Source: a virus. From it: a DNA stretch of 64,000 bases. Of this stretch, positions 1 to 64,000 are shown one piece after another. Numbering within the stretch: position 1 is the stretch's first letter; each line of letters starts with the position of its first letter. The notes under the pieces are model-generated. The model searched no databases and was not told the DNA's origin. It saw only the letters and a program-made list of their open reading frames with translations. Location of the stretch: the IMG/VR virus record IMGVR_UViG_3300023278_002686, positions 32,001 to 96,000 of that record; one strand, written 5' to 3'. The translations under genes were made by a program, and so were the position numbers.

Positions 1-1738
1 AAGAGAATTAGATTTAGTTAATATAAATCCAGCAGACAGAAGAGAACAATTAAAAAAAATACGTAATTTAGAATTTAAAAATGAAATAAAACAGATTGAA
101 GAAGAATTAGAGTTTTTAGAAAAAGATAAAACTATTTCTTTAGATAAAGATATTGCTATTTTAGAGAATAAAGAATATGATATAAAAGAGTTAAAAGAAC
201 TTCCTTTTAACTCAGAAAATTATTCTAAAAAAGAATCCGAACTTGAACATCTTAATAGAGAAATACAAGAATATTCTAATGTAAAAAATAAGATTAATGA
301 ATTAACAAATAAACAACAATTAATACGAACTCAAATTGATGAAACTACTCATGAAAAATTAAAATTAAAATCTCAAGGTGTCGATTATTCTAATAAAATT
401 TCTTCACTTGATTATGAATTAAAAAATAATTCTTTTGGTGCTAATTTAGAAACATATAAATCACAATTAAATGAAGATCATAATATAGAAGTAAATAAAT
501 TAGAACAACAAAGTAATAATATTATATTACAAAGAGTTCCTATATTTGATAATATTGAATTAAAAAAAGTAGAAAAGGAATCTTTAGAACTTACTGCTAA
601 ACTTATGAGTTTAAAGCAAGAGTTAGCTTTAGTTAAACAAGGTAATTGTCCCACATGCGGTCAACCATTCAAATCATCTGAGGATGATATTAGTATAGAA
701 ATTGGTGCTAATAGTACAACATTAGAATCGATTCAAAAAAGATTAAAAGAATTAAAAGAAGAATTTGATAAATATTCTAAAATGAATATAGAAAATGAAA
801 AACTTAATAATTTGAAACAACAATTACATATTAAAATAGAAGCTGAGAAGAAAGCTATTCAAATTAAAATTCAAACTATTAAAGATAATATTGAAAAAGA
901 AAAAAAGAATATAGAAATTTATAAACAACAAAAAGAAGAATCTATAAAAGAATATACTATTTTTCTAAATGAAGGTATAAAGACATTTAATGAAGCTAAT
1001 ATTAAATTAATTTCTTTAAATGAAGAAAATAATAAAATAGAAAAAGAAATTACTAAAATAAATTCAGTAGACGATTATATTTCTAAATTAGATTTATTAG
1101 AAAAACAAAAATTAATTGTTGAAAGTTCTATTGACTTATTTAAAGCTATACTTATAAAAAATAATCTTATTAAGGAACAAAATGAAAAAGTAGAAAAAAT
1201 TAAAATAAAAGATCAGGAAACTTTTAAGGAATTACAAAAGAATAAGTCAGAACTTATTCAAGAGATTACTGAATATAAAGAAGCTAGAGATATTCTTAGA
1301 AAGAAATTTCCTAATTTTATATTAAAAGACTTTATTCAAAATATTAAAGTTGGTATGAATAATTTTCTTTCTAAAACTTATAATGAAAATTATGAAATAG
1401 ATATTATAGAAAAGAAAGATTCAATTCATGTAGTTTATGGACCTTATAAAAAAGATGTATATTTAGCATCTGGATATGAATCAGCATTATTTTCTTTAGC
1501 ATATAAAGATGCTCTTAATAGAATGCAAAATCTTAATTTATTAATACTTGATGAGGTAGATCAAAATGCTAATGATAAAAATTGTATAATCTTATACGAA
1601 CATATAGGATCATTAAAAAAATCATATACACAAATTCTTTTAATTACTCATAGAGAAATAATTAAAGATTTATTAATAAATAGTTATGATGCTTCAGTCT
1701 ATGAAGTAAGCAATGGACAAATTGTTAAGGAAATTTAA
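1..1738 (+). CDS. SbcC/Rad50-like (T4 gp46-like) recombination ATPase, 5'-truncated by window edge
   Basis: Frame appears open from position 2 (RELDLVNINPADRREQLKK...); long coiled coil, zinc hook CPTCGQ, ABC signature-like LASGYE, Walker B LLILDE, H-loop LITH. Confidence 0.9.
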   Translation, partial: RELDLVNINPADRREQLKKIRNLEFKNEIKQIEEELEFLEKDKTISLDKDIAILENKEYDIKELKELPFNSENYSKKESELEHLNREIQEYSNVKNKINELTNKQQLIRTQIDETTHEKLKLKSQGVDYSNKISSLDYELKNNSFGANLETYKSQLNEDHNIEVNKLEQQSNNIILQRVPIFDNIELKKVEKESLELTAKLMSLKQELALVKQGNCPTCGQPFKSSEDDISIEIGANSTTLESIQKRLKELKEEFDKYSKMNIENEKLNNLKQQLHIKIEAEKKAIQIKIQTIKDNIEKEKKNIEIYKQQKEESIKEYTIFLNEGIKTFNEANIKLISLNEENNKIEKEITKINSVDDYISKLDLLEKQKLIVESSIDLFKAILIKNNLIKEQNEKVEKIKIKDQETFKELQKNKSELIQEITEYKEARDILRKKFPNFILKDFIQNIKVGMNNFLSKTYNENYEIDIIEKKDSIHVVYGPYKKDVYLASGYESALFSLAYKDALNRMQNLNLLILDEVDQNANDKNCIILYEHIGSLKKSYTQILLITHREIIKDLLINSYDASVYEVSNGQIVKEI

Positions 1739-2029
1739 ATGGATTTTATAGAAAAAGTTGGTTATATAGATAAACATGATTCTTGTTATGATATCTCTAA
1801 GAAGGATATTGAACTATTAGGAAAAAAAATACTTAAAATTCTTGAAAAACAATATCCTAATGATAAATTTAAAATAGAAAATAATGAAGAAGGATTATTT
1901 ATTATAGTAAATAATCCAGATTTATATGACAAAGATGAATATTTTGACTTTTTATGGACGATGAAGAAATTAAATCCTGAGATAAGAGATAATTTTATTT
2001 TTTGTTTTGATTATCCAAATAATTTTTAA
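1739..2029 (+). CDS. hypothetical protein
   Basis: 96 aa ORF abutting upstream stop; no motif recognised. Confidence 0.6.
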   Translation: MDFIEKVGYIDKHDSCYDISKKDIELLGKKILKILEKQYPNDKFKIENNEEGLFIIVNNPDLYDKDEYFDFLWTMKKLNPEIRDNFIFCFDYPNNF

Positions 2030-2044
2030 AGTAGGAGGTTTTAA

Positions 2045-2248
2045 ATGATTGAAAGAATAGGTTATGAAAATGATGGCTATGCAGATCGAGAAGCATATTG
2101 TGATGCTCCTGGATGTGACGAAATTATTGAATTAAAAGAATGTACTTTTTATGAACTTATAGATGAAATTAAATGTATGGGTTGGAAAATTACTAAAGAA
2201 GGTGATGAATGGACACACTATTGTGAAGAACATAGGGGAGGATACTAG
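2045..2248 (+). CDS. small putative Zn-binding phage protein
   Basis: AGGAGG RBS; CDAPGC ... GWK ... HYC pattern. Confidence 0.65.
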   Translation: MIERIGYENDGYADREAYCDAPGCDEIIELKECTFYELIDEIKCMGWKITKEGDEWTHYCEEHRGGY

Positions 2249-2250
2249 TA

Positions 2251-2370
2251 ATGGGATGTGCAATTATAATATTAGCTAGTGTATTAGCTACTTATTTTTT
2301 TGGTGGTGAATTTTGGGGATATTTATTAGGACTTGGTCTGTTATGGATTATTTTTGGAGATAATAGATGA
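2251..2370 (+). CDS. small hydrophobic membrane peptide (not in ORF track)
   Basis: GGAGG upstream; MGCAIIILASVLATYFFGGEFWGYLLGLGLLWIIFGDNR; stop overlaps next ATG. Confidence 0.55.
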   Translation: MGCAIIILASVLATYFFGGEFWGYLLGLGLLWIIFGDNR

Positions 2371-2672
2371 AAAAAATATTATTAGTACTAGTGATAATAC
2401 TACTAGGTACCTCATGTACAGATTTTGAAAGACATGTGAAGATGGTTCCTAGAGATAGAATAAACGAAGAAAAAAATTCAAGTTATATGACTTGGTTAGA
2501 TCGTAATTTAATAAATCAAATTCCTGTACAATTTAAATTTGTAAAAAAATTAAAAACTCATTTTTATATTTGCCAATATCATAATTTTGAATATATTGTT
2601 TATATATATACAAATAGGTTTAGTGTTCCTGTAATTAATTTTACAAAATTGGAGATAGTAAGTAATGAATGA
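2367..2672 (+). CDS. putative lipoprotein
   Basis: MKK plus hydrophobic stretch ending in lipobox-like LGTSC. Confidence 0.55.
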   Translation: MKKILLVLVIILLGTSCTDFERHVKMVPRDRINEEKNSSYMTWLDRNLINQIPVQFKFVKKLKTHFYICQYHNFEYIVYIYTNRFSVPVINFTKLEIVSNE

Positions 2673-3084
2673 AAAAGTAATAATAGCCTTTTGGAGAGGT
2701 GAAAAAGTAAGATTAAAAAATTGGCCTCCAGGTGAATATTTTTATTTAAATCCTGCAACTCATAACGTATTTGATAAGAATGCGGTTAGATGGGAGAATC
2801 CCCCTTTAATATCAAATTTGTTATCTAATGATTTTGAAATATACGAAGAACCTATTTTAGATTCAGAAAATAATATAATAAAACAAGGTGATATATTTAT
2901 ACCTCTCAATGTCGAAAATCCTCATCCAAATATCTTTCATAGTCAAGTAGAAGGAAAATATTTTATAGGATTTTTTTGTCTTGGGCGATTTTGTAGAGGT
3001 GATGACAGATCTTCTTCTTCCTCTATCAGGAAACTAGCGAATGCTCCTCAAGAAATTTTAGATTTAATTAAGGAGCAAAAATGA
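2665..3084 (+). CDS. hypothetical protein
   Basis: GGAG RBS, overlaps neighbours; N-terminal GEKVRLKNW resembles a common phage domain. Confidence 0.6.
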   Translation: MNEKVIIAFWRGEKVRLKNWPPGEYFYLNPATHNVFDKNAVRWENPPLISNLLSNDFEIYEEPILDSENNIIKQGDIFIPLNVENPHPNIFHSQVEGKYFIGFFCLGRFCRGDDRSSSSSIRKLANAPQEILDLIKEQK

Positions 3085-3251
3085 AAAAGAAACATTTAAA
3101 ATGTTGTGGGAATTGCTCTAAAGAAGGAGGAGAAGAAGGAGTGTCGTATTGTGGTGACATGTACAAAAAAGTTAAAGCGTGGGAAGTGTGCATTAATTGG
3201 GAATATGATAACAACAAAAGATCAACAAGAAAAGGGAGATCATCACAATGA
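3081..3251 (+). CDS. small Cys-rich protein (not in ORF track)
   Basis: AAGGAG RBS, ATGA overlap; MKKKHLKCCGNCSKEGG...YC...VCINW. Confidence 0.55.
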   Translation: MKKKHLKCCGNCSKEGGEEGVSYCGDMYKKVKAWEVCINWEYDNNKRSTRKGRSSQ

Positions 3252-3320
3252 AAAAGTTTTTAATAACACATATAATAGCTGCACCACAAGAAATATTAAA
3301 TATATTTGAGGAAAATTTAG

Positions 3321-3494
3321 ATGAAAGTATATGAAATAGAATGTTTTCCAAGTGCCAATACATGTATTGAAAAAGATCTTAAAAGGATGTTTGTTTGGTT
3401 TGAAGAAGCCAATATCGAAGATGAAATTAAAATTAAAGTACTTGAGATGAGTGAAGAAGAATATGAAAATCTTCCTGAATTTGAAGGACCATAA
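3321..3494 (+). CDS. small acidic phage protein (not in ORF track)
   Basis: GAGG RBS; 57 aa ending EMSEEEYENLPEFEGP. Confidence 0.55.
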   Translation: MKVYEIECFPSANTCIEKDLKRMFVWFEEANIEDEIKIKVLEMSEEEYENLPEFEGP

Positions 3495-3504
3495 GGGGTA
3501 ACTA

Positions 3505-4197
3505 ATGTCAGGGCCAATATCGGTAAATAAAAATAATTATCATAAAAATAATAGTATAGTATATACTCCAGATATTCTTTGTAAGAAATTAGTAGATATA
3601 TATGAATCGAGTAGAACAGATACAGATAAAGATAAAAAAATTATATTTGATCCATGTACAGGAACCGGAAATTTACTTAGATATTTTAAAATATATTTCG
3701 ATCAATATAATAATGAATATTTCAGGAATCACTACCTAACTTTTGGAATGGATATAGATGATAATAAAGATCGAAAATATTGTGATAAATTTATTAAACA
3801 AAATTTCTTATCTTGGGAGCCTACAAATAAAATAAAACCAGACTTAGTTATTATGAACCCACCTTTTAATAGAGAGTTAGATAATGAAACAATTAAATGG
3901 ATGAAAGAACATAAGTTAGGAAAAGCATTATTACCAGATTTATTTCTTAAGCAGGCATTTGATCTATTTGGACATGATCAGAAAGTGATAATGATTACAC
4001 CTATGGGATTTCGATTAAATCAGAGAATGATATCTAAACGATATAAAGAGTATTCTATAGGTAAGTATGGTGATTCTAAGATTACATCGATAATGAGTAT
4101 TCCATTAGATATATTTCCAGAGGTACAAATTCATATTGAAATATTATTCTGGAATATAAAAGGAATCGAACCTCATTATTGGTTAGATTCAGTTTAG
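3505..4197 (+). CDS. DNA N6-adenine (amino) methyltransferase
   Basis: VYTP, motif I FDPCTGTG, motif IV IMNPPF. Confidence 0.85.
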   Translation: MSGPISVNKNNYHKNNSIVYTPDILCKKLVDIYESSRTDTDKDKKIIFDPCTGTGNLLRYFKIYFDQYNNEYFRNHYLTFGMDIDDNKDRKYCDKFIKQNFLSWEPTNKIKPDLVIMNPPFNRELDNETIKWMKEHKLGKALLPDLFLKQAFDLFGHDQKVIMITPMGFRLNQRMISKRYKEYSIGKYGDSKITSIMSIPLDIFPEVQIHIEILFWNIKGIEPHYWLDSV

Positions 4198-4208
4198 GAG
4201 AAATTTTT

Positions 4209-4592
4209 ATGAAAAATTCTAATAGAATATATAGACATTATAAAAATATGAAATCTCAGAAAAGAGATAAAGATGATAGATCTTATAATGCTAGTATACA
4301 TGCGAAGGTATTTAAAGAGTTAGAGTTTAAATTTATAATTAAACATCTTACTAAAAATGAAAAATATTATCTTTCTAGAAAAATATATAATGCTTTTCTT
4401 TATATAAATAATTTAAATTGTGTTGATAACTATAGGTTAGCTCTATTCAATCCTAATAGATTAGTAAAAAAATGGATAGGTAAATTTGATTATGATTTAC
4501 AAAAAGATAATGGTTGTTGTGGGTTTTATGATGAGGAAGTAAAATTAAATTCTAGTAAAATAGTATTATTTGGATTTAATTTTGGTCATTAA
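4209..4592 (+). CDS. hypothetical protein
   Basis: AGGAG RBS before ATG 4209; C-terminal NGCCGFYD...GFNFGH. Confidence 0.6.
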   Translation: MKNSNRIYRHYKNMKSQKRDKDDRSYNASIHAKVFKELEFKFIIKHLTKNEKYYLSRKIYNAFLYINNLNCVDNYRLALFNPNRLVKKWIGKFDYDLQKDNGCCGFYDEEVKLNSSKIVLFGFNFGH

Positions 4593-4640
4593 AATTTATA
4601 GAAGGTTGTAAAAAATAAGTGAAATATATTTAATAAATAT

Positions 4641-4669
4641 TTGATATTTATTAAATATTATTATATTCT
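4641..4669 (+). promoter_or_regulatory. sigma70-like early promoter
   Basis: TTGATA-N17-TATTCT upstream of the CCA gene. Confidence 0.55.
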
Positions 4670-4690
4670 ATATATAGAGGATAAATTTAA

Positions 4691-6022
4691 ATGGATAAAC
4701 GATTTAAAAATGCAATGTATATATTAAAAGTACTTCAAAATAATAAACATGATGCTGTAATAGCTGGAGGATGGGTTAGAGATAAATTAATTGGAGTTCC
4801 ATCAAAAGATATAGATATAGCAACTTCAGCTAAACCCGAAGAAGTTGAAGCATTATTTGAGAAAACTATTCCTATAGGAAAAGCTTTTGGAATCATTAGT
4901 GTAATTATTAATGAAGATCAATTTGAAATAGCTACTTTTAGAAGTGACGGAAATTCCTTAGACGGAAGACATCCAGATTCCATCACTTTTTCTTCTATGG
5001 AAGAAGATGCTGAACGTAGAGATCTTACTATTAATGGCATGTTTTATGATCCTTTTCTTGATTTTGTAATAGATTTTGTAAAAGGTAAACAAGATATTAA
5101 AGATAAAGTAATTAAATTTATTGGTAATCCTAGAGAAAGAATTCAAGAAGATTATCTTAGAATGTTAAGAGCTATTAGATTTGCAATAAAATTAGATTTT
5201 AAAATGGAAAGTGATACTTTTAGGAGTATAATAGAAAATTCTAAACATATTACTAAAATTTCTTCGGAAAGAATTAAAGATGAATTAATTAAAATGTTTA
5301 GATTAGGAAAACCTAGAAATACTTTATATTTATTATCTTTTTGTCTTTTATTAGAAGAAATATTAATTGAAGTATACATACTAAAATTTTGTGATCAAAA
5401 TCCAGGATGGCATCCAGAAGGAAATGTATGGGAACATACTATAATTGCTATGGAAAATATTTTTAAAAATAATGAAAATCCTTCAGATGAATTAATTTGG
5501 GCAACTCTCTTACATGATATTGGAAAACCAACTACTCAAACTGTAGAAGATGGTGTAATTAGAAGTCATGGTCATGCTAAAGAAGGTGCTGATATAGCTA
5601 GAAAAATTCTTAAAAGATTAAAGTTTTCTAATGATTTTATTGAAAAAGTAACTCGACTTATATATGATCATATGGGTGTTAAAGAAATAAAAAAGATGAA
5701 AAAATCTACATTTAGAAAATATTTAGCTAAACCTTATATTGAGGATCTTATAAAATTAGCATTTGCTGATAGTCAGGCTTGCGGTATTAAAAGTCATACT
5801 AAATGGTATAATACTTATTTAGAAAGAAAAGAAAAATTAAGTAATGAAGTAATAGAAATTTTACCTTCATGCTTTGTTAATGGAAATGATTTAATACGTT
5901 TAGGGTTTAAACCAGGACCTAAGTTTAAAAAAATATTAGGTGAAATTATGGAACTTCAATTAAATGAAGAAATAAAATGTAAAGATGATGCTATAAACTA
6001 TATAAAAAAAATAAAGGAGTAA
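4691..6022 (+). CDS. cca: CCA-adding tRNA nucleotidyltransferase with HD domain
   Basis: AGGWVRD, DIDIAT, EDAERRDLTING, EDYLRMLRAIRF, ERI, HPEGNVWEH, LLHDIGKP. Confidence 0.92.
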   Translation: MDKRFKNAMYILKVLQNNKHDAVIAGGWVRDKLIGVPSKDIDIATSAKPEEVEALFEKTIPIGKAFGIISVIINEDQFEIATFRSDGNSLDGRHPDSITFSSMEEDAERRDLTINGMFYDPFLDFVIDFVKGKQDIKDKVIKFIGNPRERIQEDYLRMLRAIRFAIKLDFKMESDTFRSIIENSKHITKISSERIKDELIKMFRLGKPRNTLYLLSFCLLLEEILIEVYILKFCDQNPGWHPEGNVWEHTIIAMENIFKNNENPSDELIWATLLHDIGKPTTQTVEDGVIRSHGHAKEGADIARKILKRLKFSNDFIEKVTRLIYDHMGVKEIKKMKKSTFRKYLAKPYIEDLIKLAFADSQACGIKSHTKWYNTYLERKEKLSNEVIEILPSCFVNGNDLIRLGFKPGPKFKKILGEIMELQLNEEIKCKDDAINYIKKIKE

Positions 6023-6025
6023 ATT

Positions 6026-6304
6026 ATGTTATTAGCTTTAATTGTATCTTGGTGTATTTTAAGTTATATACTATTATTATTTATGAGTATAGGAGTTTGG
6101 TTAGAGGCATGGCTTGAAGATCGTAGTAATCTTTCTGATCCTTTGAAATATCTATATGCTAAACTAGATGATTTAGAAACAAAAGAAGAATTTTCTACAA
6201 AAATTAAATATAGTATTTTAGCTTTTCTTCCTGGAGTATATTTAGGATATTTAGTATATAATATTTTCTATATTTTCAAGAAAAAATATAAGGAGTTAAT
6301 TTAA
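6026..6304 (+). CDS. membrane protein
   Basis: AAGGAG RBS; two hydrophobic segments. Confidence 0.6.
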   Translation: MLLALIVSWCILSYILLLFMSIGVWLEAWLEDRSNLSDPLKYLYAKLDDLETKEEFSTKIKYSILAFLPGVYLGYLVYNIFYIFKKKYKELI

Positions 6305-6789
6305 TGATTCAAGAAATTAATTTAATAGATCCTTCTTTAATAGAAGGATGTAAGTGTGAAGATGTAGATATTATTAAAGAAGATCCAAAAGAGTTTGTTG
6401 CTTATTTTAATAAATTAGCAGACTTTATTAGTAAAAAGAAAGGAATCGGATTAGCTACTTGTCAAATTGGAGATTTTAGGAAAATAGCTGTAATGGTAGA
6501 TGGAGATCAAGTAGTGCCTATTATTAATCCTAGATATTTTTCTAATGCTTCAAGAGCTCAATTTAAAGAAGGATGTTTATCTTATCCTAGAAGATCTTTT
6601 TTAGTGAAGAGATTTAAAAGTATAAAGGTTAATTTTATTTCAATAAAACAAAAAGAGGATGAATCTTATGAGTTTGTAGAAATTAAAAATAAAACATTAA
6701 GAGGAATGCAATCAATAATTTTCCAACATGAGACAGATCATTGTAATGGAGTAAGTTGTGCTGTTAAAGGAAAAGAATTAAGAGGATAA
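6304..6789 (+). CDS. def: peptide deformylase
   Basis: GIGLATCQ, EGCLS and QHETDH motifs. Confidence 0.93.
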   Translation: MIQEINLIDPSLIEGCKCEDVDIIKEDPKEFVAYFNKLADFISKKKGIGLATCQIGDFRKIAVMVDGDQVVPIINPRYFSNASRAQFKEGCLSYPRRSFLVKRFKSIKVNFISIKQKEDESYEFVEIKNKTLRGMQSIIFQHETDHCNGVSCAVKGKELRG

Positions 6790-6797
6790 ATATTTTT

Positions 6798-6827
6798 AAG
6801 AGTCTCATTATATGAGACTCTTTTTTT
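6798..6827 (+). terminator. rho-independent terminator
   Basis: AAGAGTCTCAT-tat-ATGAGACTCTT followed by T tract. Confidence 0.85.
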
Positions 6828-6835
6828 ATGTGTAG

Positions 6836-6847
6836 ACTATATTTATA
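6836..6847 (+). promoter_or_regulatory. phage late promoter motif ACTATA-N5-A (leaderless, +1 = A of terminase ATG)
   Basis: ACTATA TTTAT ATG, no SD upstream; same motif precedes many structural genes. Confidence 0.7.
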
Positions 6848-8880
6848 TGAGTTTACCTCAAAAAATAGAAAATGGATCTTTTTTAATATCTGATTTATTA
6901 CAAGGCGATGATAAAATATCAAAAAGATCTGATTTTAATGAATTGTCTAATGAAGAATTACAAGAAAGTTTAAGATTAATATATAATAATAAATTTCTTT
7001 CACCTGAAAAGAAAAAATATTTATTAATGCACAGTTGGAAGATACATTATACAATTAAACCTCCTAATATACAAGAATTTTTAACTGAAGAATGGATAGG
7101 ACCAACTGCTAGATCTCTTCATCCTCACGTAATTAAGATATTATGTGAGTATTGGAAATCAGATTCTCCTTATAGAAATTTAATATTAGCCACATCGATT
7201 GGTACTGGTAAAACAACAATGAGTGCTATTTCAATGTTATATATAATAGTTCATTTAATGTGCATGAGAGATATAAAAAGATTTTTCGGACTAGCTCAAT
7301 CAGGAAGTATTTTAATTGCATTGATCTCTTTTACATTACATAAAGCGGGTCAAATTTTATTACAAAAACTTATTCAAATATTATGTTCTACTGAGAAGTT
7401 TAGAAGAGTTAATCGTGAAGAAAGAATACTTGTTGCTCAAAAAGAAACTCCTGATAAATTAATATGGACTACTGCCGGTAGAATGGGTAGCGTTCAATTT
7501 GCTGGAGATGTTCATGTTATGTTAGCATCTTCTCCTACAGCGATATTAGGGTTAGATATGATTGCAGCTGTTTTATCTGAAATATCATTCTTTCTAGATC
7601 AAGGTTATTCTTCAGAGTATATTTGGAGAATGTATAATGATACAAAAGGTCGTATTCAAAGTAGATTTAGAAAAAAATATCTTACTACATGTATATTAGA
7701 CTCGTCACCCAATGATATGGAAGAATCTCCTATTGATAAATATATTTTTACAGGAGAAGCTTATAAAGATCCTTCTAATTATATAATGACAGGTGCTCAT
7801 TGGGAATATTTACCAGATAACCATCCAGAATGGCAAAAAACAGGCGAGACATTTCCAGTATTTAAAGGAGATGGAAGTAATCCAGCTCAAGTATTAACCG
7901 AAACTGAAGTAGAGAAATACAATAAAGAAGATATATATAATGTTCCTATTGATATTAAACAACTATTTATAGATAACACAGTTAAATCTGTAAAGGATTG
8001 GTGTGGCTGGCCTGCCGGAAGTCAAAATAAAATCATAAATGATTTTTCTATTATCGAGAAGATGTTTGACGATAATCTTATTAATATATATACTCATATA
8101 TACGCTCCTTCTACATCTGTTCCTGAAAAATTAATATGGAATCAAGTTTGTAAAAAATTCTTTGTTGATATAAATGGACATTATGAATTTTATAGATCTC
8201 CATATGCTCTTAGATATATTCATATAGATCAATCTGAAACTGGAGATATTACAGGAATTTCTATGTGTCATGCTGAAGTTAATAAAAAAGGAGAACAAGT
8301 ATATATTTTAGATTTTACATTGGCTATTTCTCCTAATAAAGCACGTATTAATTTAGAAGCAATGCCCTGTTTTATTGAAGATTTGACAAAAATCGGACGT
8401 ATAAATTTAAAAAGAGTTACATTTGACAGTTATCAAAGTTCGATGGCTATTCAAAAATTAAAAAATAAAGGATATGATGCTGCTTTACTTTCAGTTGATA
8501 GAGATATAAATCCGTATATGACTTTTGTAGCTTATATGAATAGTGGACGAATTAAAGCAGGTAGAAATATTTATCTTAAAAATAACTTTAAGTCATTAAG
8601 AGAAGTCAAAACTAATTCAGGAAAAAGAAAAATAGATCATCTTATAGGTAAATTAGATAAAGTAAATAATAACAATAATTGGATTACTTCTACGACTGGA
8701 TATTATGCTAAGGATATTTCAGATTCAGCATGTGGAGCAGTTTGGACTTGTATTAATGATTATCAAGGTATTCCAAAATATGTTTATGAAGAAAAGAAAA
8801 TGATTACTGAGAAAAATAAAAATATAAAAATAAAATCAGAACTATATAATAAAATACAGGAATTAGGATATTCCTTATAA
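6847..8880 (+). CDS. terL: terminase large subunit
   Basis: Walker A SIGTGKT, Walker B-like AVLSE, DSSP coupling motif, nuclease HIDQS..GD, VTFDSYQS, KDISD. Confidence 0.85.
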   Translation: MSLPQKIENGSFLISDLLQGDDKISKRSDFNELSNEELQESLRLIYNNKFLSPEKKKYLLMHSWKIHYTIKPPNIQEFLTEEWIGPTARSLHPHVIKILCEYWKSDSPYRNLILATSIGTGKTTMSAISMLYIIVHLMCMRDIKRFFGLAQSGSILIALISFTLHKAGQILLQKLIQILCSTEKFRRVNREERILVAQKETPDKLIWTTAGRMGSVQFAGDVHVMLASSPTAILGLDMIAAVLSEISFFLDQGYSSEYIWRMYNDTKGRIQSRFRKKYLTTCILDSSPNDMEESPIDKYIFTGEAYKDPSNYIMTGAHWEYLPDNHPEWQKTGETFPVFKGDGSNPAQVLTETEVEKYNKEDIYNVPIDIKQLFIDNTVKSVKDWCGWPAGSQNKIINDFSIIEKMFDDNLINIYTHIYAPSTSVPEKLIWNQVCKKFFVDINGHYEFYRSPYALRYIHIDQSETGDITGISMCHAEVNKKGEQVYILDFTLAISPNKARINLEAMPCFIEDLTKIGRINLKRVTFDSYQSSMAIQKLKNKGYDAALLSVDRDINPYMTFVAYMNSGRIKAGRNIYLKNNFKSLREVKTNSGKRKIDHLIGKLDKVNNNNNWITSTTGYYAKDISDSACGAVWTCINDYQGIPKYVYEEKKMITEKNKNIKIKSELYNKIQELGYSL

Positions 8881-8891
8881 AGGAGATATAT

Positions 8892-9029
8892 ATGGGTGAT
8901 GTAGTTCTAAATGAACAAGATTTAAGTAAAGAACAATTTGAAGAAAAACAAGAAAAAATTGAAAAACAACCTGATGTTAAAATTGTTAAAATTAAAGAAG
9001 ATACATATCGTACAAAAGTTTATGGTTAA
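8892..9029 (+). CDS. small protein (not in ORF track)
   Basis: AAAGGAG RBS; 45 aa MGDVVLNEQDLSKEQFEEK... Confidence 0.6.
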   Translation: MGDVVLNEQDLSKEQFEEKQEKIEKQPDVKIVKIKEDTYRTKVYG

Positions 9030-9030
9030 A

Positions 9031-9058
9031 TTGACATTTTAATAAATTTTTATATTAT
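9031..9058 (+). promoter_or_regulatory. sigma70-like promoter of candidate ncRNA
   Basis: TTGACA-N16-TATTAT. Confidence 0.7.
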
Positions 9059-9064
9059 AGTAAT

Positions 9065-9351
9065 ATAAGAAATATATAGTTTTCTAGCCAATTATATATG
9101 GATAAAATTAATAAAACTAAAGGCTTTTAGTAGGTCTAAATCTATACTTTGTTGAAAGTATGCCTCTTACTAAAGTCTAACTGTCTGACTAGATCACTTA
9201 GAATGATAATGGACTCCGAATTATGGATTTTAAGGCGACGATAACTAATAATAATAGGAGCGTAAGAGAAGGTTCGTTGGAAACTTAAAGCATACGATAA
9301 GTGCTCCATTGGGAAAATGCTATTAGAAATAAAACTAATAGCATTTTTTTT
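9065..9351 (+). ncRNA. candidate structured non-coding RNA (~285 nt), family unknown
   Basis: No long + strand ORF in a gene-dense genome, GC-richer, own promoter and terminator, several stems with G-U pairs (9122-9134/9166-9177, 9144-9150/9155-9161, 9257-9263/9301-9307). Confidence 0.55.
9314..9351 (+). terminator. rho-independent terminator
   Basis: AAAATGCTATTAG-aaataaaa-CTAATAGCATTTT plus T tract. Confidence 0.85.
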
Positions 9352-9407
9352 GATAATTTCTTTCTTTCTTATATATATAAGTATATTAAATAAGGAGGAA
9401 TAATAAT

Positions 9408-9599
9408 ATGATAACAACTACTGTAGATTACCATTATTTAGAGTTTTCTTTAAAAATAAAGAATCCTAAAATTAGGATACTACATGAGAATAAATCTCAA
9501 ACATTAGAAGAAGAATTATTTGATAAGTTAGCAAAATTATCTAAAAAATTTACTAAAAAAATAGCAAAAAGAGATGGTAAATTAAAATGTCAAAAATAA
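9408..9599 (+). CDS. hypothetical protein
   Basis: AAGGAGG RBS; follows a TTGATA promoter-like site at 9350. Confidence 0.6.
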   Translation: MITTTVDYHYLEFSLKIKNPKIRILHENKSQTLEEELFDKLAKLSKKFTKKIAKRDGKLKCQK

Positions 9600-10522
9600 T
9601 AGTTACAGGAGATACTCAATATAGAGAAGGATCTCCTTTTTATGAGTCTAAGGAACTTTTTAATCAATGGTTTATTGATCAAGAGTTTAATAATGAAGAT
9701 AATTATTTAGTTCATCTAGGAGATGTAGTAGATAAATCTATGCATACTGGCTTAATAAATAGACAAATAGTAGAATTTTTTAGTAAATTAAAATTTAAGA
9801 AAATTTATATTATTACTGGGAATCATGAAGTATCAAGAACCGATGGAAATATGCTAGAGGTATTAAAAACGATTCCTTCTATTTGCTTAATAGAACACAT
9901 GGAAGAAATAGAAATTAATGGATTTAATTGTTTATGTCTTCCTCATTTTTATAGAAAAAATAAAAAAGATAAAACAATGACTGAATTATATAGATCATTA
10001 GATTCTAAAATTGAATATGACTTCATATTTGGTCACTTCTCTGATGAAACTCAGACAATGTTTGGGCGTTATATTGATATATCACACCTTAAGGGAAAAA
10101 AGCTCTTAGGACACATCCACATACCTACAGAACGATATGTAGGAAGTCCTGTAATAAATAGATATGATGAGAAAGGAAAAGAAAATAGACTCTTTATAAT
10201 AGATCAAAATAAGGATTTAGAAAGTTTAGAAATTCCTAGATTTATGGAATATAAAACTATTTCTTATGGAGAACCTATTAAGGATGAACTTTATTATGTG
10301 ATGTATGATGTGATTAAAGCTCCTTCTAAAGAGATGGTTTACGAAAATAAATTATATAAAGATAAATTTATTCGAAAAATACATTTAGAAAAATCAGAGG
10401 AAGATATTTCTAATGACTATAATACTAATATTACTGATAAATCTAATAAAGATTATTTTGAAGAATTTTGTAGTCAAAATAAAATTAATAAATTAGTAAA
10501 AGAAAAAATTATATTTGTATAA
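9587..10522 (+). CDS. SbcD/Mre11-like (T4 gp47-like) nuclease
   Basis: Metallophosphoesterase motifs GDTQ, LGDVVD, GNHE, GHF, LGHIH, YVGSP. Confidence 0.85.
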   Translation: MSKIIVTGDTQYREGSPFYESKELFNQWFIDQEFNNEDNYLVHLGDVVDKSMHTGLINRQIVEFFSKLKFKKIYIITGNHEVSRTDGNMLEVLKTIPSICLIEHMEEIEINGFNCLCLPHFYRKNKKDKTMTELYRSLDSKIEYDFIFGHFSDETQTMFGRYIDISHLKGKKLLGHIHIPTERYVGSPVINRYDEKGKENRLFIIDQNKDLESLEIPRFMEYKTISYGEPIKDELYYVMYDVIKAPSKEMVYENKLYKDKFIRKIHLEKSEEDISNDYNTNITDKSNKDYFEEFCSQNKINKLVKEKIIFV

Positions 10523-10532
10523 GGAGTAGATA

Positions 10533-10772
10533 ATGCCTACATATGATTATATTTGTGAATGTGGAAATAAAGCTTCAAAATTATTTTCTATGAAAGAATA
10601 TAAACAAAAAATTAAATGTAAGAGTTGTAGTAAAATGATGAAATTAAATGTTAGAGAAAATGTAAAATCTCAAAATACTATTATACCTGAGCATATGAGT
10701 GCTGCTGGGTCTGCTGGAGATAATCAAATAAAATATGACAAATCTCCAAGTAAGAAAAAACATTATTGGTAA
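10533..10772 (+). CDS. FmdB-family zinc-ribbon protein
   Basis: MPTYDYICECG ... CKSC. Confidence 0.8.
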   Translation: MPTYDYICECGNKASKLFSMKEYKQKIKCKSCSKMMKLNVRENVKSQNTIIPEHMSAAGSAGDNQIKYDKSPSKKKHYW

Positions 10773-10782
10773 GGAGATCTTG

Positions 10783-11028
10783 ATGAATATAGAAGATAAA
10801 GTCTTAAATAGATTAAATGAACATTTTGTAGATAATGAAATTTATTTTAATTATCATGGAAATACAATAACAGTAGAAATAGATGGAGAAGAAACTACTA
10901 TTATATGTGATAAATTATCTGAGGACTTATTTACTGATCTTATTAAAGATCAATTAGAAGATGCTTTATATAATGAGTTCAATAGCTTAATTCAAAAGGA
11001 ATTAAATAATAAACATGAAAAAAGTTAA
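10783..11028 (+). CDS. hypothetical protein
   Basis: AAGGAG RBS before ATG 10783. Confidence 0.55.
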   Translation: MNIEDKVLNRLNEHFVDNEIYFNYHGNTITVEIDGEETTIICDKLSEDLFTDLIKDQLEDALYNEFNSLIQKELNNKHEKS

Positions 11029-11446
11029 ATATTTTTTTAAAAAAATTAAATGGTTTTTTCAAAGATTATTTAGAGGATATTCTGATTGTGATATTTGGGG
11101 ATTAGATTATCATCTATCTCATCTAATTATTAAGAGATTAAAAGCTTTTAGAGATTTAGATAAACAAGGTCTTTCTGTACAATTTATGGACGAGTTTAAT
11201 TTACGTAATGGTGTTGAAGGTGAAGTTGAAAGAGGTCTTGAAATTTTAAATGGTTTTATTAATGATATGATTTGGAGTTTTCAATATTGTTTGAACGATT
11301 ACAAGGAAGAAGAAACTACCTACCGTATTAATCTTTTCTCTAAAGATGATAATACTTGGAAACTAAAGGAATTCGATGATAACTATACTAAATATCTATA
11401 TGGAATGGAATTATTTACTAAATATTTTCATTGTTTGTGGGATTAA
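11015..11446 (+). CDS. conserved phage hypothetical protein
   Basis: FQRLFRGYSDCDIWGLD ... GMELFTKYFHCLWD, a pattern common in large phages. Confidence 0.65.
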   Translation: MKKVKYFFKKIKWFFQRLFRGYSDCDIWGLDYHLSHLIIKRLKAFRDLDKQGLSVQFMDEFNLRNGVEGEVERGLEILNGFINDMIWSFQYCLNDYKEEETTYRINLFSKDDNTWKLKEFDDNYTKYLYGMELFTKYFHCLWD

Positions 11447-11461
11447 TGACAGAGATAGAAA

Positions 11462-11839
11462 ATGAAAAATAACTATATACAATTGTTACATGTAAAAACC
11501 TCAATGGAACAAGCTTATGAATCTTTTTTTTATAGACATGGTAAAGAGATATTAGTTTCTTTAAAAGAAATTTATCCACAATTATATATTATTTATGATG
11601 TTAATAATTTTCTACGTGGGTATTTTAATATTTATATTAATGGTAAGTATAAATTAGAAATTCTTGGTAAACCAAAATTTGGTACTTTATATTCTTCTTA
11701 CGAGCTGTTTAATAGATTCCATATTCATGATCATCAAGATACTACAACATTATTACATATTATAAAATTTAGAATTGATACAATATATTTGAAAAAAGAT
11801 CTTGATTTTGAAATAGTAGATATAATAATAAAGGATTAA
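11462..11839 (+). CDS. hypothetical protein
   Basis: 125 aa ORF in operon. Confidence 0.55.
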   Translation: MKNNYIQLLHVKTSMEQAYESFFYRHGKEILVSLKEIYPQLYIIYDVNNFLRGYFNIYINGKYKLEILGKPKFGTLYSSYELFNRFHIHDHQDTTTLLHIIKFRIDTIYLKKDLDFEIVDIIIKD

Positions 11840-11852
11840 AGGAGATTAATTA

Positions 11853-12254
11853 ATGAGAATTAATATGAATTTTACAAAACTAAGTAATAAGTTGGTAGTA
11901 CCTCCTTATACTCATCCAAGAAGACCTGGAATAATATTTTCAAACGAAGAAAAGATATTTATTCCAGCCGGTCAAGTTAAATATATATATACTGGATATA
12001 TGTGGGAACCTGATTTAACTGAGGAACTTTTAGAAGAAATAAAAGATTCTTTTAGAATTGCTTTACGATTTGAATCTTTATATAAGAATGACAAATTTAT
12101 TGTAGTTCCATTCACCACAATTAATTTTACAGAACAAATAATTATACCTGTGTTAAATCCAGGAAGACATGGAGCTATTGTAATTGAACAAAATGATCCA
12201 ATTGCTATTGGTATTATAGATTATTTACCTCTTATAGATATAACGGTAGAATAA
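11853..12254 (+). CDS. degenerate dUTPase-fold protein
   Basis: IFIPAGQVKYIYTG and EQIIIPVLN...IEQNDPIA resemble trimeric dUTPase strands; catalytic motifs absent. Confidence 0.5.
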   Translation: MRINMNFTKLSNKLVVPPYTHPRRPGIIFSNEEKIFIPAGQVKYIYTGYMWEPDLTEELLEEIKDSFRIALRFESLYKNDKFIVVPFTTINFTEQIIIPVLNPGRHGAIVIEQNDPIAIGIIDYLPLIDITVE

Positions 12255-12964
12255 TGATTTATATAACAGGTGATACTCATGGAAGTCATGATATAGAAAA
12301 ACTTAATTTAATTGATAATGAAGTTACTAAAGAAGATTATCTTATAATTTGTGGAGATTTTGGTTTAATATGGGATCAAAATGAAAGTGGACTTGAAGAA
12401 CAATATTGGTTAGACTGGTTATCTAAAAAACCGTATACTACTTTATTTGTAGATGGTAATCATGAGAATTTCGATAGACTTTTAAATTATCCTATAGCTC
12501 AAATGTATGGAAATGAAGTAGGAGTAATCACTGATAAGATTTTTCATCTTAAAAGAGGTAGAGTCTATACAATAGATAATAAAAAATTCTTTGCTTTCGG
12601 TGGAGGATATTCTATAGATATAGCTCGGCGTACTGAGTTTACGTCTTGGTGGAAAGAGGAAATGCCATCTAAAAAAGAGTATGACTTAGGTTTATTAGAA
12701 TTAGAAGAGCATAATTGGGAAGTAGATTATATTATTACTCATTCATGTTCTAATGTTATGTTTGATAAGATATCAGATAGATATCATGACATGTTTTATA
12801 AAGCTGTTATTCAAGAAAAACCATTAAGAGATTATTTTGATATAATAGAACAAAAAGTAAAATTTAAAAAATGGTATTTTGGACATTTTCATATAGATGA
12901 ACATACAAATTCTACTTGGAAAAAGCATACTCCTCTATATTATAATATAAATCCAATTAAGTAA
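12254..12964 (+). CDS. calcineurin-like metallophosphoesterase
   Basis: TGDTHG, CGDFG, DGNHENF, ITHS, WYFGHFH. Confidence 0.88.
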   Translation: MIYITGDTHGSHDIEKLNLIDNEVTKEDYLIICGDFGLIWDQNESGLEEQYWLDWLSKKPYTTLFVDGNHENFDRLLNYPIAQMYGNEVGVITDKIFHLKRGRVYTIDNKKFFAFGGGYSIDIARRTEFTSWWKEEMPSKKEYDLGLLELEEHNWEVDYIITHSCSNVMFDKISDRYHDMFYKAVIQEKPLRDYFDIIEQKVKFKKWYFGHFHIDEHTNSTWKKHTPLYYNINPIK

Positions 12965-13025
12965 AAGAAAAACATCCTTACTATATAAATAGCTATACTA
13001 ATTAAACTTATATAAAGGATGTTTT

Positions 13026-13796
13026 ATGATTCAAATACTATCAACGATATTATCAATTGGAAAAGATTGGGGTCCTTGGGGAATTATATTTGGTTTTATT
13101 GTGACATATATAACTCATAGAATATCAGATAAAAAACAATCTAAAAAAAATGAAGAATTAAGACAGGTAGAGAAAGAAAATAATAGAAAATACATAGAAA
13201 ATATGTTAGATCTAATTAAAATGATTATAAGAGATACTTTTAAATTAGGTCAAAAGATGAAAAGTATAGAAGATAAAGTGCTTGTTAACCAAAGAAAAGA
13301 ATTAGATGAATGTGGAGATGATATTCAACATAAATTTCTTTCTCGATATGAAAAAGAAATATTACCTAGTTTAGATTTAACTAACGACCAAAAAGATGAT
13401 TTTGTTCGAATTTATAGAATGATTGTATTTCTTGGAGTATCTAAAGGTAAAAAAGAAATGTATGAATTTATTGATAGTACTCTTTCTGATTATTCTTCAG
13501 CTGAATATGAATTACAGAAACAAGATAAATTACAAAAAATATTAGATTTAGTTGAAGAAGTTGAACGAGAAAATTATCCTTCTTTCTTTCCTAGATCTGA
13601 TGTCAATAATGATCATTTATTATTTATAGAAAGAAATAAGACTTATTTAAAAGATCGGATAGATAAGAGTTTTGATACTCTTAAAATTTTTTCAGATAAA
13701 TCTAAAAAAGAAGCTAATGAATTATTAGAAGAGTTAGATAAATTTGAAGAAAAAGCTAAACAAATATTTTTAAGAACTAATATTGACAATTCTTAA
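13026..13796 (+). CDS. N-terminally membrane-anchored late protein (possible holin-like)
   Basis: One TM segment (WGIIFGFIVTYI) then helical soluble domain; ACTATA-N5-A motif at 12980. Confidence 0.5.
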   Translation: MIQILSTILSIGKDWGPWGIIFGFIVTYITHRISDKKQSKKNEELRQVEKENNRKYIENMLDLIKMIIRDTFKLGQKMKSIEDKVLVNQRKELDECGDDIQHKFLSRYEKEILPSLDLTNDQKDDFVRIYRMIVFLGVSKGKKEMYEFIDSTLSDYSSAEYELQKQDKLQKILDLVEEVERENYPSFFPRSDVNNDHLLFIERNKTYLKDRIDKSFDTLKIFSDKSKKEANELLEELDKFEEKAKQIFLRTNIDNS

Positions 13797-13811
13797 TTTA
13801 ACATATATTAT
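13783..13811 (+). promoter_or_regulatory. sigma70-like promoter
   Basis: TTGACA-N17-TATTAT upstream of thyX. Confidence 0.7.
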
Positions 13812-13894
13812 ATAAATATGAATATGAGTATACTAGTATTAATAATAATATTTTTAATTATTATAATTTTGCATGATTGGAGAACTCCTAAATC

Positions 13895-14518
13895 ATGAAA
13901 TTAATTAAACCATCATATGAAATTTTAGATCATATTAATAGATTTCAAGTTCTTAGTAAATTAGAATTAGCTGGTAGAACGTGCTATAAATCTGAATCGA
14001 AAATTACTGAAGAATCTGCTTCTAAATTTGTAGAAATGATTTGTAAAAGAAATCATGAAAGTGTTTTAGAACATTTTTCTTTTTCTGTTAGATTTATCTG
14101 TGATAGAGGAGTATCTCATGAATTAGTTAGGCATAGATTAGCAAGTTATTCACAGGAATCGACTAGGTATTGTAATTACTCTAAAGATAAATTTGGAAAT
14201 GAATTAACATTTATTAGACCTTTATGGTTTCCTTATGATGAAGATAGTTCTAATGAAGCTATAGAGATTTGGAAAGTTTCTTTAATAACATCTGAGAATG
14301 CTTACTTTAATCTATTAAAAGAAGGATGGACACCTCAACAAGCTAGATCAGTTCTTCCAAATTCCCTTAAAACAGAAATAATTACTACTGCTAATTTGAG
14401 AGAATGGAAGCATATTCTTGAATTAAGAACCTCAACAGCAGCTCACCCTCAAATAAGGCAAATTATGATACCATTACAGAATGAATTACGTAGTATAATA
14501 CCAGAAATTTTTAAATAA
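13895..14518 (+). CDS. thyX: flavin-dependent thymidylate synthase
   Basis: HESVLEH, ThyX motif RHRLASYSQESTRY, ARSVLP, NLREW..LR, AHPQIR. Confidence 0.95.
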   Translation: MKLIKPSYEILDHINRFQVLSKLELAGRTCYKSESKITEESASKFVEMICKRNHESVLEHFSFSVRFICDRGVSHELVRHRLASYSQESTRYCNYSKDKFGNELTFIRPLWFPYDEDSSNEAIEIWKVSLITSENAYFNLLKEGWTPQQARSVLPNSLKTEIITTANLREWKHILELRTSTAAHPQIRQIMIPLQNELRSIIPEIFK

Positions 14519-14546
14519 TATATAAATTTTAAAAAAGGATTTTAAT

Positions 14547-15638
14547 ATGAAAATAAGTGTAACTACAGGAATACTATCTATGATAGTATTAATTCTTTCT
14601 TTAATTCTTTCTTTTTATCTATTAGACTATAACCGCGTATTAAATCATCAAATTACTAATTTAGAAAAAAAAGTAAATAAATTAGAAATAGATTCAAAAG
14701 AATTACAAAAGGATACATCTGATTTTCTGTTTATGGGAAATACTATGATGGATGGGATCGTATCTACTTTAAATGGATTAGAAAAATCTAATAAAAGAAT
14801 AGATTATGAAGTTGATTTAAACACATTTAAAGATTATAATAAATTTTTAAATATTAAAGTTAAGGATCGTAAAGTTTTACCTAATCCATATGATAAAAGA
14901 ATATCTACAAGAATATATGAAGAAATTCCTTTATCATATCCTATACAAAATGGTGAAGGTCATATTACATGTTTTTTTGGATCTGGAAGAGATCCTTTTA
15001 CAGGTAAAAAAAGATTTCACGCAGGTTTAGATATATCTAATTCTGGAAAGATAGGTGCAAAAATAGTAGCAACTGCAAAAGGTAAAGTATTACATGTTGG
15101 TTATGATAAAAAAGGATATGGCAGATATATTATACTGATACATCAATATGGATTTCTTACTATTTATGCTCACTTAAATGATACGTTAGTTAAACGAGGT
15201 CAATATGTGGACTGTGGACAATCGATAGGTATCTTAGGAGGAACCGGTAAATCAACAGGTCCCCATCTACACTATGAGATAAGATGTAATCTTACTCCCG
15301 TAGATCCTTTACAATTTATGGCTATTAAAAATATTAATGGTGCTATTAAATATCTTAGATATAAGAAGTTAGACTCTAGTAAAATAATTTATAATCAAAA
15401 AGAAATAAAAAGTATCCTACTTGACTTGAAATTTAGATTTAATAAAATAGATAAATTTAAAAAGAATTCTTATTATAAAAAATATGTTCCAATTTTTCCT
15501 AATTTTGAAGAAAAGTTTATACTTCCTTCTGAAGATATTCCAGATATATCTATTCCAGAAGAGGGTCATAAAACTTTATGGAATTTTCTTTTATTGATAT
15601 TAGGATTAGTTATTTTCGTAGGAATTTGTTTAGTATGA
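14547..15638 (+). CDS. M23 family peptidoglycan endopeptidase, membrane anchored
   Basis: HAGLD, YAHL, STGPHLHYE; hydrophobic N- and C-terminal segments. Confidence 0.9.
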   Translation: MKISVTTGILSMIVLILSLILSFYLLDYNRVLNHQITNLEKKVNKLEIDSKELQKDTSDFLFMGNTMMDGIVSTLNGLEKSNKRIDYEVDLNTFKDYNKFLNIKVKDRKVLPNPYDKRISTRIYEEIPLSYPIQNGEGHITCFFGSGRDPFTGKKRFHAGLDISNSGKIGAKIVATAKGKVLHVGYDKKGYGRYIILIHQYGFLTIYAHLNDTLVKRGQYVDCGQSIGILGGTGKSTGPHLHYEIRCNLTPVDPLQFMAIKNINGAIKYLRYKKLDSSKIIYNQKEIKSILLDLKFRFNKIDKFKKNSYYKKYVPIFPNFEEKFILPSEDIPDISIPEEGHKTLWNFLLLILGLVIFVGICLV

Positions 15639-15865
15639 ATTATAATATAAATCAGGTTAGAAATAGAGAACTAAATATATCCGCACTAGAAGATTATATT
15701 GAAGAATTACATGAAGAACAATATAAAACAAATCAAATGTTAATAGTTTATAAAAAGTTTGTAAAAAATATTCGAGATAATTACGATTGCGATAGAGATG
15801 CTCATAAGTATAATACTCCTTGTAGATGCTGTGAAGCTGACAAAATATTACAAGGCATATTATGA
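15635..15865 (+). CDS. hypothetical Cys/His protein
   Basis: ATGA overlap with M23 stop; C..DAH....CRCC. Confidence 0.55.
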   Translation: MNYNINQVRNRELNISALEDYIEELHEEQYKTNQMLIVYKKFVKNIRDNYDCDRDAHKYNTPCRCCEADKILQGIL

Positions 15866-16095
15866 ACATACACAATAAACCTAAAAATAAAGAAGAAAGA
15901 GATATAATAAGAGCAAAAGCTCTTGATTCTTGTATGGAATTAACTAAAATAAAAATAAAGGTTACTTGTTCTTGTTGTAATAAGAAATTTGAATTAGATT
16001 TAATGTTTAGATGTTATTATTGTGGACTTATGTTTTGTAATGATTGTGCTGAAATACATTTTGGAAAAAGAGAAAGTTTTGTTGATATATCTTAA
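15862..16095 (+). CDS. zinc-finger protein
   Basis: CSCC, CYYC, CNDC..H. Confidence 0.65.
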   Translation: MNIHNKPKNKEERDIIRAKALDSCMELTKIKIKVTCSCCNKKFELDLMFRCYYCGLMFCNDCAEIHFGKRESFVDIS

Positions 16096-16251
16096 AAAAT
16101 GTATATTATAATAATAAGGAGTATAAAATGCTAACTAATGAGGATAAGAATTTAAATATAGATAAAAGACATAATATATTAGTTATTCCTTTTTATGAAA
16201 GAGAAGAAAACAATTTTAACGATTGGCCCGAACGAAATTATGGGGAGGTAG

Positions 16252-16431
16252 ATGGTAAAAAGATACGGACTATATCTTATTAGGTGGCAATGTTCCACTC
16301 CAATATTAGCAATTTGTGTAAATTCATTTGCAAAATTTGGAGTAATGTGGTCTACCATATTTGCAAATTTGATAGGAGGTCTATTATTTTTTTGGATAGA
16401 CTTTTTAATATTTAAAAGGAGGAGTACATGA
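16252..16431 (+). CDS. small two-TM membrane protein (not in ORF track)
   Basis: GGAGGT RBS; YLIRWQCSTPILA...ANLIGGLLFFWID; stop overlaps next ATG. Confidence 0.65.
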   Translation: MVKRYGLYLIRWQCSTPILAICVNSFAKFGVMWSTIFANLIGGLLFFWIDFLIFKRRST

Positions 16432-16754
16432 ATAAAAAATATTATTTATATGACTTTCAAATTCAAAAATCTTTTCTTACAGAAAGAAAAGTAGAAAATG
16501 TTGATGGTGTTTATACTTTTACATCTGAAGATTACATGGTAGTTGGAATTCCCTTACAGAATGGGGAAGTTAAAAGAGAAATGATTTCAATGAAGAAATT
16601 AGGACATGCTGAATTTAATATTCCTGAGAAATACTTACTTAGTGAAGTAATTAACACTGAAGATTCTTTTCTTGTGAAAGAATATCTTGCGAAGAAGTCA
16701 GGAATTGTTATCGCTCCAGCAGGTGCTGTAAAAAAATTAAAATTGGCTGAGTAA
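16428..16754 (+). CDS. hypothetical protein
   Basis: AGGAGG RBS; C-terminal SGIVIA tail typical of phage Sm-like proteins. Confidence 0.6.
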   Translation: MNKKYYLYDFQIQKSFLTERKVENVDGVYTFTSEDYMVVGIPLQNGEVKREMISMKKLGHAEFNIPEKYLLSEVINTEDSFLVKEYLAKKSGIVIAPAGAVKKLKLAE

Positions 16755-17000
16755 ATGAAAAAATGTTGTGATTTATATTATCAAAAATATATTAACTCAA
16801 CAGGTGAATTAATTTTACAGAGTTACTTAGAAGTAGTAACTCTGTACCTTCATCATTGTATTCAAGTTTTAAATAAAAATAAAGAAATTCCTAAATCTCT
16901 TGAAGAATATCATCAAGTTTTTGATAATTTATTTGATCAAAATAAATTATGTAAATGTTCATGTCATATTATAGGAAAGGAAGTGAATCATGAAAATTAA
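16755..17000 (+). CDS. hypothetical protein
   Basis: Abuts upstream stop; CC ... CKCSCH. Confidence 0.55.
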   Translation: MKKCCDLYYQKYINSTGELILQSYLEVVTLYLHHCIQVLNKNKEIPKSLEEYHQVFDNLFDQNKLCKCSCHIIGKEVNHEN

Positions 17001-17310
17001 AGGCTATGAATTTATTGAAAGTTATATAAATAGAGTTGGAATACAAACTTTAATAGCTAGTGGAAATTGTTTTAGTGCTTTAAATAATAAAGATCATTTT
17101 GCTATTGTGAATATGTCTATAGAAAATTTAGAATATTTATTAGAACAAAAAATAGTAGAATTTCCTATAAGAGTATTAGTAGTCAAAGATACAAAAGATG
17201 CTTTTATTGTAGATGAGAGAATTCCAGAAGATTTTTATAGGGAGGATTATTGTTCTAGTTGTCCTTCCAAAAATTATAATAATATCTTTGACAAAAAAGA
17301 TTTTATTTAA
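16990..17310 (+). CDS. hypothetical protein
   Basis: 106 aa ORF in operon. Confidence 0.55.
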   Translation: MKIKGYEFIESYINRVGIQTLIASGNCFSALNNKDHFAIVNMSIENLEYLLEQKIVEFPIRVLVVKDTKDAFIVDERIPEDFYREDYCSSCPSKNYNNIFDKKDFI

Positions 17311-17316
17311 TATATT
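17288..17316 (+). promoter_or_regulatory. sigma70-like promoter of vWA/PurA-like operon
   Basis: TTGACA-N17-TATATT. Confidence 0.7.
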
Positions 17317-17344
17317 ACTAATAAACAGATATAAGGAGGAAAAT

Positions 17345-17698
17345 ATGTCTGATGAAACTAAAGAAAAAATAGTTCAAGAAGGTGCTTTTATTAGTTCTTT
17401 AAAAAGAAATAATAAGCAAATTAGAGAAGATCGAGCTACTGCTATAGCAGAAGATACTGAAGTTGTATATAGAAGAAAAAAAGAAGATCTTGAAATGAGT
17501 ATTAAACGAATGAAGAGAGATCAAGAAAATATGCTTGATTTATCTCCTACTAATGCTCTAAATCTTACAATTGCGAGCGATTTTGATGCAATTGATTATG
17601 TAGCTAAAGAAATTGAATTAGGACTTAAGATTCGAAATGCAGAAATTACATTAGAAATTGTTAAAACTCGACTTGAGTATTTATTTGGGGGTAATTAA
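17345..17698 (+). CDS. helical protein associated with vWA/PurA-like module
   Basis: AAGGAGG RBS before ATG 17345 (track start 17213 is too early); coiled-coil character. Confidence 0.7.
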   Translation: MSDETKEKIVQEGAFISSLKRNNKQIREDRATAIAEDTEVVYRRKKEDLEMSIKRMKRDQENMLDLSPTNALNLTIASDFDAIDYVAKEIELGLKIRNAEITLEIVKTRLEYLFGGN

Positions 17699-18564
17699 TG
17701 GGTGGTGGAACATATTCAATTAGTAATAGTACTTCACGTAGGGATACGTTGGATTATGCTCATAAATCAATAGATCAGATTTTTACAAGTAAATCTATTG
17801 AAAAAACAATGGACCCTATAAATTTCGATATAAGAGAAGCTAGAGATAGTGAAGAACATCCTGAATCTATTGCAGTAATTATTAATTTAGATGTAACTGG
17901 GTCAATGGGAGCAATACCACATTATTTAATTCGAAATGGACTTCCAAATCTTATGGGAAAAGTTCAACAATTAGGAATTAAAGATCCTCAAATTCTTATG
18001 ACTGCTATTGGAGATCACGAATGTGATAGATCTCCTTTACAAATAGGACAATTCGAATCTAGTGACGAACTTATAGATAAGTGGTTAACTTCTATTTATG
18101 TAGAAGGAGGTGGTGGTGGAAATAATGGAGAAAGTTATCTTTTAGCATGGTATCTTGCTACATTTAAGACCTCTATCGATTGTTGGGAAAAGAGAAAACA
18201 AAAAGGATTTCTTTTTACAATAGGTGATGAACCTACTCTTAGGAATATTCCTGGATTAGTATTAAACGATCTATGTGGAAATGGACAACATAAAGATTAT
18301 TCTGCTACAGAGCTTTTAAGTTTGGCAAAAGAAAAATATCATGTTTTTCATTTACATCTTAAGGAAGGGTTTAATGGTATGGATCCTAATGTTATGGGAG
18401 ATTGGAAACAATTGCTTGGAGAAAATCTTATTATTATAGATAATAAAGAAGATATCTCAAAAGTAATTCCAGAAATTATTGCTAAACATTATAAGAGTAA
18501 TGTATTAGAAGAAGTAGTTTCTGTTTCAGAAAATGAAGAAGAAAAAGAGGAAATTATATTATGA
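17698..18564 (+). CDS. von Willebrand factor A domain protein
   Basis: MIDAS-like LDVTGSMG, IGD, EGGGGNNGESY, FTIGDE. Confidence 0.85.
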   Translation: MGGGTYSISNSTSRRDTLDYAHKSIDQIFTSKSIEKTMDPINFDIREARDSEEHPESIAVIINLDVTGSMGAIPHYLIRNGLPNLMGKVQQLGIKDPQILMTAIGDHECDRSPLQIGQFESSDELIDKWLTSIYVEGGGGGNNGESYLLAWYLATFKTSIDCWEKRKQKGFLFTIGDEPTLRNIPGLVLNDLCGNGQHKDYSATELLSLAKEKYHVFHLHLKEGFNGMDPNVMGDWKQLLGENLIIIDNKEDISKVIPEIIAKHYKSNVLEEVVSVSENEEEKEEIIL

Positions 18565-19679
18565 GTAATGTAGCCGTTATTGGATTAGGTTTTGGTGATG
18601 AGGGTAAAGGATTAGTAACTGATTATCTATGTTCTAAATTATCTAATCCTTTAGTGGTTAGATTTTCTGGTGGACACCAGGCTGCTCATAATGTAGTATT
18701 TAAAGATACACAACATATATTTTCTAATTTTGGATCAGGTACATTAAGATGGATTCCTACTTACTGGAGTCCTCAATGTACTATTGATCCTATTGGAATT
18801 TTAAATGAATTAAAAATTTTAAAAGATAAAAATATAAATCCAAAACTTTTTATAGATGCTGAATGCCCAGTTACCACACCGTATGATAAGTGTGCTAATC
18901 AAATACAATTTACTAAGAATAATCATGGATCAGTAGGGGTTGGATTTGGAACTACTATTCAAAGAGAAAAAGATTTTTATTCTTTAAAATTTATAGATTT
19001 ATTTTATCCTCAAGTTTTTAAAGAAAAATTAAAAATGATTATTAATTATTATGATTTTTCAACACCTCAAGACGAAATAGATATTATTACCAGAGAATTT
19101 AAAATGGTTTGTAAGGAATTAATTAGAACTAAAGGAATTGAAATGGTTCCTTATAGATCTTCAATGAATTTTGATAATTATATATATGAAGGATCTCAAG
19201 GATTAATGTTAGATCCTAAAATTGGATTTTTTCCACATGTTACTCGATCAAATATAATGATAAATACTTTAAAGAATAATGATTATATTCGTCAATATTA
19301 TATGGTAACTAGAGCATATTGTACTCGACATGGAAATGGACCATTTCCTAATGAAGGAAAAAGTGATCATATAAAAGATAATCCAGATGAAACAAATGTA
19401 TATAATGAATATCAAGGTAATTTTAAAAAAATTATTTTAGATGTTTCTTTATTAGAATATGCTATAAGAAGAACTTCTTTAAAAAGATATAATTCAAAAA
19501 ATACATTAGTAATTACATGTATGGATCATTTAAGTGAGTACTTATTTTTATATTCAGGACAAGTTTGTAAAGCAGATAGTAAAGAAGATATGGCTATTAA
19601 GATAGCATCTTTATTAAATATAGATCATGTTTTAATAAGCACAGGTTGTACAGCTGACGATATAAAGGAAATAAACTAA
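18561..19679 (+). CDS. divergent adenylosuccinate synthetase-like (PurA-fold) enzyme
   Basis: GLGFGDEGKG, RFSGGHQAAH, EGSQGLMLD, PHVTRS, TRHGNGPFP; lacks the TTGRxR aspartate loop. Confidence 0.8.
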   Translation: MSNVAVIGLGFGDEGKGLVTDYLCSKLSNPLVVRFSGGHQAAHNVVFKDTQHIFSNFGSGTLRWIPTYWSPQCTIDPIGILNELKILKDKNINPKLFIDAECPVTTPYDKCANQIQFTKNNHGSVGVGFGTTIQREKDFYSLKFIDLFYPQVFKEKLKMIINYYDFSTPQDEIDIITREFKMVCKELIRTKGIEMVPYRSSMNFDNYIYEGSQGLMLDPKIGFFPHVTRSNIMINTLKNNDYIRQYYMVTRAYCTRHGNGPFPNEGKSDHIKDNPDETNVYNEYQGNFKKIILDVSLLEYAIRRTSLKRYNSKNTLVITCMDHLSEYLFLYSGQVCKADSKEDMAIKIASLLNIDHVLISTGCTADDIKEIN

Positions 19680-19930
19680 TGTGGTTTGATATGTTACATA
19701 TAGTTCTACAAGATAATATAAAAGAATTTGCTATTTTAAGTTTTAATGCATTAAAAGGTAGTAGACATTTTTTAAGTTTTAGATGGGAAAAAGGATTTAG
19801 TGAAGAAGAACAAAAATATTATAAATTATTTAATATTCATCTCTTATTTAATTGGAATTATCATAGAATAAAATATTTAAAATTAAAACGTAAATATACT
19901 GCAAATTTTATTGATAATATTAAAAATTAA
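19679..19930 (+). CDS. hypothetical protein
   Basis: TAATG overlap. Confidence 0.5.
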   Translation: MWFDMLHIVLQDNIKEFAILSFNALKGSRHFLSFRWEKGFSEEEQKYYKLFNIHLLFNWNYHRIKYLKLKRKYTANFIDNIKN

Positions 19931-19939
19931 TTATATTAT
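19911..19939 (+). promoter_or_regulatory. sigma70-like promoter
   Basis: TTGATA-N17-TATTAT. Confidence 0.65.
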
Positions 19940-19945
19940 ATTAAT

Positions 19946-20506
19946 ATGAGTAATATATGGTATTCATCAGATTGGCATTTATCTCATCATAATTTAAGAA
20001 AAGTTTTTAGACCTCAATTTTCTTCAAGTGAAGAAATGGATTTATATATAATAGAAAAGTTTTTTTCTGAAGTTAAAAATGGAGATAGATTTTATTTCCT
20101 TGGAGATTTAGCTTGGAACAAACAAATAGGTCAACAATTTTTTGAAAGATTAAAAAAGACTAATATACAATTTTATTTTGTATATGGAAATCATGATAAG
20201 AAATTATGGAAAAAATCTTATCTTTCTAAATATTGTACTACACAACCATCGTGGATAAAAGATATTAAAATAGATAGTGTTAAAATAGCACTATGTCATT
20301 ATCCAATGTTATCATGGAATTGTAGTCATTATAATGCGTATATGCTTCACGGACATCATCATTCAAATGCTATGGATAGATTTCAAGGTAAAAGAATGAA
20401 TGTATGTTTAGACATGAGAAACTATCAATTTGTAACTCATGATGAAGTTTTAGAATATATGAAAAATCAACCAGATAACTGGGATTTAATTAAAAAGGAG
20501 AATTAG
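19946..20506 (+). CDS. phage metallophosphoesterase
   Basis: SDWHLSH, LGD, GNHD, CHYP, LHGHHH. Confidence 0.88.
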   Translation: MSNIWYSSDWHLSHHNLRKVFRPQFSSSEEMDLYIIEKFFSEVKNGDRFYFLGDLAWNKQIGQQFFERLKKTNIQFYFVYGNHDKKLWKKSYLSKYCTTQPSWIKDIKIDSVKIALCHYPMLSWNCSHYNAYMLHGHHHSNAMDRFQGKRMNVCLDMRNYQFVTHDEVLEYMKNQPDNWDLIKKEN

Positions 20507-20743
20507 ATGACTATTACACAGGAAACAAAAGAAAAAATTGAAAAGACTTTTAAGAGTATTTATTCTAACAAGGAAGATATTAGTGATTTAGGTAAAGCTA
20601 ATAGCGGTTTATTAGAAACACTTTCTAGTGATTTAGAAGTAGAAAAGAAAGTTATAACCAAAACGTATAAAAAATGGGTAGAAACTAGAAAAGGTGATGA
20701 TTCTTCTGATCAAGCAGATGAAATTTTTGAGTATATAAGATAG
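20507..20743 (+). CDS. small helical protein, possibly T4 DsbA/GapR-like DNA-binding
   Basis: Size and helix pattern (DLEVEKKVI...acidic tail) only. Confidence 0.35.
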   Translation: MTITQETKEKIEKTFKSIYSNKEDISDLGKANSGLLETLSSDLEVEKKVITKTYKKWVETRKGDDSSDQADEIFEYIR

Positions 20744-20745
20744 AT

Positions 20746-21153
20746 ATGACAACAGAAAATACAAAACTTTTTAACCTATTTAAAGAAGAATGTTTATATT
20801 GGATTAATGAATTTTCATTAAATGATTGGGAAGTATCATTTGATCGTACTGATGATTATGAATGTGTTGCAAAGATATGTTGGAATACGTTAGCTAAAAA
20901 TGCTACAATTGTATTATCTAGTAGATTAGATAAAGAAAGTTCTCATGAGTTTTATATTAGAGGAGCAGCTTTTCATGAAGTATGTGAGTTATTATTAAGT
21001 TATTTAGTTGATGAATTAATTCCAATATATGCATCTGAATATATTCAAGAAAAAGTGCACTCAATTATTAGAAGATTAGAAAATACATTTTTTAATAAAA
21101 AATATGACAAATTAAGAAAAGATTATATTAATAAATTAGGGAGTTACAAATGA
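20746..21153 (+). CDS. hypothetical protein with zincin-like HExxE motif
   Basis: AFHEVCELL. Confidence 0.5.
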   Translation: MTTENTKLFNLFKEECLYWINEFSLNDWEVSFDRTDDYECVAKICWNTLAKNATIVLSSRLDKESSHEFYIRGAAFHEVCELLLSYLVDELIPIYASEYIQEKVHSIIRRLENTFFNKKYDKLRKDYINKLGSYK

Positions 21154-21704
21154 ATTTATGTGAAATATGCAAAGACGATAGAAAAATTTTCTATTCAACA
21201 AAATGTAAACAATCTCTTTGCGTAAAACATTATATGCAATTGAAAAGATTTGAAAAAATAAGAGATAATACACCGTCTATTCCTAAAAAAAATAACGAAT
21301 GGATTAAGAAAAAAGATCATTATATATTACGTATTCATACTAAAAATAAGTATAATGATGTTTTAATTGATTTAAATGATTTTGCAAAAGTATCTAGATA
21401 TCATTGGAATATTATTTCTAATAGATATGTTATACATGCAAAATCTAAAACTTATTTATCTAATTTACTATTAAATTCTAAAGATGTTAATAAAAAAGTT
21501 TTACATATAGATGGAAATAGTCTAGATAATAGAAAAGAAAATTTAAAAATAATTGATATACATAAATATTTAGAAAAAGGAATTTCTTTTGATAAAGATA
21601 CAGGCAAATATGTAATATATTTATATATGGGTAGATATAATACATTAAAAGAAGCTCAAACAAAGAAAAAAACTTTTGATAAAATATTACAGGAGATGAA
21701 ATGA
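21150..21704 (+). CDS. HNH homing endonuclease-like protein
   Basis: VLHIDGNSLDNRKENL followed by truncated AP2-like KGISFDK...YMGRY. Confidence 0.75.
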   Translation: MNLCEICKDDRKIFYSTKCKQSLCVKHYMQLKRFEKIRDNTPSIPKKNNEWIKKKDHYILRIHTKNKYNDVLIDLNDFAKVSRYHWNIISNRYVIHAKSKTYLSNLLLNSKDVNKKVLHIDGNSLDNRKENLKIIDIHKYLEKGISFDKDTGKYVIYLYMGRYNTLKEAQTKKKTFDKILQEMK

Positions 21705-22219
21705 TTTTAATTACAAAAATATGGAATGTTAAAACGCCTACAAGAGGATCTGAATTATCTGCTGGATTAGATTTTTATATACCGGAAGCGACTCCTGAGT
21801 TTATAGGAATTTTATCCTGGAAAAATGGATTAGATCTTAATATTTTTGAGGAAAACCCTGAAATTAAGATTTTTCCTTTCGAGAAAATAATTATTCCTTC
21901 CGGTATTAAAGTAAAAATTCCTAAAGATAAAGTATTAGTTGCTTTCAATAAATCAGGAATAGCTCTTAAAAAAGGATTAGATGTTGGTGCTAGTGTAGTA
22001 GATGCTGACTATGAAGGTGAAATTCATATACATCTTACGAATACAACACAAACAATAAAAGTTTTAAAATTTGGACAAAAAGCAGTACAATTTTTATTAT
22101 TAGATATAAATTATGATAAAATATTAGAAGTTACAGGAGAAGAACTTGAAAAAAGACATGTACTGGATCATAATAGTGATAGAGGTTCAGGTGGATTTGG
22201 AAGTACAGGATTAACATAA
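21701..22219 (+). CDS. dut: trimeric dUTPase
   Basis: SAGLD, NKSG, VVDADYEGEI, RGSGGFGSTG. Confidence 0.93.
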   Translation: MILITKIWNVKTPTRGSELSAGLDFYIPEATPEFIGILSWKNGLDLNIFEENPEIKIFPFEKIIIPSGIKVKIPKDKVLVAFNKSGIALKKGLDVGASVVDADYEGEIHIHLTNTTQTIKVLKFGQKAVQFLLLDINYDKILEVTGEELEKRHVLDHNSDRGSGGFGSTGLT

Positions 22220-22563
22220 TGGGATTATTTAAAAAACCAATTTATGAACATAATGATTTTAATCAAGAAAATGATATGTCTTTAACTTCCATGGATATGT
22301 TAATTAATGAAGTATATATTCAAGAAATACATAGAGATTTTTTAGAAAATAAAGTTATATTATATAATGAATTAACTAAAAGAAAAGAAGATATAAAAGA
22401 AAAGCATCCTAATTTATCTGAAGAAATATGTATTCGAAATGCATGTTCTTTTTTAGCTTTTCCTTTTTCTGGGAAAATTCAAATGGAAGAAGATGAATTA
22501 AAAAAAGTTTCTAATGAGTTATATCATCTTTATTTTAAGTTAAAAGAATTAATAAACGATTAA
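22219..22563 (+). CDS. hypothetical protein
   Basis: TAATG overlap. Confidence 0.55.
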   Translation: MGLFKKPIYEHNDFNQENDMSLTSMDMLINEVYIQEIHRDFLENKVILYNELTKRKEDIKEKHPNLSEEICIRNACSFLAFPFSGKIQMEEDELKKVSNELYHLYFKLKELIND

Positions 22564-22575
22564 GAGGAGACTAAT

Positions 22576-23670
22576 ATGAGCATTGGAATATTAAAATTAG
22601 GTGGAAGATTAACCTGGGATGCAGTAGATAAAACAGGTGGCTTAGGAGAAGCGAAAGCTATTTGTGAACTTCTTGCAAAACATAGAAAATTATATATATA
22701 TACGAAAATAAATAATAAAGACAATCTTAATCCAAAACATAATATTAATATATGGGATATAAATACTGTTCATGATTCTTTAGATGATCATGACATATTA
22801 ATAATATTTAATGGACATGTTAATTTTTATGGTGGAGCAGAAAATCCTGAGCAAATAAAGATTTATGAACTAATTAATAAATTTAAAGGTAAAATATTCT
22901 ATATACTTATAGATCCTAATTTGTATTTAAAACAAATATGGAATTCTGTAGAAAAAAAAGAATGGGGATCTAAATATTCTAAAGAGGATATTTTTATTAC
23001 ACGAAATGACATTAATATAATTACTTCTATCTATAATAGAGAAGCAGGTGTCATGCTGTGGAGTAAAGGAAAAATTCCATTTAAAACTTATAATTATTTT
23101 TCATTTGAAAAGTATCCTATGATATTTGCAATGCTTCAGCCTACTTCTAATTTAAAATATGATATATTATATATGGGAACATTCAGAAATGGAAAACGTC
23201 AAGATAAAATGATTAAATATTATTTTGGACATAAATATATAAATTCTATATTTATTGGAAAAACAAAACTTAAAGATTTTACTAAAAAATATTCTGAATT
23301 GATACCTGAGTTTTTACCTCCAGTCCAATTTAAAGATATAGGAACTGAAGTAAATCAATCAATTGCTCATGTATGTATAGGAGATAAATTTTATGAAGGA
23401 AATATTCTTACACCTAGAATATATGAGTGTATAAACTTTAATACTATCTGTTTTATAGATTCTGATCTAGATAAAAATAGATATATATTTGGAGATAATG
23501 ACTATTTTTATGTATCTTCGAGAGAAGAAGTTGAAGAAAAAGTTTTAGAATTAAAAAACAATATAGATTTTAGATTAGAAATGTTACAAAAACAAAGAGA
23601 ATTGATAAATTTTGATATTGATAATTACTCACAAAGATTATATAATATTCTTATAGGAGCTAAAATATGA
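22576..23670 (+). CDS. bgt: DNA beta-glucosyltransferase homolog (T4 BGT-like)
   Basis: Colinear with recalled T4 BGT: VNFYGG (INFFGG), YILID (YLFTD, catalytic Asp), YMGTFRNGKR (YGGSFRSGQR), IGDKFY (IGDKNY), TPRIYE (TLRVWE). Confidence 0.88.
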   Translation: MSIGILKLGGRLTWDAVDKTGGLGEAKAICELLAKHRKLYIYTKINNKDNLNPKHNINIWDINTVHDSLDDHDILIIFNGHVNFYGGAENPEQIKIYELINKFKGKIFYILIDPNLYLKQIWNSVEKKEWGSKYSKEDIFITRNDINIITSIYNREAGVMLWSKGKIPFKTYNYFSFEKYPMIFAMLQPTSNLKYDILYMGTFRNGKRQDKMIKYYFGHKYINSIFIGKTKLKDFTKKYSELIPEFLPPVQFKDIGTEVNQSIAHVCIGDKFYEGNILTPRIYECINFNTICFIDSDLDKNRYIFGDNDYFYVSSREEVEEKVLELKNNIDFRLEMLQKQRELINFDIDNYSQRLYNILIGAKI

Positions 23671-25478
23671 AAGTAACTATATTTAGTGGAGGAACTGGAA
23701 GTATTGCTTTATCTACAGGATTAAAGAAATTATTTCCTGAAATAGAAATTACTCATTTATTAAATGCTTATGATGATGGTAAATCTACTGGGATTGTAAG
23801 AAAAATGTATAACTGTTTAGGACCCTCAGATATTCGAAAAGTTCAATGGTTATATTATTCTTTATCACATAAAAATATAGATAAAAGATTAGAAGTTTTA
23901 TATAATGATAGAGTTGATTTAAATAAGATAGATGTTAAAAAATATTTAGATCTTTTTAAAGATAATGAATACTTTGGTTTTAAAAAATATTTAAATAAAG
24001 CTTTTAATTTATTTATAGACAATATAGATCATTATTTTGTCTTGAACTCAGACAATATGAAAGATTTTAATTTAATGAACTTAGTATATGCTTCTATGTT
24101 TAGTCATCCTGAATTTGGATATAAGTCTACTATAGACTACTTTAATAAAGTATTAGGAATAGAAGATACGATAGATTTAGTGTCTTATGATAATTTAAGT
24201 CTATGTGCTACTACTAAATATAATAAAGAATTAATTTGTGAAGCTGATATTGTAAATTATAATAATCCTAATGATAAAATACAATCAATTTATTTTGTAG
24301 ATTCTAGTGAAAACTATCAAACTCCTTTAATGAATCCAAAAATAAAGACTTATATAGAAGAAAGTGATATGATAATTATTTCTCCAGGAACTGAATGGAG
24401 TAGTTTAATTCCATCATTTATAGATCAAGAAGAGGAAATTATTAATTTAATCAGAAATCATCCATTAGTTATTAAAGTAATAAATAATGAATATGATTTA
24501 GATAGTGTAGGAGTTTCTAATAAAGAAATAATATCTCATTATAGAATTTTATTTGAAAATTTGAATAATTTTAATATAATTATTAATTTAGATGCAAGAA
24601 AAGAATTACAAATGTTAGATTTACCTAGTGAGTGTGGCATATATATACAACAAATGGATAATATAGATGGAAAACATAATCCTGATAAATTAGCTAAGTT
24701 TATACTTAACATTTTTTTAAGAAAAAAAGGATTTTTACAAAATACTATTCTTATAGATTTTGATGATACTTTATGGCAAAGACTTGAAAAAAATGAAGAA
24801 ATATCTATAGAAAATATAAAACTTTTAAATGAACTTGGTAAATATAAAAAAATCCACATCATATCAGGTAATTCATATGAAAGTATTAAATCTAAATTAT
24901 TAAAAGTATTTACTTTAAAAGAATTTTATAATTTAAACTTTAGTATAAGAGCAGATGGTGGAAGTAATTTATATGAACAAGACCAAATAGTTACTTATTT
25001 AGAAGATAATTATGTATGTCAAAGTACAATAGATTTAGTAGAAAATGTAATTAATACTCATAAAGAATTATTAGGTAATGATTCTATACACTTTGAAAAA
25101 AGAGGAATACGCCCTGATGATAGAGTAACCTGTTTAGCTATTAAGCCTATTTCTAAATTATTAAGAAAATTATTTTGTGAATATTTAAATTTACATTTAG
25201 AAAAAGAAAATGTAAGCGGAATTGGTATTGAAACTGGTTTCGCTACAATTGAAGTTAAATGGTTTCGTTTTAATAAGTCTCTAATGTTAGAACATATTCC
25301 AGATTTAGAGAATACCATCTATATAGGTGATGAGTGTGATTACTTAAATGGAAATGATTATGAAATTTCTAAAAAATGTACTGATTATTATAATGTAGAT
25401 TCTATAAAAGAAACTAATACATTATTAAAAGTATTATTATTTTATAAGAAAAGAAAAGAAAATGAAACAAATACTTAA
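23667..25478 (+). CDS. CofD/YvcK-family phosphotransferase domain fused to HAD (IIB, phosphomannomutase-like) domain
   Basis: N-term FSGGTGS, AYDDGKSTG, GPSDIRK, ISPGT..SSL, KHNP..LA; C-term IDFDDTL, ISGN, NK, YIGDE...GNDYEI. Confidence 0.8.
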   Translation: MKVTIFSGGTGSIALSTGLKKLFPEIEITHLLNAYDDGKSTGIVRKMYNCLGPSDIRKVQWLYYSLSHKNIDKRLEVLYNDRVDLNKIDVKKYLDLFKDNEYFGFKKYLNKAFNLFIDNIDHYFVLNSDNMKDFNLMNLVYASMFSHPEFGYKSTIDYFNKVLGIEDTIDLVSYDNLSLCATTKYNKELICEADIVNYNNPNDKIQSIYFVDSSENYQTPLMNPKIKTYIEESDMIIISPGTEWSSLIPSFIDQEEEIINLIRNHPLVIKVINNEYDLDSVGVSNKEIISHYRILFENLNNFNIIINLDARKELQMLDLPSECGIYIQQMDNIDGKHNPDKLAKFILNIFLRKKGFLQNTILIDFDDTLWQRLEKNEEISIENIKLLNELGKYKKIHIISGNSYESIKSKLLKVFTLKEFYNLNFSIRADGGSNLYEQDQIVTYLEDNYVCQSTIDLVENVINTHKELLGNDSIHFEKRGIRPDDRVTCLAIKPISKLLRKLFCEYLNLHLEKENVSGIGIETGFATIEVKWFRFNKSLMLEHIPDLENTIYIGDECDYLNGNDYEISKKCTDYYNVDSIKETNTLLKVLLFYKKRKENETNT

Positions 25479-26175
25479 ATTTAAAGAACTATTTGAAAAA
25501 TGTTCTAATGAACGATTTAAAAACTATAAAGAGATTATGGATTTTTGTCAATTGAAATCAAGTAAATTAAATGATATATGGTTTAATAGTAATAAGACAG
25601 ATTATAGTGTATATGAACATAATGATTATATTTATGATATGTTTATATGTTATGGTTTTTATTCTAGTGCAGCTATTAGATATATGATAAAATATTTTAA
25701 AGAAAATATTTCTAATTGGAAAGATTTAACTTATTTTGATGATTATAATGGAATTGGATTAACTACACTTCATTTATTAAATGAAGAATTAAAATCATAT
25801 TATTTTAATGATAATAAAATTCAATTAAATACCTTTAAAAAGTTATGTGAATCATATAAATTTGATATTCCAATTTTAGATAAAAATAAAAAAAATATAT
25901 ATGATGTATATATTAGTTTGGAAATAATAGAACACTATAAAGAACCTTTAAAGTATTTAAAAGAAGCAACTAATAGGATTAAAGATAATGGATATTTAAT
26001 ATATACTACAACATTTAATCCTTTATTTTTAGGTCATCATCATGAATATATAATAGATGGTAAAATTTATTTACCTAAAAAAACTAATAGAATAGTAAAT
26101 TCTTATTTAAGAGAAAATTTTGAACTTTTATTTAGAGGATTTAATGGATTACCAAAAATTTATAAAAAGAAGTAA
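25462..26175 (+). CDS. class I SAM-dependent methyltransferase
   Basis: Motif I-like FDDYNGIGLT, YDVYISLEIIEH, IKDNGYL. Confidence 0.7.
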   Translation: MKQILKFKELFEKCSNERFKNYKEIMDFCQLKSSKLNDIWFNSNKTDYSVYEHNDYIYDMFICYGFYSSAAIRYMIKYFKENISNWKDLTYFDDYNGIGLTTLHLLNEELKSYYFNDNKIQLNTFKKLCESYKFDIPILDKNKKNIYDVYISLEIIEHYKEPLKYLKEATNRIKDNGYLIYTTTFNPLFLGHHHEYIIDGKIYLPKKTNRIVNSYLRENFELLFRGFNGLPKIYKKK

Positions 26176-26178
26176 TAT

Positions 26179-26919
26179 ATGAAAAAATTAGGAATTATAT
26201 TAGCTGCGGGAAAACAATCTAGAATAAATTCTTTAATACCTAAAGCTTTGTTTCATCACAATGGAGAATTTCTTTTAGAAAAAAATATTCAAGTAATGAA
26301 AAAATATGTAGATAAAATCTATGTCATAATAGATGAAGATAAACTTTCTTTTTATCCGAAAGAAAAAGATAGAGAATATATTTTAATAAATCCCGGAGGT
26401 GGAACTGGTCATTCACTATATAATGCATTAATTAAATGTAATCAAATAATATCTAATAGATTTGATAAAGAATATATCATTAAATGGTCAGATGCTTTTC
26501 ATGACGATTATTTTTATGAAGAATTATTTAAATATGATGTTTCGAATTATTTAAGTAAAGTTTTGATAAGTAAAATAAAAAATCCTTATGTAGAATTCAT
26601 TATGACTGAAAATATTTGTCAAAAAATATTATTTTCAAAAAATGGAGATATATGTTCTAAAGAAGGATATCAAGATGCTTCTATATTTTCTTTTAATGGA
26701 AAAAGTTTGTATCTATTATTAACAATATTTGTTAGTCAATATTATAATTTTCAGATAAAAGGCATACAATATAATACAACTAATCAAGAATTTAACTTAT
26801 TAGATTTATATAATATTAGTCCATCTTTAACTAAAACTACAAAATGGATTTATATAGATCGACTTCCTAAATCATTTAATACAATAGAAGAATATGAAGA
26901 AAATTTTGATATTTCATAA
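26179..26919 (+). CDS. nucleotidyltransferase (NTP_transferase/MobA-like fold)
   Basis: IILAAGKQSR...PKAL, GGGTG, WSD, FNT.EE C-terminal motif. Confidence 0.8.
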   Translation: MKKLGIILAAGKQSRINSLIPKALFHHNGEFLLEKNIQVMKKYVDKIYVIIDEDKLSFYPKEKDREYILINPGGGTGHSLYNALIKCNQIISNRFDKEYIIKWSDAFHDDYFYEELFKYDVSNYLSKVLISKIKNPYVEFIMTENICQKILFSKNGDICSKEGYQDASIFSFNGKSLYLLLTIFVSQYYNFQIKGIQYNTTNQEFNLLDLYNISPSLTKTTKWIYIDRLPKSFNTIEEYEENFDIS

Positions 26920-26933
26920 GTTTTTTATATTAT
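26906..26933 (+). promoter_or_regulatory. sigma70-like promoter for nucleotide-precursor genes
   Basis: TTGATA-N16-TATTAT. Confidence 0.6.
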
Positions 26934-26950
26934 ATATATAAGGAGATAAC

Positions 26951-27502
26951 ATGGTAGTAATATTTGAAGGTCCTGATAATGTAGGAAAAGGAACTCAAAT
27001 TAGAAATATATTTCAAGAATTAAGTAAATCAAAACCTACACATACATTACATTATTCAGGAATTAAAAGAGATTTTTCTGAGGATGCTTTAAAAGATTCT
27101 AAAAAAATATATAAAAGTATGTTTAGATTATTAAATCAAAATTATATTCAATCTAATTTTATTTTAGATCGAAGTCATTTAGGTGAGTATGTTTATGGAC
27201 ATTTGTATAGAAAATATGATCCTAGTTATATATTTGATTTAGAAAAATCTATATTTCCAGGAATGATGAGCCAAACTTACTTATTAATGTTCATAGATAA
27301 CCCTATGAACCTCATCAAAAGAGATGATGGACTTTCTTTATCTACAAAAAAAAGATATAAGATTATAGAATTATATAGATTTCAAGAAGCTTTTAAATTA
27401 TCACATATCAAAAATAAATTTCTAATAGATATAGAAGGAAAAGATATTAATGATGTTAAACAAGAAATATTTAATTATTTAGACATTGAGGGAGATCTAT
27501 AA
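26951..27502 (+). CDS. thymidylate-kinase-like dNMP kinase
   Basis: IFEGPDNVGKGT P-loop, LDRSHLGEYVYG. Confidence 0.85.
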   Translation: MVVIFEGPDNVGKGTQIRNIFQELSKSKPTHTLHYSGIKRDFSEDALKDSKKIYKSMFRLLNQNYIQSNFILDRSHLGEYVYGHLYRKYDPSYIFDLEKSIFPGMMSQTYLLMFIDNPMNLIKRDDGLSLSTKKRYKIIELYRFQEAFKLSHIKNKFLIDIEGKDINDVKQEIFNYLDIEGDL

Positions 27503-28230
27503 TGCTAAGATATAATGAAATAACTATGTTACATTTTTTTAAAGATCTCTATAAGAAAGTAAAAGATGAAGATTTTGTAGTAGACAAATCTGGAGTCAAG
27601 ATGGCTGAAATAATAGCTCCAAAATTTGAATTGAATCCTAAACAAAAAATATTAAATTTTAATGAGACAAGAAAAACTCCTGAGAAATATGCTGAACAAG
27701 AATTAGCTTGGTATGATTCTCAAAGTCTTTCTATTAAAGGATATGTTGATAATGTAAAGATATGGCAACAAGTATCTTCATATAAGAAAGAAGTAAATTC
27801 TAATTATGGATGGTGTATTTATTCCCCTGATAATTATAGTCAATATTATAATTGTTTAAAAGAATTAATTAGAAATAAAGATTCAAGAAGAGCCGTTATG
27901 ATTTATCAAAGACCATCTATGTGGTTAGATTATAATAAAGATGGTATGTCAGATTTTATATGCACAGATGGGAGCCAATTATTTATAAGAAATAATAATA
28001 AAGGTGAAGACACTTTAATATATATTGTGAAACAAAGATCTATGGATATGATTTATGGGTTTTTTAATGATTTTTATTGGCATGGTATAGTATATGAACG
28101 AATGCTTAAAGATTTAAAAAAGACATATCCGAATTTAAATAATGGAAAGATAATATATGTTCCATTTTCGGCCCACGTATATGAAAAACATTTTAGTATG
28201 CTAAAGGAGATTGTTAATTGTGAAAAATAA
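27502..28230 (+). CDS. dCMP hydroxymethylase-like thymidylate synthase homolog (T4 gp42-like)
   Basis: ELAWY, VNSNYGW, IYQRPSM.LDYNKDGMSDFICT, QRSMD, GFFND (Asp = dCMP specificity), HVYEKHF. Confidence 0.9.
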   Translation: MLRYNEITMLHFFKDLYKKVKDEDFVVDKSGVKMAEIIAPKFELNPKQKILNFNETRKTPEKYAEQELAWYDSQSLSIKGYVDNVKIWQQVSSYKKEVNSNYGWCIYSPDNYSQYYNCLKELIRNKDSRRAVMIYQRPSMWLDYNKDGMSDFICTDGSQLFIRNNNKGEDTLIYIVKQRSMDMIYGFFNDFYWHGIVYERMLKDLKKTYPNLNNGKIIYVPFSAHVYEKHFSMLKEIVNCEK

Positions 28231-28651
28231 AATTGAATATTTTAAAAAGATAGCTCTTGAGACTGAAAATAATTCTACATGTGGTAGATTACATGTAGGA
28301 GCTGTTTTAGTAAAAGACGAGCGTATAATTTCTATAGGTTGGAACGGAACTCTTCCAGGAAAAATACATTGTGAAAATTTATTTGCAAAGAAAAAACTTA
28401 CATTAGCAACACACCATGAATGGTCATTAAAAAATGAACTTCATGCTGAAATGAATTTATTAATGTTTTGTGCAAAAAATGGAATTAAAACAAAAGGTTG
28501 TGAAGTATTTATTACAGTAAGTCCTTGTATGCTATGTACAAAATTGATAATTGCTGCAGGGATTAAAAAAGTTTATTTTATTTTGCAATATAATGATTTT
28601 GATGAAGTATTTAAATCTTTTAGAAAGGATTTAAAGTTTATACAAATTTAA
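28211..28651 (+). CDS. dCMP deaminase
   Basis: STC.R..VGA, GWNG, LHAEMN, SPCMLC; start may be GTG at 28220. Confidence 0.9.
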   Translation: MLIVKNKIEYFKKIALETENNSTCGRLHVGAVLVKDERIISIGWNGTLPGKIHCENLFAKKKLTLATHHEWSLKNELHAEMNLLMFCAKNGIKTKGCEVFITVSPCMLCTKLIIAAGIKKVYFILQYNDFDEVFKSFRKDLKFIQI

Positions 28652-28662
28652 CTATATAAATA
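28651..28662 (+). promoter_or_regulatory. late promoter motif at head of glycan island
   Basis: ACTATA TAAAT A. Confidence 0.6.
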
Positions 28663-28683
28663 TTATATAAAGTAGGAGCATAT

Positions 28684-29217
28684 ATGTTAAAAAATAAATT
28701 AAAACAATTTTTAATTTTATTTATAATTGGATTCGTTTCATATATTTGTTTAGAGGTTTTTTTCGGATCAAGTTCTGGAGCTTTTTTTAAAGAAGCATTT
28801 TGTTTAGATAAATCTTATTGGAGTCTAATGGGGATGTCATCTATGTGGATGGGATTAGTTGGTGGAATTACTTTTATTTCTTTAGGTTTAATTAACGAAA
28901 ATAAATTTATTCGATTTAAAGTACCATATATATTACAATTTATTTTAGGTGGATTAATAATTACTGGATATGAATTATTATCTGGAATAATTTTAAATTT
29001 AGGGTTAGGCTTAAATATTTGGGATTACTCTACTAGATTTTGGAATTTCTTAGGTCAAATTAATTTATATACTTCAATAATTTGGTTTATAATTTCTCCT
29101 TTTGGATTTTGGTTAGATGATTTAATACGTAATCTTTTTAAGTGTAGATGGTTTGGTACAAAATCATTAGGAACATATTATTTAAATGTTATATTAAATA
29201 AACATCCTTGGAAATAG
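28684..29217 (+). CDS. 4-TM membrane protein (CmpB/TMEM229-like putative permease)
   Basis: YICLEV, WMGLVGG, ITGYELLSG, IWDYS..WNFLGQINL. Confidence 0.75.
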   Translation: MLKNKLKQFLILFIIGFVSYICLEVFFGSSSGAFFKEAFCLDKSYWSLMGMSSMWMGLVGGITFISLGLINENKFIRFKVPYILQFILGGLIITGYELLSGIILNLGLGLNIWDYSTRFWNFLGQINLYTSIIWFIISPFGFWLDDLIRNLFKCRWFGTKSLGTYYLNVILNKHPWK

Positions 29218-29218
29218 A

Positions 29219-30307
29219 ATGAAAAAAGTATTAATATTAGGTAACGGATTAAGTAGACAAAAATTTGAAAGCATAGAATTTATTAATAATTGGGATGGGG
29301 AAATATGGGGTTGTAATAACGTTTTTAGAGAACGTATAAAGTTACCTAGATTAGATTTAATTATTGGTGATGATCAAACTGTGATAGATGGTTATCATTA
29401 TAAGCTTGATAATAAATTAGATTATGAGATATATGCAAAAAGACATATTACAAATTATACTAATCATAGAATACAGATAGTACATTTGCCTCAAGAATAT
29501 ATAAAAGATTCTGGAACTACACTAATATATAAAGCTTTATTTGAAAATTATGATGAAATTAAAGTTTGTGGATTTGATTGTGGTGGTAAAGATATATATG
29601 TTAAAGGACATGAAAAAAAAGATAAAACAATTTGGATAAAACGTTGGAGAGAAATTGATAAAGTATTTACTCTTAGAAAAATAGAATTCATTTGTAATCC
29701 AGAAATAAAAGAATTTATTATGAGTAAACGAGATCCAAGAGATCATCTTAATACATATTTTCCTGGAAAAATAAATAATAAAGTTAAAGAAAGAAATTTT
29801 GGAGCTAAAACAGTTCTTATATTAGGAAATGGTGCTTCAAGAATTAAATATAAAGATTTTATTAATAATTGGACAAGTGAAATATGGGGATGTAATTGGT
29901 TGTTTAAAGAAGCGGATAGTCATGAAAATCTTACTCGAATTGGAAGTGTTCATAATGAAGTAATATCAGAAGCATATAAGTTTAAAAAAGAGAATAATTA
30001 TAACTATCTATTATATACAAAGCCAGTATTTAGAGAAGAATTTAAAGATAAGTTTATTTCTTATTTTTCAGATCCTAGAGGATGGGCAACTGGGCCTTTA
30101 ATGGTATTACAAGCATTAACTGAAAATTATAGACGTATTTATTTAAGTGGATTTGATTTTGGAGGAAAAGATGTCTATCAAAATCATTTTATAGAAGGGA
30201 GTAATTTTCAAAAACAGTTTGTAGAAATAATTTCTAGGTTTGGTCATAGAAAATTAAAATTTGTTGGAAAAACTCCAAAATTTATATTGCAGTTACAAAG
30301 GAAGTAG
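29219..30307 (+). CDS. tandem-duplicated glycosyltransferase-like domain protein
   Basis: Two copies of VLILGNG.SR...FINNW..EIWGCN...SG/TG...ENY..I...GFD.GGKD.Y. Confidence 0.6.
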   Translation: MKKVLILGNGLSRQKFESIEFINNWDGEIWGCNNVFRERIKLPRLDLIIGDDQTVIDGYHYKLDNKLDYEIYAKRHITNYTNHRIQIVHLPQEYIKDSGTTLIYKALFENYDEIKVCGFDCGGKDIYVKGHEKKDKTIWIKRWREIDKVFTLRKIEFICNPEIKEFIMSKRDPRDHLNTYFPGKINNKVKERNFGAKTVLILGNGASRIKYKDFINNWTSEIWGCNWLFKEADSHENLTRIGSVHNEVISEAYKFKKENNYNYLLYTKPVFREEFKDKFISYFSDPRGWATGPLMVLQALTENYRRIYLSGFDFGGKDVYQNHFIEGSNFQKQFVEIISRFGHRKLKFVGKTPKFILQLQRK

Positions 30308-30308
30308 T

Positions 30309-31070
30309 ATGAAAATTGCGCTAATTACAATGATGGATGATCGATTTATAAAAGGTTTTGAAGCTTTTATTAAATCATTATTACATCATAATCCTTGGTT
30401 TAATTATCCTATGATAATTATTAATACAGGATTAATAAAAGAAAATCAAAAGAAATGTAAAAAGATGTATGACAATATCCATTTTTTCGCTCCTAAAGAA
30501 AGAGAATATCGACATGTCAATATGAAAAGAACTGAATATTGTTTACGAAAAACATACTATAAGTTAGACATGTTTTCTTATGAAAATTTTGATCGATTAG
30601 TTTTTATTGACATGGATACTATTATATTAGGAGATATCTCTTATTTATTTACACAGGTTGTGGCACCAATTGGAGCTTGTAAGGCATATGATTGGAAAGG
30701 AGATAGATTACGAAACGATTATAACTCAGGAGTTTTAGTTCTTAATTCTCCAGTAATTAACCTAGGAACATATAGAAAATTAATTATAAAAGCAAGACAA
30801 GGTTATTCGATGCCAGATCAAAAAACTATTAATAACTTTTTTGGTAAAAGAATATATCAAATACCTAAAATTTATAATTGTGAAAAACGTGTGAAGGATA
30901 GTATTTTTCTTCATTATGACAATAATAAAGGTAAATTAAGATTACAACAAGATGATATTAGAATACTTCATTTTGTTTCTCATAAACCTTGGAATCCATC
31001 TGGAAAATCGGAAAATAATCAAGGATACGAAGACTTAGAAGAAATATGGAAAAAATATTATGAGATGTAA
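30309..31070 (+). CDS. GT8 family glycosyltransferase
   Basis: YYKLDMF, FIDMDT (DxD), YNSGVLV, PDQ..IN, YN, ILHF...KPW; start at ATG 30309. Confidence 0.88.
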   Translation: MKIALITMMDDRFIKGFEAFIKSLLHHNPWFNYPMIIINTGLIKENQKKCKKMYDNIHFFAPKEREYRHVNMKRTEYCLRKTYYKLDMFSYENFDRLVFIDMDTIILGDISYLFTQVVAPIGACKAYDWKGDRLRNDYNSGVLVLNSPVINLGTYRKLIIKARQGYSMPDQKTINNFFGKRIYQIPKIYNCEKRVKDSIFLHYDNNKGKLRLQQDDIRILHFVSHKPWNPSGKSENNQGYEDLEEIWKKYYEM

Positions 31071-31285
31071 TGAAACTACTATTGATCATAGTCTTATTTT
31101 ACTAAAAGATACTATTAAATTATTAAAAAAAATAAAAAAAGAATCCAATTTTTATGATTGGTGGCCTATGATAGAATGTAACTTGATCAATATAAATAAT
31201 CTATTAGAAGTTAACAAGGAGAAATAATATGAACTGTACTTGGAAAAATTGTAATAATGGAAGAGCTTATGGAGATTAATGATTA

Positions 31286-31681
31286 ATGGTAGTAACTCAA
31301 ATTATTGAATGTGATTGTGGCAAAGAACATGAAGTAAATATAAATAATCCTTATATGGGAAAAAAACCGTATTCTTTTGAATTAGATTTTTGTCCTTCTT
31401 GTGGTAAAATGTTTAATTGTCCTGTATGCGGAAATAATTGTTGTTCACCATGCTATGGTCATTTAGATGGTGATTATACTGATGAATCTACTAAATGTCC
31501 TTTTTGTGAACTAACCTTTCAATATCAAGATTTATTTAGTTTAGTAACTCAATTAGCTTTTTTAAATGATACTGAATGGTTGAAGTGGGATAATGATCGT
31601 ACTAAATTATCTAAAGAAGAAATAATAAATAAAGCAATGAAAAATTTAAAAAATATAGGGAGTTTACATGGAAAAAATTAG
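31286..31681 (+). CDS. Cys-rich zinc-binding protein
   Basis: CDC, CPSC, CPVC..CC..C, CPFC. Confidence 0.6.
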   Translation: MVVTQIIECDCGKEHEVNINNPYMGKKPYSFELDFCPSCGKMFNCPVCGNNCCSPCYGHLDGDYTDESTKCPFCELTFQYQDLFSLVTQLAFLNDTEWLKWDNDRTKLSKEEIINKAMKNLKNIGSLHGKN

Positions 31682-32246
31682 TATAAGGAATGCTAAGTTT
31701 GCAAAAATTGGATTACATGATTTTTGTAAATATGTAAATAAATTTAAAAATACACGAGAAATGACTATTTTAGAAATAGGATCATATGTAGGAGATTCTA
31801 CACAAATATTTGCAAATTATTTTAAGAAAGTAATTGCGATAGATCCTTGGGAAAATGGATACGATGAAAATGATCAATCTTCATATAAATATCCAATGGC
31901 AATTATAGAAGCTCAATTTGATGGGATGAGAACAAACTTTCAACATATTGAAAAAATAAAAGATAAAGCAGAAAATGTTGTTTCTAAATTTGCAGATAAT
32001 TCAATTGACATAGTATATGTTGATGGACTTCATTCTTATGATGGAGTTATTAATGATATAAAAGATTGGTATTGTAAAGTAAAAAACGGTGGTTGGTTAG
32101 CTGGACATGATTATAAAAACAAACATCATCCTGGAGTAGAAAAAGCTGTTCATGAAATAGTTGGTCTTCCAGAAATGAGATTTGGAGATACTTCTTGGAT
32201 ACTTCCAAAGAAGACTATAGTAACTAGAGGAGGATTAAAACTATAA
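31668..32246 (+). CDS. class I methyltransferase (Methyltransf_24-like)
   Basis: LEIGSYVGDS, IDPW, DIVYVDGLHSY, GGWLAGHDY. Confidence 0.85.
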   Translation: MEKISIRNAKFAKIGLHDFCKYVNKFKNTREMTILEIGSYVGDSTQIFANYFKKVIAIDPWENGYDENDQSSYKYPMAIIEAQFDGMRTNFQHIEKIKDKAENVVSKFADNSIDIVYVDGLHSYDGVINDIKDWYCKVKNGGWLAGHDYKNKHHPGVEKAVHEIVGLPEMRFGDTSWILPKKTIVTRGGLKL

Positions 32247-32842
32247 TGGTATACGCAAAATTATCTACATTATCTGAAAAATGGAAAGAATTAGATGGAA
32301 AGTATCCATGTAAATATGATTGGCCTAAAGATTGTGGAAGACAATGTGGTGATAGCGGAATTGTATTGCGTAAAGGATCTATGGATGAAGTATTTACTTC
32401 AGAAAATCCTGTAAAAGAAGTAGTCGATAGTTACTCTTATACTACAGCATTTTTTGAAGCCTTTCCTAAAGAACCCTCTACATTTATTCGGGGAGAAGGA
32501 AAAACATTAGAAGAAGCTGAAAAAGCTGCTTGGGATAAACTTCAAAAATATAGTAAATGTGATCATCCTGAATTTGATAGAAAAGGATATAAAAATGGAG
32601 GATGTTTTTGTATAGAATGCGGAATGTTTTCCTCTCATTTAGAACCAACTACGGTATGTACTGTTTGTAATATACCTACTAATTATGGTACTGACAAAAA
32701 TAATCAGTGGTATTGTAAAGAACATTATAAAGAATTACCCGATGATATGTTACATGATTATATCTTATTATCTAAAAAAAGAAGAAAACAAGTAGATAAA
32801 ATTTTAAAAAAAAGGAAAACTTATGATTTGGAAAAAGTTTAA
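32246..32842 (+). CDS. conserved phage protein with Zn-ribbons
   Basis: TAFFEAFP...FIRGEG...AE..AW, CDH, CIEC, CTVC. Confidence 0.65.
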   Translation: MVYAKLSTLSEKWKELDGKYPCKYDWPKDCGRQCGDSGIVLRKGSMDEVFTSENPVKEVVDSYSYTTAFFEAFPKEPSTFIRGEGKTLEEAEKAAWDKLQKYSKCDHPEFDRKGYKNGGCFCIECGMFSSHLEPTTVCTVCNIPTNYGTDKNNQWYCKEHYKELPDDMLHDYILLSKKRRKQVDKILKKRKTYDLEKV

Positions 32843-33086
32843 AACTATTGAAGATTTAGAACAAGGTGATATTGTTATTTGGAAAAATACTAATGATTTT
32901 AAAGAATTTTGTTTAGTAACTGATTGTGGTTTAGAATCTTTTGTAGAAGGTTGGACCTATAATTGGATGGATAGAGATTATGAGAGTGATGGAAATTTTT
33001 ATAATATAGATGATGAATATATTGGAACTATTACAGGATATACTCGATTAGATATACCTAAAGATACAGAAATTTATGAAGAATAA
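32823..33086 (+). CDS. hypothetical protein
   Basis: 87 aa ORF in operon. Confidence 0.5.
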   Translation: MIWKKFKTIEDLEQGDIVIWKNTNDFKEFCLVTDCGLESFVEGWTYNWMDRDYESDGNFYNIDDEYIGTITGYTRLDIPKDTEIYEE

Positions 33087-33194
33087 ATTGATAAAATGGA
33101 GTTCTATTATATTATTAGCTATAATGGCATTTGCTTTTAAGAATGTAATTTTATTATTAATTTCTATATTTTTAATTGCTACATAGGAGGATTT

Positions 33195-33884
33195 ATGAAT
33201 AATGAACAAGCAACTCAAGTTTTTAGGAATTATATCAAAGGAAAACGAGTTATTTTTGTAGGTCCAGCTGCCAATTTAATGAATAGAGGACTTGGATCTT
33301 TAATTGATTCTTATGATGTAGTAGTAAGAACCAATGGATCTAAAGTATTAGATAGATCTCTTTGGAAAGATTATGGATGCAGAACACATATTTGTTATTT
33401 TAATGTACAACATTTAAGAGAAGAACATCCTTTTCCTATAGAAGACATGAAAGCTCACAGAATAGATCATTTAGTATTTAAGGGAGTAAGTAAAGGTATA
33501 CGAGACTATTACGAAACTTATTTTAATGTTCGAGATGTAGCACCCTTAATTCAAGAATTACATAGAAAAATTGATGGATTACTTATGGGTCCAATTCTTA
33601 TTACTGACTTACTTGAGAGTAAACCCAGTGAGCTTTTTGTTACTGGGATTGATTGTTATATAACTAAACCTGATGCGTTTATACCAGATGACTATCGTGA
33701 ATATTATCCTAAATATTTAGGAAATAAAATAGAAACAAAAGCTAATGTAGCTAACATAGGACGAATTGATCCTCACTTAAAGAAGAAAGATAATACTATA
33801 TATATAAAACAATTAATCGATTCTAAACAAATAACGACACATGATTTTGTACTGGAATCGATAAAAAAAGCATTAATGAGGTAA
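33195..33884 (+). CDS. GT29-like sialyltransferase
   Basis: Sialylmotif-L-like VIFVGPAANL..RGLGSLIDSYDVVVRTN...DYGCRT; LLMG, VTGIDCY, late His. Confidence 0.75.
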   Translation: MNNEQATQVFRNYIKGKRVIFVGPAANLMNRGLGSLIDSYDVVVRTNGSKVLDRSLWKDYGCRTHICYFNVQHLREEHPFPIEDMKAHRIDHLVFKGVSKGIRDYYETYFNVRDVAPLIQELHRKIDGLLMGPILITDLLESKPSELFVTGIDCYITKPDAFIPDDYREYYPKYLGNKIETKANVANIGRIDPHLKKKDNTIYIKQLIDSKQITTHDFVLESIKKALMR

Positions 33885-33886
33885 TT

Positions 33887-34315
33887 ATGAAGATTTTAAA
33901 ACAAAAGAAAGAACAGTATTTAAATACTATTCAGGTGTATGGAAAACCATCTAATATTTATATAAACCCTACTGTAAGCGAGTTAATTGACTTAACATTA
34001 AGAAGCAAATATGATGAATTTAGTTTTATTATAGATAATAGACATAAGACTATTTATTCATTTGATTGTACTGTTTTACACAGTGATGTATGTAAATTTT
34101 TAAAATTATCGTATCCATCTGATAAAATTTTACCAGGACTTGGATATTTTAAAGGTAAAAATTCATATAGTAAAATTTCAGGAACACTAATTGATCTTAT
34201 ATCAAGTAATCCTGAATTAGTTCGTAAATTATGTAAACAAAATTGGAAATGGGCTAATAAATATATATATACACAAACTTTATTAGATGATATTATGGAA
34301 AGATTATCAAACTAA
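33887..34315 (+). CDS. putative internal virion protein
   Basis: MKILKQKKE leader; IYINPT..EL. Confidence 0.5.
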   Translation: MKILKQKKEQYLNTIQVYGKPSNIYINPTVSELIDLTLRSKYDEFSFIIDNRHKTIYSFDCTVLHSDVCKFLKLSYPSDKILPGLGYFKGKNSYSKISGTLIDLISSNPELVRKLCKQNWKWANKYIYTQTLLDDIMERLSN

Positions 34316-34335
34316 AAAATTATTAAGGAAATAAA

Positions 34336-35406
34336 ATGTTAAAAAAATCTTTAAAGGTCTTTGATTTACCTACATCGGATTCTAGTTATTTATCAGTTAG
34401 TCAAGATAGCGAAAATCGTATAAAGATGTATTATCGAAAATGGCTAAAGCATTGTCATGTATGGGGTATTCATGGAAATAATTCTAAGAATTTTACATTT
34501 ATAGAAGATCCTCTTATTAAAAAAACAGATGCGTCACATAACTTTACAGTTACGTATCAACCACATCTTAAATTATTTATAGGAATAGGGGGATTAGAAG
34601 AATGGAAAAGACAAAAACGCTGGCATGAAATTACGGATTTTGAAATTTTTAAAAAAGAATTTGAAGGATACTTTCATAAACCGTATGTAAGAGATGAGGC
34701 AAGATTTCTTTCTCTTAAAAAAGCATTAAAAGGATGGGTAAATCATTCAAATGGACTTTATCTTTTTCATTCTAAAGATGGGATAAACTGGAATCAAAGA
34801 CATCCTAATCATATTGCAACTATTCATGATAAAGGATTTACATGTGCTCTAGATTGGGGAAAATCTTCTGATTTTGATGGAATGAATAATTTAGTATATA
34901 ATCCACATGAACAACGTTATTATCTATATGTTAGATCTAATGTAGCTAAAGGAGTACGATACATACAGTATGCTACTTCAAAAGATTTGATAACTTGGTC
35001 TAAATGGAAAAATATAAATATGATTCCAGAATTTGATAAACATACAGATGGTTATTATTTTCCTAATTTTATGATGCATCCAACTAAGAATATTATGTTT
35101 GGATTAGTTCCTTATTGTTCTGCAAAAAAATCTTCTATACAATTATTTAAATCAACTGATGGATATAATTGGAATTATGTAGAAGAATATTTATCAAGAC
35201 CTCCAGTACCTTTAGTAAAAAAAGGAAAAATAAAAACATATAAAAATTATCATCATCCTGTTTTAGGCTATCTTTATGATAAAGATCAACAAATTTTATA
35301 TTTTTATATGCAGAATAACTATTTTATGTATGATAGATCTCATTATACCTACGTAGATCGATATAAAGTAATGGAAAAAGAATTAGATAAAAGGTTATGG
35401 ATATAA
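34336..35406 (+). CDS. beta-propeller glycoside hydrolase-like protein
   Basis: Asp-box-like repeats SKDGINW, SKDLITW, STDGYNW; YYLYVR. Confidence 0.65.
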   Translation: MLKKSLKVFDLPTSDSSYLSVSQDSENRIKMYYRKWLKHCHVWGIHGNNSKNFTFIEDPLIKKTDASHNFTVTYQPHLKLFIGIGGLEEWKRQKRWHEITDFEIFKKEFEGYFHKPYVRDEARFLSLKKALKGWVNHSNGLYLFHSKDGINWNQRHPNHIATIHDKGFTCALDWGKSSDFDGMNNLVYNPHEQRYYLYVRSNVAKGVRYIQYATSKDLITWSKWKNINMIPEFDKHTDGYYFPNFMMHPTKNIMFGLVPYCSAKKSSIQLFKSTDGYNWNYVEEYLSRPPVPLVKKGKIKTYKNYHHPVLGYLYDKDQQILYFYMQNNYFMYDRSHYTYVDRYKVMEKELDKRLWI

Positions 35407-35560
35407 TTATGGGTATAGATTATGTAGAATGTCCTTTTTGTAAAGAAAAAGATTTTGATTTAATAGGATTAAAACATCATTTAGATACAGGTCAATGTAG
35501 TGTATTTGAAAAAACTGATACAATTTATCAAGAACATTTAGAAAGAAAGGAAGATAATTA

Positions 35561-36613
35561 ATGAACATATTTTTTCAATTAATATATTCAAAAAAAGCAT
35601 ATGGAGAATCTAAGAATTTTGTAGATGATCATAGATTTTGGATTCTAAAAGGAATCGCGGATATTTTAGTAAGTAGAGGACACGTAGTATATATATTAAA
35701 AATGAATTATCCTCCAGTAAAAAATTTAGGTATGGATAAATTTATTTTATCTAAGACAAAAAAACCGAATATAAAATTTGATTTAGCAGTAGTTCATAGT
35801 GATATGAAATACGCTAAACATTATTTAAAGGAAGAGTTTAAATCTAAACCTAAAGCATGCTTTGATTATAGTTTTTTACCAGAATCATTAATTATAGATA
35901 CAGGTGGATTATTTAATAATTCTAAGAACTATATGAAGATGCAAAATATTTTAGATAAAATTATTATTACAGATTCTTTACGTCAAAAATGTGTTTCTAT
36001 GATAAAAGAAAATAAATCTAAAAGACCACAAAAACGAATAGATAAAATTCCAAGTTCTAAGTATATATTTATCCCAGGTCAAGTTCTTAATGATAAATCT
36101 ATTATGAAACATTCTAAATGGAATCAATTAACTTTTATTGAAAAAGTAATTAACTTTGGAATTGAAAAAGGGTTAGATATAGTGTTTAAGCCTCACCCTG
36201 GAATGAGATATGATGTAGCTAAACATGGTAGACAAATAATAGAAGATAGATGTAAAGAATGGAAAAAATTATATAAAAATTTTTATGTGGTTAATACTTC
36301 TATATATGATCTTATTCAACAAGCTCAATTTACAGCATGTATCAATTCAGGAAGTGTTATAGATAATTTTATTTGTCAATCTCCAGTATATTGTGCTGGA
36401 AATATGTATTGGACAAATACAAAAGCAGTAGTTCATAATGAAAATGTCGATGAAGGACTCTTAACAATGTTTAACAAAGAATATAATTTAGTTACTATGA
36501 AAGAAACTCAATTAAGAGCTGTTCAATGGTGTTTAAATAATTTACTTTTTAAAAATAATTCTCCTATAGAAAACTATAAGAGATTTTTAAGGTTAACAGG
36601 ATTTAAACTATAA
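35561..36613 (+). CDS. capsule polysaccharide protein KpsS/KpsC-like (Kdo-transferase-type)
   Basis: FIPGQVLND.SI, VFKPHP, CINSGS. Confidence 0.72.
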   Translation: MNIFFQLIYSKKAYGESKNFVDDHRFWILKGIADILVSRGHVVYILKMNYPPVKNLGMDKFILSKTKKPNIKFDLAVVHSDMKYAKHYLKEEFKSKPKACFDYSFLPESLIIDTGGLFNNSKNYMKMQNILDKIIITDSLRQKCVSMIKENKSKRPQKRIDKIPSSKYIFIPGQVLNDKSIMKHSKWNQLTFIEKVINFGIEKGLDIVFKPHPGMRYDVAKHGRQIIEDRCKEWKKLYKNFYVVNTSIYDLIQQAQFTACINSGSVIDNFICQSPVYCAGNMYWTNTKAVVHNENVDEGLLTMFNKEYNLVTMKETQLRAVQWCLNNLLFKNNSPIENYKRFLRLTGFKL

Positions 36614-36915
36614 TGGAAAATGGATGTAAATGTCAAGAATGTGGGAATTTATATAAGATAGATTTAATGGTTCCTAATAATATATGGATTGAAATTAGAC
36701 CTGAAAATAAATCAGAAGAAGGTGGTTTACTATGTCCATGTTGTATTATTTTAAAAATAGAAAAATTAACTAGGGAATTTAAAGTATTCTTTTTAGAGGA
36801 AGAGTTCAAAAGTGATGAAGAACTTGAAAACGAATTATTAATAGAAGTAAATGAATCTAGAAAAGAATATTACAAAGATCAACTTAAACCTCTTAGTTAT
36901 GGAGATTGTTCATGA
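36613..36915 (+). CDS. zinc-binding phage protein
   Basis: CQEC..DLMVPNNIW...GLLCPCC. Confidence 0.6.
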   Translation: MENGCKCQECGNLYKIDLMVPNNIWIEIRPENKSEEGGLLCPCCIILKIEKLTREFKVFFLEEEFKSDEELENELLIEVNESRKEYYKDQLKPLSYGDCS

Positions 36916-37175
36916 AATGTAGAATTTGTAAAAAACCAATTAAATTATTAAGAAGAACGATATATCAAGAGAATAGCTATTGTGACTTTGAATGTTTTAA
37001 GAAGACTGAAGAGTATCATATTTTTCATAAAAAATTTAAGCATTTTTGGAAATCTTTAAGCGAAGATCAACAATATGAATTTTTTAATTTATGGGATAAT
37101 GGAATTTTTGAAGATCTATTGTTTGATGATATGATTTATAAAAAATTAAGTAAGGTATTTAAGGAACATGAGTAA
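36906..37175 (+). CDS. hypothetical zinc-finger protein
   Basis: CRIC ... YCDFEC. Confidence 0.55.
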   Translation: MFMKCRICKKPIKLLRRTIYQENSYCDFECFKKTEEYHIFHKKFKHFWKSLSEDQQYEFFNLWDNGIFEDLLFDDMIYKKLSKVFKEHE

Positions 37176-37497
37176 AAAATTATTATTTAGTGTAACAAAA
37201 AAGGATCTGGATATTACTTATTTCTCAGGTAAAGGAGCTGGAGGTCAACATAGAAATCGACATATGAATTGTGTTCGAATAAAACATTCTGAATCTGGAG
37301 TTATTGTTACTGGACAAGAAGAAAGATCTAAAGATAGAAATCTAAAAACGGCTTTCCTTAGATTAACTAAACATCCTAAATTTAAGTTATGGTTAAAATT
37401 AAAATCTTCTGAAAATTATTTAAGTGAAGTGGAGTTAAATAAAAAAATAGATAAAATGATGGAAGAAGAAAATCTTAAAATTGAATATGGAATTTAA
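37168..37497 (+). CDS. stand-alone release factor GGQ domain (ArfB/PrfH-like peptidyl-tRNA hydrolase)
   Basis: GKGAGGQHRN...VRIKHSESG...QEERS..RN. Confidence 0.88.
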   Translation: MSKKLLFSVTKKDLDITYFSGKGAGGQHRNRHMNCVRIKHSESGVIVTGQEERSKDRNLKTAFLRLTKHPKFKLWLKLKSSENYLSEVELNKKIDKMMEEENLKIEYGI

Positions 37498-38640
37498 ATG
37501 AAAAAATTATTATTTATTAATGATACAAGTAAAAGTCTTAATATAGGTTGTCAAGTTACAATGCATTGTATTAATAGGTGGTTAAATAATTGTAAGTATG
37601 AAGTAACAAGATTTCCTTTAGAAATTATTAATTCTAAATGGTTTAAAAAAATTCCTAAAGGAATACTATATGATGATTGGGGTTTAAATGAGTTATATAA
37701 CAATTGGATAGATCATGGCTCAGATCCTATGAAAGAATATATAAATTATGTATTAGATAATATTTTTGATTGTGATTTTATTATTGCGAATGGAGAAGGA
37801 AGTATTATACGGGATAAAAGACATACTAGAACTTTATTATATATTCTTTATATTGCAAAAAAAATATTTGGTAAAAAAATTATATTATTTAATTTTACAT
37901 CTGATTTACAGGAAGAAGGATCTTATTTAGGAGAAATTATTTATCCGTTATTAGATTGGGTAAGTACAAGAGAAATGGAGTCATATTCTGAAGTTAAGAA
38001 ATATAATGCAAATGTACAATTTATTCCCGATATGGTTTTAACTTTACGAAATTATAAAGAAGTAAAAGAAGGTAAGTATATATTACTAGGTGGAAGTTCT
38101 TATTTTAATACAGTAGAACGTAAAAAAAATATAAAATATGCAATAGCATTATATCAAGATCTAGTAAATAATTATCCTCAATATAAATTTATAGGATGTG
38201 CTTGGAATAAAGATGATTGGTTATCTAAAATAGAAGCATTTAATTATGAATATGTAGAAGCTAGAAATTGGAAACATTATGCTAGATTAGTAAGAGATTC
38301 TATTATGAATATTACAGGAAGACATCATGGAATTATTCTTTCTTATGTATTTAACATCCCTTATTTAGCCTTTGAAGCCAATTGTCATAAAACAAAAGGA
38401 GACGCTTCTACTTATATTTATAGAGAAAATCCATATGAACCATTTAGTTATTTAGATAAATCTTTAGATATTATAAAAGCTATGAATAATCTTTTAGATA
38501 ATGAGTGTCAATATAAAAATAACATTTTAAATGAAAAGAAAAAAATGTATAAACTTTATGATAGAAGTAATAATAAATTAACCACCCTATTTAAACTATA
38601 TAATTATGAAAAAAGTATTAGTAACTTTATTAACTCCTAA
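37498..38640 (+). CDS. polysaccharide pyruvyltransferase-like protein
   Basis: NIGC, NGEGS, TREMES, PDMV, TGRHHG, HK. Confidence 0.75.
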   Translation: MKKLLFINDTSKSLNIGCQVTMHCINRWLNNCKYEVTRFPLEIINSKWFKKIPKGILYDDWGLNELYNNWIDHGSDPMKEYINYVLDNIFDCDFIIANGEGSIIRDKRHTRTLLYILYIAKKIFGKKIILFNFTSDLQEEGSYLGEIIYPLLDWVSTREMESYSEVKKYNANVQFIPDMVLTLRNYKEVKEGKYILLGGSSYFNTVERKKNIKYAIALYQDLVNNYPQYKFIGCAWNKDDWLSKIEAFNYEYVEARNWKHYARLVRDSIMNITGRHHGIILSYVFNIPYLAFEANCHKTKGDASTYIYRENPYEPFSYLDKSLDIIKAMNNLLDNECQYKNNILNEKKKMYKLYDRSNNKLTTLFKLYNYEKSISNFINS

Positions 38641-39376
38641 TTTTATGCCTGGATTTATTGCTTGGATAAAATCTATTAAAAAAAATTGTCATTTTAAAGA
38701 TGATCTTATAGTAATAGACTGTGGTTTAAATGAGGAACAAAAAACTACTTGTAAAAAATATTATTCAAGAATTATATTTAGAAAACCTAGATATCCCCAG
38801 TATGCTCATTTAGATTTAACTAAAGTAGCAAATCATTTTAAGCCTGTTTTTTATAAGTTAGATTGTTTTTCGTATGTAGATTACGATAGAATTGTTTTTA
38901 TAGATATAGATACACTAATACTTCAAGATTTTTCTTATTTATTTGAAGGAATTGAAGCTTCTTTTTCTGCTGGATCAGGTTATGGAGAATTAAAAGAAGT
39001 TTTTGAATCGACTAATTTAAATTCTGGCGTATTTGTAATCAATAAAGAATATCTTAATATGAGAACTTATGGTACTTTATTATCTTATATTGGAAATAAA
39101 GGTATAAGATATGAACAAGATATTTTGAGAAAGTTTTTTAAGAAAAAAACTAATTTTTTAGAAAGTCCTAAGTGGAACTATAAAAAACATATTTATGCAT
39201 CAAAACAATGGAGAGATAAATGGAATATAGAAAAAGATATTGTAATTTTGCATTTTATATCTTTTAAGCCATGGCAAGATTTATCTGATGATCCTTATAG
39301 AGAAAAATTGAAACCTCTTTATGATTTATGGAATTATTACTATACATTAAAGGAGAATTTATGTCAAAAGAGTTAA
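38606..39376 (+). CDS. GT8 family glycosyltransferase
   Basis: FYKLDCF, FIDIDT, LNSGVFV, EQD, WN, ILHF..KPW. Confidence 0.88.
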   Translation: MKKVLVTLLTPNFMPGFIAWIKSIKKNCHFKDDLIVIDCGLNEEQKTTCKKYYSRIIFRKPRYPQYAHLDLTKVANHFKPVFYKLDCFSYVDYDRIVFIDIDTLILQDFSYLFEGIEASFSAGSGYGELKEVFESTNLNSGVFVINKEYLNMRTYGTLLSYIGNKGIRYEQDILRKFFKKKTNFLESPKWNYKKHIYASKQWRDKWNIEKDIVILHFISFKPWQDLSDDPYREKLKPLYDLWNYYYTLKENLCQKS

Positions 39377-39930
39377 CTAGAAGAATGAGAAAAAAACCTG
39401 AGTTTATACAAGGTTTATTAGATATGCTGGATTATATTGATGAAAATTCTAAGTTCGATTTATCAAGAGCAGTTATGATAGAAATAGGTAGTTATTTAGG
39501 AGAATCTTCTGAAATATTTGCTGGAAAAGTAAGTACTTTATATTGTATAGATCCTTGGAAATCAGGATACGACCCTAGCGACTATGCTTCTTGGAAATAT
39601 GATCTTGAAGAAGTTTATGCTACATATAAGAAACGTATGAATAGATTTAATAACGTTACAACAATTAGAGAAACCTCTAAAGAAGCTAATACGAAAATGA
39701 AAGATCAATTTGATATAGTATATATTGATGGAAATCACCAACCGAAATATGTAAAAGAAGATTTAGAAATGTGGACTCCTTTGGTTAGCAATTTAGGTTG
39801 GATTTGTGGACATGACTACGGACATAAAGATTATCCAGAATTACAGGAAGTTGTAGATACTTTCTGTAAAGGAAAACCTGATATGGTTTTTAAAGATACG
39901 AGTTGGTGTATTAAAAAAGAACATATTTAA
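39361..39930 (+). CDS. class I methyltransferase (Methyltransf_24-like)
   Basis: AAGGAG before ATG 39361; IEIGSYLGES, IDPW, DIVYIDGNH, GWICGHDY; paralog of 31668. Confidence 0.85.
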   Translation: MSKELTRRMRKKPEFIQGLLDMLDYIDENSKFDLSRAVMIEIGSYLGESSEIFAGKVSTLYCIDPWKSGYDPSDYASWKYDLEEVYATYKKRMNRFNNVTTIRETSKEANTKMKDQFDIVYIDGNHQPKYVKEDLEMWTPLVSNLGWICGHDYGHKDYPELQEVVDTFCKGKPDMVFKDTSWCIKKEHI

Positions 39931-39941
39931 AGGAAAATAAA

Positions 39942-40652
39942 ATGGAAAACTCAACATTTAAACAGTGGATTGAAGGAGCAAAAGTAATTTTCGTAGGTCC
40001 TTCACCTATTTTAAAAGAAAGAAACTTAGGAAAGTTTATAGATAAATATGATATAGTTGTTCGCACAAATGGTGCTACTAGATTTCCATTAGAAGTTCAA
40101 AAAGATTATGGAAAAAGAACTGATGTATTATACGTAAATACCCAATTTACTCAAGATAATCATCCATTTAATATACGAGAAATGCAAAAAGCAAAATTAA
40201 AATGGTTATGTTTTAAAAATAATAAATATAATAGAATGGAATATTATCAACCTTATTTCCAAACAAGACATATTAATCATGTAATTCATCAATTACATAA
40301 ATTGCCTATCTCAGGATTGCTTTATGGGAATGCTGTAATAGCTGATATTTTAGCTCAAAATCCTAAAGAATTATTTCTTACAGGAATTGATTGTTATATA
40401 AATAAACCTATTGAATATGAAGATACTGGTTTCTCAGAGTATATAGAGGGATACTTTACAGATAAACATAAGAAATTATATAACAAAAGAAACAAAGGAA
40501 TAACAGATAATCATTGTAAATACGAAAATACAAGATATCTATGGGACCTATTACAAGCTGGTAAAATACAAACACATAATTATATAAAAGATATTATGTC
40601 TGAAATATTAAGTAATCCAAAAAAATATAAATTATCAGAATATAGGAGATAA
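39942..40652 (+). CDS. GT29-like sialyltransferase
   Basis: VIFVGPS..L..RNLGKFIDKYDIVVRTN...DYGKRT; LTGIDCY; paralog of 33195. Confidence 0.75.
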   Translation: MENSTFKQWIEGAKVIFVGPSPILKERNLGKFIDKYDIVVRTNGATRFPLEVQKDYGKRTDVLYVNTQFTQDNHPFNIREMQKAKLKWLCFKNNKYNRMEYYQPYFQTRHINHVIHQLHKLPISGLLYGNAVIADILAQNPKELFLTGIDCYINKPIEYEDTGFSEYIEGYFTDKHKKLYNKRNKGITDNHCKYENTRYLWDLLQAGKIQTHNYIKDIMSEILSNPKKYKLSEYRR

Positions 40653-40655
40653 AGT

Positions 40656-41390
40656 ATGAAAAAAGCTTTAGTATTTGCATTTAACGATAAATTTTTTCCA
40701 GGATTTAAAGTAACTTTAAAATCATTTCTTAAACATAATCCCGATTATGATGGTGATATTATTATTCTTGACTTTAATCTTTCTAATGAAATTAGAATGA
40801 AATGTTTGGAAATTTATCCTACTTTAACATTTAAATTAATTAACTATGATCTTTATAAAATGGATCAATCTAAAGTTGAATCTCAATTTACAGATACCGT
40901 TTATAAATTAGATATGTTTTCATTATATAAATATGATAGAATTGTTTTTTTAGATGTAGACACTTTAGTAATTAAGCCGATTTATGAATTATGGGAATTA
41001 GATTTTCCTATTGCAGCTTGCTTAGATTTTAAAGCAAAAGGTGGAAAATTATTTGAAAAAAGAATTAATTCAGGAGTATTAGCTTTTGGAGGAGAATGTT
41101 TAAAACCAGAAGTTTATAAAGAATTAATTAAATATACTGTTAATAATTTTGCAGCTAATTTACCTGATCAACAACCTATTAATGATTTTTTTGGATCTAA
41201 AATGTATATACTCCCTAATAAATATAATTATTTTAAGGCTATGTATGCTCATAAAAGATTTAAAGAGAAATTTGATGAAGCTAAAATTATTCATTTTTAT
41301 ATTAAAAAACCTTGGCAAAAAGAACATAAAGAAGAGTGGTGTTATCCTAAAATAAAACCATTATATGATTTATGGAATAGTTATATTTAA
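40656..41390 (+). CDS. GT8 family glycosyltransferase
   Basis: YKLDMF, FLDVDT, INSGVL, PDQ..IN, YN, IIHF..KPW. Confidence 0.88.
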   Translation: MKKALVFAFNDKFFPGFKVTLKSFLKHNPDYDGDIIILDFNLSNEIRMKCLEIYPTLTFKLINYDLYKMDQSKVESQFTDTVYKLDMFSLYKYDRIVFLDVDTLVIKPIYELWELDFPIAACLDFKAKGGKLFEKRINSGVLAFGGECLKPEVYKELIKYTVNNFAANLPDQQPINDFFGSKMYILPNKYNYFKAMYAHKRFKEKFDEAKIIHFYIKKPWQKEHKEEWCYPKIKPLYDLWNSYI

Positions 41391-41662
41391 AGAGTTATAT
41401 AATGTCCTTTAAACATTTGTTTTGCTTTATCAGTTAAAGGATAAACTCTCATTCTATTAAAAGGTTTTCCATCTATTATTTCATCCCAATAGAGCTCAAT
41501 CCATTCAGGTTGTTTTGTTTTAGGATTTTTTCTTATTACATAAGATTTATTCCAATCTCCTTTTAAAGGTCTATATTCTATTTTAACGTTTTTCTTTAAC
41601 CATATTTGAAATTTCTTTAAAAGATCTTGAATATTTATGTTTATTTCGAATAGTATTTTCAT
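41387..41662 (-). CDS. putative internal virion protein; only credible minus-strand gene
   Basis: Fills the gap between + genes; MKILFE leader; ACTATA-N5-ATG on minus strand (41673-41660). Confidence 0.75.
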   Translation of the reverse strand: MKILFEININIQDLLKKFQIWLKKNVKIEYRPLKGDWNKSYVIRKNPKTKQPEWIELYWDEIIDGKPFNRMRVYPLTDKAKQMFKGHYITL

Positions 41663-41710
41663 AATAATATAGTCGTTAAGTTTTTAGATTATTTTAAACT
41701 ATATTAATAT

Positions 41711-42301
41711 ATGACAGACTATGAACATATTTATACAACAATTTACAAAAAGGGATATCATGCTGGGTATAAAAACCTACAGATAAAAGAAAAATATCCT
41801 CAACTATTAACAGACGCTTATCATTTTAAATCTATTTTAGATATAGGGTGTAGTCAAGGAAGAGCGGTATTAGAATATCAAAAACTAGGTAAAAATGCAT
41901 ATGGAATTGATGTTTCTAAAGAAGCTATAAGACAATCTTTAGAACAAAACATTTTTCATTGCCTACATGCTTCGGTATTAGATATTCCTTTTAAGAATAA
42001 TTTTATAGATGCTGTAGTAACTTGTGATGTATTAGAACATTTAGCTGAAGAAGATCTTTCTAAAGCAATTAAAGAATTAGTAAGAATTACTAAAGAATGG
42101 TTTTTTATCAAAGTAGCATATAAAGTTGAAATGTCTGATAAATGGTTAAAAGTATTAAGAAAAGCAACTGGTCAATATAATGATCTTCCTAATCTACATT
42201 TGTCAGTATTCCCAAAAGAAAAATGGATTGAATTATTTAAAAAAGAAGGCGTGAAATTTAAAGAAGAATATCATGATATTTTGATATTCAAAAAAGGATA
42301 A
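41711..42301 (+). CDS. class I SAM-dependent methyltransferase
   Basis: ILDIGCSQG, GIDVS, DAVVTCDVLEH; late motif at 41698. Confidence 0.88.
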   Translation: MTDYEHIYTTIYKKGYHAGYKNLQIKEKYPQLLTDAYHFKSILDIGCSQGRAVLEYQKLGKNAYGIDVSKEAIRQSLEQNIFHCLHASVLDIPFKNNFIDAVVTCDVLEHLAEEDLSKAIKELVRITKEWFFIKVAYKVEMSDKWLKVLRKATGQYNDLPNLHLSVFPKEKWIELFKKEGVKFKEEYHDILIFKKG

Positions 42302-42304
42302 TAT

Positions 42305-43123
42305 ATGAATATCATCGGAGAAGTGGGAATTAATTGGAATGGATCTATAGATAAAGCAAAAAAATTAATAGATATTATTTCATTGGCCGGATGCGATTAT
42401 GTTAAGTTTCAAAAAAGAGATCCAGATAAATGTGTCCCTGATCATCAAAAAGAAAAAGAAAAAATAGTTCCGTGGAGAAAAGAACCTACTACTTATTTAC
42501 AGTATAAAAAGGATATAGAATTAAATGAAGAACAATATAAGGAATTGAAATTATATTGTCACGATAAAAAAATATCTATGTTTTCTTCTGCTTGGGACAT
42601 TGATTCGGCTAAATTTTTAAAAAACTTTGATTATATTGTTAAAATTCCATCAGCAAAGATTACAGATTTAGAATTATTAGATTATTGTAGAGATAGATTT
42701 GATCAAAAAATATTGTCAACTGGCATGAGTACAGAACAAGAAATAGAAGAAGCGGTTAAAATATTAAAACCAACAATAATTATGCATACTAATAGTATAT
42801 ATCCTACACCATCAAAAGATCTTAATTTAGGTTATATTGATTGGCTTCAACAAAAATATTCTCATACTGAAATAGGATATTCTTCTCATTTCTTTGGATT
42901 ATTAGATTCTTTTGTAGCTTTAGGAAAAGGATGTACTTGGTTAGAAAAACATGTATGTGAATCTCATAATGATTGGGGATCAGATCAAAGTTCTTCTATA
43001 GAACCTCATGGATTATTTAAATTGGTAAAATCAATAAGAGAATTAGAAGGTCCAAATGAAAAAGGAAATGAGAAAAGATGGCCTTATCCAGGTGAAGATA
43101 TAAAAAGAGATCAATTAAGATAA
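42305..43123 (+). CDS. neuB: N-acetylneuraminate / nonulosonic acid synthase (NeuB family, no SAF domain)
   Basis: IIGEVGINWNG, VKFQKR, SAWD, KIPSA, LSTGMS, MHTNSIYP, GYSSH, LEKH, GSDQSSS. Confidence 0.9.
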   Translation: MNIIGEVGINWNGSIDKAKKLIDIISLAGCDYVKFQKRDPDKCVPDHQKEKEKIVPWRKEPTTYLQYKKDIELNEEQYKELKLYCHDKKISMFSSAWDIDSAKFLKNFDYIVKIPSAKITDLELLDYCRDRFDQKILSTGMSTEQEIEEAVKILKPTIIMHTNSIYPTPSKDLNLGYIDWLQQKYSHTEIGYSSHFFGLLDSFVALGKGCTWLEKHVCESHNDWGSDQSSSIEPHGLFKLVKSIRELEGPNEKGNEKRWPYPGEDIKRDQLR

Positions 43124-43136
43124 GGACTATATAAAT

Positions 43137-43865
43137 ATGACTAATATAAATATTGATGATAGACATATTAATGAAATTTTATCAGAAGTAGGATATCCAG
43201 TATTAACTTTAGAAGATATTGAAATAAGTGTAGATCAACTTAAAGAAATAGTAATTATTCCAGTCTTAAGAGAATTTTATTCGTGGTTTCCTATTACTAC
43301 TTTTAATGAATATTCAGTTACATCTACTTTTGCAATAGATTTTCCTGAGACTAATATATTTGGAATATTAGACGCCCGAATTAATACTAATTCATTAGGT
43401 GGAGGAGCAGTCACTTCTAATCCATTTATTAATGAACAATTTGCATATAATAGAATAAGAAAACAACGATATGGAACTCGATATGATTATAATTTAGAAA
43501 TAGCTGACATAATGGTGAGAGCACAGCGAGAGTCAGAACTTAATTCTATTATAGGAAAACGAATTGATGTGTCTATAATGAATAGACAGGTGACTGGTTA
43601 TACGAATGTAGTAGGTAGATTACTTATAGAATGGGCTCATTGGGATGAAAATTTTGAAAACATTCAATATACTAAACAAGATGAAGTAATCAAACTTTGT
43701 AAAGCTAGATTATTAAGAGTAATGGCTATGATTAGAGGTCAACAAAATAGTGATACTCCAGTTCAATTTGACGCCGCTTTATTCTTAGATAGAGCAAAAG
43801 AACTTGAAGAAGAAGTAAAAGAAAAATGGAAAGACTACTCAAAAGTAGTTGTTCGAAGAATGTAA
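43137..43865 (+). CDS. neck/head-completion protein (T4 gp13-like)
   Basis: VGYPVL..EI..DQL N-terminus and C-terminal RAKELEEE; late motif ACTATA TAAAT ATG. Confidence 0.6.
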   Translation: MTNINIDDRHINEILSEVGYPVLTLEDIEISVDQLKEIVIIPVLREFYSWFPITTFNEYSVTSTFAIDFPETNIFGILDARINTNSLGGGAVTSNPFINEQFAYNRIRKQRYGTRYDYNLEIADIMVRAQRESELNSIIGKRIDVSIMNRQVTGYTNVVGRLLIEWAHWDENFENIQYTKQDEVIKLCKARLLRVMAMIRGQQNSDTPVQFDAALFLDRAKELEEEVKEKWKDYSKVVVRRM

Positions 43866-43873
43866 AAGTTTTT

Positions 43874-43901
43874 TTGACATTTTCTTTATTTCATATATTA
43901 T
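43874..43901 (+). promoter_or_regulatory. sigma70-like promoter of small RNA candidate
   Basis: TTGACA-N16-TATTAT directly before a terminator hairpin. Confidence 0.7.
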
Positions 43902-43907
43902 ATTAAT

Positions 43908-43968
43908 ATATTCAATGCGTTGGTATCGGTCTAGACCCTCCAAATCTTCCATACCAACGCTTTTTTTT
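43908..43968 (+). ncRNA. candidate ~60 nt antisense sRNA with anti-SD loop; also a terminator
   Basis: Stem GCGTTGGTAT/ATACCAACGC plus T8; apical loop CCCTCCAAA. Confidence 0.55.
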
Positions 43969-44045
43969 AATTTTTTTAAAAAGTTTTGATGTTTTAGCAA
44001 ACATTTTATATATATTATATATAAGTTAGTTTTGGAGGGCTAAAT

Positions 44046-44732
44046 ATGGCAAGTATAAAATATGATCAAAAGTTTAAAATGATCGAAGCATATTGTAATA
44101 TTATGTTAAATAATCAATTAAATTCTTTAATTATCTACGGTGATGTAGGTATAGGAAAAACCTTTACAGTAAGGAAATCTCTAAAAGATAAGGCAATTTA
44201 TTATTCAGGTGGAGTAAAAGGATCAGAAGAATTAGCAAGAATTCTCTATAATAATAGAGAAGGAAAAACATTAGTTCTAGATGATTTTGACTCTTGTATG
44301 AAAACTAAAGAAATGAAAAATATCTTAAAGACTGCTCTACAAGATGATCATACAAGAATAATTACTTATATGAACTACCGAGTAAATCATAAATTACCTA
44401 AAAAAGAACAAATTCCAGAACAATTTAAATTTACTTCAAGTATTATTTTTGTCTCAAATTCAAAACGAATTGATCCAGCTCTAAGATCTCGTTCTATGTT
44501 AATAGAAATAAGACTTTCTAAAAATGATATGCTACAAAGAATAAAAGATTGTTTTAAAACTTTTATGCCTAAAATTCCTATGCATTTTAAAGAAGAAGTT
44601 TGGAAGTTTATATGGGAAAATAGAGCTAAAATTAAAACAATTGATTTTAGACAATTTAAATTCTCAATCGCAACTCGACTAAAAGAAAATGAACATTGGA
44701 AAGATTGGGTATTATGTAATCTTAATTTTTAG
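44046..44732 (+). CDS. AAA+ ATPase
   Basis: GDVGIGKT, LVLDDFD, IFVSN, ALRSR arginine finger; RBS TTTGGAGGG. Confidence 0.85.
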   Translation: MASIKYDQKFKMIEAYCNIMLNNQLNSLIIYGDVGIGKTFTVRKSLKDKAIYYSGGVKGSEELARILYNNREGKTLVLDDFDSCMKTKEMKNILKTALQDDHTRIITYMNYRVNHKLPKKEQIPEQFKFTSSIIFVSNSKRIDPALRSRSMLIEIRLSKNDMLQRIKDCFKTFMPKIPMHFKEEVWKFIWENRAKIKTIDFRQFKFSIATRLKENEHWKDWVLCNLNF

Positions 44733-44743
44733 AGGAGTTTAAT

Positions 44744-45007
44744 ATGAAGTGTAAGTTATCCGTTTGTAATAATTGTTGTCATCATTTAAATGATTTAGAT
44801 TTTAAGTATCATCCTACAATTATATGCATAGTAGATTCAGATTTAAATTTTTGTTTAGGAAGATTTATAAATTTTCATAAAATAAATAAAGATCGTAATT
44901 GTATATATTTTAAATCATATACAGAATTAAAAACACAGAAAAAGCGTATAAAACAAATAATAAAATTAAGAAAAAGGAGATTAAAATGCAAAAATTGGAT
45001 AATATGA
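44744..45007 (+). CDS. hypothetical Cys-rich protein
   Basis: AGGAG RBS; CNNCCH, C, C. Confidence 0.55.
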   Translation: MKCKLSVCNNCCHHLNDLDFKYHPTIICIVDSDLNFCLGRFINFHKINKDRNCIYFKSYTELKTQKKRIKQIIKLRKRRLKCKNWII

Positions 45008-45618
45008 CTTGGATGTTCTTAGTATTATTAATTCTTGGTGTTACTTTATTTGGAATACAAAAAGAATACAAAATTAAATTAATTAAAGAAAAAAATCAAA
45101 AAGAGATAATTACAAAATATATATATCTTAATCGCATTGACTTAAATGATTTAATTAAAAATCTTGTATATTCTCAAAAAGAACGTGTTTTATCTTATTA
45201 TGATAAATATACTAAGAATAGAACAATAACCGAGCTTATAGTATATAATGCTATAGAAACAAAAATTCCCATAAATCTTTTCTTTGCTCAATGTTGGCAA
45301 GAAAGTAGATTTAAACCTAAAGTTAAAAGTAAATTAAATCGAAATAAATCAAGAGATTATGGGTTATTTCAACTTAATAGTTCAGTATATAAATATTATA
45401 AAATATCATTTTTAATGATTCCAGATAATAATGTAAGAATTGCTTCTAAACACTTACTTACAAATTATAACAGATATAAAACTTGGGAAGAAGCCATAGT
45501 ATCTTATAATTGTGGTAAGAATTATAATGTTCCAAAAAGTACTATGAAATATCTTACTTCTATTCTTAATAAAGAAAAAGAAATAAGTGAAGATTTTATT
45601 AAGGAATTAAATATATGA
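44986..45618 (+). CDS. lytic transglycosylase (SLT domain), membrane anchored
   Basis: N-terminal TM; QESRF, DYGLFQLN, SYNCG. Confidence 0.88.
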   Translation: MQKLDNMTWMFLVLLILGVTLFGIQKEYKIKLIKEKNQKEIITKYIYLNRIDLNDLIKNLVYSQKERVLSYYDKYTKNRTITELIVYNAIETKIPINLFFAQCWQESRFKPKVKSKLNRNKSRDYGLFQLNSSVYKYYKISFLMIPDNNVRIASKHLLTNYNRYKTWEEAIVSYNCGKNYNVPKSTMKYLTSILNKEKEISEDFIKELNI

Positions 45619-45728
45619 AACTTAGTAAAAAAATAAAAAGTATAATTTATTATATATGTTGTTTTTTATCTGGAATTATGTTATATAATATAATACATTA
45701 TTTCTTCAAATAAAACAACTATATACAT

Positions 45729-46346
45729 ATGCCTGTACCAATAACGAATGAATTTACATTAAGAAAATTAGTTCAAAATTCATATCAATATATGAGAAAT
45801 AGATTTGATAATTTAGAAAGAGATTCTGTAAGAATGATTCGAGTTATTAAAGTCCATGTATATGATGCAAAAGAACCTGGAAAAGCAAGAACTACTTATC
45901 GAATTTTATCTCAGTCTACTCCTCAATATTGGCCTTATTTCACTCAAAAAGATTCAAGAGGTCGATTAAGAAGAACTCAAAGAAAATATAAACATCAATA
46001 TGAAGTTGTAATCCAAGTAGATAAACTTTCTATAGATGTTCCTTTTAAAGGAAGAACTGGAGCCGATAGAAAATGGAGATTTGATGCAGCTGGAAGATCT
46101 AGAAAAAACTCAAGAGGACAAGTAATTGAAGGTACTAATATTAAATTAGGAATTAATGGAGATTTCTTTTTTAGATGTTCTTATCTTTGGAAATTAAGAG
46201 GAATTCTTTATGGCCGAAATTGGGCAGCTGGACCTCCTAAAAAAACAAATCCTAAGGAAATTATATTTGCAGACAAACATTTTTTATCTACAATAAAAGC
46301 TCTTATGGATAATAGAATTTTACAAGGAGAAATGAATTGGACATAA
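45729..46346 (+). CDS. late protein with degenerate SWIM-like motif
   Basis: DFFFR..Y...G...P..TNP...DKHF; ACTATA TACAT ATG. Confidence 0.55.
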   Translation: MPVPITNEFTLRKLVQNSYQYMRNRFDNLERDSVRMIRVIKVHVYDAKEPGKARTTYRILSQSTPQYWPYFTQKDSRGRLRRTQRKYKHQYEVVIQVDKLSIDVPFKGRTGADRKWRFDAAGRSRKNSRGQVIEGTNIKLGINGDFFFRCSYLWKLRGILYGRNWAAGPPKKTNPKEIIFADKHFLSTIKALMDNRILQGEMNWT

Positions 46347-46579
46347 ATAAAGAAGAAAGATTTGAATTTATAATAGATGAGTATAATACAATTATTTATG
46401 ATAAAGATATTAAGATTTGGTGGCTAGAAAAAGAATCAGATGATGATCACACCACTATGGAAATTATTTGTAGTGACACGATTGATTTTCCAGAAGAAGG
46501 ATTTATAAGTATAAATGAAGATTTCACCTTGACCTTAGAACTTTTTGAAAAATATAAAAGTATAATTAATAATCTTTAA
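46337..46579 (+). CDS. hypothetical acidic protein
   Basis: AAGGAG RBS, TTG start. Confidence 0.5.
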   Translation: MDINKEERFEFIIDEYNTIIYDKDIKIWWLEKESDDDHTTMEIICSDTIDFPEEGFISINEDFTLTLELFEKYKSIINNL

Positions 46580-46638
46580 TATTAAGTTGTTTTATTAAAT
46601 CTTTACTATAATATTATATACGTTAGGAGTAAGATATA

Positions 46639-46899
46639 ATGAAGATATTAAAAGAAGCTGGTGATACTATTTCTCCCATAGGAGTGTTTAATACAAAAAA
46701 TAGATTAGGAAAAAATTTAGGAAGCATTGAAGCTTTTGTAGGATCAAATCCTAAACAGAGTCAAGATTTTCTTGTAGGTTTAAAAATAAACTCAGGTAGT
46801 AAATATAATTATTTATCTTGGGATGATGCTATTAAGTTAGCAAATGATTTAAAAGCAGCTCTTAAAAGTAAAAAGAAATACCAACACATGGGGATTTAA
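46639..46899 (+). CDS. putative internal virion protein
   Basis: MKILKE leader; late motif at 46605. Confidence 0.6.
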   Translation: MKILKEAGDTISPIGVFNTKNRLGKNLGSIEAFVGSNPKQSQDFLVGLKINSGSKYNYLSWDDAIKLANDLKAALKSKKKYQHMGI

Positions 46900-46900
46900 C

Positions 46901-47182
46901 ATGAAATTAAAAGAAGAAATAAACATAAATAAGATAATTACAGATCTTCAAGGAGATTTTTCTGGATCTAATGAAGATCAAATGAGAGGAGTTCAACTTC
47001 TAAAAGGATTAGCTATTTCAGATGATTCTTTAGCTAATAATTTTATGAAACTTTTAGATAGAGCTATAACTCAAATTGCTCAAAAAATTCTAACTAAAGA
47101 TATTAAATTAGACACTTTTGCAATTATGAGAGAAGAAATTAATAAAGAAGTTAAAGAAGTAAAAAAAATATTAGGAGAATAG
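46901..47182 (+). CDS. putative internal virion protein
   Basis: MKLKEE leader. Confidence 0.55.
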   Translation: MKLKEEININKIITDLQGDFSGSNEDQMRGVQLLKGLAISDDSLANNFMKLLDRAITQIAQKILTKDIKLDTFAIMREEINKEVKEVKKILGE

Positions 47183-47183
47183 T

Positions 47184-47366
47184 ATGAGAATATTAAAAGA
47201 AGTTGAACCTACATCTAAAGAAATATATGCTCGATATTTATATTATATGGACGACTATACAGGAAAAAAAAATATGGAATCATGGGAAGCTATTGAAAGA
47301 ACAGCTGACTGGTTTAATAGAGATAAAGAATATATTAGAAAAGTAATACAAAAAAGAGGAAAATAG
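47184..47366 (+). CDS. putative internal virion protein
   Basis: MRILKE leader. Confidence 0.6.
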   Translation: MRILKEVEPTSKEIYARYLYYMDDYTGKKNMESWEAIERTADWFNRDKEYIRKVIQKRGK

Positions 47367-47377
47367 GAGAATAATAA

Positions 47378-47743
47378 ATGGCAGCAGTAGCACCTAAATT
47401 ATTAGTAAAATTAACTGGTGAACAGAATGTTACTAAAATAAATAAAGAAATTACATGGACTCTCACATCTAAATTAGAACAAAATTTAGTTCTTAATAAT
47501 GCTGATACTGCTGTAAGAATTACTCTAGCAGATATAGGAACTGATGTAAGATTAGTAGTATTTGAATCTACAGCAGCTTTTACAGTTACAGTTTCTAAAG
47601 ATTCTGAAATTATGGATTTCGAAGTTCAAGATCTATTTATATTTACTCCTTCTGATAGTTTTACAGATGGATTTTCTTATTTTGAAATAACTACAGATAG
47701 TTCTTCAGATCAGACTATCAATGTTAATATATTTGGAGAATAA
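47378..47743 (+). CDS. putative beta-rich structural protein
   Basis: Thr/Val/Ser-rich beta-strand pattern like the tail genes. Confidence 0.5.
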   Translation: MAAVAPKLLVKLTGEQNVTKINKEITWTLTSKLEQNLVLNNADTAVRITLADIGTDVRLVVFESTAAFTVTVSKDSEIMDFEVQDLFIFTPSDSFTDGFSYFEITTDSSSDQTINVNIFGE

Positions 47744-47825
47744 TGTGACTTTTTTAAAAAAAGAGTGTACTTTCTTCAAAAAATATAGTATAATTAATAA
47801 TATAAGTACCTTGGAGGGTAAATAA

Positions 47826-48134
47826 ATGAAAATTTTAAATTTTAATGAAGATAAACAAGCTATTGATGAATTACGAAATTTTATAGAAAAAAACGGATTA
47901 CGAAAACCTTCAGATTGGGATGATCTTAAAGTACAAAATATAAATTCATTATCATCTAATGCGAAAAAATATTTAAAAAGTTTACCTTTTGAGATTGCTA
48001 CTGAAAATCGTCCTTTTAATGTTAAAATTAAAACTGAGAATATGATTCATAAGCTTAAATATAACTATAAACAAGTTTATTTAATAAATACGGAAGGATA
48101 TAATTATCCTAGATATATGGTGAGGATAAAATAA
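47826..48134 (+). CDS. putative internal virion protein
   Basis: MKILNFNE leader; TGTACT-N17-TATAAT promoter at 47766. Confidence 0.6.
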   Translation: MKILNFNEDKQAIDELRNFIEKNGLRKPSDWDDLKVQNINSLSSNAKKYLKSLPFEIATENRPFNVKIKTENMIHKLKYNYKQVYLINTEGYNYPRYMVRIK

Positions 48135-48367
48135 TGAGAATATTAAAAGAAATTAATAAAATCAATTGGAAAAATCTAATTAATCATTTTTTTAAAACGA
48201 GAGCTATAGCTGGTGGACATAACAGAGATGCTCGCATTGATGATGTAAAGAATGGAAGGATATTTATATCAATGAAAAAATTAAATGCTAAACCAACTGA
48301 TTCTTATGTTGATCAAATAAATTTTCCTATTGAAAAAGCTGAATTATATTTAATTCTTGAAAATTAA
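48134..48367 (+). CDS. putative internal virion protein
   Basis: MRILKE leader. Confidence 0.6.
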   Translation: MRILKEINKINWKNLINHFFKTRAIAGGHNRDARIDDVKNGRIFISMKKLNAKPTDSYVDQINFPIEKAELYLILEN

Positions 48368-48381
48368 ATGAGGAAATTAGA

Positions 48382-48627
48382 ATGAGAATCTTAGAAGATT
48401 ATCCTAAAGATGATGTTGAAACTCAAAACGAAGCTTTACAAATAGCTCAGCAATTAGGAGTAGATTTTTCTAAAGTAGATAAATCTGAGTTTATTAAAGG
48501 ATATGATGTTGAACATGAGCATGGGGAAACTGTAGGAAATAATAAAGAAATTATTGCAAAAATTACTTTGGATCATTTGAATGAAGATCCAAAATATTAC
48601 ACTAAATTATTAAGTCTAGGACTTTAG
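48382..48627 (+). CDS. DUF5661-like protein with MRILE leader
   Basis: GYDVEHEH...KITLDHLNEDPKYYTKL. Confidence 0.7.
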   Translation: MRILEDYPKDDVETQNEALQIAQQLGVDFSKVDKSEFIKGYDVEHEHGETVGNNKEIIAKITLDHLNEDPKYYTKLLSLGL

Positions 48628-48636
48628 GAAAAACTT

Positions 48637-48906
48637 ATGAAAATGTTACAAGAATTTTATTTGGAATATGATTTATCTACAAATAAACTTAAAATAGATA
48701 CATTAATGCCAAATGAAGCAAAATTTCTTAAAAATAAATTATCAATTGATGGATATAAGGTTGACTATAAACCTAGTAACGGAATATATTATCATCACAT
48801 AATTATATATAAAAATATAAATGATAGAGAACGAATAGCTAAATTATTAAAAAAATATTTAAATTTAAAAACATTTATAGATAGCTCTACAAATATTAAA
48901 TATTAA
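48637..48906 (+). CDS. putative internal virion protein
   Basis: MKMLQE leader. Confidence 0.55.
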   Translation: MKMLQEFYLEYDLSTNKLKIDTLMPNEAKFLKNKLSIDGYKVDYKPSNGIYYHHIIIYKNINDRERIAKLLKKYLNLKTFIDSSTNIKY

Positions 48907-48915
48907 AGGAATATT

Positions 48916-49623
48916 ATGAATAAAGTATTTAATACAATTAAGAAAAAATATCCTTCAGGTAAGAATGGTTGGATTATAATAGATGAAGATGGTTTTCTTG
49001 TCTATTTTCATAAAGCGTCTAAACGTGGAATAATGTTTGGATATGAGAATGGAAAAGTAGATACTTCATTAGGTAAGATGGATCCTAAAGATCAAGAATT
49101 CGATTATATGATAGTAGATGAAGGAGAACATGTTCATTCAGAAAAAGATTTTATGAATAAAATGTTTCCAGTGTTAGATACTATATTTGATTTAACTAAT
49201 AAAGATGTTTGGAGTTACGGGAGAATAAAGATGAAAGAAAATATAACAGGAAAAAGAAAAGCTACCAGAAAGGCTCTAGAGGTAAGAGTATCTTGGACTG
49301 GTAAGTCATTTATTATTAATTGGCAAGGTGACAAATCATCTGGACCTGTTCATTTTACAGGAACTAGAGAAGAATTTGCTAGAATGCTCCAAAAACTTCA
49401 AGCTAAAGATTCATTAACAAAACCTTTAATGAAACGACAACTTACTTATAAAGAAATGGTTGACAATATAATAGAACAAAAAGATTGCATTGTAATGATA
49501 TGGTCTAATGTCTTAGATAATATAAAAGGAACTATGTTTAATATGAATACTTTAAGAGATATCTTTAGAGAAGAATATGAAGTAGATCAAAGAAAAGATA
49601 ATTATTTTAAAGGAATTATATAA
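48916..49623 (+). CDS. hypothetical protein within internal-protein array
   Basis: 235 aa ORF, AAAGGA RBS. Confidence 0.55.
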   Translation: MNKVFNTIKKKYPSGKNGWIIIDEDGFLVYFHKASKRGIMFGYENGKVDTSLGKMDPKDQEFDYMIVDEGEHVHSEKDFMNKMFPVLDTIFDLTNKDVWSYGRIKMKENITGKRKATRKALEVRVSWTGKSFIINWQGDKSSGPVHFTGTREEFARMLQKLQAKDSLTKPLMKRQLTYKEMVDNIIEQKDCIVMIWSNVLDNIKGTMFNMNTLRDIFREEYEVDQRKDNYFKGII

Positions 49624-49658
49624 TTTATAAAAAATCAAAATACCTTGGAGGTAAATGA

Positions 49659-49910
49659 ATGAAAATTTTAAAAGAAGTTGTTAATCAGATTGATGTAGAT
49701 CTTAGTGATGATAATGCTAAGTTGTTTGTGAAATTATTAAGGAGTGCTGAAAAAAAATATAATCTAGAGATTATAAAAATTAAAATGCATGGTCCTGGTG
49801 GTGGAAATCCAAATGTTTTTTTTAAAGGAAAAGAAAAAGATTTACGTGGATGGTTTGTAAATGAATATATGGGTGATGATGATGAGTTTGACGAGTTTTT
49901 TAATAGATAA
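49659..49910 (+). CDS. putative internal virion protein
   Basis: MKILKE leader; HGPGGGNP motif. Confidence 0.6.
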   Translation: MKILKEVVNQIDVDLSDDNAKLFVKLLRSAEKKYNLEIIKIKMHGPGGGNPNVFFKGKEKDLRGWFVNEYMGDDDEFDEFFNR

Positions 49911-49993
49911 TTTATAAAAAATTGGAACTAAATACTGATAATAGAGCTGTTGCATTTAATAAATTTGTAATAGCTCTATTAAAATATGAGCCG

Positions 49994-50362
49994 AAAGGAG
50001 TTAAATAATGAAAATATTAAATTTTAATGAAAAAAGCATAAATGATTACACTTTTTATGAAATTTCGTTTGATGAAGATGACGATGACAGAGGAGAGCAT
50101 GTTATGTATGTTATGGTTGACAAACAAAAAAATGGGTATATGATAGAAGCTGATTTAGATGGAGATTGGGATTCACCGTGGAGAGATGGAGATATTGAAG
50201 CATCCACATTTCGAAACTTTGAAAGAAGTCAAGGTGTGAATAAAATTCGTAAAAATGATATACCTAAAGACATTTTAAAAGCGTTATTAGCGGAAGTATA
50301 AATAATAGAATATATGAATGAAAATTTATACACTTTAAAGGAGTTAAATAATGAAAATATTA
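49994..50362 (+). repeat. 26 bp direct repeat covering RBS and leader
   Basis: AAAGGAGTTAAATAATGAAAATATTA at 49994-50019 and 50337-50362. Confidence 0.85.
50008..50301 (+). CDS. putative internal virion protein
   Basis: MKILNFNE leader. Confidence 0.6.
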   Translation: MKILNFNEKSINDYTFYEISFDEDDDDRGEHVMYVMVDKQKNGYMIEADLDGDWDSPWRDGDIEASTFRNFERSQGVNKIRKNDIPKDILKALLAEV

Positions 50363-50500
50363 GAAGATCTTAAAATCTATGACACATTTGAACTCTTTAA
50401 AAAACATCAACCTAAGAGTAAGAATAAGGAATATGGACCTTTTCAAGTAGAAGGTAAGATCTTTCAATATGTATATCAAGTATATGACGCATTTAAATAA
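50351..50500 (+). CDS. putative internal virion protein (not in ORF track)
   Basis: AAAGGAG RBS; 49 aa MKILEDLKIYDTFELF... Confidence 0.6.
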   Translation: MKILEDLKIYDTFELFKKHQPKSKNKEYGPFQVEGKIFQYVYQVYDAFK

Positions 50501-50527
50501 CTATATTAACAGATAAGGAGATATTAA

Positions 50528-50953
50528 GTGAAATTAAATTATAAGAAAAGTGAAAGTATATTATCTTCTTTTTTAAAGTCAAAAGGAAGTATAGATAGAT
50601 TTTTAGAAACAATGATATCAGGTGATTTTAGTATTGATAATGTATATCCTCCTGATGTTGATCCTCCAGGAAGAAAACCTGAGGAAGATAAAGAGTTAGA
50701 ACCTTCAAAGGAATTAGATGATTTTATTCCAGATCCTCAATATGAATCTATAGAAGATGAAGAAATTGTAGATAATGTATTATTAGAGAATAATGAAAAT
50801 GCACGTAATATAATAGAACAAAAAAGTAAATTAGCAAGTCAATCTGGAACAATAACTACACATCATTCTTTTGAGAAAAATGAAGAAAAAGAAGAAATGG
50901 TAGATAATATAGAAGCTCCTAAAATGAATTCTAAATATTTACGTGGTATGTAA
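50528..50953 (+). CDS. acidic late protein
   Basis: AAGGAG plus GTG start; late motif at 50500. Confidence 0.55.
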   Translation: MKLNYKKSESILSSFLKSKGSIDRFLETMISGDFSIDNVYPPDVDPPGRKPEEDKELEPSKELDDFIPDPQYESIEDEEIVDNVLLENNENARNIIEQKSKLASQSGTITTHHSFEKNEEKEEMVDNIEAPKMNSKYLRGM

Positions 50954-51007
50954 CACTTTCTTAAGAAAAGAAAAGACAAACATCTAAACAAAAATTAAAA
51001 AAAAATA

Positions 51008-51036
51008 TTGATAAATCATTAAAATTCTAATATTAT
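51008..51036 (+). promoter_or_regulatory. sigma70-like promoter
   Basis: TTGATA-N17-TATTAT. Confidence 0.65.
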
Positions 51037-51079
51037 ATTAATATGTATATTTTATAAATATAAAAATAAGGAAAAGAGT

Positions 51080-51373
51080 ATGAGTATGAGTATTGGTACT
51101 GATTTATTATTAAGAATAGCTGAAGAAAAATTTAATAACTTAAAAGATAAAATTTCTCTTCTTTTTCAAAAACCAGAAGAAGCAGAAGAAGGGAACGTTT
51201 ATATATGCTTTCGCAAAGGGCAAGATCCAGTAATTATGAGAACAGAAATAAATTATAATGTATTATGGTTTTGTGCAATAGTAGAGGACTATGAATTATT
51301 ACCTGAAGATATAGAAGTTATAGTTGCTGTTGATGAACTATTGGAGTTAAGAGAATGCAAGATAAAAATATAG
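51080..51373 (+). CDS. hypothetical protein
   Basis: First gene after promoter 51008. Confidence 0.55.
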   Translation: MSMSIGTDLLLRIAEEKFNNLKDKISLLFQKPEEAEEGNVYICFRKGQDPVIMRTEINYNVLWFCAIVEDYELLPEDIEVIVAVDELLELRECKIKI

Positions 51374-51579
51374 AAAAGTTATGGAGAATTCCTGTATTAG
51401 CTATTAGTTTAGAATTTCTCCTAATGTTTTTTTTAGGAATTCTAAAAATTGATAAATTAAATCTTATATCTGTTATAATCCTCACAATAAGTACTATACC
51501 TTTAGTATATTATTTTTATAATCTATTCAAACAAAAAATTAAGGAGATAGAAAAGAATGAACCAAATGGAATTAACTGA
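51355..51579 (+). CDS. two-TM membrane protein
   Basis: Hydrophobic segments; GGAG RBS. Confidence 0.55.
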   Translation: MQDKNIEKLWRIPVLAISLEFLLMFFLGILKIDKLNLISVIILTISTIPLVYYFYNLFKQKIKEIEKNEPNGIN

Positions 51580-51769
51580 TTTTAAAAATCTAACTAAAAA
51601 AGATTTAGAAGAAACTTATAATAAATATAGATCTAATGTATTAGATAAAGTTTCTTTAGAAAAAAGAAAATATTGGACTAATAGAGTTGATCTAATTAAA
51701 AGTCTTGAAGGTAGATTACAAATGTTAGAAAAAATAGATAAGTATTGGACAAATCTTGAAAAAAACTAG
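51557..51769 (+). CDS. hypothetical protein
   Basis: AAGGAG RBS. Confidence 0.55.
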   Translation: MNQMELTDFKNLTKKDLEETYNKYRSNVLDKVSLEKRKYWTNRVDLIKSLEGRLQMLEKIDKYWTNLEKN

Positions 51770-51956
51770 AGCTATAGTTAAGTCTATACTAATAATGATA
51801 TTAGTATTTTTAATCGTTGGAGTTATTTATGGATATGCTTATTTATTAACTAAAATAAATAGTTTAGTAATATCTTTATTGGCTATTTCAATTCCTTCTT
51901 TTATAGGAGGAGTTATAATTTTCTATTATATGTTTAAAAGGTTTGAGGAGAATTAA
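51756..51956 (+). CDS. two-TM membrane protein
   Basis: Hydrophobic segments. Confidence 0.55.
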   Translation: MKKTRAIVKSILIMILVFLIVGVIYGYAYLLTKINSLVISLLAISIPSFIGGVIIFYYMFKRFEEN

Positions 51957-51957
51957 A

Positions 51958-52482
51958 ATGAAGAAATTTTTATTATTATTTATTACAATTTTTATGTGTT
52001 TATCTTGTGAGTGTATTAAAGATATTCATACAAAAACTTTTCCATTAAAAAGTTTACAACAAAATCAAATTGTTAAACATCATAAAGGTAGTCCAGCAAA
52101 AGGCTGGTTTGTTTTAGGAATTGGAAGTTATTCTGGAGGAGTAGAAAATTATTCAGAATATTTTAATGTGTATCAAGGTTTTGCGAAAACAGGTTTAGGA
52201 TATAAAAAAATATATTTTCCTGAAAGATGCACTGAAATAATTGAAGGTGCCGAAGAAAATAAAATTATAGTGGTTTTAAAATTAACCAAACAATTAGATG
52301 TTTATTTGGGATCTTATTCTATTAGTAAATTTCTATATTTTTTAAAAAATAATGATTTTTTATTTTTATGCGAAGGTTATAATGAATTACTAAAAAATGA
52401 TGAGTCAAAATATACGGATTTAAAAATTTATGTATACATAAAAGATAATTTAATAATAGAGGAGTTTAAGGAGTTATATTAA
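51958..52482 (+). CDS. putative lipoprotein
   Basis: GAGGAG RBS before MKKFLLLFITIFMCLSC (lipobox-like). Confidence 0.55.
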   Translation: MKKFLLLFITIFMCLSCECIKDIHTKTFPLKSLQQNQIVKHHKGSPAKGWFVLGIGSYSGGVENYSEYFNVYQGFAKTGLGYKKIYFPERCTEIIEGAEENKIIVVLKLTKQLDVYLGSYSISKFLYFLKNNDFLFLCEGYNELLKNDESKYTDLKIYVYIKDNLIIEEFKELY

Positions 52483-52532
52483 TGAGAAAAAAAGCTTTAT
52501 GTAAAAAATTAAAAAAAGAGAGGATTAATTAA

Positions 52533-53126
52533 ATGAGTGATGCATTTCAAGAGTATGAAAAATTAGAATTAGAAGATGAGAATTTAAATGGGTATAAGAA
52601 TTTCATTTTAAATGTTATTAAGAAATATAAGAAGTATGTAAAAATGACTTCTAATGATATGCAGATAACGCCTGCTGATATCAATACTGCATTGGCATAT
52701 TATCCATCAACTTATCTTAGTTTGATTGGAGAGTATAACATTAAGAAACTTAAGCATTTTGAAATTAAAAGAAAGTTTCAAGCTTGGTATGATTCAAAAT
52801 TTGTTGAAATAAAAACTAAGATGATTGAAGAAGCTGAAAAAAAGCAAGGTGATAAAAAGAGTAGTATAAAACTTGCTGTAAAAGAGTATGAGACTGAATT
52901 AAGAAATTCATATAAAGAAGAATATAATAATTGGACTACTAAAGTTACGTTAGCTGAGTATGAAGAAAGAATGATTCTTAGAATATTAGATTTATTTAAA
53001 GGATTTGATACTATTTTAAGTACTATGGGATCTAATTCTAGACAAGAAATGAGAACATTATCACTTCAAAATAGAATGAATACTATAAATAATCCAACTA
53101 ATCCAATAACAAGAACACCTGTTTAA
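52533..53126 (+). CDS. possible UvsY-like recombination mediator
   Basis: All-helical, FQAWYDSKF pattern; weak similarity only. Confidence 0.4.
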   Translation: MSDAFQEYEKLELEDENLNGYKNFILNVIKKYKKYVKMTSNDMQITPADINTALAYYPSTYLSLIGEYNIKKLKHFEIKRKFQAWYDSKFVEIKTKMIEEAEKKQGDKKSSIKLAVKEYETELRNSYKEEYNNWTTKVTLAEYEERMILRILDLFKGFDTILSTMGSNSRQEMRTLSLQNRMNTINNPTNPITRTPV

Positions 53127-53169
53127 AAGTTCTCTGTTTATACGAATTCCTATGACTATATAATTAGTT

Positions 53170-53682
53170 ATGGGAATTCAACAAAAATTAGATAAAGCAT
53201 TAACCCCCGCAAAAAGAAAACTTTTTGATAATACCATAAATGTTTTAGGTTTAGAAGTAGATGGAGTTAGAATACGAGTTGAAGAAGATATGTATTCTAA
53301 TGAAGATGAACCTACTATTTTAAGAACTGATACAATTTCTTGTATCATAAATTATCCACCAGAATTACCATTATTTAGATCACGAAGTGATAATAATGAA
53401 TTACCTCCCGATAAAGTTGTAGATAATGGATCTTCAACAGGAGTATTTTTCTTTGAAATTCTTCCTATAGAGATATGGACTAAATGGAGTGATAATGTAG
53501 AAAGTGGAGATTTTATTATACATAAAATAGAAGATGAGCAAGGAAATGATTTAAAAATTATTCTTAAAGTTTCAGAAGTTTTAGGATCGTTTAGATCATC
53601 ATTGATTTGGAAAAAACTTCATTGTGCTTTATATAATGGCAAGTATGAATCAATGTTAAGTAATATAATAGACAATGTATAG
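53170..53682 (+). CDS. late protein, possible head-completion/neck protein
   Basis: Late motif at 53155; beta-barrel pattern VESGDFII. Confidence 0.45.
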   Translation: MGIQQKLDKALTPAKRKLFDNTINVLGLEVDGVRIRVEEDMYSNEDEPTILRTDTISCIINYPPELPLFRSRSDNNELPPDKVVDNGSSTGVFFFEILPIEIWTKWSDNVESGDFIIHKIEDEQGNDLKIILKVSEVLGSFRSSLIWKKLHCALYNGKYESMLSNIIDNV

Positions 53683-53739
53683 TAATGTAATGTATTCTTT
53701 ACTATATAAATATATAAGATTTTAAAGGAGATAGCTGAT

Positions 53740-54600
53740 ATGGCTAAAATTAAAAAGAAAACCTCTTTAAAAGAATCAATTAAAGGTAAAAAAGCAGGTT
53801 ATATAAGAATAAGATTTACTCATTTAATTAATGAAAATGTTTTACTTCAAAAAGGTGATTATATAGCAGTTTACGAAAATATTAGTAATTTTGATTCAAA
53901 AGTAAAAGGTAAAAGAATAGGTCACGCTAAAATTATAAAAGACGTTTTAATTAATGAAACTGTTAAATTAGAAAAGAATGATATAATTACTATTTATAGT
54001 GAAAATATGGTTACGGATGAACCTCCAAAAAGTGCTGAACTAACTGGAGACGGTTCTGATGATGTTGATGTAGATTCTTATGTATCTACTGAATACGATG
54101 AAGGTATGACTACAGAAGCTCCTCCTGCAAGTGCAGAAGTAACTGGAGATGGATCTGATGATGTTGACGCTGGAGATCCATTAGGTGCGGGTGAAGTAGA
54201 TCCACATCAAGGTCAACAAAATAAACAAATTGATATTGCTGAAGAAGATGAATCAGAAAACGAAGATGAAGAAATTACTGAAGAAGATGAAGAAGATGAA
54301 GAAATTATTGCTGAAGGTGAATTCGAATTCGATATGGAAGAAACAGACGATGAAGAAGAAATAACTGATGTTCCTTTTGATGGTGGAGTTGATGCGACTT
54401 TAGATGATACTATGACTGATGAAGCTGGAATGGGACCTGAAGATGGCGGTGAAATGGATTATATCGAAGGTGAAGATATATACGATGAAGAACCTATTGT
54501 TGATAATGATATAAAATATGATACTGAAGATGAAGATGAAGAATATATTGAAACTCTTGAAAAGAAAATTAAAGAAATGAGAGAAAAAAGAAAAAAATAA
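53740..54600 (+). CDS. highly acidic prohead core/scaffold-like protein with internal repeats
   Basis: D/E-rich; repeats LINE.V.L.K.D.I..Y.E and M.T..PP.SAE.TGDGSDDVD; late motif at 53701. Confidence 0.55.
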   Translation: MAKIKKKTSLKESIKGKKAGYIRIRFTHLINENVLLQKGDYIAVYENISNFDSKVKGKRIGHAKIIKDVLINETVKLEKNDIITIYSENMVTDEPPKSAELTGDGSDDVDVDSYVSTEYDEGMTTEAPPASAEVTGDGSDDVDAGDPLGAGEVDPHQGQQNKQIDIAEEDESENEDEEITEEDEEDEEIIAEGEFEFDMEETDDEEEITDVPFDGGVDATLDDTMTDEAGMGPEDGGEMDYIEGEDIYDEEPIVDNDIKYDTEDEDEEYIETLEKKIKEMREKRKK

Positions 54601-54622
54601 AAAGTTAATTTTAAAAAGATAG

Positions 54623-54653
54623 AGGATAAGTAAATAATACTTATCCTTTTTTT
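54623..54653 (+). terminator. rho-independent terminator
   Basis: AGGATAAGTA-aataa-TACTTATCCT plus T tract. Confidence 0.85.
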
Positions 54654-54667
54654 ATGACTATATAATT

Positions 54668-55630
54668 ATGAAAACAGGTATTACTCTTAAGAAAAAGTTA
54701 GGTCTAAATAATATAGCTGTTGTAAAAGTTTCTAGGATTCTTGATTTACCTACTCCATCATATTTAATATGGTATGATTCACATAGACCAACTCGACCTA
54801 TTACAACTCGTACAGTAAAAAAATACCCTGGAGTTGGTCAAGTTTATAGAGGAATAAAAGGATTTAAAGAACCTGTTAGATTCACACCTCCTATGTTAAT
54901 AGAAGATTTTACTGGAAATCTTAGTACTGGTCTTTATTTTGCAATAGATCTTTCAGGAAGATTTTTAGTAGACACTAAAATATTAGAAAATAAACAAAAA
55001 CTAAATTATTCAATAATAGTTGAATTTCTTCAATTAGCAGATTTAATGAAATCACAAGGTATGAGTGATTTTACAAGACCTTATAGAAGTGAAAGAAATA
55101 GAGTAACTGGAATAGAATCAAATGTTGCTAAATTAGTTGATTTAGAATTAAATCAAGAAGATAACTCTATCACATTTAAATGGTTAACAGAACCTACTGA
55201 TAAGTATGGTCCTGAAGCTCAATTTAAACAAGTAGATCCATCTACACTAGCTATGGGATCTAATTCGTCTAAGACATATGATATGGATATTAAAATATTA
55301 AACTTTTTTGATTGGTTAGATACATATTCTAATAAAACAGAAATAACTCGTAAAGATATGAAAGATATATTTGATGTATCTTATGTTCAAGTATGGAGTA
55401 ATGATCCTTCTTTTCAATATCAAGGAATTAATTACTGGTTAACTCAAGTAGACGCAAGTATTCATCCAACTAATATAGCACCTAAACAATGGAATAATCC
55501 TGGATTACATGGAGATGGAAATGCATTTCTATCTAAACATTTAGGTGGGTTAATAAACGGAATTAAATTCTGGTATCAACCTATGGCTTCAAAGTTAACA
55601 AAAAGATTAAAGGATGAAGGAATTTTATGA
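54668..55630 (+). CDS. late protein with degenerate SWIM-like motif
   Basis: VQVWSNDPSFQYQG..Y...P...N...LSKHL; ACTATA TAATT ATG. Confidence 0.55.
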   Translation: MKTGITLKKKLGLNNIAVVKVSRILDLPTPSYLIWYDSHRPTRPITTRTVKKYPGVGQVYRGIKGFKEPVRFTPPMLIEDFTGNLSTGLYFAIDLSGRFLVDTKILENKQKLNYSIIVEFLQLADLMKSQGMSDFTRPYRSERNRVTGIESNVAKLVDLELNQEDNSITFKWLTEPTDKYGPEAQFKQVDPSTLAMGSNSSKTYDMDIKILNFFDWLDTYSNKTEITRKDMKDIFDVSYVQVWSNDPSFQYQGINYWLTQVDASIHPTNIAPKQWNNPGLHGDGNAFLSKHLGGLINGIKFWYQPMASKLTKRLKDEGIL

Positions 55631-56166
55631 GAATACTAGATGATCTTGATTTAAAGATTTTAAAAAAAGGTGAATATGTAGATTTTGCTACTCCTGTAGA
55701 TATACCTTATGAATTAATTCATGCTACAGATGATACTATTATATGTATTCCTATTATAGGAGATAAAATAGGAATTAGATATGAATTTTGTCCTCCTTAT
55801 ATGGTAAAAGATCAAGTTAGAAATTATTATACATTAATTACAGGTGGAATTAATTCAGATGAAAAATCTATTGAAGGTTTAAAGCGAGAAGTAAAGGAAG
55901 AAGCTGGAGTAATTATTAAAGATTATGACATTCTTTTTCAAAAATTAAATATACCTATTTGGAAGTCTACAGATAATAGAATGTATTTTTATATAATTCG
56001 AATTAATGATTATGAAAAAATAATACCTCCTGGAGATGGTACGAAAAATGAACAAAAGAGTGTAACAAAATGGATTACATTAGATGAATATAAAAAATTA
56101 TTAAATTTAGACAATGTAGATTACTTATTTTCCATAAGTTATTATCTTTTAAAGGGAGTTATTTAA
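55627..56166 (+). CDS. Nudix hydrolase
   Basis: Nudix box GGINSDEKSIEGLKREVKEEAG; MRILDD N-terminus. Confidence 0.88.
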   Translation: MRILDDLDLKILKKGEYVDFATPVDIPYELIHATDDTIICIPIIGDKIGIRYEFCPPYMVKDQVRNYYTLITGGINSDEKSIEGLKREVKEEAGVIIKDYDILFQKLNIPIWKSTDNRMYFYIIRINDYEKIIPPGDGTKNEQKSVTKWITLDEYKKLLNLDNVDYLFSISYYLLKGVI

Positions 56167-56414
56167 TGAGAATAATTTATTTACTAGAACAGGATGAAAA
56201 GACTTTACTTTTATTAAGTATAGACGAATTAGATTTAAAGAAAGATTATTATCAAGACCTTATTCGTATATTAGAACGAAAAGTTGATATTACTCAATCG
56301 TTAGATAAAGATGTTACATCTATTCTTGATAAAATTGAATCTTTAGAAGATTCTGTTCGAGATATAAATCGACAAATAAGTGATAAACGTAGAAAAGTAT
56401 CTGAGATAGAATAG
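56166..56414 (+). CDS. coiled-coil protein
   Basis: MRIIYLLE N-terminus; heptad pattern. Confidence 0.55.
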   Translation: MRIIYLLEQDEKTLLLLSIDELDLKKDYYQDLIRILERKVDITQSLDKDVTSILDKIESLEDSVRDINRQISDKRRKVSEIE

Positions 56415-56442
56415 TTTCTACTATATTATTAGAGGTATTATT

Positions 56443-56727
56443 GTGTGGAATAAAATTAAAAATTTCTTTAAAAAATCACGAATGTTTATTGTATTTGTAA
56501 TAGGACTTATATTTTCTATTATAGCTTTATTACTTAATAGTAAAAACAATCAAACTGTTGGAGATCTTATTAAAGATAAGAAAAATAAATTAGATAAGAA
56601 AAAAGAAAATCTTAATAAAAAAATAGATATTGACATAGAAGAAGGTAAAAAGACTGTTGCAGATATTTTAAAAAGACAAAAAGAACGAGATAAAATTTTA
56701 AATGAATATCTTAAGAAGGATAAATAA
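56443..56727 (+). CDS. TM plus coiled-coil protein (i-spanin/holin-like)
   Basis: One TM then Lys-rich coiled coil; late motif at 56420. Confidence 0.45.
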   Translation: MWNKIKNFFKKSRMFIVFVIGLIFSIIALLLNSKNNQTVGDLIKDKKNKLDKKKENLNKKIDIDIEEGKKTVADILKRQKERDKILNEYLKKDK

Positions 56728-57201
56728 ATGAAAAAATTAATATGGATAGTATTATTATTAGGATTTTTAATAGGTACAACTCCTTGTTATTCTAAAGAAG
56801 CCATAATAGAAACAAAAGATGGAAAAGTAACTGTATATATTCCAGAAACAAAGGCAGCATTAGAAGAAGCTATGCTACAATTATTAGCTGTTTGTTATGA
56901 TCAGAGAATAGATATAGATGCTTTAGTAAATCTTCAAAATATATTTCAAGCAGATATTTTAGAACTTAGACTACTTCATGCACAATATGAAAATTTATTA
57001 TTATCAATTAAAAATGTAGAGGTATATAAACCTAAGTTTATTAGACAAGTTGTAATGATTGGATCTAATATAACTTTTGAAGATCCTTTTATATACGATA
57101 TATCTTTAGGTTATGGAATTTTATTACTAGATAGATTACAGATTATAGCAAATATAGAAATACCTTTTGAATTAGGATTAAAAATAGGAATAATATTTTA
57201 A
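56728..57201 (+). CDS. secreted/envelope protein (spanin-like candidate)
   Basis: Signal peptide with Cys, helical middle, amphipathic beta strands ending in Phe. Confidence 0.4.
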   Translation: MKKLIWIVLLLGFLIGTTPCYSKEAIIETKDGKVTVYIPETKAALEEAMLQLLAVCYDQRIDIDALVNLQNIFQADILELRLLHAQYENLLLSIKNVEVYKPKFIRQVVMIGSNITFEDPFIYDISLGYGILLLDRLQIIANIEIPFELGLKIGIIF

Positions 57202-57944
57202 TGGCTTTAGTAACAGGATTAAATAATTATAATAGTTATTACTCAAACGCAGGTACTTTTAAGAATTCTCTTTATGCAATAAATATTTCAATAATTGAAC
57301 ATTTTGAAAATTTATTATTTGAAGGAGAAACTACTCGAATGGTGTATTCTTCTAATGAGTTTGCGTTAAGAGCCAGAGCCAAAACTCAACCAAATAATAA
57401 TCTTAATTTTCCATTTATGAATTTTAAATTAGGTCAAGGTGGATATTCTGATAGAAATGTTCCTAAAAGATGGTATAATAGAGCAGCAGAAGTAGAAGGT
57501 ATTTATTCTGATATATTACAGCAAAAAGTTAAATGTCTTCCAGTTATTTTTACATATGAATCTACATTATTTTTACATATGGATATCGATGCTCAATATG
57601 CAATGTATAAATTAAGTTTTGAAAACTCAATGGAAACATATATATCACCTAATCCAAGTTTAACTGTTGGAGATCATACTTTAGATTTAATTGGAATATT
57701 AGGATTTCCTAATCTTGAATGGAATCCTCAATATCAAGAATCAGAATGGCTAACTATGAATAAAATTCAAACAATTGCGCTGAATTTTACTATAGAATCA
57801 TTTTTAATAGATGTAAACGCAGATGTAACTATTACTGAGACTAGAGTATTAAATTTTATGACGAATCATGATTTGATTGTTGGAGATACTTATGATTCAA
57901 ATTACAATATTATTTTAGATGATTATTTTAGTGAAACTATTTAA
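57201..57944 (+). CDS. tail terminator/completion protein (T4 gp15-like)
   Basis: Immediately upstream of sheath; FPFMNF, LPVIFTYE, LNFTIESF. Confidence 0.55.
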   Translation: MALVTGLNNYNSYYSNAGTFKNSLYAINISIIEHFENLLFEGETTRMVYSSNEFALRARAKTQPNNNLNFPFMNFKLGQGGYSDRNVPKRWYNRAAEVEGIYSDILQQKVKCLPVIFTYESTLFLHMDIDAQYAMYKLSFENSMETYISPNPSLTVGDHTLDLIGILGFPNLEWNPQYQESEWLTMNKIQTIALNFTIESFLIDVNADVTITETRVLNFMTNHDLIVGDTYDSNYNIILDDYFSETI

Positions 57945-57990
57945 GAATTTTTTAACTATAATAATATAGAAAAGATTATAGGAGATTGAA

Positions 57991-59814
57991 ATGGGAAGTA
58001 CATGGAGAATTTCAACCGCATTTTTAGATAAATCTGTTGCTATAAAAGAAACGATAGGTAGTATAGGGGCATCCGTAATTAGAGCGGCTAAAGGACCTAC
58101 TACACCAATCAAAATATTTGCAGGTCAAGAACAAAGAATTATAGATATATTTGGTAAACCAAATGCAACTTATCCTGATGTATGGGATGCTATAGAATAT
58201 AATAAAAGTTATGATTTGTGGTTAGCAGCACCTGATAAAAGCGGAAAACATGGAGGAGTTTATGTAACTCCAACGGGAACTGAATCAATTCTTAGTGGAT
58301 TTTCTTCAATAAGTAGTGTTAGTTTTACAGCACTTCCAACAGAAGAAACATTAGGATCAGGTGATGGAAGTTCAACAACTTTTGCGATTACGTTAACAGA
58401 ATATGATGATTATGTAAATCAGTCAATAGATATTCAGGCAGATGGAACATCAATAACATTGGTTGCGACTGATGCGAATCCTGAAGTATTAACTTCTGTT
58501 GATGCGACTTACGCAGGAACAGGAACATATAATAGAACAACTGGACAATTAAGTTTTACCTTTGACACAGCTCCAGTAAGTGCGGTGGCTTTAACTGCAA
58601 ATTATAATATAAGTAGAGCTGATGATATTTATTTTGCATTATTTAATAATAATAGAGAAGCTGATGATTTAGCAATTCAAGTAACCTATGCAAATAGTTT
58701 ATTTACAATTGTCGTACAAAAAATAGACGCAGACGGAAATTATATTGCATTAGATGATTCACCTTATATTGTTTCTCTTACAGCTGGCTCAAAAGATGGA
58801 TTTGGTGCTTCAAATTATATTATGGATGTATTCGATGAACATGATCACATAACTCCAGTAATAAATACAGCTTTAACAGTATCAACTTTTGTAAATGATT
58901 CAGATGTAGTCTTAATGGTTGGTGGTTCAAGAGGATCAACTGTAACAATTACAGAATTAACAACTTCTTGGAATACATTTCAAGATGCTATTAATTATGA
59001 AGCAGATATATTCTTTGATTGTACGGCAACTAGTGGAGTAGCAACTTTATTTAATACGCTTAGAAATACATATCAAAAATATTCAATTTACTTATTACAT
59101 CTAGGAAATGTAACAGCTGCAAATGCGGTAAGTACAAAAGATGCTTTAAGTCTTAACAATAATGGTATATGTATATATTGGTCTTGGTTTAAAGTAACGG
59201 ATACGTATAATAATTCATTTTTCTATTCATCTTGTATGGGTAGAATAGCTTCTAAACATGGTGCAATGACGGACGTATATAATGGTTTAGCTCCAGCTTG
59301 GATTGATGAAAATGGACATGGTGGACAATTAGGTCCTGGAATAGAAAAACAAGTTAATTCTGCAACTGAAACTCAATTAGAACTTATGGATACTAATGAA
59401 ATAAATGGTGTTGTTATTTATCCTGGATACGGAGTACTAATTACATCTCATAAAACATCTCAAACTACATTAAGTGATTATTCTTATGTAGGACATATTA
59501 GATTAAGAGATTATTTAGTTAAAAATATAATTGACAATGCACTATACGCACAAATTACAAAACTTAATGATACAGAACATAGAAATGCTGTGAAAACAAA
59601 AGCAGATTTAATTTTAAGTGGACCATTATCATTAGGATTACTAAGAGAAGCAGATTCTAAATGTGATGATCAGAATAATAATGATGCTGCATTAGCACGA
59701 AGAGAATTTATTTTGGATGTAGCTGTGAAATTTACACCTTTTTCTGACAGAATTAGGTTCAACTTTATTAATGTTGGACAAAATGTATCAGTTTCAGAAA
59801 CATTAGGTAGTTAA
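57991..59814 (+). CDS. contractile tail sheath protein
   Basis: KGPT.P...IFGKP N-terminus; C-terminal EINGV..PGYG...KT..S..SYV..RL, CDDQNN, FILDVAVKFT. Confidence 0.9.
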   Translation: MGSTWRISTAFLDKSVAIKETIGSIGASVIRAAKGPTTPIKIFAGQEQRIIDIFGKPNATYPDVWDAIEYNKSYDLWLAAPDKSGKHGGVYVTPTGTESILSGFSSISSVSFTALPTEETLGSGDGSSTTFAITLTEYDDYVNQSIDIQADGTSITLVATDANPEVLTSVDATYAGTGTYNRTTGQLSFTFDTAPVSAVALTANYNISRADDIYFALFNNNREADDLAIQVTYANSLFTIVVQKIDADGNYIALDDSPYIVSLTAGSKDGFGASNYIMDVFDEHDHITPVINTALTVSTFVNDSDVVLMVGGSRGSTVTITELTTSWNTFQDAINYEADIFFDCTATSGVATLFNTLRNTYQKYSIYLLHLGNVTAANAVSTKDALSLNNNGICIYWSWFKVTDTYNNSFFYSSCMGRIASKHGAMTDVYNGLAPAWIDENGHGGQLGPGIEKQVNSATETQLELMDTNEINGVVIYPGYGVLITSHKTSQTTLSDYSYVGHIRLRDYLVKNIIDNALYAQITKLNDTEHRNAVKTKADLILSGPLSLGLLREADSKCDDQNNNDAALARREFILDVAVKFTPFSDRIRFNFINVGQNVSVSETLGS

Positions 59815-59831
59815 TATAAAGGAGATAAATA

Positions 59832-60356
59832 ATGGGAATTATAGATGATATATATAATCAAGGTGATGACGCATTACTTGATCAATTTGAAGTGAATGTA
59901 GCTCCTCTATCTGGTGTTATAGACTCTACTAATCTTAAGTTTAGAATACAGACTTTTGATGCTCCTGAAGATAGTCTAGGAAATTATGAAATTAAATATA
60001 AAGGAATTACGGTTCAAAAGTTTAATGGTGATGATACAACTCCTAAGACTCTTTCATTTACATTAAGAGTTAATAAAGATTATTCTATATACAAAAAGTT
60101 TAAAGATTGGATAGATCTTATTAAAAATCCAGATACAGGTAATGAAACTGCTGATATAATTCAAGGAGGAATTCCTGCTTGGAGAACAGATATGACATTT
60201 AACTCAATCGATGCAAGTGGAGCTCTAACTGGATTAGAAACAACGTATAATGGTTGTTGGCCTCAAAGTATTTCAAGTATAAGTTATGATCAAGGATCAG
60301 GTGAACCAGTTAATGTAACAATTACTTGTATGTATCTTAAAAAATTAACAAATTAA
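59832..60356 (+). CDS. tail tube protein
   Basis: Follows sheath; QFEV, FKDW, GCWPQSISSISYD, VTIT. Confidence 0.8.
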   Translation: MGIIDDIYNQGDDALLDQFEVNVAPLSGVIDSTNLKFRIQTFDAPEDSLGNYEIKYKGITVQKFNGDDTTPKTLSFTLRVNKDYSIYKKFKDWIDLIKNPDTGNETADIIQGGIPAWRTDMTFNSIDASGALTGLETTYNGCWPQSISSISYDQGSGEPVNVTITCMYLKKLTN

Positions 60357-60434
60357 TTAATCCTCCTTAATTAATATTTTTAGTCCTTTTGTACAACTAT
60401 ATTTATATAATAGTATGAAAGGACATTTTTTATT

Positions 60435-60968
60435 ATGGGTTTAATTGACGATGTATATAACTTAGGTGACGATGTTATAAATTATCAATTTGATATTTCA
60501 TTTTCTTTAATAGGTATTGTAATAGATGCCATAAATAGATTTCAACAACAACCTGTAGATAGTGATATAAATTTAAGAGTAAATACTTTTAACATTCCTG
60601 AAATAAGTGTTGGTAATAATACAATCAATTATCAAGGTTATCAAATGATAAAACCAAATGGATCTAGTCAGACTCCATATACATTTACATTTGATTTAAG
60701 AATAGATAAACAGTGGAATTATTATACATTATTTCAAACATGGGCTATGTTAGTTTATCGTCCATATATAGGATTATTTTCTCCAGATAAAGTTGGAGGA
60801 ATAGCACCTACTTTAAGAACAACTATAAGAGTAGAATCGAATGGAAAAGGTTGGAGTTTTTTAGGAGCATATCCTAGTACAGTAGGAGGAGTAGCATTTA
60901 GTAAATCAGATAATACTCCAATAGTTGTTCCTATCACAATGACTTTTGCTTCGATGATACCATTTTAA
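60435..60968 (+). CDS. tail tube paralog
   Basis: MGLIDDVYNLGDD vs MGIIDDIYNQGDD; GAYPSTVGGVAF. Confidence 0.75.
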   Translation: MGLIDDVYNLGDDVINYQFDISFSLIGIVIDAINRFQQQPVDSDINLRVNTFNIPEISVGNNTINYQGYQMIKPNGSSQTPYTFTFDLRIDKQWNYYTLFQTWAMLVYRPYIGLFSPDKVGGIAPTLRTTIRVESNGKGWSFLGAYPSTVGGVAFSKSDNTPIVVPITMTFASMIPF

Positions 60969-60977
60969 GGATTAATT

Positions 60978-61544
60978 ATGATAGATGAAGTTTTAAATCC
61001 ATTAATGTATGAACCTCTTCAAATTAAAAGTAGATGGAAATTTTCAGTTGAATTTCCAGTATATACATCAAAACATCCACAATTAAAAAATATAGAATAT
61101 TTAGTTAAAAGTATAAATCTTCCATTTGATAAAATTACAACAGAAACAAATGCTACTGGAGAAAAAATACCTTCAAAGTATGTATATCCTGAAAGCATTT
61201 CAATAGAAATATATGAAAATAAAGATTTTAATACATTAGTGTATTTTAAAGCATGGAAAGATGCTATATACGATCCAATAGAAAAAAGATTTAAAATAGG
61301 TGATGAGTTTCAAGATAGTGGTATAAGACAAGGAACACTAGAATTTTATGATGATCATATAGGTCCTAATTTTTCTAATTTATCTGAAATGGCTTTAAAA
61401 TCAAAACCGATAACTGTTCCCAATAAGAAATTTGAACTAATAAATATGAAGTTTTTAGGATTTGGTGATCTAAGTCTTTCTAAAGAAGAAAATGATTTTT
61501 TAACTTATACTTTAAATTTTTCTGTAGATCAAGTTAATTACTAG
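60978..61544 (+). CDS. tube-fold baseplate/tube initiator (gp54/gp48-like)
   Basis: KSINLP, ISIEIYE, FKAWKDAIYD, YTLNFSVD. Confidence 0.6.
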   Translation: MIDEVLNPLMYEPLQIKSRWKFSVEFPVYTSKHPQLKNIEYLVKSINLPFDKITTETNATGEKIPSKYVYPESISIEIYENKDFNTLVYFKAWKDAIYDPIEKRFKIGDEFQDSGIRQGTLEFYDDHIGPNFSNLSEMALKSKPITVPNKKFELINMKFLGFGDLSLSKEENDFLTYTLNFSVDQVNY

Positions 61545-61581
61545 ACTATATATATAAGAAAATATTTTAGGAGATTATATT

Positions 61582-62589
61582 ATGACTACAACTCAAATAA
61601 ATCAAAAAAAGATTACTATGGATAATCTTATTATAGACGATGATAAAAAACCTACAACTATTCCATCAGGACATATTTGTATTAAATTAGATTCTATAGG
61701 AAAATTAAATACACCTTTAGAATTACATTTTAGAAATTATAATATGGATGAATTATATGATTTAGCAGATACTAGTCAAGAAGCATATTTAGAAATATTA
61801 ATGAATTGTCTTAATAAAATGGTTTATGAAGATTTTGATTGTAAAAATTTACATGAAGAAGATCTTAAAAAAATTCTTTTTGGTATTTATGCAAAATGGT
61901 GGAGTAAAAAATTAGAAGGATATACTTATTATTATGATATTAACAAAATAGAACCAAAAGAAGGTGAAAATCGTAATGATGTAATAGGAGAAGCAATAAT
62001 TCCTATTAAAAATATTAAAACAAAACCTCTTGGAAAGAAAGTAAAAATACCTATTAATATAAAAATAGATAATAAAACTGTAAAATTTACATTACCTATT
62101 ATGGGTATGTTTATTGAAGCACAAAAATATTTATATGATTTATATGCTTTTGAAGAAAGATCTTTTTCAGATTTTAAACCTCAATATATAGAGTATACTA
62201 AATTAATGGAAGAGAAGAAATTTAAAGAAGCTCAATCATTAGATATTGATCATAAAGTTAGAGAAGAATATGAAAAATTCTATAATAAAAAAGCAGATAC
62301 TCTTTTTAGACTTATGGAAGCCCAGTTATTAGTTGGAATAAATGATGAGAATTATAATACAATAGAACAAAAACTTGAAGCTGTAAAAACAGTAGAAGGA
62401 CATTATTGGAAAGCTTTCAAAGAAGTAAAAGAAAAAAATTGTGAGTTTGGAATTAATCCAGAAGTAGAATTCATGTGTAATAAAGCAGAAAAATTAATTA
62501 AACGGAGGTTTCTTTTTCAATTCATGGATTTCATACCGACCGATCACGATCAAAACGTTACATCATATGATGTTTCTTTTGGAGATTAA
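61582..62589 (+). CDS. tail assembly chaperone / baseplate hub (gp26-like)
   Basis: Between tube genes and tape measure; LHEED...I, FGI...FMC...F.F..DF.P ending. Confidence 0.55.
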   Translation: MTTTQINQKKITMDNLIIDDDKKPTTIPSGHICIKLDSIGKLNTPLELHFRNYNMDELYDLADTSQEAYLEILMNCLNKMVYEDFDCKNLHEEDLKKILFGIYAKWWSKKLEGYTYYYDINKIEPKEGENRNDVIGEAIIPIKNIKTKPLGKKVKIPINIKIDNKTVKFTLPIMGMFIEAQKYLYDLYAFEERSFSDFKPQYIEYTKLMEEKKFKEAQSLDIDHKVREEYEKFYNKKADTLFRLMEAQLLVGINDENYNTIEQKLEAVKTVEGHYWKAFKEVKEKNCEFGINPEVEFMCNKAEKLIKRRFLFQFMDFIPTDHDQNVTSYDVSFGD

Positions 62590-62716
62590 TTTCCATTGGA
62601 GCGAAGAAGAAATTAGGAAGATGCCAGCAGATATAGTAAAGAAAAGAATAGAACAACTTATTGAACATAAAAAAGAACATCCAGAAGTATGTCCATTTAT
62701 GGCACCTAAAAAATAA
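62567..62716 (+). CDS. small tail-assembly ORF (gp51/T-like), possibly expressed by frameshift
   Basis: MMFLLEINFHWSEEEIRKMP...; overlaps the previous gene in the +1 frame, open from 62498, no SD. Confidence 0.6.
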   Translation: MMFLLEINFHWSEEEIRKMPADIVKKRIEQLIEHKKEHPEVCPFMAPKK

Positions 62717-62734
62717 AAAAAGGACTATATAATT

Positions 62735-64000
62735 ATGAGCGATATAGCAAAAATTCCAATGTTAAAACCCACTGTAAATGAAGGTGCTTATAGAAAAGAA
62801 GTACTCTCAATATTAGGTGATATTCATAGTTATGTAGCTGGAGGCTCTAATCAATTTGGAGGACAAACTACTCCAGCTCCTACACCTTCGTCCATGCCAA
62901 CTCAAGAATGGGATCAAAAACCTGAAGAAGAAAAAGTTGGTAAGAAAAATGATAAGAAAATGAAAGAATTCTTTAGAAAAATGGGTGATGGAGTTAAGAA
63001 TACATTTAAAGGATTAACAGATAATCCTGAATTAAAAAAACATGCTTCTAGAGCTATATTAGGACCACTTAGTTTGATATTGACACCTCTTAATCAAACA
63101 TTTGGGTTAAGTGGAAAATTTGGTAAATTATTTGGTGGCTTATTTAAAAAGAAAGATAAAAAAGATAAAAAGAAAAAAGATAATAAAGCTCTTCCTGACA
63201 AAAAGATTCCACCTAAAGAAAATATGATTAAAAAGTATGGAATTATAGGAGCTGTAGGTGTTTATCTAGGTAGAATATTAAAAGGTGATGATGATAATAA
63301 AAAGAAAGGAAAAGGGATTTTTAGTAATCTTCTTTCTAGTATCTTTGGAGGAGCGGCTGGAGCAGGAATGGCTGCTAAGATTGGTCCTATTTTAGGTAAA
63401 GTATTACCTATAGCTGGAATAATAGCAAGTCTTTTATGGGCTGTTATGGATGGTCTTGCTGGCATGAAAAAAGCTGAGGAATGGGGTGTTGGAAAATCAG
63501 ACGCATTCATTGGAGCTTTTTTAGGTGGTACTGGATCAGGTTGGAAAAATGCTTTTAAAAATGCTGGTAAATGGGCTTTAATGGGAGTTAGTGTTGGTTT
63601 CTTAGCAGGTGGTCCTGTAGGAGCTATCATAGGTGGTTTATTAGGAGCTGCTATTGGTGGTATTTTAGGATTTATTGGTGGAGAGAAAATAGCTAAATTT
63701 GTTAAAGGAGTAGGTGCTTTTTTTAAAAAAGCTATTGGAGCAGTTTGGAAAGGAATAAAAGGTATTGGAAGTTTATTTGGATGGATTGGTAAACGAATTT
63801 GGAAAGGATTAAAAGCAGCTACAAAATTTGTAGCTAAAGTTGGTTCTATGGTAGTTAATATAGTAAAACAACCTTTTCTTTGGATGTTTGATTTCTTTAA
63901 AGGATCTCCTGAAAAGAAAAAAGAAATGATAAAAGAATTAGGTAAAAATATAGGTAAGTTTGTAGGAGCTATATTTGATTTCATTATGAAACCAATTAAA
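62735..64000 (+). CDS. tape measure protein (3'-truncated by window edge; not in ORF track)
   Basis: ACTATA TAATT ATG at 62724; open to end; Gly/Ala-rich TM (GGPVGAIIGGLLGAAIGG) and W/F-periodic amphipathic helices. Confidence 0.82.
   Translation, partial: MSDIAKIPMLKPTVNEGAYRKEVLSILGDIHSYVAGGSNQFGGQTTPAPTPSSMPTQEWDQKPEEEKVGKKNDKKMKEFFRKMGDGVKNTFKGLTDNPELKKHASRAILGPLSLILTPLNQTFGLSGKFGKLFGGLFKKKDKKDKKKKDNKALPDKKIPPKENMIKKYGIIGAVGVYLGRILKGDDDNKKKGKGIFSNLLSSIFGGAAGAGMAAKIGPILGKVLPIAGIIASLLWAVMDGLAGMKKAEEWGVGKSDAFIGAFLGGTGSGWKNAFKNAGKWALMGVSVGFLAGGPVGAIIGGLLGAAIGGILGFIGGEKIAKFVKGVGAFFKKAIGAVWKGIKGIGSLFGWIGKRIWKGLKAATKFVAKVGSMVVNIVKQPFLWMFDFFKGSPEKKKEMIKELGKNIGKFVGAIFDFIMKPIK

Follow-up and report, generated by a model that had tools for sequence, protein, structure and literature searches.

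T4 glucosylates hydroxymethylcytosine (hmC) in its DNA with UDP-glucose obtained from the host, in a pathway made up of gp42 (dCMP hydroxymethylase), gp1 (dNMP kinase), the cd deaminase and beta-glucosyltransferase (BGT). In contrast, RB69, DLP3 and HY126 carry UDP-arabinose genes, which encode AfhE (kinase/nucleotidyltransferase) and AfhF (HAD phosphatase) and serve the formation of arabinosylated 5-hydroxycytosine (PMC13326640). In phage TET-associated clusters, 5hmC in DNA is glycosylated by dedicated transferases that use UDP-Glc or UDP-GlcNAc (PMC8256090); the main text of that report makes no mention of a nucleotidyltransferase, CofD or phosphomutase. Outside phages, GlmR is a UDP-sugar-binding protein and is also reported to be an accessory uridyltransferase (PMC10128056, PMC7525490).

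The 64,000-nt stretch of viral DNA analysed here (the window) carries a gene cluster that we interpret, with confidence slightly better than even, as a pathway to glycosylated hmC equipped with a portable UDP-sugar donor cassette and probable sugar methylation. This interpretation draws on homology, catalytic residues, folds, linkage and gene fusions, from which we infer all substrates, which sugar is involved and what accepts the methyl group. ORF and profile searches bore out the seven contiguous genes at 22576-28651 (Table 1), the first four overlapping or nearly abutting, that had been described by a reading of the sequence alone (the sequence-only reading). All lie on the + strand. From 5′ to 3′, the genes overlap by 4 and 17 nt at the first two junctions, are separated by 3 and 31 nt at the next two, and overlap by 1 and 20 nt at the last two.

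Table 1. Features of the cluster and associated genes, in window coordinates.
Feature	Position	Strand	Evidence
BGT-like DNA glycosyltransferase (GT63 type)	22576..23670	+	PF09198, phrog_7922, PDB 1bgt
YvcK/GlmR-like (CofD superfamily) domain of 603-aa fusion	23667..24716	+	PF01933, structure comparison
HAD-IIB domain of fusion, PMM/alpha-phosphoglucomutase-like	24735..25478	+	motifs, Foldseek, VIA-align
Class I SAM-dependent methyltransferase	25462..26175	+	AF2 fold, Foldseek, family contexts
GlmU-like sugar-1-phosphate nucleotidyltransferase	26179..26919	+	PF12804, family profile vs GlmU
P-loop nucleotide kinase, candidate hm-dCMP (dNMP) kinase	26951..27502	+	weak thymidylate kinase similarity, linkage
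dCMP hydroxymethylase (T4 gp42 type)	27502..28230	+	PDB 1b5e/1b49
dCMP deaminase	28211..28651	+	PF00383, phrog_174
ThyX flavin-dependent thymidylate synthase, dTMP supply	13895..14518	+	PF02511
Trimeric dUTPase-family protein	21701..22219	+	PF00692, PDB dUTPases
T4-type late-promoter-like motif ACTATATAAATA, downstream border of cluster	28651..28662	+	repeated 12-mer

The synthase matches PDB 1b5e/1b49 at E 5.7e-53. Its GFFND motif aligns with GFRND of T4, which holds Asp179; Cys154 corresponds to T4 Cys148 and Asp190 to T4 Asp179, in agreement with the dCMP-specifying Asp previously proposed for this motif. Furthermore, Asp151 aligns with the acidic residue at the E. coli L143 position, and Asp182 with E. 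coli Asp169, a position held by Asn in 5-hydroxy-dCMP synthases (PMC13326640). These residues predict that the enzyme, a close relative of T4 gp42, forms hydroxymethyl-dCMP rather than 5-hydroxy-dCMP.

The adjacent P-loop protein exhibits weak similarity to thymidylate kinases (PF02223 and TIGR00041, 25 bits each and both under cut-off; phrog_761, E 1.6e-12), and a PDB sequence search returned nothing matching at E below 0.1. In 22 of 38 phage clusters a homolog is encoded no more than 10 kb from the cassette, frequently adjoining the synthase gene, and we consider the protein a candidate hm-dCMP (dNMP) kinase. The dCMP deaminase (PF00383, E 8.6e-23; phrog_174, E 9.5e-43) and the ThyX enzyme noted earlier at 13895 (PF02511, E 2.2e-46) were both confirmed. 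The dUTPase-family protein (PF00692, E 3.9e-17; PDB dUTPases down to E 1.9e-16), whose homolog adjoins BGT in locus L194 and lies near the module in about 10 loci, is possibly a dUTPase or, more tentatively, a dCTPase.

The BGT homolog is matched by PF09198 (E 1e-18), phrog_7922 (E 1.6e-53) and PDB 1bgt (E 2.6e-36). By alignment it retains the catalytic Asp of the T4 enzyme along with the Arg, Tyr and Glu residues that contact UDP: Asp100, Arg191, Arg195, Tyr261, Arg269 and Glu272 of T4 are kept as Asp113, Arg204, Arg208, Tyr273, Arg281 and Glu284, and all six are invariant or nearly so among 21 cassette-linked homologs.

The gene that follows encodes a 603-aa fusion protein (23667-25478) of a CofD/YvcK domain (residues 1-350) and a HAD domain (residues 357-595), for which an AF2 model was obtained with pLDDT 89. 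The N-terminal domain scores above the cut-off for PF01933 (68.5 bits). As modelled, it is clearly nearer in structure to YvcK/GlmR than to CofD: VIA-align gives Z 29.5-29.7 against YvcK/UPF0052 structures (rmsd 2.4 A over 287-288 residues, 22% identity) versus 19.4-20.9 against CofD/FbiA. About 15 of its polar residues are invariant in 24 homologs, including D36, S40, T41, R45, D55, R57, K58, R82, N138, E192, D277 and D279. In the HAD domain, motif I (D364-x-D366-x-T368), K537 and the GD...GND motif are invariant or present. Foldseek ranks the atypical alpha-PGM 4bnd first and PMM1/2 next, and 4bnd is also the sole PDB sequence match (E 0.52), with ISGxxY and GNDY motifs in common. By VIA-align, PMM/alpha-PGM structures (Z 17.2-17.7) are tied with Cof-type sugar phosphatases (Z 17.0-17.6). 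The domain is PMM/alpha-PGM-like, with a mutase and a phosphatase fitting its modelled structure equally (Z 17.7 vs 17.6).

The nucleotidyltransferase matches PF12804 (34 bits). A profile of 29 cassette nucleotidyltransferases aligns over 195 positions with the uridylyltransferase domain of GlmU (E 3.2e-18), and ranks GlmU ahead of archaeal sugar-1-P nucleotidyltransferases and IspD. In this alignment the sugar-pocket residues of GlmU are altered, with a Lys/Ser-rich stretch in place of the E154 region and Asp in place of N169, so the substrate may be other than an ordinary hexose-1-phosphate.

The methyltransferase falls below the Pfam cut-off (Methyltransf_23, 23.7 bits against 27); its AF2 model (pLDDT 89.7) nevertheless adopts a Rossmann methyltransferase fold, which its Atlas neighbours bear out, and its Foldseek matches are small-molecule N- and O-methyltransferases. 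Its family comprises 75 cluster representatives at E <= 1e-30. Homologs adjoin a BGT-like gene in L194 (52% identity), lie ~5 kb from one in L139, adjoin a TET-associated glycosyltransferase (TAGT) in L191 and are fused to a TAGT in P0224; other class I methyltransferases are found between BGT and the fusion gene (L008, L036/L041, L048, L031). The module harbours an embedded methyltransferase in no fewer than six separate loci, so that the earlier assignment of this enzyme to the module stands, and a recognised glycosyltransferase was missing from three of the eight contexts examined. The protein is probably a tailoring O-methyltransferase. Because members of its family are repeatedly found next to DNA glycosyltransferases, in one case as a fusion, O-methylated hexosyl-hmC is plausible, and it is mainly through this enzyme that the base may be of an unrecognised kind.

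The order BGT, fusion, nucleotidyltransferase recurs in dozens of unrelated phage contigs, which argues that the arrangement is not due to chance. Among 38 dereplicated phage clusters, the nucleotidyltransferase adjoins the fusion in 36, and a BGT-like gene lies no more than 2.7 kb upstream in 29; five clusters have a TAGT. Fusion and nucleotidyltransferase, always both together, occur in 42 of 79 BGT-bearing phage loci, and they are joined in one 825-aa protein in L006; elsewhere GT2, CofD and HAD domains form a single 1007-aa protein. Co-occurrence with bgt/gp42, on which the sequence-only reading had staked its case, is thus found in other genomes, and this recurrent linkage supports a functional tie of the extra enzymes to the DNA glycosyltransferase and hmC genes. 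In bacterial MAGs the pair stands behind a GT2 in polysaccharide loci that contain neither BGT nor TS, and in the fusion tree the BGT-linked and GT2-linked forms are interleaved, with at least 5-6 switches. When about 50,700 phage records were searched by tblastn, the full-length fusion turned up in a single cultured phage, Ralstonia phage RsoM2USA, and one record of an uncultured metagenomic phage, LR756500.1, matched in part (68%). Literature searches on the cassette yielded no paper. It is a widespread, unstudied enzyme set for which RsoM2USA offers a cultured carrier.

We propose that these genes form an early or middle operon, which would replace cytosine with glycosylated 5-hydroxymethylcytosine. 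The synthase would produce hm-dCMP, which the P-loop kinase would pass towards the triphosphate, while dCMP deaminase and ThyX would maintain the dTMP supply and competing nucleotides may be removed by the dUTPase-family enzyme. Once the DNA has replicated, the BGT-like transferase would move a hexose from a UDP-sugar to the hydroxymethyl group. To provide this donor, the HAD domain would yield hexose-1-phosphate by acting as a mutase of the PMM/alpha-PGM type or as a phosphatase on a bisphosphate, and the nucleotidyltransferase would then form UDP-hexose. The YvcK-like domain would perform or control a third step, such as UDP-sugar binding or hand-off, auxiliary uridylyl or phospho transfer, or sugar modification. 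Finally, the methyltransferase would most likely O-methylate the sugar, on DNA or on the donor, to give O-methyl-hexosyl-hmC.

The sequence-only reading had allowed either an unusual sugar donor or a phosphodiester-linked group. The first option fits best, because the cassette switches between unrelated transferases and acceptors. Under the second, which we consider unlikely, the nucleotidyltransferase would make an NDP-sugar or NDP-X, and the CofD-like domain would place the phospho-sugar or phospho-X on a hydroxyl of the BGT-placed glucose with release of NMP. DNA would then carry a second, phosphodiester-linked group, and the HAD domain would supply sugar-1-phosphate or trim phosphate. Such a transfer is the sole well-defined reaction of the CofD superfamily, to which the N-terminal domain belongs. 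It would also give mutase, nucleotidyltransferase and phosphotransferase consecutive roles and account for the invariant polar residues; in a donor pathway, by comparison, mutase and nucleotidyltransferase suffice for UDP-hexose, which leaves the strictly conserved YvcK-like domain without a step. One bacterial locus even has the pair beside a LicD/IspD pair that performs an analogous phospho-alcohol decoration. Close relatives of the BGT, from the same clade, occur without the cassette in complete phage genomes. We therefore regard the cassette as an add-on to BGT; this would suit an optional supply line, but equally a tailoring step that is optional. However, YvcK, the nearer structural relative, is a UDP-sugar-binding protein without an established phosphodiester-forming activity, and the enzyme would need to recognise what glycosyltransferases of three unrelated families have built, be it on DNA or on lipid or polysaccharide, through repeated changes of partner. 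Phage and cellular fusions are also equally acidic (median pI about 5.5; net charge -17 for the window protein) and bear no sign of adaptation to DNA, a weak argument given that BGT homologs are not strongly basic either. We know of no phosphodiester-linked sugar on a hydroxymethylpyrimidine, and literature searches found no such precedent.

The product might instead be ordinary, with the cassette boosting or replacing host UDP-glucose or UDP-GlcNAc to give plain beta-glucosyl-hmC or GlcNAc-hmC and the methyltransferase acting on an unrelated target. The nearest relatives of the HAD domain and the nucleotidyltransferase, alpha-phosphoglucomutase and GlmU, are consistent with this, as are the use of UDP-Glc and UDP-GlcNAc by TET-associated phage DNA glycosyltransferases (PMC8256090), the methyltransferase homologs without a nearby glycosyltransferase and the clade-mate BGTs for which a host metabolite is evidently enough. 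We nevertheless find this account doubtful: the bacterial pair occupies strain-specific polysaccharide loci rather than housekeeping positions, which points to a specialised product, the GlmU pocket residues are altered, and the methyltransferase is repeatedly embedded in the module and its family fused to a DNA glycosyltransferase.

A 14-kb glycan island (three GT8 and two GT29-like genes, NeuB, a pyruvyl transferase and methyltransferases) begins 33 nt downstream of the cluster. The 12-mer ACTATATAAATA has identical copies at 12980, 28651, 43126 and 53701 of the window and contains TATAAATA, the consensus of T4 late promoters; a looser form of the motif is only mildly enriched (40 found vs 30 expected). 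The closeness of this island, and the polysaccharide loci in which cellular relatives of the pair work, could suggest that the fusion, nucleotidyltransferase and methyltransferase serve virion or cell-surface glycosylation beside a BGT placed there by an accident of genome packing, but this is very improbable, since no island gene recurs in roughly 50 other cassette-bearing phage loci, where BGT or TAGT does, and the late-promoter-like motif at the island start sets it apart from the tightly overlapped cluster.

The predicted donor-cassette pathway resembles hmC glucosylation in T4: the synthases are homologous and share their catalytic and specificity residues, the GT63-type transferases are likewise homologous and have the catalytic Asp and UDP-binding residues in common, and both pathways include a dCMP deaminase and a separate thymidylate supply. 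However, this phage is not related to T4 (the terminase shares only about 25% identity with that of any cultured phage), its kinase is thymidylate-kinase-like rather than gp1-like, and the T4 pathway has no YvcK-like/HAD fusion, nucleotidyltransferase or methyltransferase. The analogy with CofC/CofD (FbiD/FbiA) of F420 synthesis drawn by the sequence-only reading was not supported in that form. The superfamily of the N-terminal domain and the neighbouring nucleotidyltransferase gene are shared, but the domain is structurally farther from CofD than from YvcK (Z about 20 vs 29.7), the nucleotidyltransferase resembles GlmU and not CofC, the HAD domain resembles PMM/alpha-PGM, and the partner genes are glycosyltransferases with no F420 context. 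YvcK/GlmR (UPF0052) of Firmicutes is the best structural match and has the GGTG, DDGxSxGxxR and GPG/SxxTSxxP motifs in common with it. Yet the domain scores far under the NCBIfam YvcK cut-off (60 bits vs 196), is fused to a HAD domain and is always accompanied by both a nucleotidyltransferase and a glycosyltransferase, unlike the yvcJ-glmR-whiA type of operon.

The cassette and the methyltransferase family described here also occur beside TAGT-family transferases. Unlike in TET-associated clusters, 5hmC would here be formed by a gp42-type enzyme ahead of replication, and a BGT-like enzyme serves as the transferase. The UDP-arabinose genes of RB69, DLP3 and HY126 differ in that the base predicted here is hmC (Asp at the D169 position) and not 5-hydroxy-C, that arabinose-5-phosphate isomerase is absent and a YvcK-like domain stands in place of the kinase domain, and that a BGT-like transferase and a methyltransferase are present. 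Both systems nonetheless appear to combine a HAD enzyme acting on a sugar phosphate with a sugar-1-phosphate nucleotidyltransferase, a dNMP kinase and a thymidylate synthase homolog being encoded in the same cluster, as a phage-borne route to a nucleotide sugar for DNA glycosyltransferases (PMC13326640).

All seven genes that a sequence-only reading had assigned to a cytosine modification cluster were found as described and are closely spaced, in the order T4 beta-glucosyltransferase (BGT) homolog, fusion protein, methyltransferase, nucleotidyltransferase, kinase, gp42-like synthase and dCMP deaminase. Overlaps occur between the BGT and fusion genes (4 nt), the fusion and methyltransferase genes (17 nt), the kinase and synthase genes (1 nt) and the synthase and deaminase genes (20 nt), and every gene between 19.9 and 31 kb of the window lies on the + strand. 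As judged from sequence, the cluster probably encodes a variant of 5-hydroxymethylcytosine (hmC) glycosylation that combines sugar methylation with an undescribed donor or tailoring cassette, formed by the fusion and the nucleotidyltransferase.

The synthase matches T4 dCMP hydroxymethylase (PDB 1b49/1b5e) with E 5.7e-53, residues 18-234 aligning with 17-225. Its Cys154 aligns with the catalytic Cys148 of the T4 enzyme, and its Asp190, within GFFND, aligns with T4 Asp179, which specifies dCMP (E. coli N177D); these roles are taken from the references cited in PMC13326640. An Asn at the position of E. coli D169 in phage homologs leads to 5-hydroxy-dCMP as product, and an acidic residue at L143 together with Asp at D169 distinguishes hm-dCMP synthases from 5-hydroxy-dCMP synthases (PMC13326640, 2026). 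The synthase has the acidic residue Asp151 (SDFIC) at the L143 position and Asp182 (RSMD), not Asn, at the D169 position; with Asp at the latter, hm-dCMP is the expected product. The kinase weakly resembles thymidylate kinase and had no match below E 0.1 among PDB sequences, and its homolog is found with the synthase in many related loci. Genes for dTMP supply are those for ThyX and the dCMP deaminase.

The similarity of the BGT homolog to T4 BGT (PDB 1bgt) is likewise strong (E 2.6e-36), and equivalents of T4 Asp100, Arg191, Arg195, Tyr261, Arg269 and Glu272 are retained. From the T4 BGT structures, we take Asp100 to be catalytic and Arg191, Arg195, Arg269 and Glu272 to contact UDP. Among 21 homologs, Asp113, Arg204, Arg208, Tyr273 (the Tyr261 equivalent), Arg281 and Glu284 of the phage protein are invariant or nearly so. 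Retention of the catalytic and UDP-contacting residues makes a UDP-sugar the likely donor, and linkage with a gp42-type synthase suggests that the acceptor is 5hmC in duplex DNA.

The 603-residue fusion has a confidently predicted fold (pLDDT 89) with two domains. Its N-domain (residues 1-350) scores 68.5 bits with PF01933 against a cut-off of 30, over profile positions 1-196 of 290 only. Superposition on YvcK/UPF0052 structures gives Z 29.5-29.7 and an rmsd of 2.4 Å over 287 aligned residues (VIA-align), whereas CofD/FbiA structures reach only Z 19.4-20.9, and the N-terminal and central YvcK motifs are shared in alignments with 2q7x and 2p0y. The YvcK model TIGR01826 (NCBIfam) yields 60.4 bits, the curated cut-off being 196, and relative to YvcK the N-domain is a distinct subfamily. 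The activity of the YvcK/GlmR family is still debated. In the HAD-IIB domain (residues 357-595) the catalytic motifs are intact: DxDxT with Asp at +2, a Lys in motif III and GDxxxxGND as motif IV, with D364, D366, T368, K537, G554 and G562 invariant among 24 homologs. Foldseek placed the atypical alpha-phosphoglucomutase 4bnd first and phosphomannomutases next, and 4bnd was the only match in a PDB sequence search. By VIA-align, PMM2 (Z 17.7) and the Cof-type sugar phosphatase 3niw (Z 17.6) are tied.

The nucleotidyltransferase carries LAAGKQSR...PKAL, which fits the signature (L)AAGxxxR...PK. A profile of 29 cassette nucleotidyltransferases matched the GlmU uridylyltransferase domain with E 3.2e-18 over 195 positions; IspD, MobA and CobY-type enzymes in the PDB scored well behind, and CofC is absent among the 60 PDB matches listed. 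As read from the profile alignment only, the enzyme keeps GxGHA and (Y/W)GD and differs from GlmU at sugar-facing positions. The matches of the N-domain, the HAD domain and the nucleotidyltransferase therefore all point to nucleotide-sugar metabolism.

These comparisons leave the sequence-only reading partly supported. The cluster itself is confirmed, but the analogy with F420 synthesis is not supported: the closest relative of the N-domain by structure is YvcK and not CofD, the best PDB matches of the partner are GlmU domains rather than a CofC-type guanylyltransferase, and the three parts fit nucleotide-sugar metabolism instead of phospho-acid chemistry.

Related loci were retrieved with a fusion alignment as query; a single fusion sequence returned none. 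The search of public data with the fusion yielded more than 650 full-length homologs (protein clusters), and loci were found in IMG/VR (46), in further metagenome contigs and in species-representative genomes (54). After near-identical copies were merged, 38 phage clusters were counted. The nucleotidyltransferase adjoins the fusion in 36 of these 38 and is fused to it in one locus (L006). A BGT homolog lies no more than 2.7 kb upstream in 29/38, and within 10 kb the synthase is present in 19/38 and the kinase in 22/38. In phage loci free of BGT, a TET-associated glycosyltransferase (TAGT; PF20691) flanks the fusion/nucleotidyltransferase pair on one or both sides. Bacterial MAGs, mostly Clostridia, carry the pair without BGT, synthase or kinase; there it stands behind a GT2 transferase, in polysaccharide loci with flippases and LicD/IspD genes. 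GT2 abuts the fusion in 14 Clostridia MAG loci, and in one bacterial locus it forms a single protein with the YvcK-like and HAD domains. BGT-linked and GT2-linked forms are intermixed in the fusion tree, with at least 5 or 6 switches.

The only cultured phage found with the module is the jumbo Ralstonia phage RsoM2USA (MG752970.1; L053/L054), and the chemistry is therefore directly testable. This phage carries the cassette without a methyltransferase; all of its module genes are deposited in GenBank as hypothetical proteins, and DNA modification is not a subject of its published description. In our literature searches no paper described the cassette, and none connected hmC modification with a CofD/YvcK domain, with a PMM-like HAD or with this nucleotidyltransferase.

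Features of the window and of related loci in other contigs and in phage RsoM2USA
Feature	Source	Position	Strand	Remark
CCA-adding/poly(A) polymerase family enzyme with HD domain	window	4691-6022	+	PF01743 E 5e-37
Terminase large subunit	window	6847-8880	+	
Adenylosuccinate synthetase homolog	window	18561-19679	+	short, 372 aa; PF00709 E 2.7e-47
dUTPase-family gene	window	21701-22219	+	upstream of the seven-gene cluster
114-codon ORF	window	before the cluster start		upstream of the seven genes
Seven-gene cluster	window	22576-28651	+	
12-mer ACTATATAAATA	window	starts 28651		cluster's end
Glycan island	window	28684-43123	+	behind T4-type late-promoter-like motif
GT2 + YvcK-like + HAD	L065	385-3405		1007 aa
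dUTPase, BGT, methyltransferase, fusion	L194			gene order; methyltransferase 52% identity
BGT and methyltransferase	L139			methyltransferase ~5 kb distant
TAGT (PF20691) and methyltransferase	L191	9132-10729		overlapping
TAGT (PF20691) + methyltransferase	L196 (P0224)			single protein
U32-like protein, methyltransferase, then PolB exonuclease domain	L192	282-2106		peptidase U32, E 2.6e-6
U32-like protein, methyltransferase, then PolB exonuclease domain	L193			peptidase U32, E 2.6e-6
Fusion	RsoM2USA	ORF1		29% identity, 98% of query
BGT	RsoM2USA	ORF2		
Kinase	RsoM2USA	ORF6		
Synthase	RsoM2USA	ORF10		
Nucleotidyltransferase	RsoM2USA	ORF486		spans record ends

The methyltransferase is predicted to adopt a Rossmann class I fold (AF2 pLDDT 89.7), with motif I DYNGIGLTT, in which G97 and G99 are invariant. 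Its Pfam score is under the cut-off, and at the family level it weakly matches O-methyltransferases, UbiG and CmoB among them. All Foldseek matches are class I enzymes of the generic small-molecule type (TM 0.4-0.55) and give no hint of the substrate; the modeled fold is of this type and not of the DNA base methyltransferase type. No homolog was present in the first 110 loci inspected; a profile search defined a family of 75 cluster representatives at E ≤ 1e-30. Members occur with BGT and with TAGT, and the single protein of the contig locus L196, with the overlapping genes of L191, provides a Rosetta-stone link of a sugar or base methyltransferase to DNA glycosylation. Relatives of U32 hydroxylate pyrimidine C5 in RNA, and the U32-like/methyltransferase pair of L192 and L193 might make a methoxy-pyrimidine. 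In two more contexts no transferase was recognized near the methyltransferase. The order BGT, methyltransferase, fusion also occurs with other class I methyltransferases (L008, L036/L041, L048 and L031). Our best guess for the target is a sugar, either on DNA or on the donor, with a base hydroxyl as the alternative.

We lean toward the cassette being a supplier of a soluble sugar donor. Its composition is constant across three unrelated transferase families and across both DNA and polysaccharide acceptors, which donor supply explains most simply. Phage and cellular fusions are equally acidic, in weak agreement with this function; net charge is a weak test of DNA binding, because the median pI of the BGT homologs themselves is 6.4. 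When loci were collected starting from BGT, 42 of the 79 phage loci had both the fusion and the nucleotidyltransferase, and never one alone. Cassette carriers fall in one large clade of the BGT tree, mixed with 13 non-carriers, and the fusion was absent from complete genomes of non-carrier BGT phages in a search that a positive control showed to work. Strict dependence of the BGT-like enzymes on an unusual donor made only by the cassette is unlikely, because clade-mate BGTs occur in complete genomes without it. A switch of donor in cassette-linked BGTs is compatible with such cassette-free clade-mates.

A mutase and a nucleotidyltransferase alone would suffice to make a donor, yet the YvcK-like domain is never absent from the cassette, and many of its polar residues are invariant. 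It could bind a UDP-sugar and hand it over, it could have an auxiliary role in uridylyl or phospho transfer or, as the sequence-only reading proposed, it could transfer a phospho-group to a sugar already installed. In this last case the YvcK/CofD-like domain would form a phosphodiester on the sugar of hmC, which we regard as unlikely. Less probable still is an undescribed cytosine derivative in which an O-methylated hexosyl-hmC also bears a phosphodiester-linked sugar or phospho-group added by this domain.

The source record is 155 kb of an uncultured virus, about 92% complete and with ~25% G+C. The phage is not related to T4; compared with cultured phages, its terminase large subunit shows only 24-27% identity (about 25%). 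Yersinia phage YerA41, whose DNA is heavily modified, is among the nearest terminase matches. The 12-mer ACTATATAAATA at the end of the cluster also precedes three other gene blocks of the window, and within it lies TATAAATA, the T4 late-promoter consensus; the sugar-gene island downstream thus probably forms a late unit of its own. This island encodes three GT8 and two GT29-like proteins, a KpsS/C-like Capsule_synth protein, a polysaccharide pyruvyl transferase, two Methyltransf_24 proteins, one Methyltransf_11 protein and NeuB (E 8e-58). A further product of 362 aa, which has no Pfam match, contains an internal duplication of a GNG...GFDxGGKD domain. We rejected the island as part of the modification system, since the other cassette loci share none of its genes. 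The adenylosuccinate synthetase homolog has cellular PurA proteins as its best PDB matches and retains the GDEGKG P-loop; phage PurA-like genes may be PurZ, an enzyme of the 2-aminoadenine pathway. No tRNA genes were found within the window.

Glycosylated hmC is the classic means by which phage DNA is protected from restriction enzymes and CRISPR nucleases, and every new DNA sugar alters which host defenses work and which enzymes read or cut the DNA. The cassette is widespread, serving two unrelated DNA glycosyltransferase families as well as bacterial polysaccharide transferases. If it supplies a donor, it would represent a new nucleotide-sugar route and make the YvcK/GlmR family accessible to biochemistry; a base with both a phosphodiester and an O-methyl group would reveal the first defined group-transfer reaction for the whole YvcK family. 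Should the methyltransferase act as we propose, O-methylated sugars would join the natural DNA modifications. Donor supply by the cassette would have a counterpart in the UDP-arabinose route of phages RB69, DLP3 and HY126, where the donor supply is likewise phage-encoded (PMC13326640).

Follow-up and report, generated by a model that had tools for sequence, protein, structure and literature searches.

A soluble nonulosonate glycosylation island in an uncultured T4-like phage, with related cassettes beside capsid genes of other phages

Introduction

The closest described parallel to the locus analysed here comes from mycobacteriophages of the Che8 and Corndog type, for which decoration of capsid and tail subunits by soluble phage glycosyltransferases (GTs) has been proposed or demonstrated, with glycans reported on capsid and tail-tube C-termini (Freeman et al. 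2023, as summarized in PMC12619734). As described in that summary, the process is cytoplasmic and proceeds without a lipid carrier. Giant viruses (chlorovirus A064R, Megavirinae clusters) likewise encode cytoplasmic sugar synthesis together with GTs that decorate the capsid, GT-A/GT8-like folds among them (PMC10117803). In bacteria, flagellin islands with Maf (PF01973) and Pse, Leg or Neu5Ac combine a NeuB-family synthase, a CMP-nonulosonate (CMP-NulO) synthetase and a Maf/CstII-fold transferase; they work in the cytoplasm, their substrate is a structural protein that self-assembles, and methyl or other decorations are common. Maf enzymes, as outlined in 10.1101/2020.06.03.131540, put NulO directly onto flagellin Ser/Thr in the cytoplasm. 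A NeuB-family synthase, a YrbI/KdsC-family phosphatase and a CMP-synthetase also make up the Bacteroides thetaiotaomicron KDN and eukaryotic Neu5Ac-9-P routes.

Here we describe a 14.5-kb block of glycan genes in the 155-kb genome of an uncultured T4-like phage. It occupies positions 28651-43123 of the window, the 64,000-nucleotide stretch that was analysed (positions 32,001 to 96,000 of IMG/VR record IMGVR_UViG_3300023278_002686), and it shares features with the systems above while differing from them. Nonulosonate-pathway, GT29-like, Maf-like, pyruvyl and KpsS-like enzymes are not reported for the mycobacteriophages in the summary cited, and the hosts there are Actinobacteria, whereas the target of the island is read purely from its context. 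Giant viruses differ in being viruses of eukaryotes and in their sugars, such as viosamine, bacillosamine and rhamnose. Unlike the flagellin islands, the phage has no flagellin and yielded no PseB/C- or LegB/C-type precursor enzymes, it adds GT8 and GT29-like proteins, and its YrbI-type phosphatase implies a phosphorylated route.

Results and discussion

Profile and fold matches place three GT8 proteins, two GT29-like proteins and a double-domain GT-like protein in the island, and Pfam profiles add a KpsS-like transferase, a pyruvyltransferase, three methyltransferases and NeuB, all as the initial annotation had proposed; the genes called for glycan enzymes are all on the plus strand. Alongside the NeuB synthase, the system has five CMP-ulosonate-transferase-like modules. 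The two GT29-like sialyltransferases (33195-33884 and 39942-40652; PF00777, 28 and 36 bits, both above the cut-off of 23) are paralogs at 40% identity, and their Pfam match spans the motif-L region only, with a sialyl-motif-L-like CMP-binding segment. For the second, the AF2 model (pLDDT 93.8) gave GT29 or GT42 sialyltransferases as all top Foldseek matches through rank 41, and its His191 is invariant across 55 aligned sequences and sits where the catalytic base would be expected; the first was taken into alignment A1. Fold, motif-L-like segment and invariant His are thus shared with eukaryotic GT29 and Campylobacter GT42 (CstI/CstII) enzymes, but the phage proteins are soluble, about 230 aa long, without stem or transmembrane (TM) segment, and show no conserved Cys column in the 55 aligned sequences. 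They are also mostly found on viral contigs, with family matches in 210 of these versus only 4 prokaryote genome loci, and giant-virus metagenome bins hold relatives as well.

The double-domain protein (29219-30307) consists of two tandem sialyltransferase-fold (CstII/MptE/Maf-like) domains of about 180 aa (AF2 pLDDT 92.4; top Foldseek matches CstII/CstI, MptE-like HPPK, GT29 and Maf 5mu5), and its family in the Atlas is 88-100% viral. No invariant His was found in this family, so the protein may lack NulO transferase activity. The KpsS/KpsC-like Capsule_synth transferase (35561-36613; PF05159, 40.6 bits) matches KpsC 6mgd in the PDB (E 0.0016). Just 2 homologs of it were found, and its gene does not belong to the conserved cassette core described below.

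All three GT8 proteins (30261-31070, 38606-39376 and 40656-41390; PF01501, 61, 54 and 70.6 bits) cover the full profile and carry DxD and KPW motifs, the DxD reading DMD in the first, which is 45% identical to its homolog in the related locus L094. Two Methyltransf_24 proteins resemble sugar O-methyltransferases (31668-32246, PF13578 62 bits, with cassette orthologs 53-55% identical; 39328-39930, 56 bits, with a weak RMNT_CmcI match), and a Methyltransf_11 protein (41711-42301; PF08241, 64 bits) has cassette orthologs at 38-42% identity. The polysaccharide pyruvyltransferase (37498-38640) matches PF04230 over its full length (74.6 bits). What had been called an Asp-box hydrolase (34336-35406) does show three Asp-box-like SxDxxxW motifs, is of beta-propeller type in its Atlas model, and has homologs in L089, L093, L094, L095/96 and L100; its hydrolase role is putative, and it is possibly a glycoside hydrolase or an acceptor-binding module.

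The NeuB-family nonulosonate synthase (42305-43123; PF03102, 196 bits) scores higher with the NCBIfam model for NeuB (189 bits) than with that for PseI (127 bits), and has relatives in 96 viral contigs. It is a TIM barrel only, with no SAF domain, and its best PDB match, 6ncs, is SAF-less too. Genes for sugar activation lie outside the window, at 13.1-14.4 kb of the genome: a YrbI-type HAD protein (genome 13059-13571) and a CMP-NulO synthetase (genome 13620-14396; PF02348 52.6 bits, PseF-like 92 bits). The best NCBIfam model for the HAD protein is KDN-9-P phosphatase (114 bits; KdsC 104 bits), with both scores under the curated cut-offs, so it may be either a KDN or a Kdo phosphatase. The low scores, and a distance of about 60 kb between NeuB and the phosphatase and synthetase genes, set this phage apart from the B. 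thetaiotaomicron KDN and eukaryotic Neu5Ac-9-P routes. In the T4-like relatives L094, L101 and L107 the two genes lie inside the cassette, as a single fused ORF in L094. Since no NeuC, KdsA, DegT aminotransferase or SDR epimerase was found in the genome, the gene content points to a sugar-6-phosphate route, of KDN or Neu5Ac type.

In the pathway that we infer, with its sugar identity and order of steps, the island would be the half of a fully cytoplasmic NulO glycosylation system that handles transfer and decoration. The SAF-less NeuB would join PEP to a host hexose-6-phosphate, Man-6-P or ManNAc-6-P; the KdsC/KDN-9-P-phosphatase-like HAD would take off the phosphate, and the CMP-NulO synthetase would activate the product. 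Transfer of NulO would then fall to the two GT29-like enzymes, the tandem CstII/Maf-like protein and the KpsS/C-like enzyme, the three GT8 enzymes would add neutral hexoses, and the two Methyltransf_24 proteins, the Methyltransf_11 protein and the pyruvyltransferase would decorate the glycan. The cytoplasmic, methylated and pyruvylated nonulosonate pathway of the initial annotation thus stands in its enzymology, with the CMP-synthetase and phosphatase now added, but its label of sialylation is too specific, because the nonulosonate may be of another type.

No island GT has a hydrophobic segment, in line with the earlier claim that these enzymes lack TM anchors. The claimed absence of a flippase, polymerase and priming GT also holds: none of these, and no ligase or ABC permease, was found in three complete genomes. 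ORFs with more than four hydrophobic segments were absent from the whole 155-kb genome and from G001 and G002, two complete genomes with the cassette, in which no polytopic membrane protein was found. These observations support a soluble, cytoplasmic system in a genome without lipid-carrier or export machinery.

A core cassette of Maf-like protein, CMP-synthetase, GT8, methyltransferases, propeller, GT29-like protein and NeuB is found again in four or more phage lineages, on viral contigs of 29-45% GC, and usually lies directly after the capsid gene. In three major capsid protein families, phrog_247 (L097/L089), phrog_1005 (L099/L093) and phrog_617 (L100), it lies between the major head gene, which it directly follows, and the genes for head-tail adaptor, tail and tape measure, all on one strand. 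The first protein of sipho-like cassettes weakly matches PF01973 MptE/Maf-like (27 bits, under the cut-off of 34.6). Domain fusions, of a protein like 29219-30307 with GT8 and GT29-like domains in L101 and of GT8 with Methyltransf_24 in L107, tie the cassette activities together.

Family and fold assignments, the lack of membrane and export parts, and the conservation of the cassette and its position in other phages are established here; the island is a genuine phage system for nonulosonate glycosylation. Given the usual place of the cassette just behind the capsid gene, a coating of virion proteins is its most likely function, and three capsid lineages unrelated to one another in which it lies between major head gene and head-tail adaptor add support; we favour the phage's own virion proteins as acceptor, with a confidence that is evenly balanced. 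Against this reading, none of the structural proteins shows an obvious Ser/Thr-rich extension. Further contextual support comes from G001 and G002, both complete and with neither a tyrosine integrase nor a thymidylate-synthase-type hydroxymethylase, and from a promoter-like motif. Both sites of the motif that had been claimed as late were found, ACTATATAAATA at 28651-28662, 27 nt ahead of the first island gene, and ACTATATTAATAT at 41698-41710, directly ahead of the methyltransferase-NeuB pair; further ACTATA sites, at 32240, 36607 and 38595, directly precede genes, the last (ACTATATAATT) ahead of the second GT8 gene. Of the 21 island genes, 5 have ACTATA in the 45 nt before them, as do 12 of 33 structural-region genes and 2 of 39 upstream genes (about 3% by chance), so this structural-gene motif is enriched in the island, and late timing would follow from its association with structural genes, the sole ground on which it is called late. 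At 25% GC a sigma-70 scan does not discriminate, with 143 sites versus 151.6 expected.

A rather unlikely alternative is that the enzymes remodel the host envelope during infection (LOS/LPS core, lipid-anchored capsule, S-layer, flagellin or pilin) by acting upon host intermediates on the cytoplasmic side and leaving export to the host, such that a changed receptor surface would block rival phages or keep progeny off debris. Missing TM segments are compatible with such a target, because in bacteria enzymes of the CstII type and of GT8 modify LOS while attached peripherally to the membrane, with no TM anchor. Known KpsS/KpsC enzymes use a lipid acceptor and build a lipid-linked Kdo linker, and the island holds one homolog, although this gene is outside the conserved core. 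GT8 predominates among the GTs of pelagimyophages, where it is read as O-chain modification (PMC7029224), the 13 GTs and KdsA/KdsB of large marine cyanomyoviruses are read likewise (PMC12801897), and prophage-encoded enzymes change the nonulosonate of an Acinetobacter capsule in the system outlined in PMC12053666. The three complete genomes, however, encode none of the priming, flipping, polymerizing, ligating or exporting functions listed above, in three capsid lineages the cassette sits inside the operon for head-to-tail morphogenesis, the complete genomes G001 and G002 have no tyrosine integrase, and late remodelling of the surface in a lytic infection would leave little time for an effect.

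A soluble acceptor of another kind is improbable, be it a cytoplasmic protein of the host, a non-structural one of the phage, an internal protein that is packaged, or a glycoconjugate that is free or built on a small molecule. All the enzymes are soluble, but we found no precedent, the gene position between capsid and connector better suits exposed virion proteins, and glycans this elaborate, acidic and methylated are typically displayed at surfaces. Least probable is that DNA is the target, with the transferases lengthening a sugar on its hydroxymethyl-cytosine and the island forming the downstream half of the hypermodification cluster that it directly adjoins (22576-28651; BGT homolog, phrog_7922, E 1.6e-53; thymidylate-synthase-like hydroxymethylase; dCMP deaminase). 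Phage GTs, GT8-fold included, do make mono- to trisaccharides on 5hmC (10.1101/2023.12.21.572611), but that study reports only hexose, HexNAc and heptose, with no mention of sialic acid, NeuB or pyruvate. Moreover, the complete genomes G001, G002 and T4-like G005 carry the core cassette without a Thymidylat_synt homolog, the 22576-28230 genes have no homolog adjoining the cassette in any related locus, and the island has the structural-gene motif rather than the upstream-region pattern.

Genes without an evident role in glycan synthesis also sit inside the island. A small PF06541 protein (28684-29217, plus strand) is its only membrane protein. An ArfB-like RF-1 domain protein (37168-37497, plus strand; PF00472, 57 bits) has a 66% identical homolog inside the L094 cassette and is a passenger, not a glycan gene. 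Small plus-strand ORFs comprise a Cys-rich protein with no family match (31286-31681), a 198-aa Cys-rich and an 87-aa ORF (32246-33086, the first preceded by the ACTATA at 32240), a 142-aa ORF call (33887-34315) and two Cys-rich ORFs (36613-37175, the first beginning directly after the ACTATA at 36607); a 91-aa ORF on the minus strand (41387-41662) has its own ACTATA at 41673. The next gene past NeuB (43137-43865, plus strand), preceded by ACTATATAAAT, had been taken for a neck gene, which stays a putative assignment, as it has no match in Pfam, PHROG, NCBIfam, PDB or GenBank phages; a homolog at 42% identity lies downstream of the cassette in the T4-like locus L101.

Enzyme content of the glycan island

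Every enzyme that the initial annotation had listed for the glycan island (28651-43123) was recovered by family or fold searches, and none of them carries a hydrophobic segment, which bears out its remark that the glycosyltransferases lack transmembrane anchors. Three are GT8 proteins (30261-31070, 38606-39376, and 40656-41390; PF01501 54-71 bits over profile positions 2-251), all of which keep the DxD and C-terminal KPW motifs and were assigned to CAZy GT8. Two are GT29-like (33195-33884 and 39942-40652; PF00777 28.2 and 36.4 bits against a cut-off of 23), with coverage confined to profile positions 58-153 of 272, the sialyl-motif-L region. A Capsule_synth homolog (35561-36613; PF05159 40.6 bits against a cut-off of 20, profile 130-266 of 310) also matches PDB KpsC at E 0.0016 and is assigned at the KpsS/KpsC level, its donor and acceptor being putative, while a pyruvyltransferase (37498-38640) matches PF04230 over its full length (74.6 bits, profile 1-276 of 280) and the CsaB model weakly (37 bits against a cut-off of 213). 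The methyltransferases comprise two Methyltransf_24 proteins (31668-32246 and 39328-39930) and one Methyltransf_11 protein (41711-42301). In the Asp-box protein (34336-35406), the Asp-box-like motif SxDxxxW occurs three times and the Atlas model is of the propeller type; its Atlas neighbours are viral, Verrucomicrobiota, and Planctomycetota proteins. NeuB (42305-43123) is a 272-aa TIM barrel whose NeuB domain matches PF03102 at 196 bits and which shows local identity (ysshf; lekh) when aligned with PDB NeuB homologs; lacking the C-terminal SAF domain, it reaches 189 bits against the cut-off of 399.65 for TIGR03569 and falls outside that equivalog. SAF-less NeuB proteins occur in environmental bacteria (PMC8208679), and PDB 6ncs is another example.

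The block also holds genes missing from the original list, namely a PF06541 membrane protein (28684-29217), several small Cys-rich ORFs, one minus-strand ORF, and a 109-aa ArfB-like RF-1 domain protein of the ArfB/ICT1-like peptidyl-tRNA hydrolase type (37168-37497), a 66% identical homolog of which lies between GT8 and Methyltransf_24 genes in the T4-like locus L094. The label of neck gene given to 43137-43865 found no support in any library searched, and the T4 neck profile PF11649 had no match anywhere, controls included, which makes it uninformative. Single-protein searches for related loci returned no relatives of 43137-43865 or of the KpsS-like protein.

A GT8-Methyltransf_24-GT29-like triad is present twice in this phage, and since the paralogs are only 33-40% identical, less than to orthologs elsewhere, it does not reflect recent duplication. 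Together, the GT29-like pair, the tandem protein described below, and the KpsS/C-like enzyme amount to five modules of kinds that use CMP-activated ulosonic acids.

Sialyltransferase-fold proteins

An AF2 model of the GT29-like protein, built with a 55-sequence alignment (pLDDT 93.8), has the GT-A variant 2 sialyltransferase fold. In a Foldseek search its matches, from the top through rank 41, are all GT29 or GT42 sialyltransferases, including ST8SiaIII, ST6GalNAc2, ST3Gal, and ST6Gal1 from GT29 (5bo6, E 1e-7) and CstII and CstI from GT42, at a TM of about 0.5. His191 is invariant in 55 of the 55 aligned sequences, no Cys columns are conserved, and the segment resembling sialyl motif L aligns with ST6Gal1; TGxD and YxEY are also present, and on visual inspection they and His191 may correspond to motifs S, III, and VS. 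Co-occurrence with NeuB and a CMP-synthetase supports a putative CMP-nonulosonate donor for these proteins.

The protein at 29219-30307, described at first as double-domain and GT-like, consists of a ~180-aa unit repeated in tandem (unit model pLDDT 92.4). The unit has a sialyltransferase-type fold but no invariant His, and it may not be an active nonulosonate transferase. CstII and CstI are its best fold matches, followed by an MptE-like kinase (HPPK), a Pasteurella sialyltransferase, GT29, and Maf 5mu5. Placing the domain required this fold search because profile-profile matches were weak, with hhalign probabilities of 20-25% against the GT29-like and Maf-like profiles and, for the Maf-like family of the cassette (the core glycan gene set that recurs in other viral contigs), an E-value of 7.5e-4 at 25%. 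Compared with PF01973, the tandem protein gave no Pfam match; the nearest Pfam-bearing Atlas cluster is MptE-like, and the tandem-domain family is 88-100% viral in Atlas.

The GT29-like family is large, its profile recovering 2,297 clusters (50% identity) at E<=1e-3 among 1.84 billion representatives. Pattern-seeded scans confirmed it in 210 viral contigs, giant-virus bins included, and at only 4 prokaryotic loci among one-per-species genomes of 185,579 prokaryotes, both counts being constrained by the seed patterns used.

Sugar activation and the predicted pathway

A whole-genome search located a CTP_transf_3 cytidylyltransferase (genome 13620-14396, minus strand), whose best model is a PseF-like CMP-nonulosonate synthetase, and an adjoining 170-aa YrbI/KdsC-type HAD (genome 13059-13571), whose best model is KDN-9-phosphate phosphatase (114 bits), then KdsC (104 bits), both under curated cut-offs. 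Replication genes surround the pair in this genome; in the T4-like loci L094, L101, and L107 it lies inside the glycan cassette, fused in L094. NeuC, DegT aminotransferase, SDR epimerase/dehydratase, and KdsA genes are absent from the genome. A phosphorylated route is proposed in which a host hexose-6-phosphate would pass through NeuB, the phosphatase, and the CMP-synthetase; the KDN and eukaryotic Neu5Ac pathways follow the same order of steps. As read from its genes, the phage system is certainly a predicted cytoplasmic nonulosonate glycan pathway.

Distribution and genomic position of the cassette

The window (bases 32001-96000) comes from a single 155,054-bp viral contig estimated by CheckV to be 92% complete. 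Its GC content is about 25% throughout, and it encodes tail sheath, tube, and tape-measure-like proteins that are only ~24% identical to their counterparts in T4-like phages of Rhizobium, Pelagibacter, Campylobacter, and cyanobacteria. Megablast found no DNA-level match of the island to GenBank phages, and tblastn against 50,697 phage records found none for the GT29-like, 43137-43865, and tandem proteins or for one GT8, meaning that no isolate is available yet. The only GenBank-phage matches of NeuB were to two records of uncultured phages and to one bacterial contig filed there by mistake.

Relatives of the SAF-less NeuB are present in at least 96 viral contigs, and locus comparison revealed a core order of Maf/MptE-like, CMP-synthetase, GT8, methyltransferases, propeller, in some cases a NeuB-cupin fusion, GT29-like, and NeuB genes in contigs of 29-45% GC (L089, L093, L095/96, L097, L099, and L100). 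The T4-like loci L094, L101, and L107, which share the DNA polymerase at 38% identity (L101 also the 43137-43865 protein at 42%), carry smaller versions. Fused ORFs tie the activities to one another, as in L101 (tandem-type domain, GT8, and GT29-like) and L107 (GT8 and Methyltransf_24). In siphovirus-like contigs, PHROG and Pfam assignments place the cassette directly behind the major head protein and ahead of the head-tail adaptor, tail genes, and tape measure, all on one strand with tight spacing, and this head-cassette-adaptor order is found with three major-head families: phrog_247 (L097, L089), phrog_1005 (L099, L093), and phrog_617 (L100). Complete genomes with terminal repeats are available for two cassette carriers, G001 (66.4 kb) and G002 (51.9 kb), neither of which has a tyrosine integrase.

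Locus L089 (1-20672) equals CP070724.1 509518-530189, and the title of that record names a Thermoplasmatales archaeon chromosome. The phage context of the locus is unchanged, with a major head gene of the phrog_247 type that shares 67% identity with the one in L097, the glycan cassette, and a tape measure, and it represents either an archaeal provirus or a binning or assembly artefact. Besides the SAF-less NeuB, three of the siphovirus-like core-order loci encode another NeuB paralog, which carries a cupin domain at its C terminus (L093 7472-8950, L096 7921-9381, and L100 7910-9373); this suggests that two different ulosonates, or an extra isomerase or epimerase step, may be involved.

A putative late promoter motif

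The ACTATA hexamer usually continues to ACTATATAAWT and often runs right up to the ATG. It occurs 45 nt or less upstream of 12 of the 33 structural-region genes (43-64 kb), 5 of the 21 island genes (28684, 32246, 36613, 38606, and 41711), and 2 of the 39 genes of the upstream replication and nucleotide region (chance, about 3%). By these counts the island resembles the structural genes; the initial annotation had noted two of the island sites, and the further sites bring the total to five genes. We infer that ACTATA is a late promoter. A scan for sigma-70 sites, which gave no excess over shuffles, is uninformative at this GC.

Two ACTATA motifs face outward 25 nt apart, at 41673 (minus) and 41698 (plus), each 5-7 nt before the ATG of an ORF (41387-41662, minus, and 41711-42301, plus), and would be a divergent pair of putative late promoters. 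This genome (genome 110146-110808; 146-808 of locus L175), L094 (5110-5916), and L107 share a protein of ~220-268 aa that matches Sigma70_r2 weakly (22 bits); as a candidate late sigma factor of the gp55 type, it could read ACTATATAAWT.

Candidate acceptors of the glycan

Genomic context favours virion proteins as the putative acceptor. The cassette has been inserted repeatedly within the head-to-tail morphogenesis operon, the island and the structural genes have a putative promoter motif in common, and lysogeny genes are lacking, as judged by the absence of a tyrosine integrase from G001 and G002. Some cassette proteins are weakly Maf-like (PF01973) or have a CstII/Maf fold, and bacterial relatives of these proteins attach glycans to flagellin Ser/Thr in the cytoplasm (10.1101/2020.06.03.131540). 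Lipid-carrier and export components are missing from three complete genomes, a further point for the virion: in line with the initial annotation, which had noted no flippase, polymerase, or priming glycosyltransferase, there is no polytopic membrane ORF in this genome, G001, or G002 (in the latter two, no ORF has more than four hydrophobic segments), and no Wzx/Wzy or ABC-transporter polysaccharide locus was found in any of the three. A scan of the structural proteins for Ser/Thr-rich segments gave no clear acceptor candidate.

Remodelling of the host envelope by the island enzymes is also plausible, as GT8 and CstII-type enzymes without transmembrane anchors modify lipo-oligosaccharide, known KpsS/C enzymes use a lipid acceptor, and glycosyltransferase clusters of marine myoviruses are usually interpreted in this way (PMC7029224, PMC12801897). 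DNA hypermodification by the island transferases, suggested only by the adjoining BGT/hydroxymethylase cluster and by known GT8-fold enzymes that extend glycans on DNA (10.1101/2023.12.21.572611), fits poorly with the cassette elsewhere, which is not accompanied by BGT/hydroxymethylase-type genes and shows no dependence on a hydroxymethyl-pyrimidine-forming enzyme of this family, being carried by G001, G002, and the complete T4-like genome G005, all of which lack a thymidylate-synthase-family (PF00303) gene. The accompanying Tet_JBP search had no positive control and is uninformative.

Implications of the proposed virion glycosylation

Nonulosonic acids are sugars known from the surfaces of animals and from the envelopes and appendages of bacteria and archaea, and a phage-borne synthesis-to-transfer pathway would carry sialic-acid-type biology onto phage particles. 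To our knowledge, glycosylation of phage virions has been demonstrated only for some mycobacteriophages. The case for phage particles rests on unrelated phages repeatedly carrying the cassette between their capsid and connector genes, and we tentatively propose, as a possibility rated somewhat short of even, that at least four lineages of aquatic tailed phages cover capsids or tails in an acidic, O-methylated glycan containing a sugar of the KDN or sialic-acid type, built wholly in the cytoplasm by a portable cassette whose GT29-like and CstII/Maf-like transferases belong to large, mainly viral families. If so, "sialylated" virions would be a widespread, undescribed trait of environmental phages, with bearing on particle charge and stickiness, on how hosts, grazers, and immune systems recognise the particles, and on how the many "LPS genes" of marine phages are interpreted; the virosphere would also contain proteins structurally close to the animal sialyltransferase family. 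Virus-encoded virion glycosylation was already known; new here are the predicted nonulosonate pathway and the viral sialyltransferase-fold families with their putative function. A full-text literature search found no published description of a phage NeuB/GT29-like cassette, and viruses go unmentioned in a large NeuB phylogeny (PMC8208679). The viral GT29-like enzymes offer a data point on the origin of the eukaryotic GT29 family and, being soluble and ~230 aa long, are together with SAF-less NeuB compact candidates for glyco-engineering.

Other putative modification genes

Elsewhere in the window, 18561-19679 matches phrog_1211 (adenylosuccinate-synthetase-like, with a PurZ-type annotation; E 3e-48), which hints at possible purine modification alongside the cytosine cluster. 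At 23667-26919, a fusion of CofD/YvcK-like and HAD domains precedes an ORF resembling methyltransferases and an IspD/CofC-like nucleotidyltransferase; a pair of the CofC/CofD type could activate some phospho-compound and attach it through a phosphodiester, serving either DNA or the glycan. No homologs of these genes were found near the cassette in the other compared loci. Finally, on the minus strand at genome 115020-122932 (83020-90932 in window numbering, past the end of the window; L175 5020-12932) lies the gene for a tail-fibre-like protein of 740 aa whose C-terminal domain is the intramolecular chaperone Peptidase_S74. Next in the same direction of transcription come four small ORFs together with genes for a GT2-like protein, a Sulfotransfer_2 protein, and two radical-SAM/SPASM enzymes, which may form a second cluster for modification of virion proteins. 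Homologs of this sulfotransferase are found within the glycan cassettes of L094 and L095/96.

Follow-up and report, generated by a model that had tools for sequence, protein, structure and literature searches.

Two genes on the + strand flank the intergenic region considered here, which lies in a 64-kb window (the whole stretch of DNA that was analyzed, corresponding to bases 32001–96000 of a 155,054-bp IMG/VR virus record; coordinates below are those of the window unless genome positions are specified). The upstream gene (43137..43865) encodes a 242-amino acid protein without a family match and has a late-promoter-like motif directly 5′ of it. The hairpin described below marks the end of a long + strand block, of which this gene is the last. 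The downstream gene (44046..44732) encodes a 228-amino acid P-loop ATPase (Walker A sequence GDVGIGKT, phrog_1250). Between the two coding regions, and all on the + strand, are a promoter (P1, 43874..43901), a hairpin (43917..43960) that runs directly into a T8 tract (43961..43968), a weaker candidate proximal promoter (P2, 43986..44018), and the Shine-Dalgarno (SD) region of the ATPase gene (44031..44039).

A protein search recovered homologues of the ATPase from many T4-like phages at 26–30% identity. The closest homologue is 64% identical and is encoded on a 3-kb contig, and the next ones are 40–46% identical. As judged from sequence, these homologues and other features of the locus place the phage as a distant, uncultured T4-like phage, and no close relatives of it were found in the collections searched. 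The phage genome has a G+C content of 26.2%, and the record is 92% complete. Note that the gene set was derived with our own simple heuristic based on ORFs and SD sequences and includes a few spurious ORFs, such as the minus-strand ORF at 43839–44000. The set used for genome-wide comparisons comprises 261 ORFs.

Promoter P1 and the hairpin that follows it

An earlier note on this DNA described a TTGACA/TATTAT promoter that fires directly into a GC-rich stem plus T8, and both the sequence and the coordinates of the promoter were borne out by our analysis. P1 consists of a −35 element (TTGACA, 43874–43879), a spacer of 16 nt, and a −10 element (TATTAT, 43896–43901) that is part of the extended −10 sequence TATATTAT. 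It matches the TTGACA/TATAAT consensus at 11/12 positions and was the top + strand match in a 4-kb promoter scan. P1 belongs to a family of sigma-70-type promoters that we call class 1. The signature TTGACA-N14/15-TATATTAT is present in three copies in the window, where 0.04 would be expected, and in seven exact copies genome-wide. Moreover, P1 is ~85% identical over 38 nt to two other copies of the family. Its sequence thus indicates that P1 is not an isolated AT-rich look-alike.

Four of the seven class-1 copies are located directly 5′ of genes, and for two of these four the ATG follows the −10 box by only 6–7 nt, which implies that the corresponding mRNAs are leaderless. Each of the other three copies, P1 among them, is followed by an ORF-free stretch with a terminator at its end. 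One of these ORF-free terminated units spans 285 nt at window positions 9031–9351, with its class-1 promoter at 9031 and its terminator at 9344. Another (L023 813–717, minus strand, 63 nt) has the same layout as the P1 locus, in that the stop codon of a gene is followed by a class-1 promoter, a large-loop hairpin, and a T7 tract, but its loop carries no anti-SD sequence. Promoter-to-hairpin units of this phage therefore need not be anti-SD regulators. The loop of the L023 unit does include a 10-nt match to TTGTGTAAAT sites, which we rejected as being at chance level (~0.65 matches expected per 10-mer by our own estimate).

The hairpin starts 15 bases past the −10 box of P1 and 52 nt past the stop codon of the upstream gene. 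Its stem arms, GCGTTGGTAT(C)GG at 43917–43929 and CCATACCAACGC at 43949–43960, form 10 bp, a C bulge, and 2 bp more, and the resulting 12-bp stem includes seven G-C pairs and is followed directly by T8 at 43961–43968, as had been claimed. With a minimum free energy (MFE) of −16.9 kcal/mol (z −5.45), the structure was more stable than every one of 200 shuffled sequences, and together with its U8 tail it exceeds in stability the 14 other terminator-like hairpins of the 155-kb phage. It is also the first terminator-like structure on the + strand after genome position 41344 and thereby closes a 34-kb block. The stem-loop is unique in the genome and lacks a stem made of a G-run and a C-run. The T8 tract, in addition to forming the terminator tail, aligns with the T-run of the T/A-tract found 5′ of a second promoter class that is described below.

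The loop (43930–43948) is unusual for an intrinsic terminator. It comprises 19 nt, or 9 nt if a weak 3-bp inner stem (AGA/UCU) forms to close the apical loop, and either length is outside the 3–8 nt that are usual for such terminators and that are found in the apical loops of most of the other 14 hairpins. The hairpin was absent from our first terminator scan because that scan allows only loops of 3–8 nt. Within the loop, each base of the 9-nt apical sequence CCCUCCAAA (43936..43944) is predicted to be unpaired with a probability of at least 0.9, and the predicted cost of opening this 9-mer is 0.02 kcal/mol.

The predicted transcript of this unit extends from 43908 to 43968 on the + strand and is 61 nt long, with its 5′ end placed 7 nt past the −10 box and its 3′ end within U8. 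The earlier claim that such an RNA would contain no ORF is not strictly correct, since an ATG at 43915 opens a frame of 24 codons (43915–43989) that passes through the hairpin and beyond the terminator. This frame has no SD sequence. No tRNA or tmRNA was found by ARAGORN, and the element gave no match to Rfam families at a permissive threshold, the only hits being two at chance level to snoRNAs with E values above 3. Overall, the sequence supports the anatomy of a unit that runs from promoter to terminator and exposes an anti-SD sequence in its loop.

Complementarity of the loop to ribosome-binding sites

The SD region of the ATPase gene, TTTGGAGGG, is located 6 nt before the ATG at 44046. The loop sequence CCCTCCAAA at 43936–43944 is the exact reverse complement of TTTGGAGGG at 44031–44039 (9/9), in full agreement with the earlier note, and the 9-mer has no occurrences in the window beyond the loop and the ATPase ribosome-binding site (RBS). 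A repeat search revealed that the pairing extends to 11 of 12 positions (43936–43947 with 44028–44039). The probability that a random 19-nt loop of genome composition would match its own start region equally well is 7e-5, and across the 15 terminator-like hairpins the chance of such a loop match is ~1e-3. When start regions were scanned genome-wide for an upstream complement of equal score, four genes were recovered, including the ATPase gene, versus 0.125 expected from shuffled sequences. One of the other three is a spurious ORF that matches a terminator stem. The complementarity is therefore confirmed as a sequence observation, and a chance origin is unlikely.

Two further ideas about the ATPase gene were tried and rejected. 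The RNA and the ATPase start region can be drawn as a duplex of 31 bp (−26 kcal/mol) that covers the SD sequence, the AUG, and six codons, but this extended pairing is at chance level (p 0.16–0.19), as 16–19% of shuffles did equally well when the 9-mer core was kept fixed and the flanks were shuffled. Likewise, a reading of the RNA as an antitoxin-like regulator of the ATPase, which the earlier note had raised, was abandoned for lack of support, as the ATPase looks like any other P-loop protein, has distant homologues in T4-like phages, and displays no toxin feature that we could see.

The earlier note had also assigned to the ATPase gene a separate promoter-like site at position 43986. Such a site is indeed present there (P2, 43986..44018: TTGATG, 17 nt, and TATATA, overlapping TATATTAT), but it is a weak match (8/12) that was not listed by the promoter scan. 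The region aligns with the core of the class-2 promoter/leader cassettes described below, with the GTGTAC box missing. No ACTATA late-promoter motif was found between the anti-SD sequence of the loop and the ATPase SD.

The ATPase gene is one of a small class with unusual RBSs. The sequence GGAGGG is found within 20 nt 5′ of the start codon for 11 of the 261 ORFs, while AAGGAG is found for 54. Every one of the 11 GGAGGG genes comes after an intergenic gap of 45 nt or more, versus 28% of the other ORFs, which indicates that they are first cistrons. Five of the 11 lie behind a class-2 promoter (AGTGTACTTT, ~18 nt, TGTATA(A/T)T, with the form AGTGTACTTT...TGTATAAT), and class-2 promoters are preceded on their 5′ side by a T-run/A-run. 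Two additional genes had been named previously as carrying this RBS type, and both examples held up. The gene at 47826–48134 (+ strand) has the RBS TTGGAGGGT at 47811..47819 and a class-2 promoter with GTGTAC at 47765, and its predicted duplex with the loop has an energy of −16.6 kcal/mol. The gene at 49659–49910 (+ strand) has the RBS TTGGAGG at 49645..49651 and is a weaker predicted partner (−11.5 kcal/mol). One product of the GGAGGG class resembles superinfection-exclusion proteins (PF17420, E 7e-27), another resembles sigma factors (phrog_1740, E 3e-8), and the remaining ones have no family match.

Predicted duplexes of the loop with the 11 GGAGGG start regions range from −14.7 to −20.9 kcal/mol, compared with a mean of −7.1 kcal/mol (SD 3.3) over the 261 ORFs. 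Pairing of the same 11 sites with the anti-SD of the 16S type yields only −9.5 to −12.1 kcal/mol. After the cost of opening both partners is included, the net energies for the 11 genes are −6 to −14 kcal/mol, and 10 of them reach −9 kcal/mol or better. The loop matches the class consensus TTGGAGGGT, including its flanks, since A-CCCUCC-AA can pair with the TT before GGAGGG and with the T after it, positions that provide no gain for pairing with 16S rRNA. With three distant genes, at genome positions 100166, 108409, and 112564, the loop can form 10–13 contiguous base pairs, which is more than with the ATPase gene.

Two features limit how these matches should be read. The core CCUCC pairs with any strong SD sequence, and the specificity of the loop is confined to 3–5 A/U flank positions. 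Furthermore, the leaders of the class are partly homologous and represent repeated cassettes of promoter plus leader, so that the 11 target matches are not independent.

We also looked for relatives of the element. Searches of 50,697 phage records with megablast and blastn yielded nothing or only AT-rich, promoter-like fragments. Pattern scans gave two chance matches in IMG/VR, without the hairpin, and 13 chance matches in metagenome contigs, of which none had the hairpin. Searches for related loci by way of the ATPase and of the upstream protein recovered none, and the loci of the ATPase relatives (the one at 64% identity and several at 40–46%) have different upstream regions in which the element was not found.

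A candidate trans-acting RNA and the competing explanations

We propose that the locus may encode an RNA of ~61 nt whose loop occludes GGAGGG-type RBSs in trans, and additionally in cis on read-through transcripts. P1, as a promoter of the host sigma-70 type, would start transcription near 43908, and the hairpin and U8 would end the transcript at 43961–43968 to yield a single-hairpin RNA of ~61 nt. The stable stem would hold the 9-nt apical loop open, and the loop would then pair with (U)UUGGAGGG(U) in the SD regions of the neighboring ATPase mRNA and ~10 other phage mRNAs, which as a group would represent the first cistrons of early-type transcription units. Such pairing would be expected to exclude the 30S subunit and thereby reduce translation of the target mRNAs, and the same loop could pair in cis on transcripts that pass the terminator. 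Sequence and computation establish the promoter family of P1, the stability of the hairpin, the openness of its loop, the improbable complementarity, and the extent of the target class, and we infer from there that P1 is an active promoter, that the terminator works efficiently, and that the released RNA accumulates and represses translation by pairing. This account seems to us quite plausible, if somewhat short of probable, whereas the broader proposition that the loop/RBS pairing is functional, be it in trans or in cis, is probably correct. The small-regulon trans repressor suggested by the earlier note has gained a larger candidate set, which now amounts to 11 GGAGGG first cistrons, but a cis-acting arrangement is a serious rival that has also gained weight, and a role as a terminator could by itself account for the hairpin.

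Further observations speak against a trans-acting RNA. The RNA gene adjoins one of its targets, which would be needless for a purely trans-acting regulator, and the hairpin has an obvious alternative job as a boundary terminator. In the latter case, hairpin and T8 would merely insulate the ATPase block, P1 and P2 would be the promoter elements of a composite cassette of the PeSL type, and the loop/SD match would be without function. The position of the hairpin, 52 nt past the upstream stop codon and first of its kind on the + strand in 34 kb, is what would be expected of such a boundary, and PeSL cassettes are known to combine like parts between a stop codon and the next ATG (PMC2839356). That pairing beyond the 9-mer core is at chance level, and that conservation of the element is not on record in the relatives searched, are likewise consistent with a boundary element. 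Against this stands the improbability of the loop match, at ~7e-5 per loop and ~1e-3 over the 15 hairpins. In addition, efficient intrinsic terminators do not typically have a loop as large as 19 nt, and most of the other 14 candidates have apical loops of 3–8 nt. The loop therefore looks as if it has been kept for something. The start site lies 5′ of the stem-loop, which would render P1 self-terminating, unlike a PeSL promoter that drives the next gene, and the stem-loop is neither a repeated cassette nor built with a polyG/polyC stem. We regard the boundary function alone as a serious contender that is nevertheless on the improbable side.

A purely cis-acting gate that depends on the promoter used would retain a function for the pairing while making the short P1 RNA a by-product. 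Transcripts started upstream, either at the putative late promoter before 43137 or at P1, would read through the terminator and pair the anti-SD with the SD, leaving the ATPase untranslated, while transcripts started at P2 would lack the anti-SD and permit translation. T4 genes e, soc, 49, and I-TevI are controlled in this way, in that long early transcripts are untranslatable and late ones that start inside the hairpin are translated (PMC3014915). The same genome contains three clear gates in which an anti-SD arm, a loop with ACTATA, an SD arm, and the ATG follow each other. Two of these, before window position 13026 and before genome position 144529 on the minus strand, are hairpins of 10–12 bp recovered in the scan for upstream complements, and the third, before window position 60435, was recovered by the terminator census and folding. 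At three other loci, then, the phage demonstrably masks an SD sequence in cis, and one of the genes concerned, that at 60435, is tail-tube-like, in keeping with late-only translation.

At the ATPase locus, the anti-SD is adjacent to its matching SD, a promoter-like site is located between the two arms in the order anti-SD, promoter-like site, SD, and the MFE fold of the 168-nt leader pairs 43936–43944 with 44031–44039 (−34.4 kcal/mol versus −32.9 kcal/mol with the terminator hairpin enforced; z −2.6), all of which would suit a gate. However, the arms are 86 nt apart rather than the 17–35 nt of the three clear gates, and the anti-SD resides inside the loop of another stable hairpin, such that a pseudoknot or loss of that hairpin would be needed. 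No late-promoter motif was found between the arms, P2 scores only 8/12 and lacks the GTGTAC box of class 2, and the U8 terminator should leave few read-through transcripts. A gate would also leave unexplained both the consensus promoter 15 nt before the hairpin and the better pairing of the loop with three distant genes. On these grounds we consider a cis-only gate unlikely.

Three other roles for the P1 transcript are, even taken together, very improbable. The transcript could act as an attenuator if ribosomes that translate a leader peptide from ATG 43915 were to melt the terminator, and the 24 codons at 43915–43989 do span the hairpin. However, with a leader of only 7 nt and no SD, this frame can be classed neither as leaderless nor as SD-led. 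The promoter followed by an AT-rich tract would also suit a replication origin where the RNA serves as a primer or forms an R-loop, as is the case for T4 oriF and oriG, but there is no skew change and no repeat array, and the genome is 26% GC throughout. Finally, the loop might be the relic of a minus-strand RBS that belonged to one of two divergent genes. A precedent is the gene pair at genome positions 99801/100166, which is divergent and in which CCCTCC and GGAGGG form an inverted repeat ~120 nt apart. Nevertheless, no minus-strand start codon occurs 5–10 nt past the GGAGGG at the P1 locus, and a relic would not be expected to fall exactly at the apex of a strong hairpin.

If the trans-acting RNA is accepted as the working explanation, its role can be taken further. 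The 61-nt RNA could be a class-wide translational switch that times the early-to-late transition, with RNA in place of the proteins used by T4, but we hold this view only tentatively and think it rather unlikely to be correct in full. In this capacity the loop (9–10 nt) would read the noncanonical UU-GGAGGG-U flanks of ~11 early-type first cistrons, among them the sigma-factor-like and the superinfection-exclusion-like genes. No match to the Pfam models for RegA, RegB, or MotA was found in the phage, although the record is 92% complete and distant homologues could escape detection. We count this result as weak support for the trans-acting RNA.

Relation to known regulatory elements

The known system that is closest in operation is the c4 antisense RNA of the immI operon of phages P1 and P7, whose loops, being complementary to the ribosome-binding region of the gene that follows, prevent its translation (PMC12197685). 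As at the present locus, c4 is a short phage RNA located just 5′ of its target and in the same orientation. However, c4 is processed from the transcript of the target itself, has two loops, and serves a single immunity operon in a temperate phage, whereas the present element has one loop, a dedicated promoter and terminator, and ~11 matching sites in a T4-like phage. We found no sequence similarity between the two.

Anti-SD small RNAs of low-GC and other Gram-positive bacteria, such as Staphylococcus aureus RNAIII, RsaE/RoxS, and Mycobacterium tuberculosis 6C, use unpaired C-rich loops to pair with the G-rich SD sequences of several mRNAs. In RNAIII, the hairpins that arrest translation in this way include the terminator hairpin H14, whose loop acts as an anti-SD. 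These are host RNAs of 90–500 nt with several hairpins, in contrast to the present RNA, which would be phage encoded, ~61 nt long, and composed of a single hairpin, with the genes of the phage itself as its candidate targets. Short RNAs also result where a constitutive phage promoter reads into a nearby intrinsic terminator, as is the case for the 6S RNA of lambda (PR′-tR′) and for oop RNA. The lambda 6S RNA is what Q antitermination acts on and is not known to function by pairing, and oop is antisense to cII. Neither a Q-like factor nor an antisense overlap is evident at the present locus.

In architecture, the closest counterpart is the PeSL of the T4-type phages RB49 and phi1, which combines an AT-rich stretch, a sigma-70-type early promoter, a terminator stem-loop, and an SD sequence between a stop codon and an ATG, and in which the position of the stem-loop is variable and can be 3′ of the −10 box (PMC2839356). 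All of these parts are matched within 43866–44048. However, a PeSL is a cassette of ~100 bp that recurs across the genome, its stem is made of a G-run and a C-run, and the transcripts of its promoter escape the stem-loop, which is usually placed inside the promoter or ahead of it, whereas here only the 38-nt promoter part is repeated, and the unique stem-loop lies 3′ of the start site and carries an anti-SD as its loop. The gates of T4 genes e, soc, 49, and I-TevI likewise have an anti-SD 5′ of the SD, and in them a promoter between the two gives rise to translatable transcripts (PMC3014915). At the present locus, the anti-SD is instead found 86 nt away in the loop of a terminator hairpin of its own, the candidate promoter between the arms matches poorly and does not resemble a late promoter, and the hairpin has a consensus promoter on its 5′ side.

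Regulation by anti-SD RNAs is already known, and the present design, for which a single sequence provides the evidence, would add a variation to it. If the hairpin serves only as a terminator, then the locus is an ordinary one. Proteins are the only factors known to shut off the translation of early genes in T4-type phages. Specifically, the RegB nuclease cuts the GGAG of early RBSs, and RegA is a repressor. If the RNA works as proposed, it would constitute an RNA-based counterpart to RegB and RegA and would be among the smallest regulatory RNAs known. It would also explain why one class of genes in this phage has an odd, conserved RBS with flanks that bring no benefit for pairing with 16S rRNA.

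Hairpins to compare with the anti-SD hairpin

On the minus strand at L023:717-813 (genome 99716-99812), where L023 is a stretch of the same phage genome lying outside the window, another class-1 promoter (the host sigma-70-type TTGACA family of this phage) leads directly into a hairpin, giving a second unit of this layout. The unit is wedged between two convergent genes and consists of TTGACA-14-TATATTAT, then a hairpin whose stem has 12 bp and whose loop has 12 nt, and finally T7, an arrangement predicting an RNA of 63 nt. The anti-SD is absent from this 12-nt loop. A 10-nt match of the loop to TTGTGTAAAT sites was at chance level and was set aside.

A second intergenic sense-strand CCUCC located in a loop resides at window 60345-60375, immediately 3' of the stop codon of gene 59832-60356, in a weak, A/U-only hairpin of 9 bp that exposes UCCUCC in its 6-nt loop. 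This sequence complements ribosome-binding sites of the GGAGGATTAA type, such as those preceding window 32246 and, on the minus strand, genome 150771. In a distant relative whose ATPase is 46% identical, a terminator (L007:860-905) has the stem GACCCTCC/GGAGGGTC followed by T6. The 8-mer GACCCTCC, located in the loop of the 43917-43960 hairpin of this phage, is stem-paired in the relative.

A second promoter class and its GGAGGG sites

The top predicted partner of the 43917-43960 hairpin loop is L023:1167-1430, the first gene of the rightward early-type block; its product, 87 aa long, has a match to PF17420 ('superinfection exclusion gene product 17') with E 7e-27. We also recognized a second promoter class (n = 5 copies) comprising a T-run/A-run, AGTGTACTTT, ~18 nt and TGTATA(A/T)T, with copies in the regions window 47740-47800 and L023:1050-1140, 9320-9400 and 13220-13300. 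Two copies at L023 ~1075-1102 are divergent and form a long inverted repeat. Every copy is followed on its 3' side by a GGAGGG ribosome-binding site.

This class could need a phage factor. A sigma-factor-like protein of 220 aa (L023:11147-11809; phrog_1740, E 3e-8), whose gene has the ribosome-binding site AAGGAGGG, matches Pfam Sigma70_r2 and r4, both below the cut-offs. One of the non-host promoter classes may use this protein, a candidate phage sigma factor.

Predicted gated and leaderless translation starts

Three translational gates of the T4 gene-e type were identified at window 12965-13028, window 60384-60437 and, outside the window on the minus strand, genome 144529-144580. In each, an anti-SD arm and the next gene's SD arm form a 10-12-bp hairpin whose loop contains ACTATA, a late-promoter-like motif. 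A free ribosome-binding site would be limited to transcripts starting at this motif. The gene behind one gate (window 60435) is tail-tube-like.

Two class-1 promoters on the minus strand outside the window (genome 148108-148142 and 15376-15411) are followed by an ATG just 6-7 nt downstream of the -10 box. This distance implies that these host-type promoters yield leaderless mRNAs, which would come on top of the leaderless late genes observed in the earlier note.

Follow-up and report, generated by a model that had tools for sequence, protein, structure and literature searches.

An M-[KR]-I-L-(x)-E leader on an array of small proteins of an uncultured T4-related phage as a candidate capsid-targeting propeptide

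An uncultured T4-related phage with a 155-kb genome carries 12 consecutive plus-strand genes at positions 46639 to 50500 of the window, the stretch of 64,000 nucleotides that we analyzed (Table 1; positions refer to the window unless the genome is named). Nine of the 12 genes begin with M[KR][IM]L, and a tenth leader gene begins with MKLKEE. The leader-bearing proteins are small, at 49 to 102 aa, and a Shine-Dalgarno sequence lies 6 to 11 nt upstream of every ORF in the array. An earlier note had read the N-termini and coordinates of these ten genes correctly, along with four outlying starts at 41662 (minus strand), 33887, 55627, and 56166. The array is preceded, at 46605, by the same late-promoter-like motif as the virion genes: ACTATA[AT] occurs within the 45 nt upstream of 33 genes, against 5.3 expected (p = 3e-17), and these include the genes for portal, protease-scaffold, sheath, tube, tape measure, baseplate, and terminase. 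No terminator-like site was found inside the array.

Table 1. Genes of the leader array, the motifs that bracket it, and the predicted head protease gene
Feature	Position	Strand	N terminus	Length (aa)	pI	Remark
Late-promoter-like motif ACTATAAT	46605..46612	+				34 nt ahead of first array gene
Leader gene 1	46639..46899	+	MKILKE	86	9.8	No Pfam or PHROG match
Leader gene 2	46901..47182	+	MKLKEE	93		Belongs to a widespread helical phage module of ~60 residues
Leader gene 3	47184..47366	+	MRILKE	60	9.2	
Interspersed gene, leaderless	47378..47743	+	MAAVAPK...	121	acidic	
Leader gene 4	47826..48134	+	MKILNFNE	102	9.6	55-nt Shine-Dalgarno and leader repeat in common with 50008
Leader gene 5	48134..48367	+	MRILKE	77	9.8	
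Leader gene 6	48382..48627	+	MRILED	81		DUF5661 domain, residues 20-76
Leader gene 7	48637..48906	+	MKMLQE	89	9.4	
Interspersed gene, leaderless	48916..49623	+		235		C-terminal half has homologues in relatives (tblastn)
Leader gene 8	49659..49910	+	MKILKE	83		Weak phrog_5922 match
Leader gene 9	50008..50301	+	MKILNFNE	97	4.4	
Leader gene 10	50351..50500	+	MKILED	49		26-nt perfect repeat in common with 50008
Next late-promoter-like motif ACTATATT	50500..50507	+				Ahead of gene 50528; array end
Predicted protease-scaffold protein	genome 140954-142591	-		545		N-terminal gp21-type domain and coiled coil

Searched by blastn, 50,697 phage records gave no match to the region. When all array proteins were compared with PHROGs and Pfam, the only matches were the weak PHROG match of gene 49659 and the DUF5661 domain of gene 48382 (PF18905; E = 2e-17), with the leader and a linker N-terminal to the domain; homologues of DUF5661 occur in huge-phage records, where their N-termini are unrelated. 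Neither collection linked an array protein to the T4 internal proteins (IPI, IPII, IPIII), and none of the array proteins resembles a known anti-defence protein. In a word-based homology search, the 49659 protein found only itself among 5.8 billion proteins, and the Protein Atlas gave no usable match for the 47826 protein. The earlier note had described the proteins as unrelated after the leader. Indeed, with the first 8 residues removed, BLASTP found no protein pair below an E value of 0.001, so the proteins are unrelated at the sequence level.

The leader is specific to the array. A genome-wide count of the motif against random starts, which the earlier note had proposed, covered 264 ORFs of at least 40 aa: M[KR][ILM]L opens 9 of the 12 array genes and 6 of the 252 other ORFs (Fisher p = 6.9e-11). 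The same pattern follows an internal Met in 1 of 844 cases and any ATG, in any frame, in 55 of 5,785 (0.95%). The note had also put the number of effectors at 10 to 14. That count is soft; the four outliers cannot be told apart from the background of such starts, about 2% of other ORFs. Eight of the ten leaders end in an [L/I]-x-E cleavage motif (LKE in five, LQE in one, ILE in two), and the remaining two end in F-N-E. The looser form, hydrophobic-x-E, is not enriched at N-termini over deeper windows, either genome-wide here or in relatives; since it is equally common deeper in proteins, a match to the cutting rule is weak when taken alone.

The genome also encodes a 545-aa protein whose relationship to T4 gp21 is visible only by profile-profile and fold comparison; the gp21 model of Pfam, PF03420, has no match anywhere in the genome at E <= 10. 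Hhalign aligned the protein with T4 gp21 (94%, E = 1.3e-7), including the His and Ser motifs. In an AF2 model, residues 40 to 180 have a pLDDT of at least 85, mostly 94 to 97, and the top three Foldseek matches of the protease model are to 5JBL, T4 gp21 (probability 1.0, TM 0.67). Residues 214 to 499 form a coiled coil, consistent with a scaffold. Judged by profile and modeled fold, the protein joins a gp21-type prohead protease to a coiled-coil scaffold in one polypeptide, where T4 has gp21 plus gp22. Besides the gp21 fold and the His/Ser motifs, it has an N-terminal LIE-type site and an adjoining T4-type portal gene (PF07230, Portal_T4; E = 3e-16). Across 44 homologues, the protease N-terminus follows the pattern M-x(0-4)-[KR]-[LIF]-[VI]-E, in which the Glu never varies. 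T4 gp21 itself starts with MNEPQLLIET, and its LIE-9 site has been discussed (PMC9026906). The major capsid protein gave no significant BLASTP match to T4 gp23, and we treat their LVEKW/LLNKW resemblance as anecdotal only.

The module of gene 46901 allowed the junction behind the leader to be compared across phages, with 248 cluster representatives at E <= 0.001. The 46901 protein shares 60% identity over 62 aa with L024:7395-8141, whose position is immediately upstream of a T4-type portal gene. In the AF2 model of the 46901 protein (pLDDT 87.6), residues 1 to 8 are outside the helices. Among the 83 homologues that have any N-terminal extension, hydrophobic-x-E directly abuts the module in 67, against 13 to 45% in control windows; at the junctions of extended homologues, P3 is I, L, or V in 50 and P1' is A in 42. 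Of the homologues that begin directly with the module, 21 of 30 start with MAD. The junction pattern in this family looks cleavage-like, and either route would yield nearly the same mature N-terminus. Fold searches with the model against PDB and viral structures gave no match below an E value of 0.5, and the contexts of two of the homologues, on short contigs, were uninformative.

The T4 internal proteins IPI, IPII, and IPIII carry a capsid-targeting sequence, MKTYQEFIAE, that is removed by the prohead protease gp21. As in that system, otherwise unrelated small proteins of the array start with a short peptide that ends in hydrophobic-x-Glu, in a phage that encodes a predicted gp21-type protease. 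The genes are arranged differently, ten in tandem here versus three dispersed in T4, and no array protein resembles a T4 internal protein in sequence. In T4 internal proteins the targeting sequence has 10 to 19 residues (PMC9026906), more than the 6 to 8 of the leader. The internal proteins of T-even phages form a diverse set with only the capsid-targeting sequence in common (PMC3012670, PMC9026906), and because they are mutually unrelated, the missing homology to IPI, IPII, and IPIII is not strictly defining.

Other T4 proteins come closer to the leader in length. The head-core and packaged proteins gp68, gp67, and Alt start with MLLIPE, MEGLIE, and MELITE, respectively, and Alt loses exactly six residues by a cut at ITE-6 (PMC5694885). 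With Alt and the prohead core protein gp68, the leader shares the six-residue form M-x-hydrophobic-hydrophobic-x-E, whereas Alt, unlike the array proteins, is a 682-aa enzyme that is additionally cut at its C-terminus. The baseplate protein gp48 starts with MAIVKE, so the pattern also occurs outside the head proteins. In the giant phages phiKZ and SPN3US, S80 proteases process ejection and inner-body proteins at [S/A/G]-x-E (PMC5694885). These phages too have a gp21-related protease that cleaves many packaged proteins at short motifs, after a Glu. Their P3 preference is for small residues whereas it is hydrophobic here, and their propeptides are long and have no common leader.

Since the leader fits the cutting rule of the head protease, the leader proteins probably enter the capsid in the manner of T4 internal proteins. 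We favor, with modest confidence, the interpretation that M-[KR]-I-L-(x)-E is a minimal T4-type propeptide, removed by the gp21-type protease of this phage from proteins that are packaged. The analogy with T4 capsid targeting had been drawn in the earlier note. The support for it is genuine but circumstantial: the gp21-type protease beside a Portal_T4 portal, the motif at the protease's own N-terminus, the form shared with Alt and gp68, the late-promoter-like context, and the junctions of the 46901 family all point this way, and the unenriched hydrophobic-x-E at N-termini does not. On this model, small late proteins bearing the leader would be recruited to the prohead core, and the gp21-type protease would then cut the leader off after the Glu; the mature forms would stay in the head with the packaged DNA and be injected along with it. 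For these proteins we infer targeting, cleavage, and ejection, as well as any anti-defence role. This would be a known principle, that of the T4 capsid-targeting sequences, in a new and distant lineage with a protease-scaffold fusion; no new principle is established. Should the leader function as its T4 counterpart does, sequence alone would suffice to list the proteins delivered by an uncultured phage along with its DNA, and these otherwise unrecognizable orphans would be prime anti-defence candidates. It would also mean that a six-residue tag can suffice, which bears on engineering phage heads as vehicles for protein delivery. A bolder version is that the six-residue peptide is a complete capsid-targeting and cleavage signal and that its cassette captures arbitrary genes, giving ten injected effectors that are predictable from sequence and act in the first minute, some of them anti-restriction proteins for glycosylated hmC DNA. 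We hold this version as tentative and rather doubtful.

The Shine-Dalgarno sequence, ATG, and leader also repeat as DNA: a 32-nt stretch occurs five times, and there are one 55-nt pair and one 26-nt perfect pair (50351/50008) that spans the Shine-Dalgarno sequence, the ATG, and 3 codons. These repeats, and A/U-rich sequence that favors initiation, would fit a portable translation-initiation and recombination cassette that provides captured ORFs with efficient, perhaps co-regulated translation (for example, by a RegA-like repressor) and in which the peptide has no function. However, pairwise DNA identity across the array is 84% in codons 2 to 4 and 62% in codons 5 and 6, compared to 43 to 52% just upstream of the start and a background of 34 to 38% downstream, and conservation is highest within the coding part and weak in the spacer between Shine-Dalgarno and ATG. 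Codon 2 is AAA, AAG, or AGA and codon 3 is ATA, ATT, ATC, or ATG; every change is synonymous or conservative. Amino acids are kept while wobble positions vary, so the constraint on the leader looks to be at the peptide level. Relatives of 31 to 41% GC have the same type of peptide at the start of the protease, encoded by different codons. We therefore consider a functionless peptide unlikely. If the leader is a propeptide, the 26- to 32-nt Shine-Dalgarno and leader cassette is probably a recombination joint by which new cargo genes would gain the tag.

A functional peptide might serve outside the capsid, as a degron, as a docking strand for a single shared partner from the host or the phage, or as a tag that a modifying enzyme recognizes. 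The genome does have a second, different tag, MK[KRS]R.TF[VA]SNSSSSS[FY], on 8 proteins; it encodes a radical-SAM/SPASM enzyme (genome 115020-115985), and a 63-aa ORF starting with MKILQE abuts the gene of this enzyme. We rejected the identification of the leader as a radical-SAM/SPASM-linked tag, since the enzyme gene is not beside the array but ~33 kb away and the MKIL leader lacks modifiable residues (Cys, Ser, or Thr); as a substrate, the Ser-rich tag is the stronger candidate. That the leader specifically matches the start of the protease itself, as well as T4 Alt and gp68, also argues against a role outside the capsid, which we regard as improbable.

The tandem arrangement, similar sizes, and common start-region DNA could alternatively reflect fast-diverged paralogues of one ancestral small gene, with the N-terminus as the last recognizable remnant. 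However, similarity ends at residue 8, and such an origin leaves unexplained why just the first six residues persisted. At least two members are of separate origin, one containing DUF5661 and the other, 46901, being part of a different widespread module, and we find common descent of the array very improbable. Chance in an AT-rich genome, where MK starts are common (59 of 264 ORFs), is rejected with near certainty, because the start counts and the internal-Met and all-ATG controls show that neither AT-richness nor the common MK start accounts for the leader.

No strict common leader was found in the syntenic small-gene arrays of the relatives L015 to L018 and L022 to L024 (e.g., L022 4224-8123), which counts against the propeptide reading. 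M-x-[ILVM][ILVM]-x-E starts occur in 7 of 192 ORFs of relatives versus 0 of 692 internal Met; as this rate is about that of the non-array ORFs here (6 of 252) and T4 has such starts too, we dropped clade-wide enrichment as support. We also rejected as a T4-like tag the start MKMLNFEEFIEFY of a 177-aa protein: this N-terminus is conserved in a nuclease-like family among non-virion genes and is probably part of the fold. The C-terminal half of the leaderless 48916 protein was found by tblastn in L015 (11901-12146), L022 (5001-5243), and L016 (7036-7215), with E values of 3e-9, 6e-8, and 7e-4, respectively. By eye, and unscored, the small proteins L009:2826 (MIVMKE) and L018:11045 (MRILNE) resemble members of the 48916 family.

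The array is carried by a phage that we call a myovirus because it has a sheath gene (window 57991) and tube genes (59832 and 60435). Its IMG/VR record, of which the window is bases 32001-96000, has 155,054 bp, 26% GC, and an estimated completeness of 92%. The 12 array genes are tightly packed, each with a Shine-Dalgarno sequence. Nine start with M[KR][IM]L and have a Glu within the next 1 to 4 residues, a tenth has the leader MKLKEE, and genes 47378 and 48916 have none; two leaders end in F-N-E. All N-termini and coordinates of the earlier note were correct on re-checking. Genome-wide, M[KR][ILM]L starts are specific to the array, at 9/12 genes versus 6/252 other ORFs (Fisher p 6.9e-11); internal Met residues are followed by the rest of the motif in 1 of 844 cases, and ATG triplets, whatever their frame, in 0.95%. 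The leader is therefore more frequent in the array than expected by chance. Four outliers named in the earlier note are indistinguishable from background. A loose hydrophobic-x-E motif showed no enrichment at N-termini in this genome or its relatives, and a strict common leader was not found in the relatives' arrays.

The proteins had been described as unrelated beyond the leader, and once the first eight residues were removed, no pair matched below E 0.001. We take them to have separate origins, since they do not match pairwise and two of them have different affiliations, one being a DUF5661 protein and the other part of a widespread module. The 235-aa gene resembles a fusion, in which residues ~118-217 have matching ORFs in the relatives L015, L022, and L016 and the N-terminal ~115 residues are extra.

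We lean toward reading the leader, by analogy, as a putative prohead propeptide of T4 type in minimal form, carried by proteins that would be packaged. Systems of this kind are already known, and the array would be a new instance. The T-even internal proteins are a diverse set whose sole common part is the capsid-targeting sequence, and one of them, IPI*, blocks the GmrSD nuclease (PMC3012670). The exact form of the leader has precedents in T4 gp68 (MLLIPE) and in Alt (MELITE), which is carried in the particle and is trimmed by exactly six residues at ITE-6 (PMC5694885). T4 gp67 starts MEGLIE and gp22 MLKEQLIAE. Changing the final Glu to Asp in T4 blocks processing but not targeting (PMC9026906). 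T4 gp48 is a baseplate protein, yet it starts MAIVKE. A NUDIX hydrolase in the window starts MRILDD; its counterparts start MNILRE in L009 and, differently, MGLKIT in L016. One conserved protein of 175-179 aa, which has Cys/His motifs and no Pfam family, starts MKMLNFEEFIEFY, MTKTYEEFISFY or MKTLEQFIQFY, similar both to MKTYQEFIAE, the T4 tag, and to MKILNFNE in the array; this N-terminus probably belongs to the fold.

The main rival is that the leader is a translation and recombination cassette whose peptide has no function. Indeed, the stretch of Shine-Dalgarno sequence, ATG, and leader is repeated as DNA (32 nt in five copies, plus two pairs, one of 55 nt and one of 26 nt that is perfect) and is likely a recombination joint. 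However, pairwise identity across the starts peaks in codons 2-4 (84%), falling to 62% in codons 5-6, 43-52% in the 15 nt upstream, and a background of 34-38% downstream. Codon 2 is AAA, AAG, or AGA and codon 3 is ATA, ATT, ATC, or ATG, every change being synonymous or conservative. This peak and these changes favor constraint on the peptide.

Gene 46901 (MKLKEE) belongs to a helical module of ~60 residues with 248 cluster representatives; the relative L024 has a copy with 60% identity immediately upstream of its portal gene. Hydrophobic-x-E abuts the module in 67 of the 83 homologues with an N-terminal extension, compared with 13-45% in control windows. There are 50 with I/L/V at P3 and 42 with Ala at P1′. 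Among homologues beginning with the module, 21/30 start MAD. Glu cleavage of extended proteins and Met removal from unextended ones would give nearly identical mature N-termini, as expected for a putative protease junction. In related phages, a ~20-residue motif like (I/V)PGTD(I/V)ILEKGD recurs in many proteins, often linked to a 46901-type module by an "EESVIE"-like linker; this phage's genome has none.

The head machinery is of T4 type. The portal matches Portal_T4 (E 3e-16), and next to its gene lies that of a 545-aa protein. Pfam's gp21 model had no match in the genome, but a profile of 44 homologues aligned the protein's N-terminal domain to T4 gp21 (hhalign 94%, E 1.3e-7) and matched both the His and the Ser motif. 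The AlphaFold model gives residues 40-180 a pLDDT of ≥85 (94-97 for most of them) and places long coiled coils after them; the top three Foldseek hits in PDB are the gp21 structure 5JBL (prob 1.0, target TM 0.67). With a gp21-like domain ahead of the coiled coils, the protein is a fusion of prohead protease to a ~300-residue coiled-coil scaffold, and this clade (94 homologues, 397-893 aa) has the two in a single polypeptide, whereas T4 gp21 and gp22 are separate. In the 44 homologues the protease starts M-x(0-4)-[KR]-[LIF]-[VI]-E with Glu invariant; T4 gp21 starts MNEPQLLIET.

ACTATA[AT] occurs within 45 nt upstream of 33 genes versus 5.3 expected (p 3e-17), including portal, protease, sheath, tube, tape-measure, baseplate, and terminase genes. 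The array's first gene has a copy 34 nt ahead of it, and the copy after that lies at 50500, with no terminator-like site found between them. Just upstream of the array is the conserved 205-aa gene 45729, directly followed by baseplate genes in L007, L008, L016, and L017 and by small genes in L009, L015, L018, and L022. Since these neighbors differ, the array's place among the late virion genes is a variable one. The 205-aa protein has 188 matches at E<=0.001 (49-61% identical among the matches listed) and no Pfam or PHROG family; a small acidic protein always comes next, and in relatives baseplate or head genes lie beside it.

Coordinates of the features (L003, L005, and L025 are other parts of this genome; the other L handles are related phages)
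Feature	Coordinates	Strand	Basis
Leader array	window 46639-50500	+	
Very basic 205-aa protein	window 45729-46346		
Small acidic protein	window 46337-46579		
235-aa gene	window 48916-49623	+	
NUDIX hydrolase	window 55627-56166; L009:4304-5329		
Head module	genome 138982-144529	-	
Predicted protease-scaffold protein	genome 140954-142591 = L005:4954-6591	-	gp21 alignment and fold
(I/V)PGTD(I/V)ILEKGD-like motif	L006:1435-1662, 7186-7812, 8877-9569; L022:19417-19731; L023:19080-19352; L024:6775-7395		
Cys/His 175-179-aa protein	genome 19760-20293 = L025:761-1294; L007:1147-1686; L017:4615-5142	- (genome)	
Ser-rich tagged proteins	genome 145921-152832	-	
Radical-SAM/SPASM enzyme	genome 115020-115985 = L003:19020-19985	-	Pfam PF04055 and PF13186
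Acb2_Tad1_hairpin protein	L024:21080-21283		Pfam

Eight otherwise different proteins of 92-172 aa share a second N-terminal tag, MK[KRS]R.TF[VA]SNSSSSS[FY]; because this Ser-rich tag differs from the array leader, the phage has two tag systems. It also encodes a radical-SAM/SPASM enzyme, which may be the partner of this tag. In the relative L024, the gene for a 67-aa protein of the Acb2_Tad1_hairpin family (anti-CBASS/Thoeris sponge type) lies downstream of the major capsid gene, ~8 kb away.
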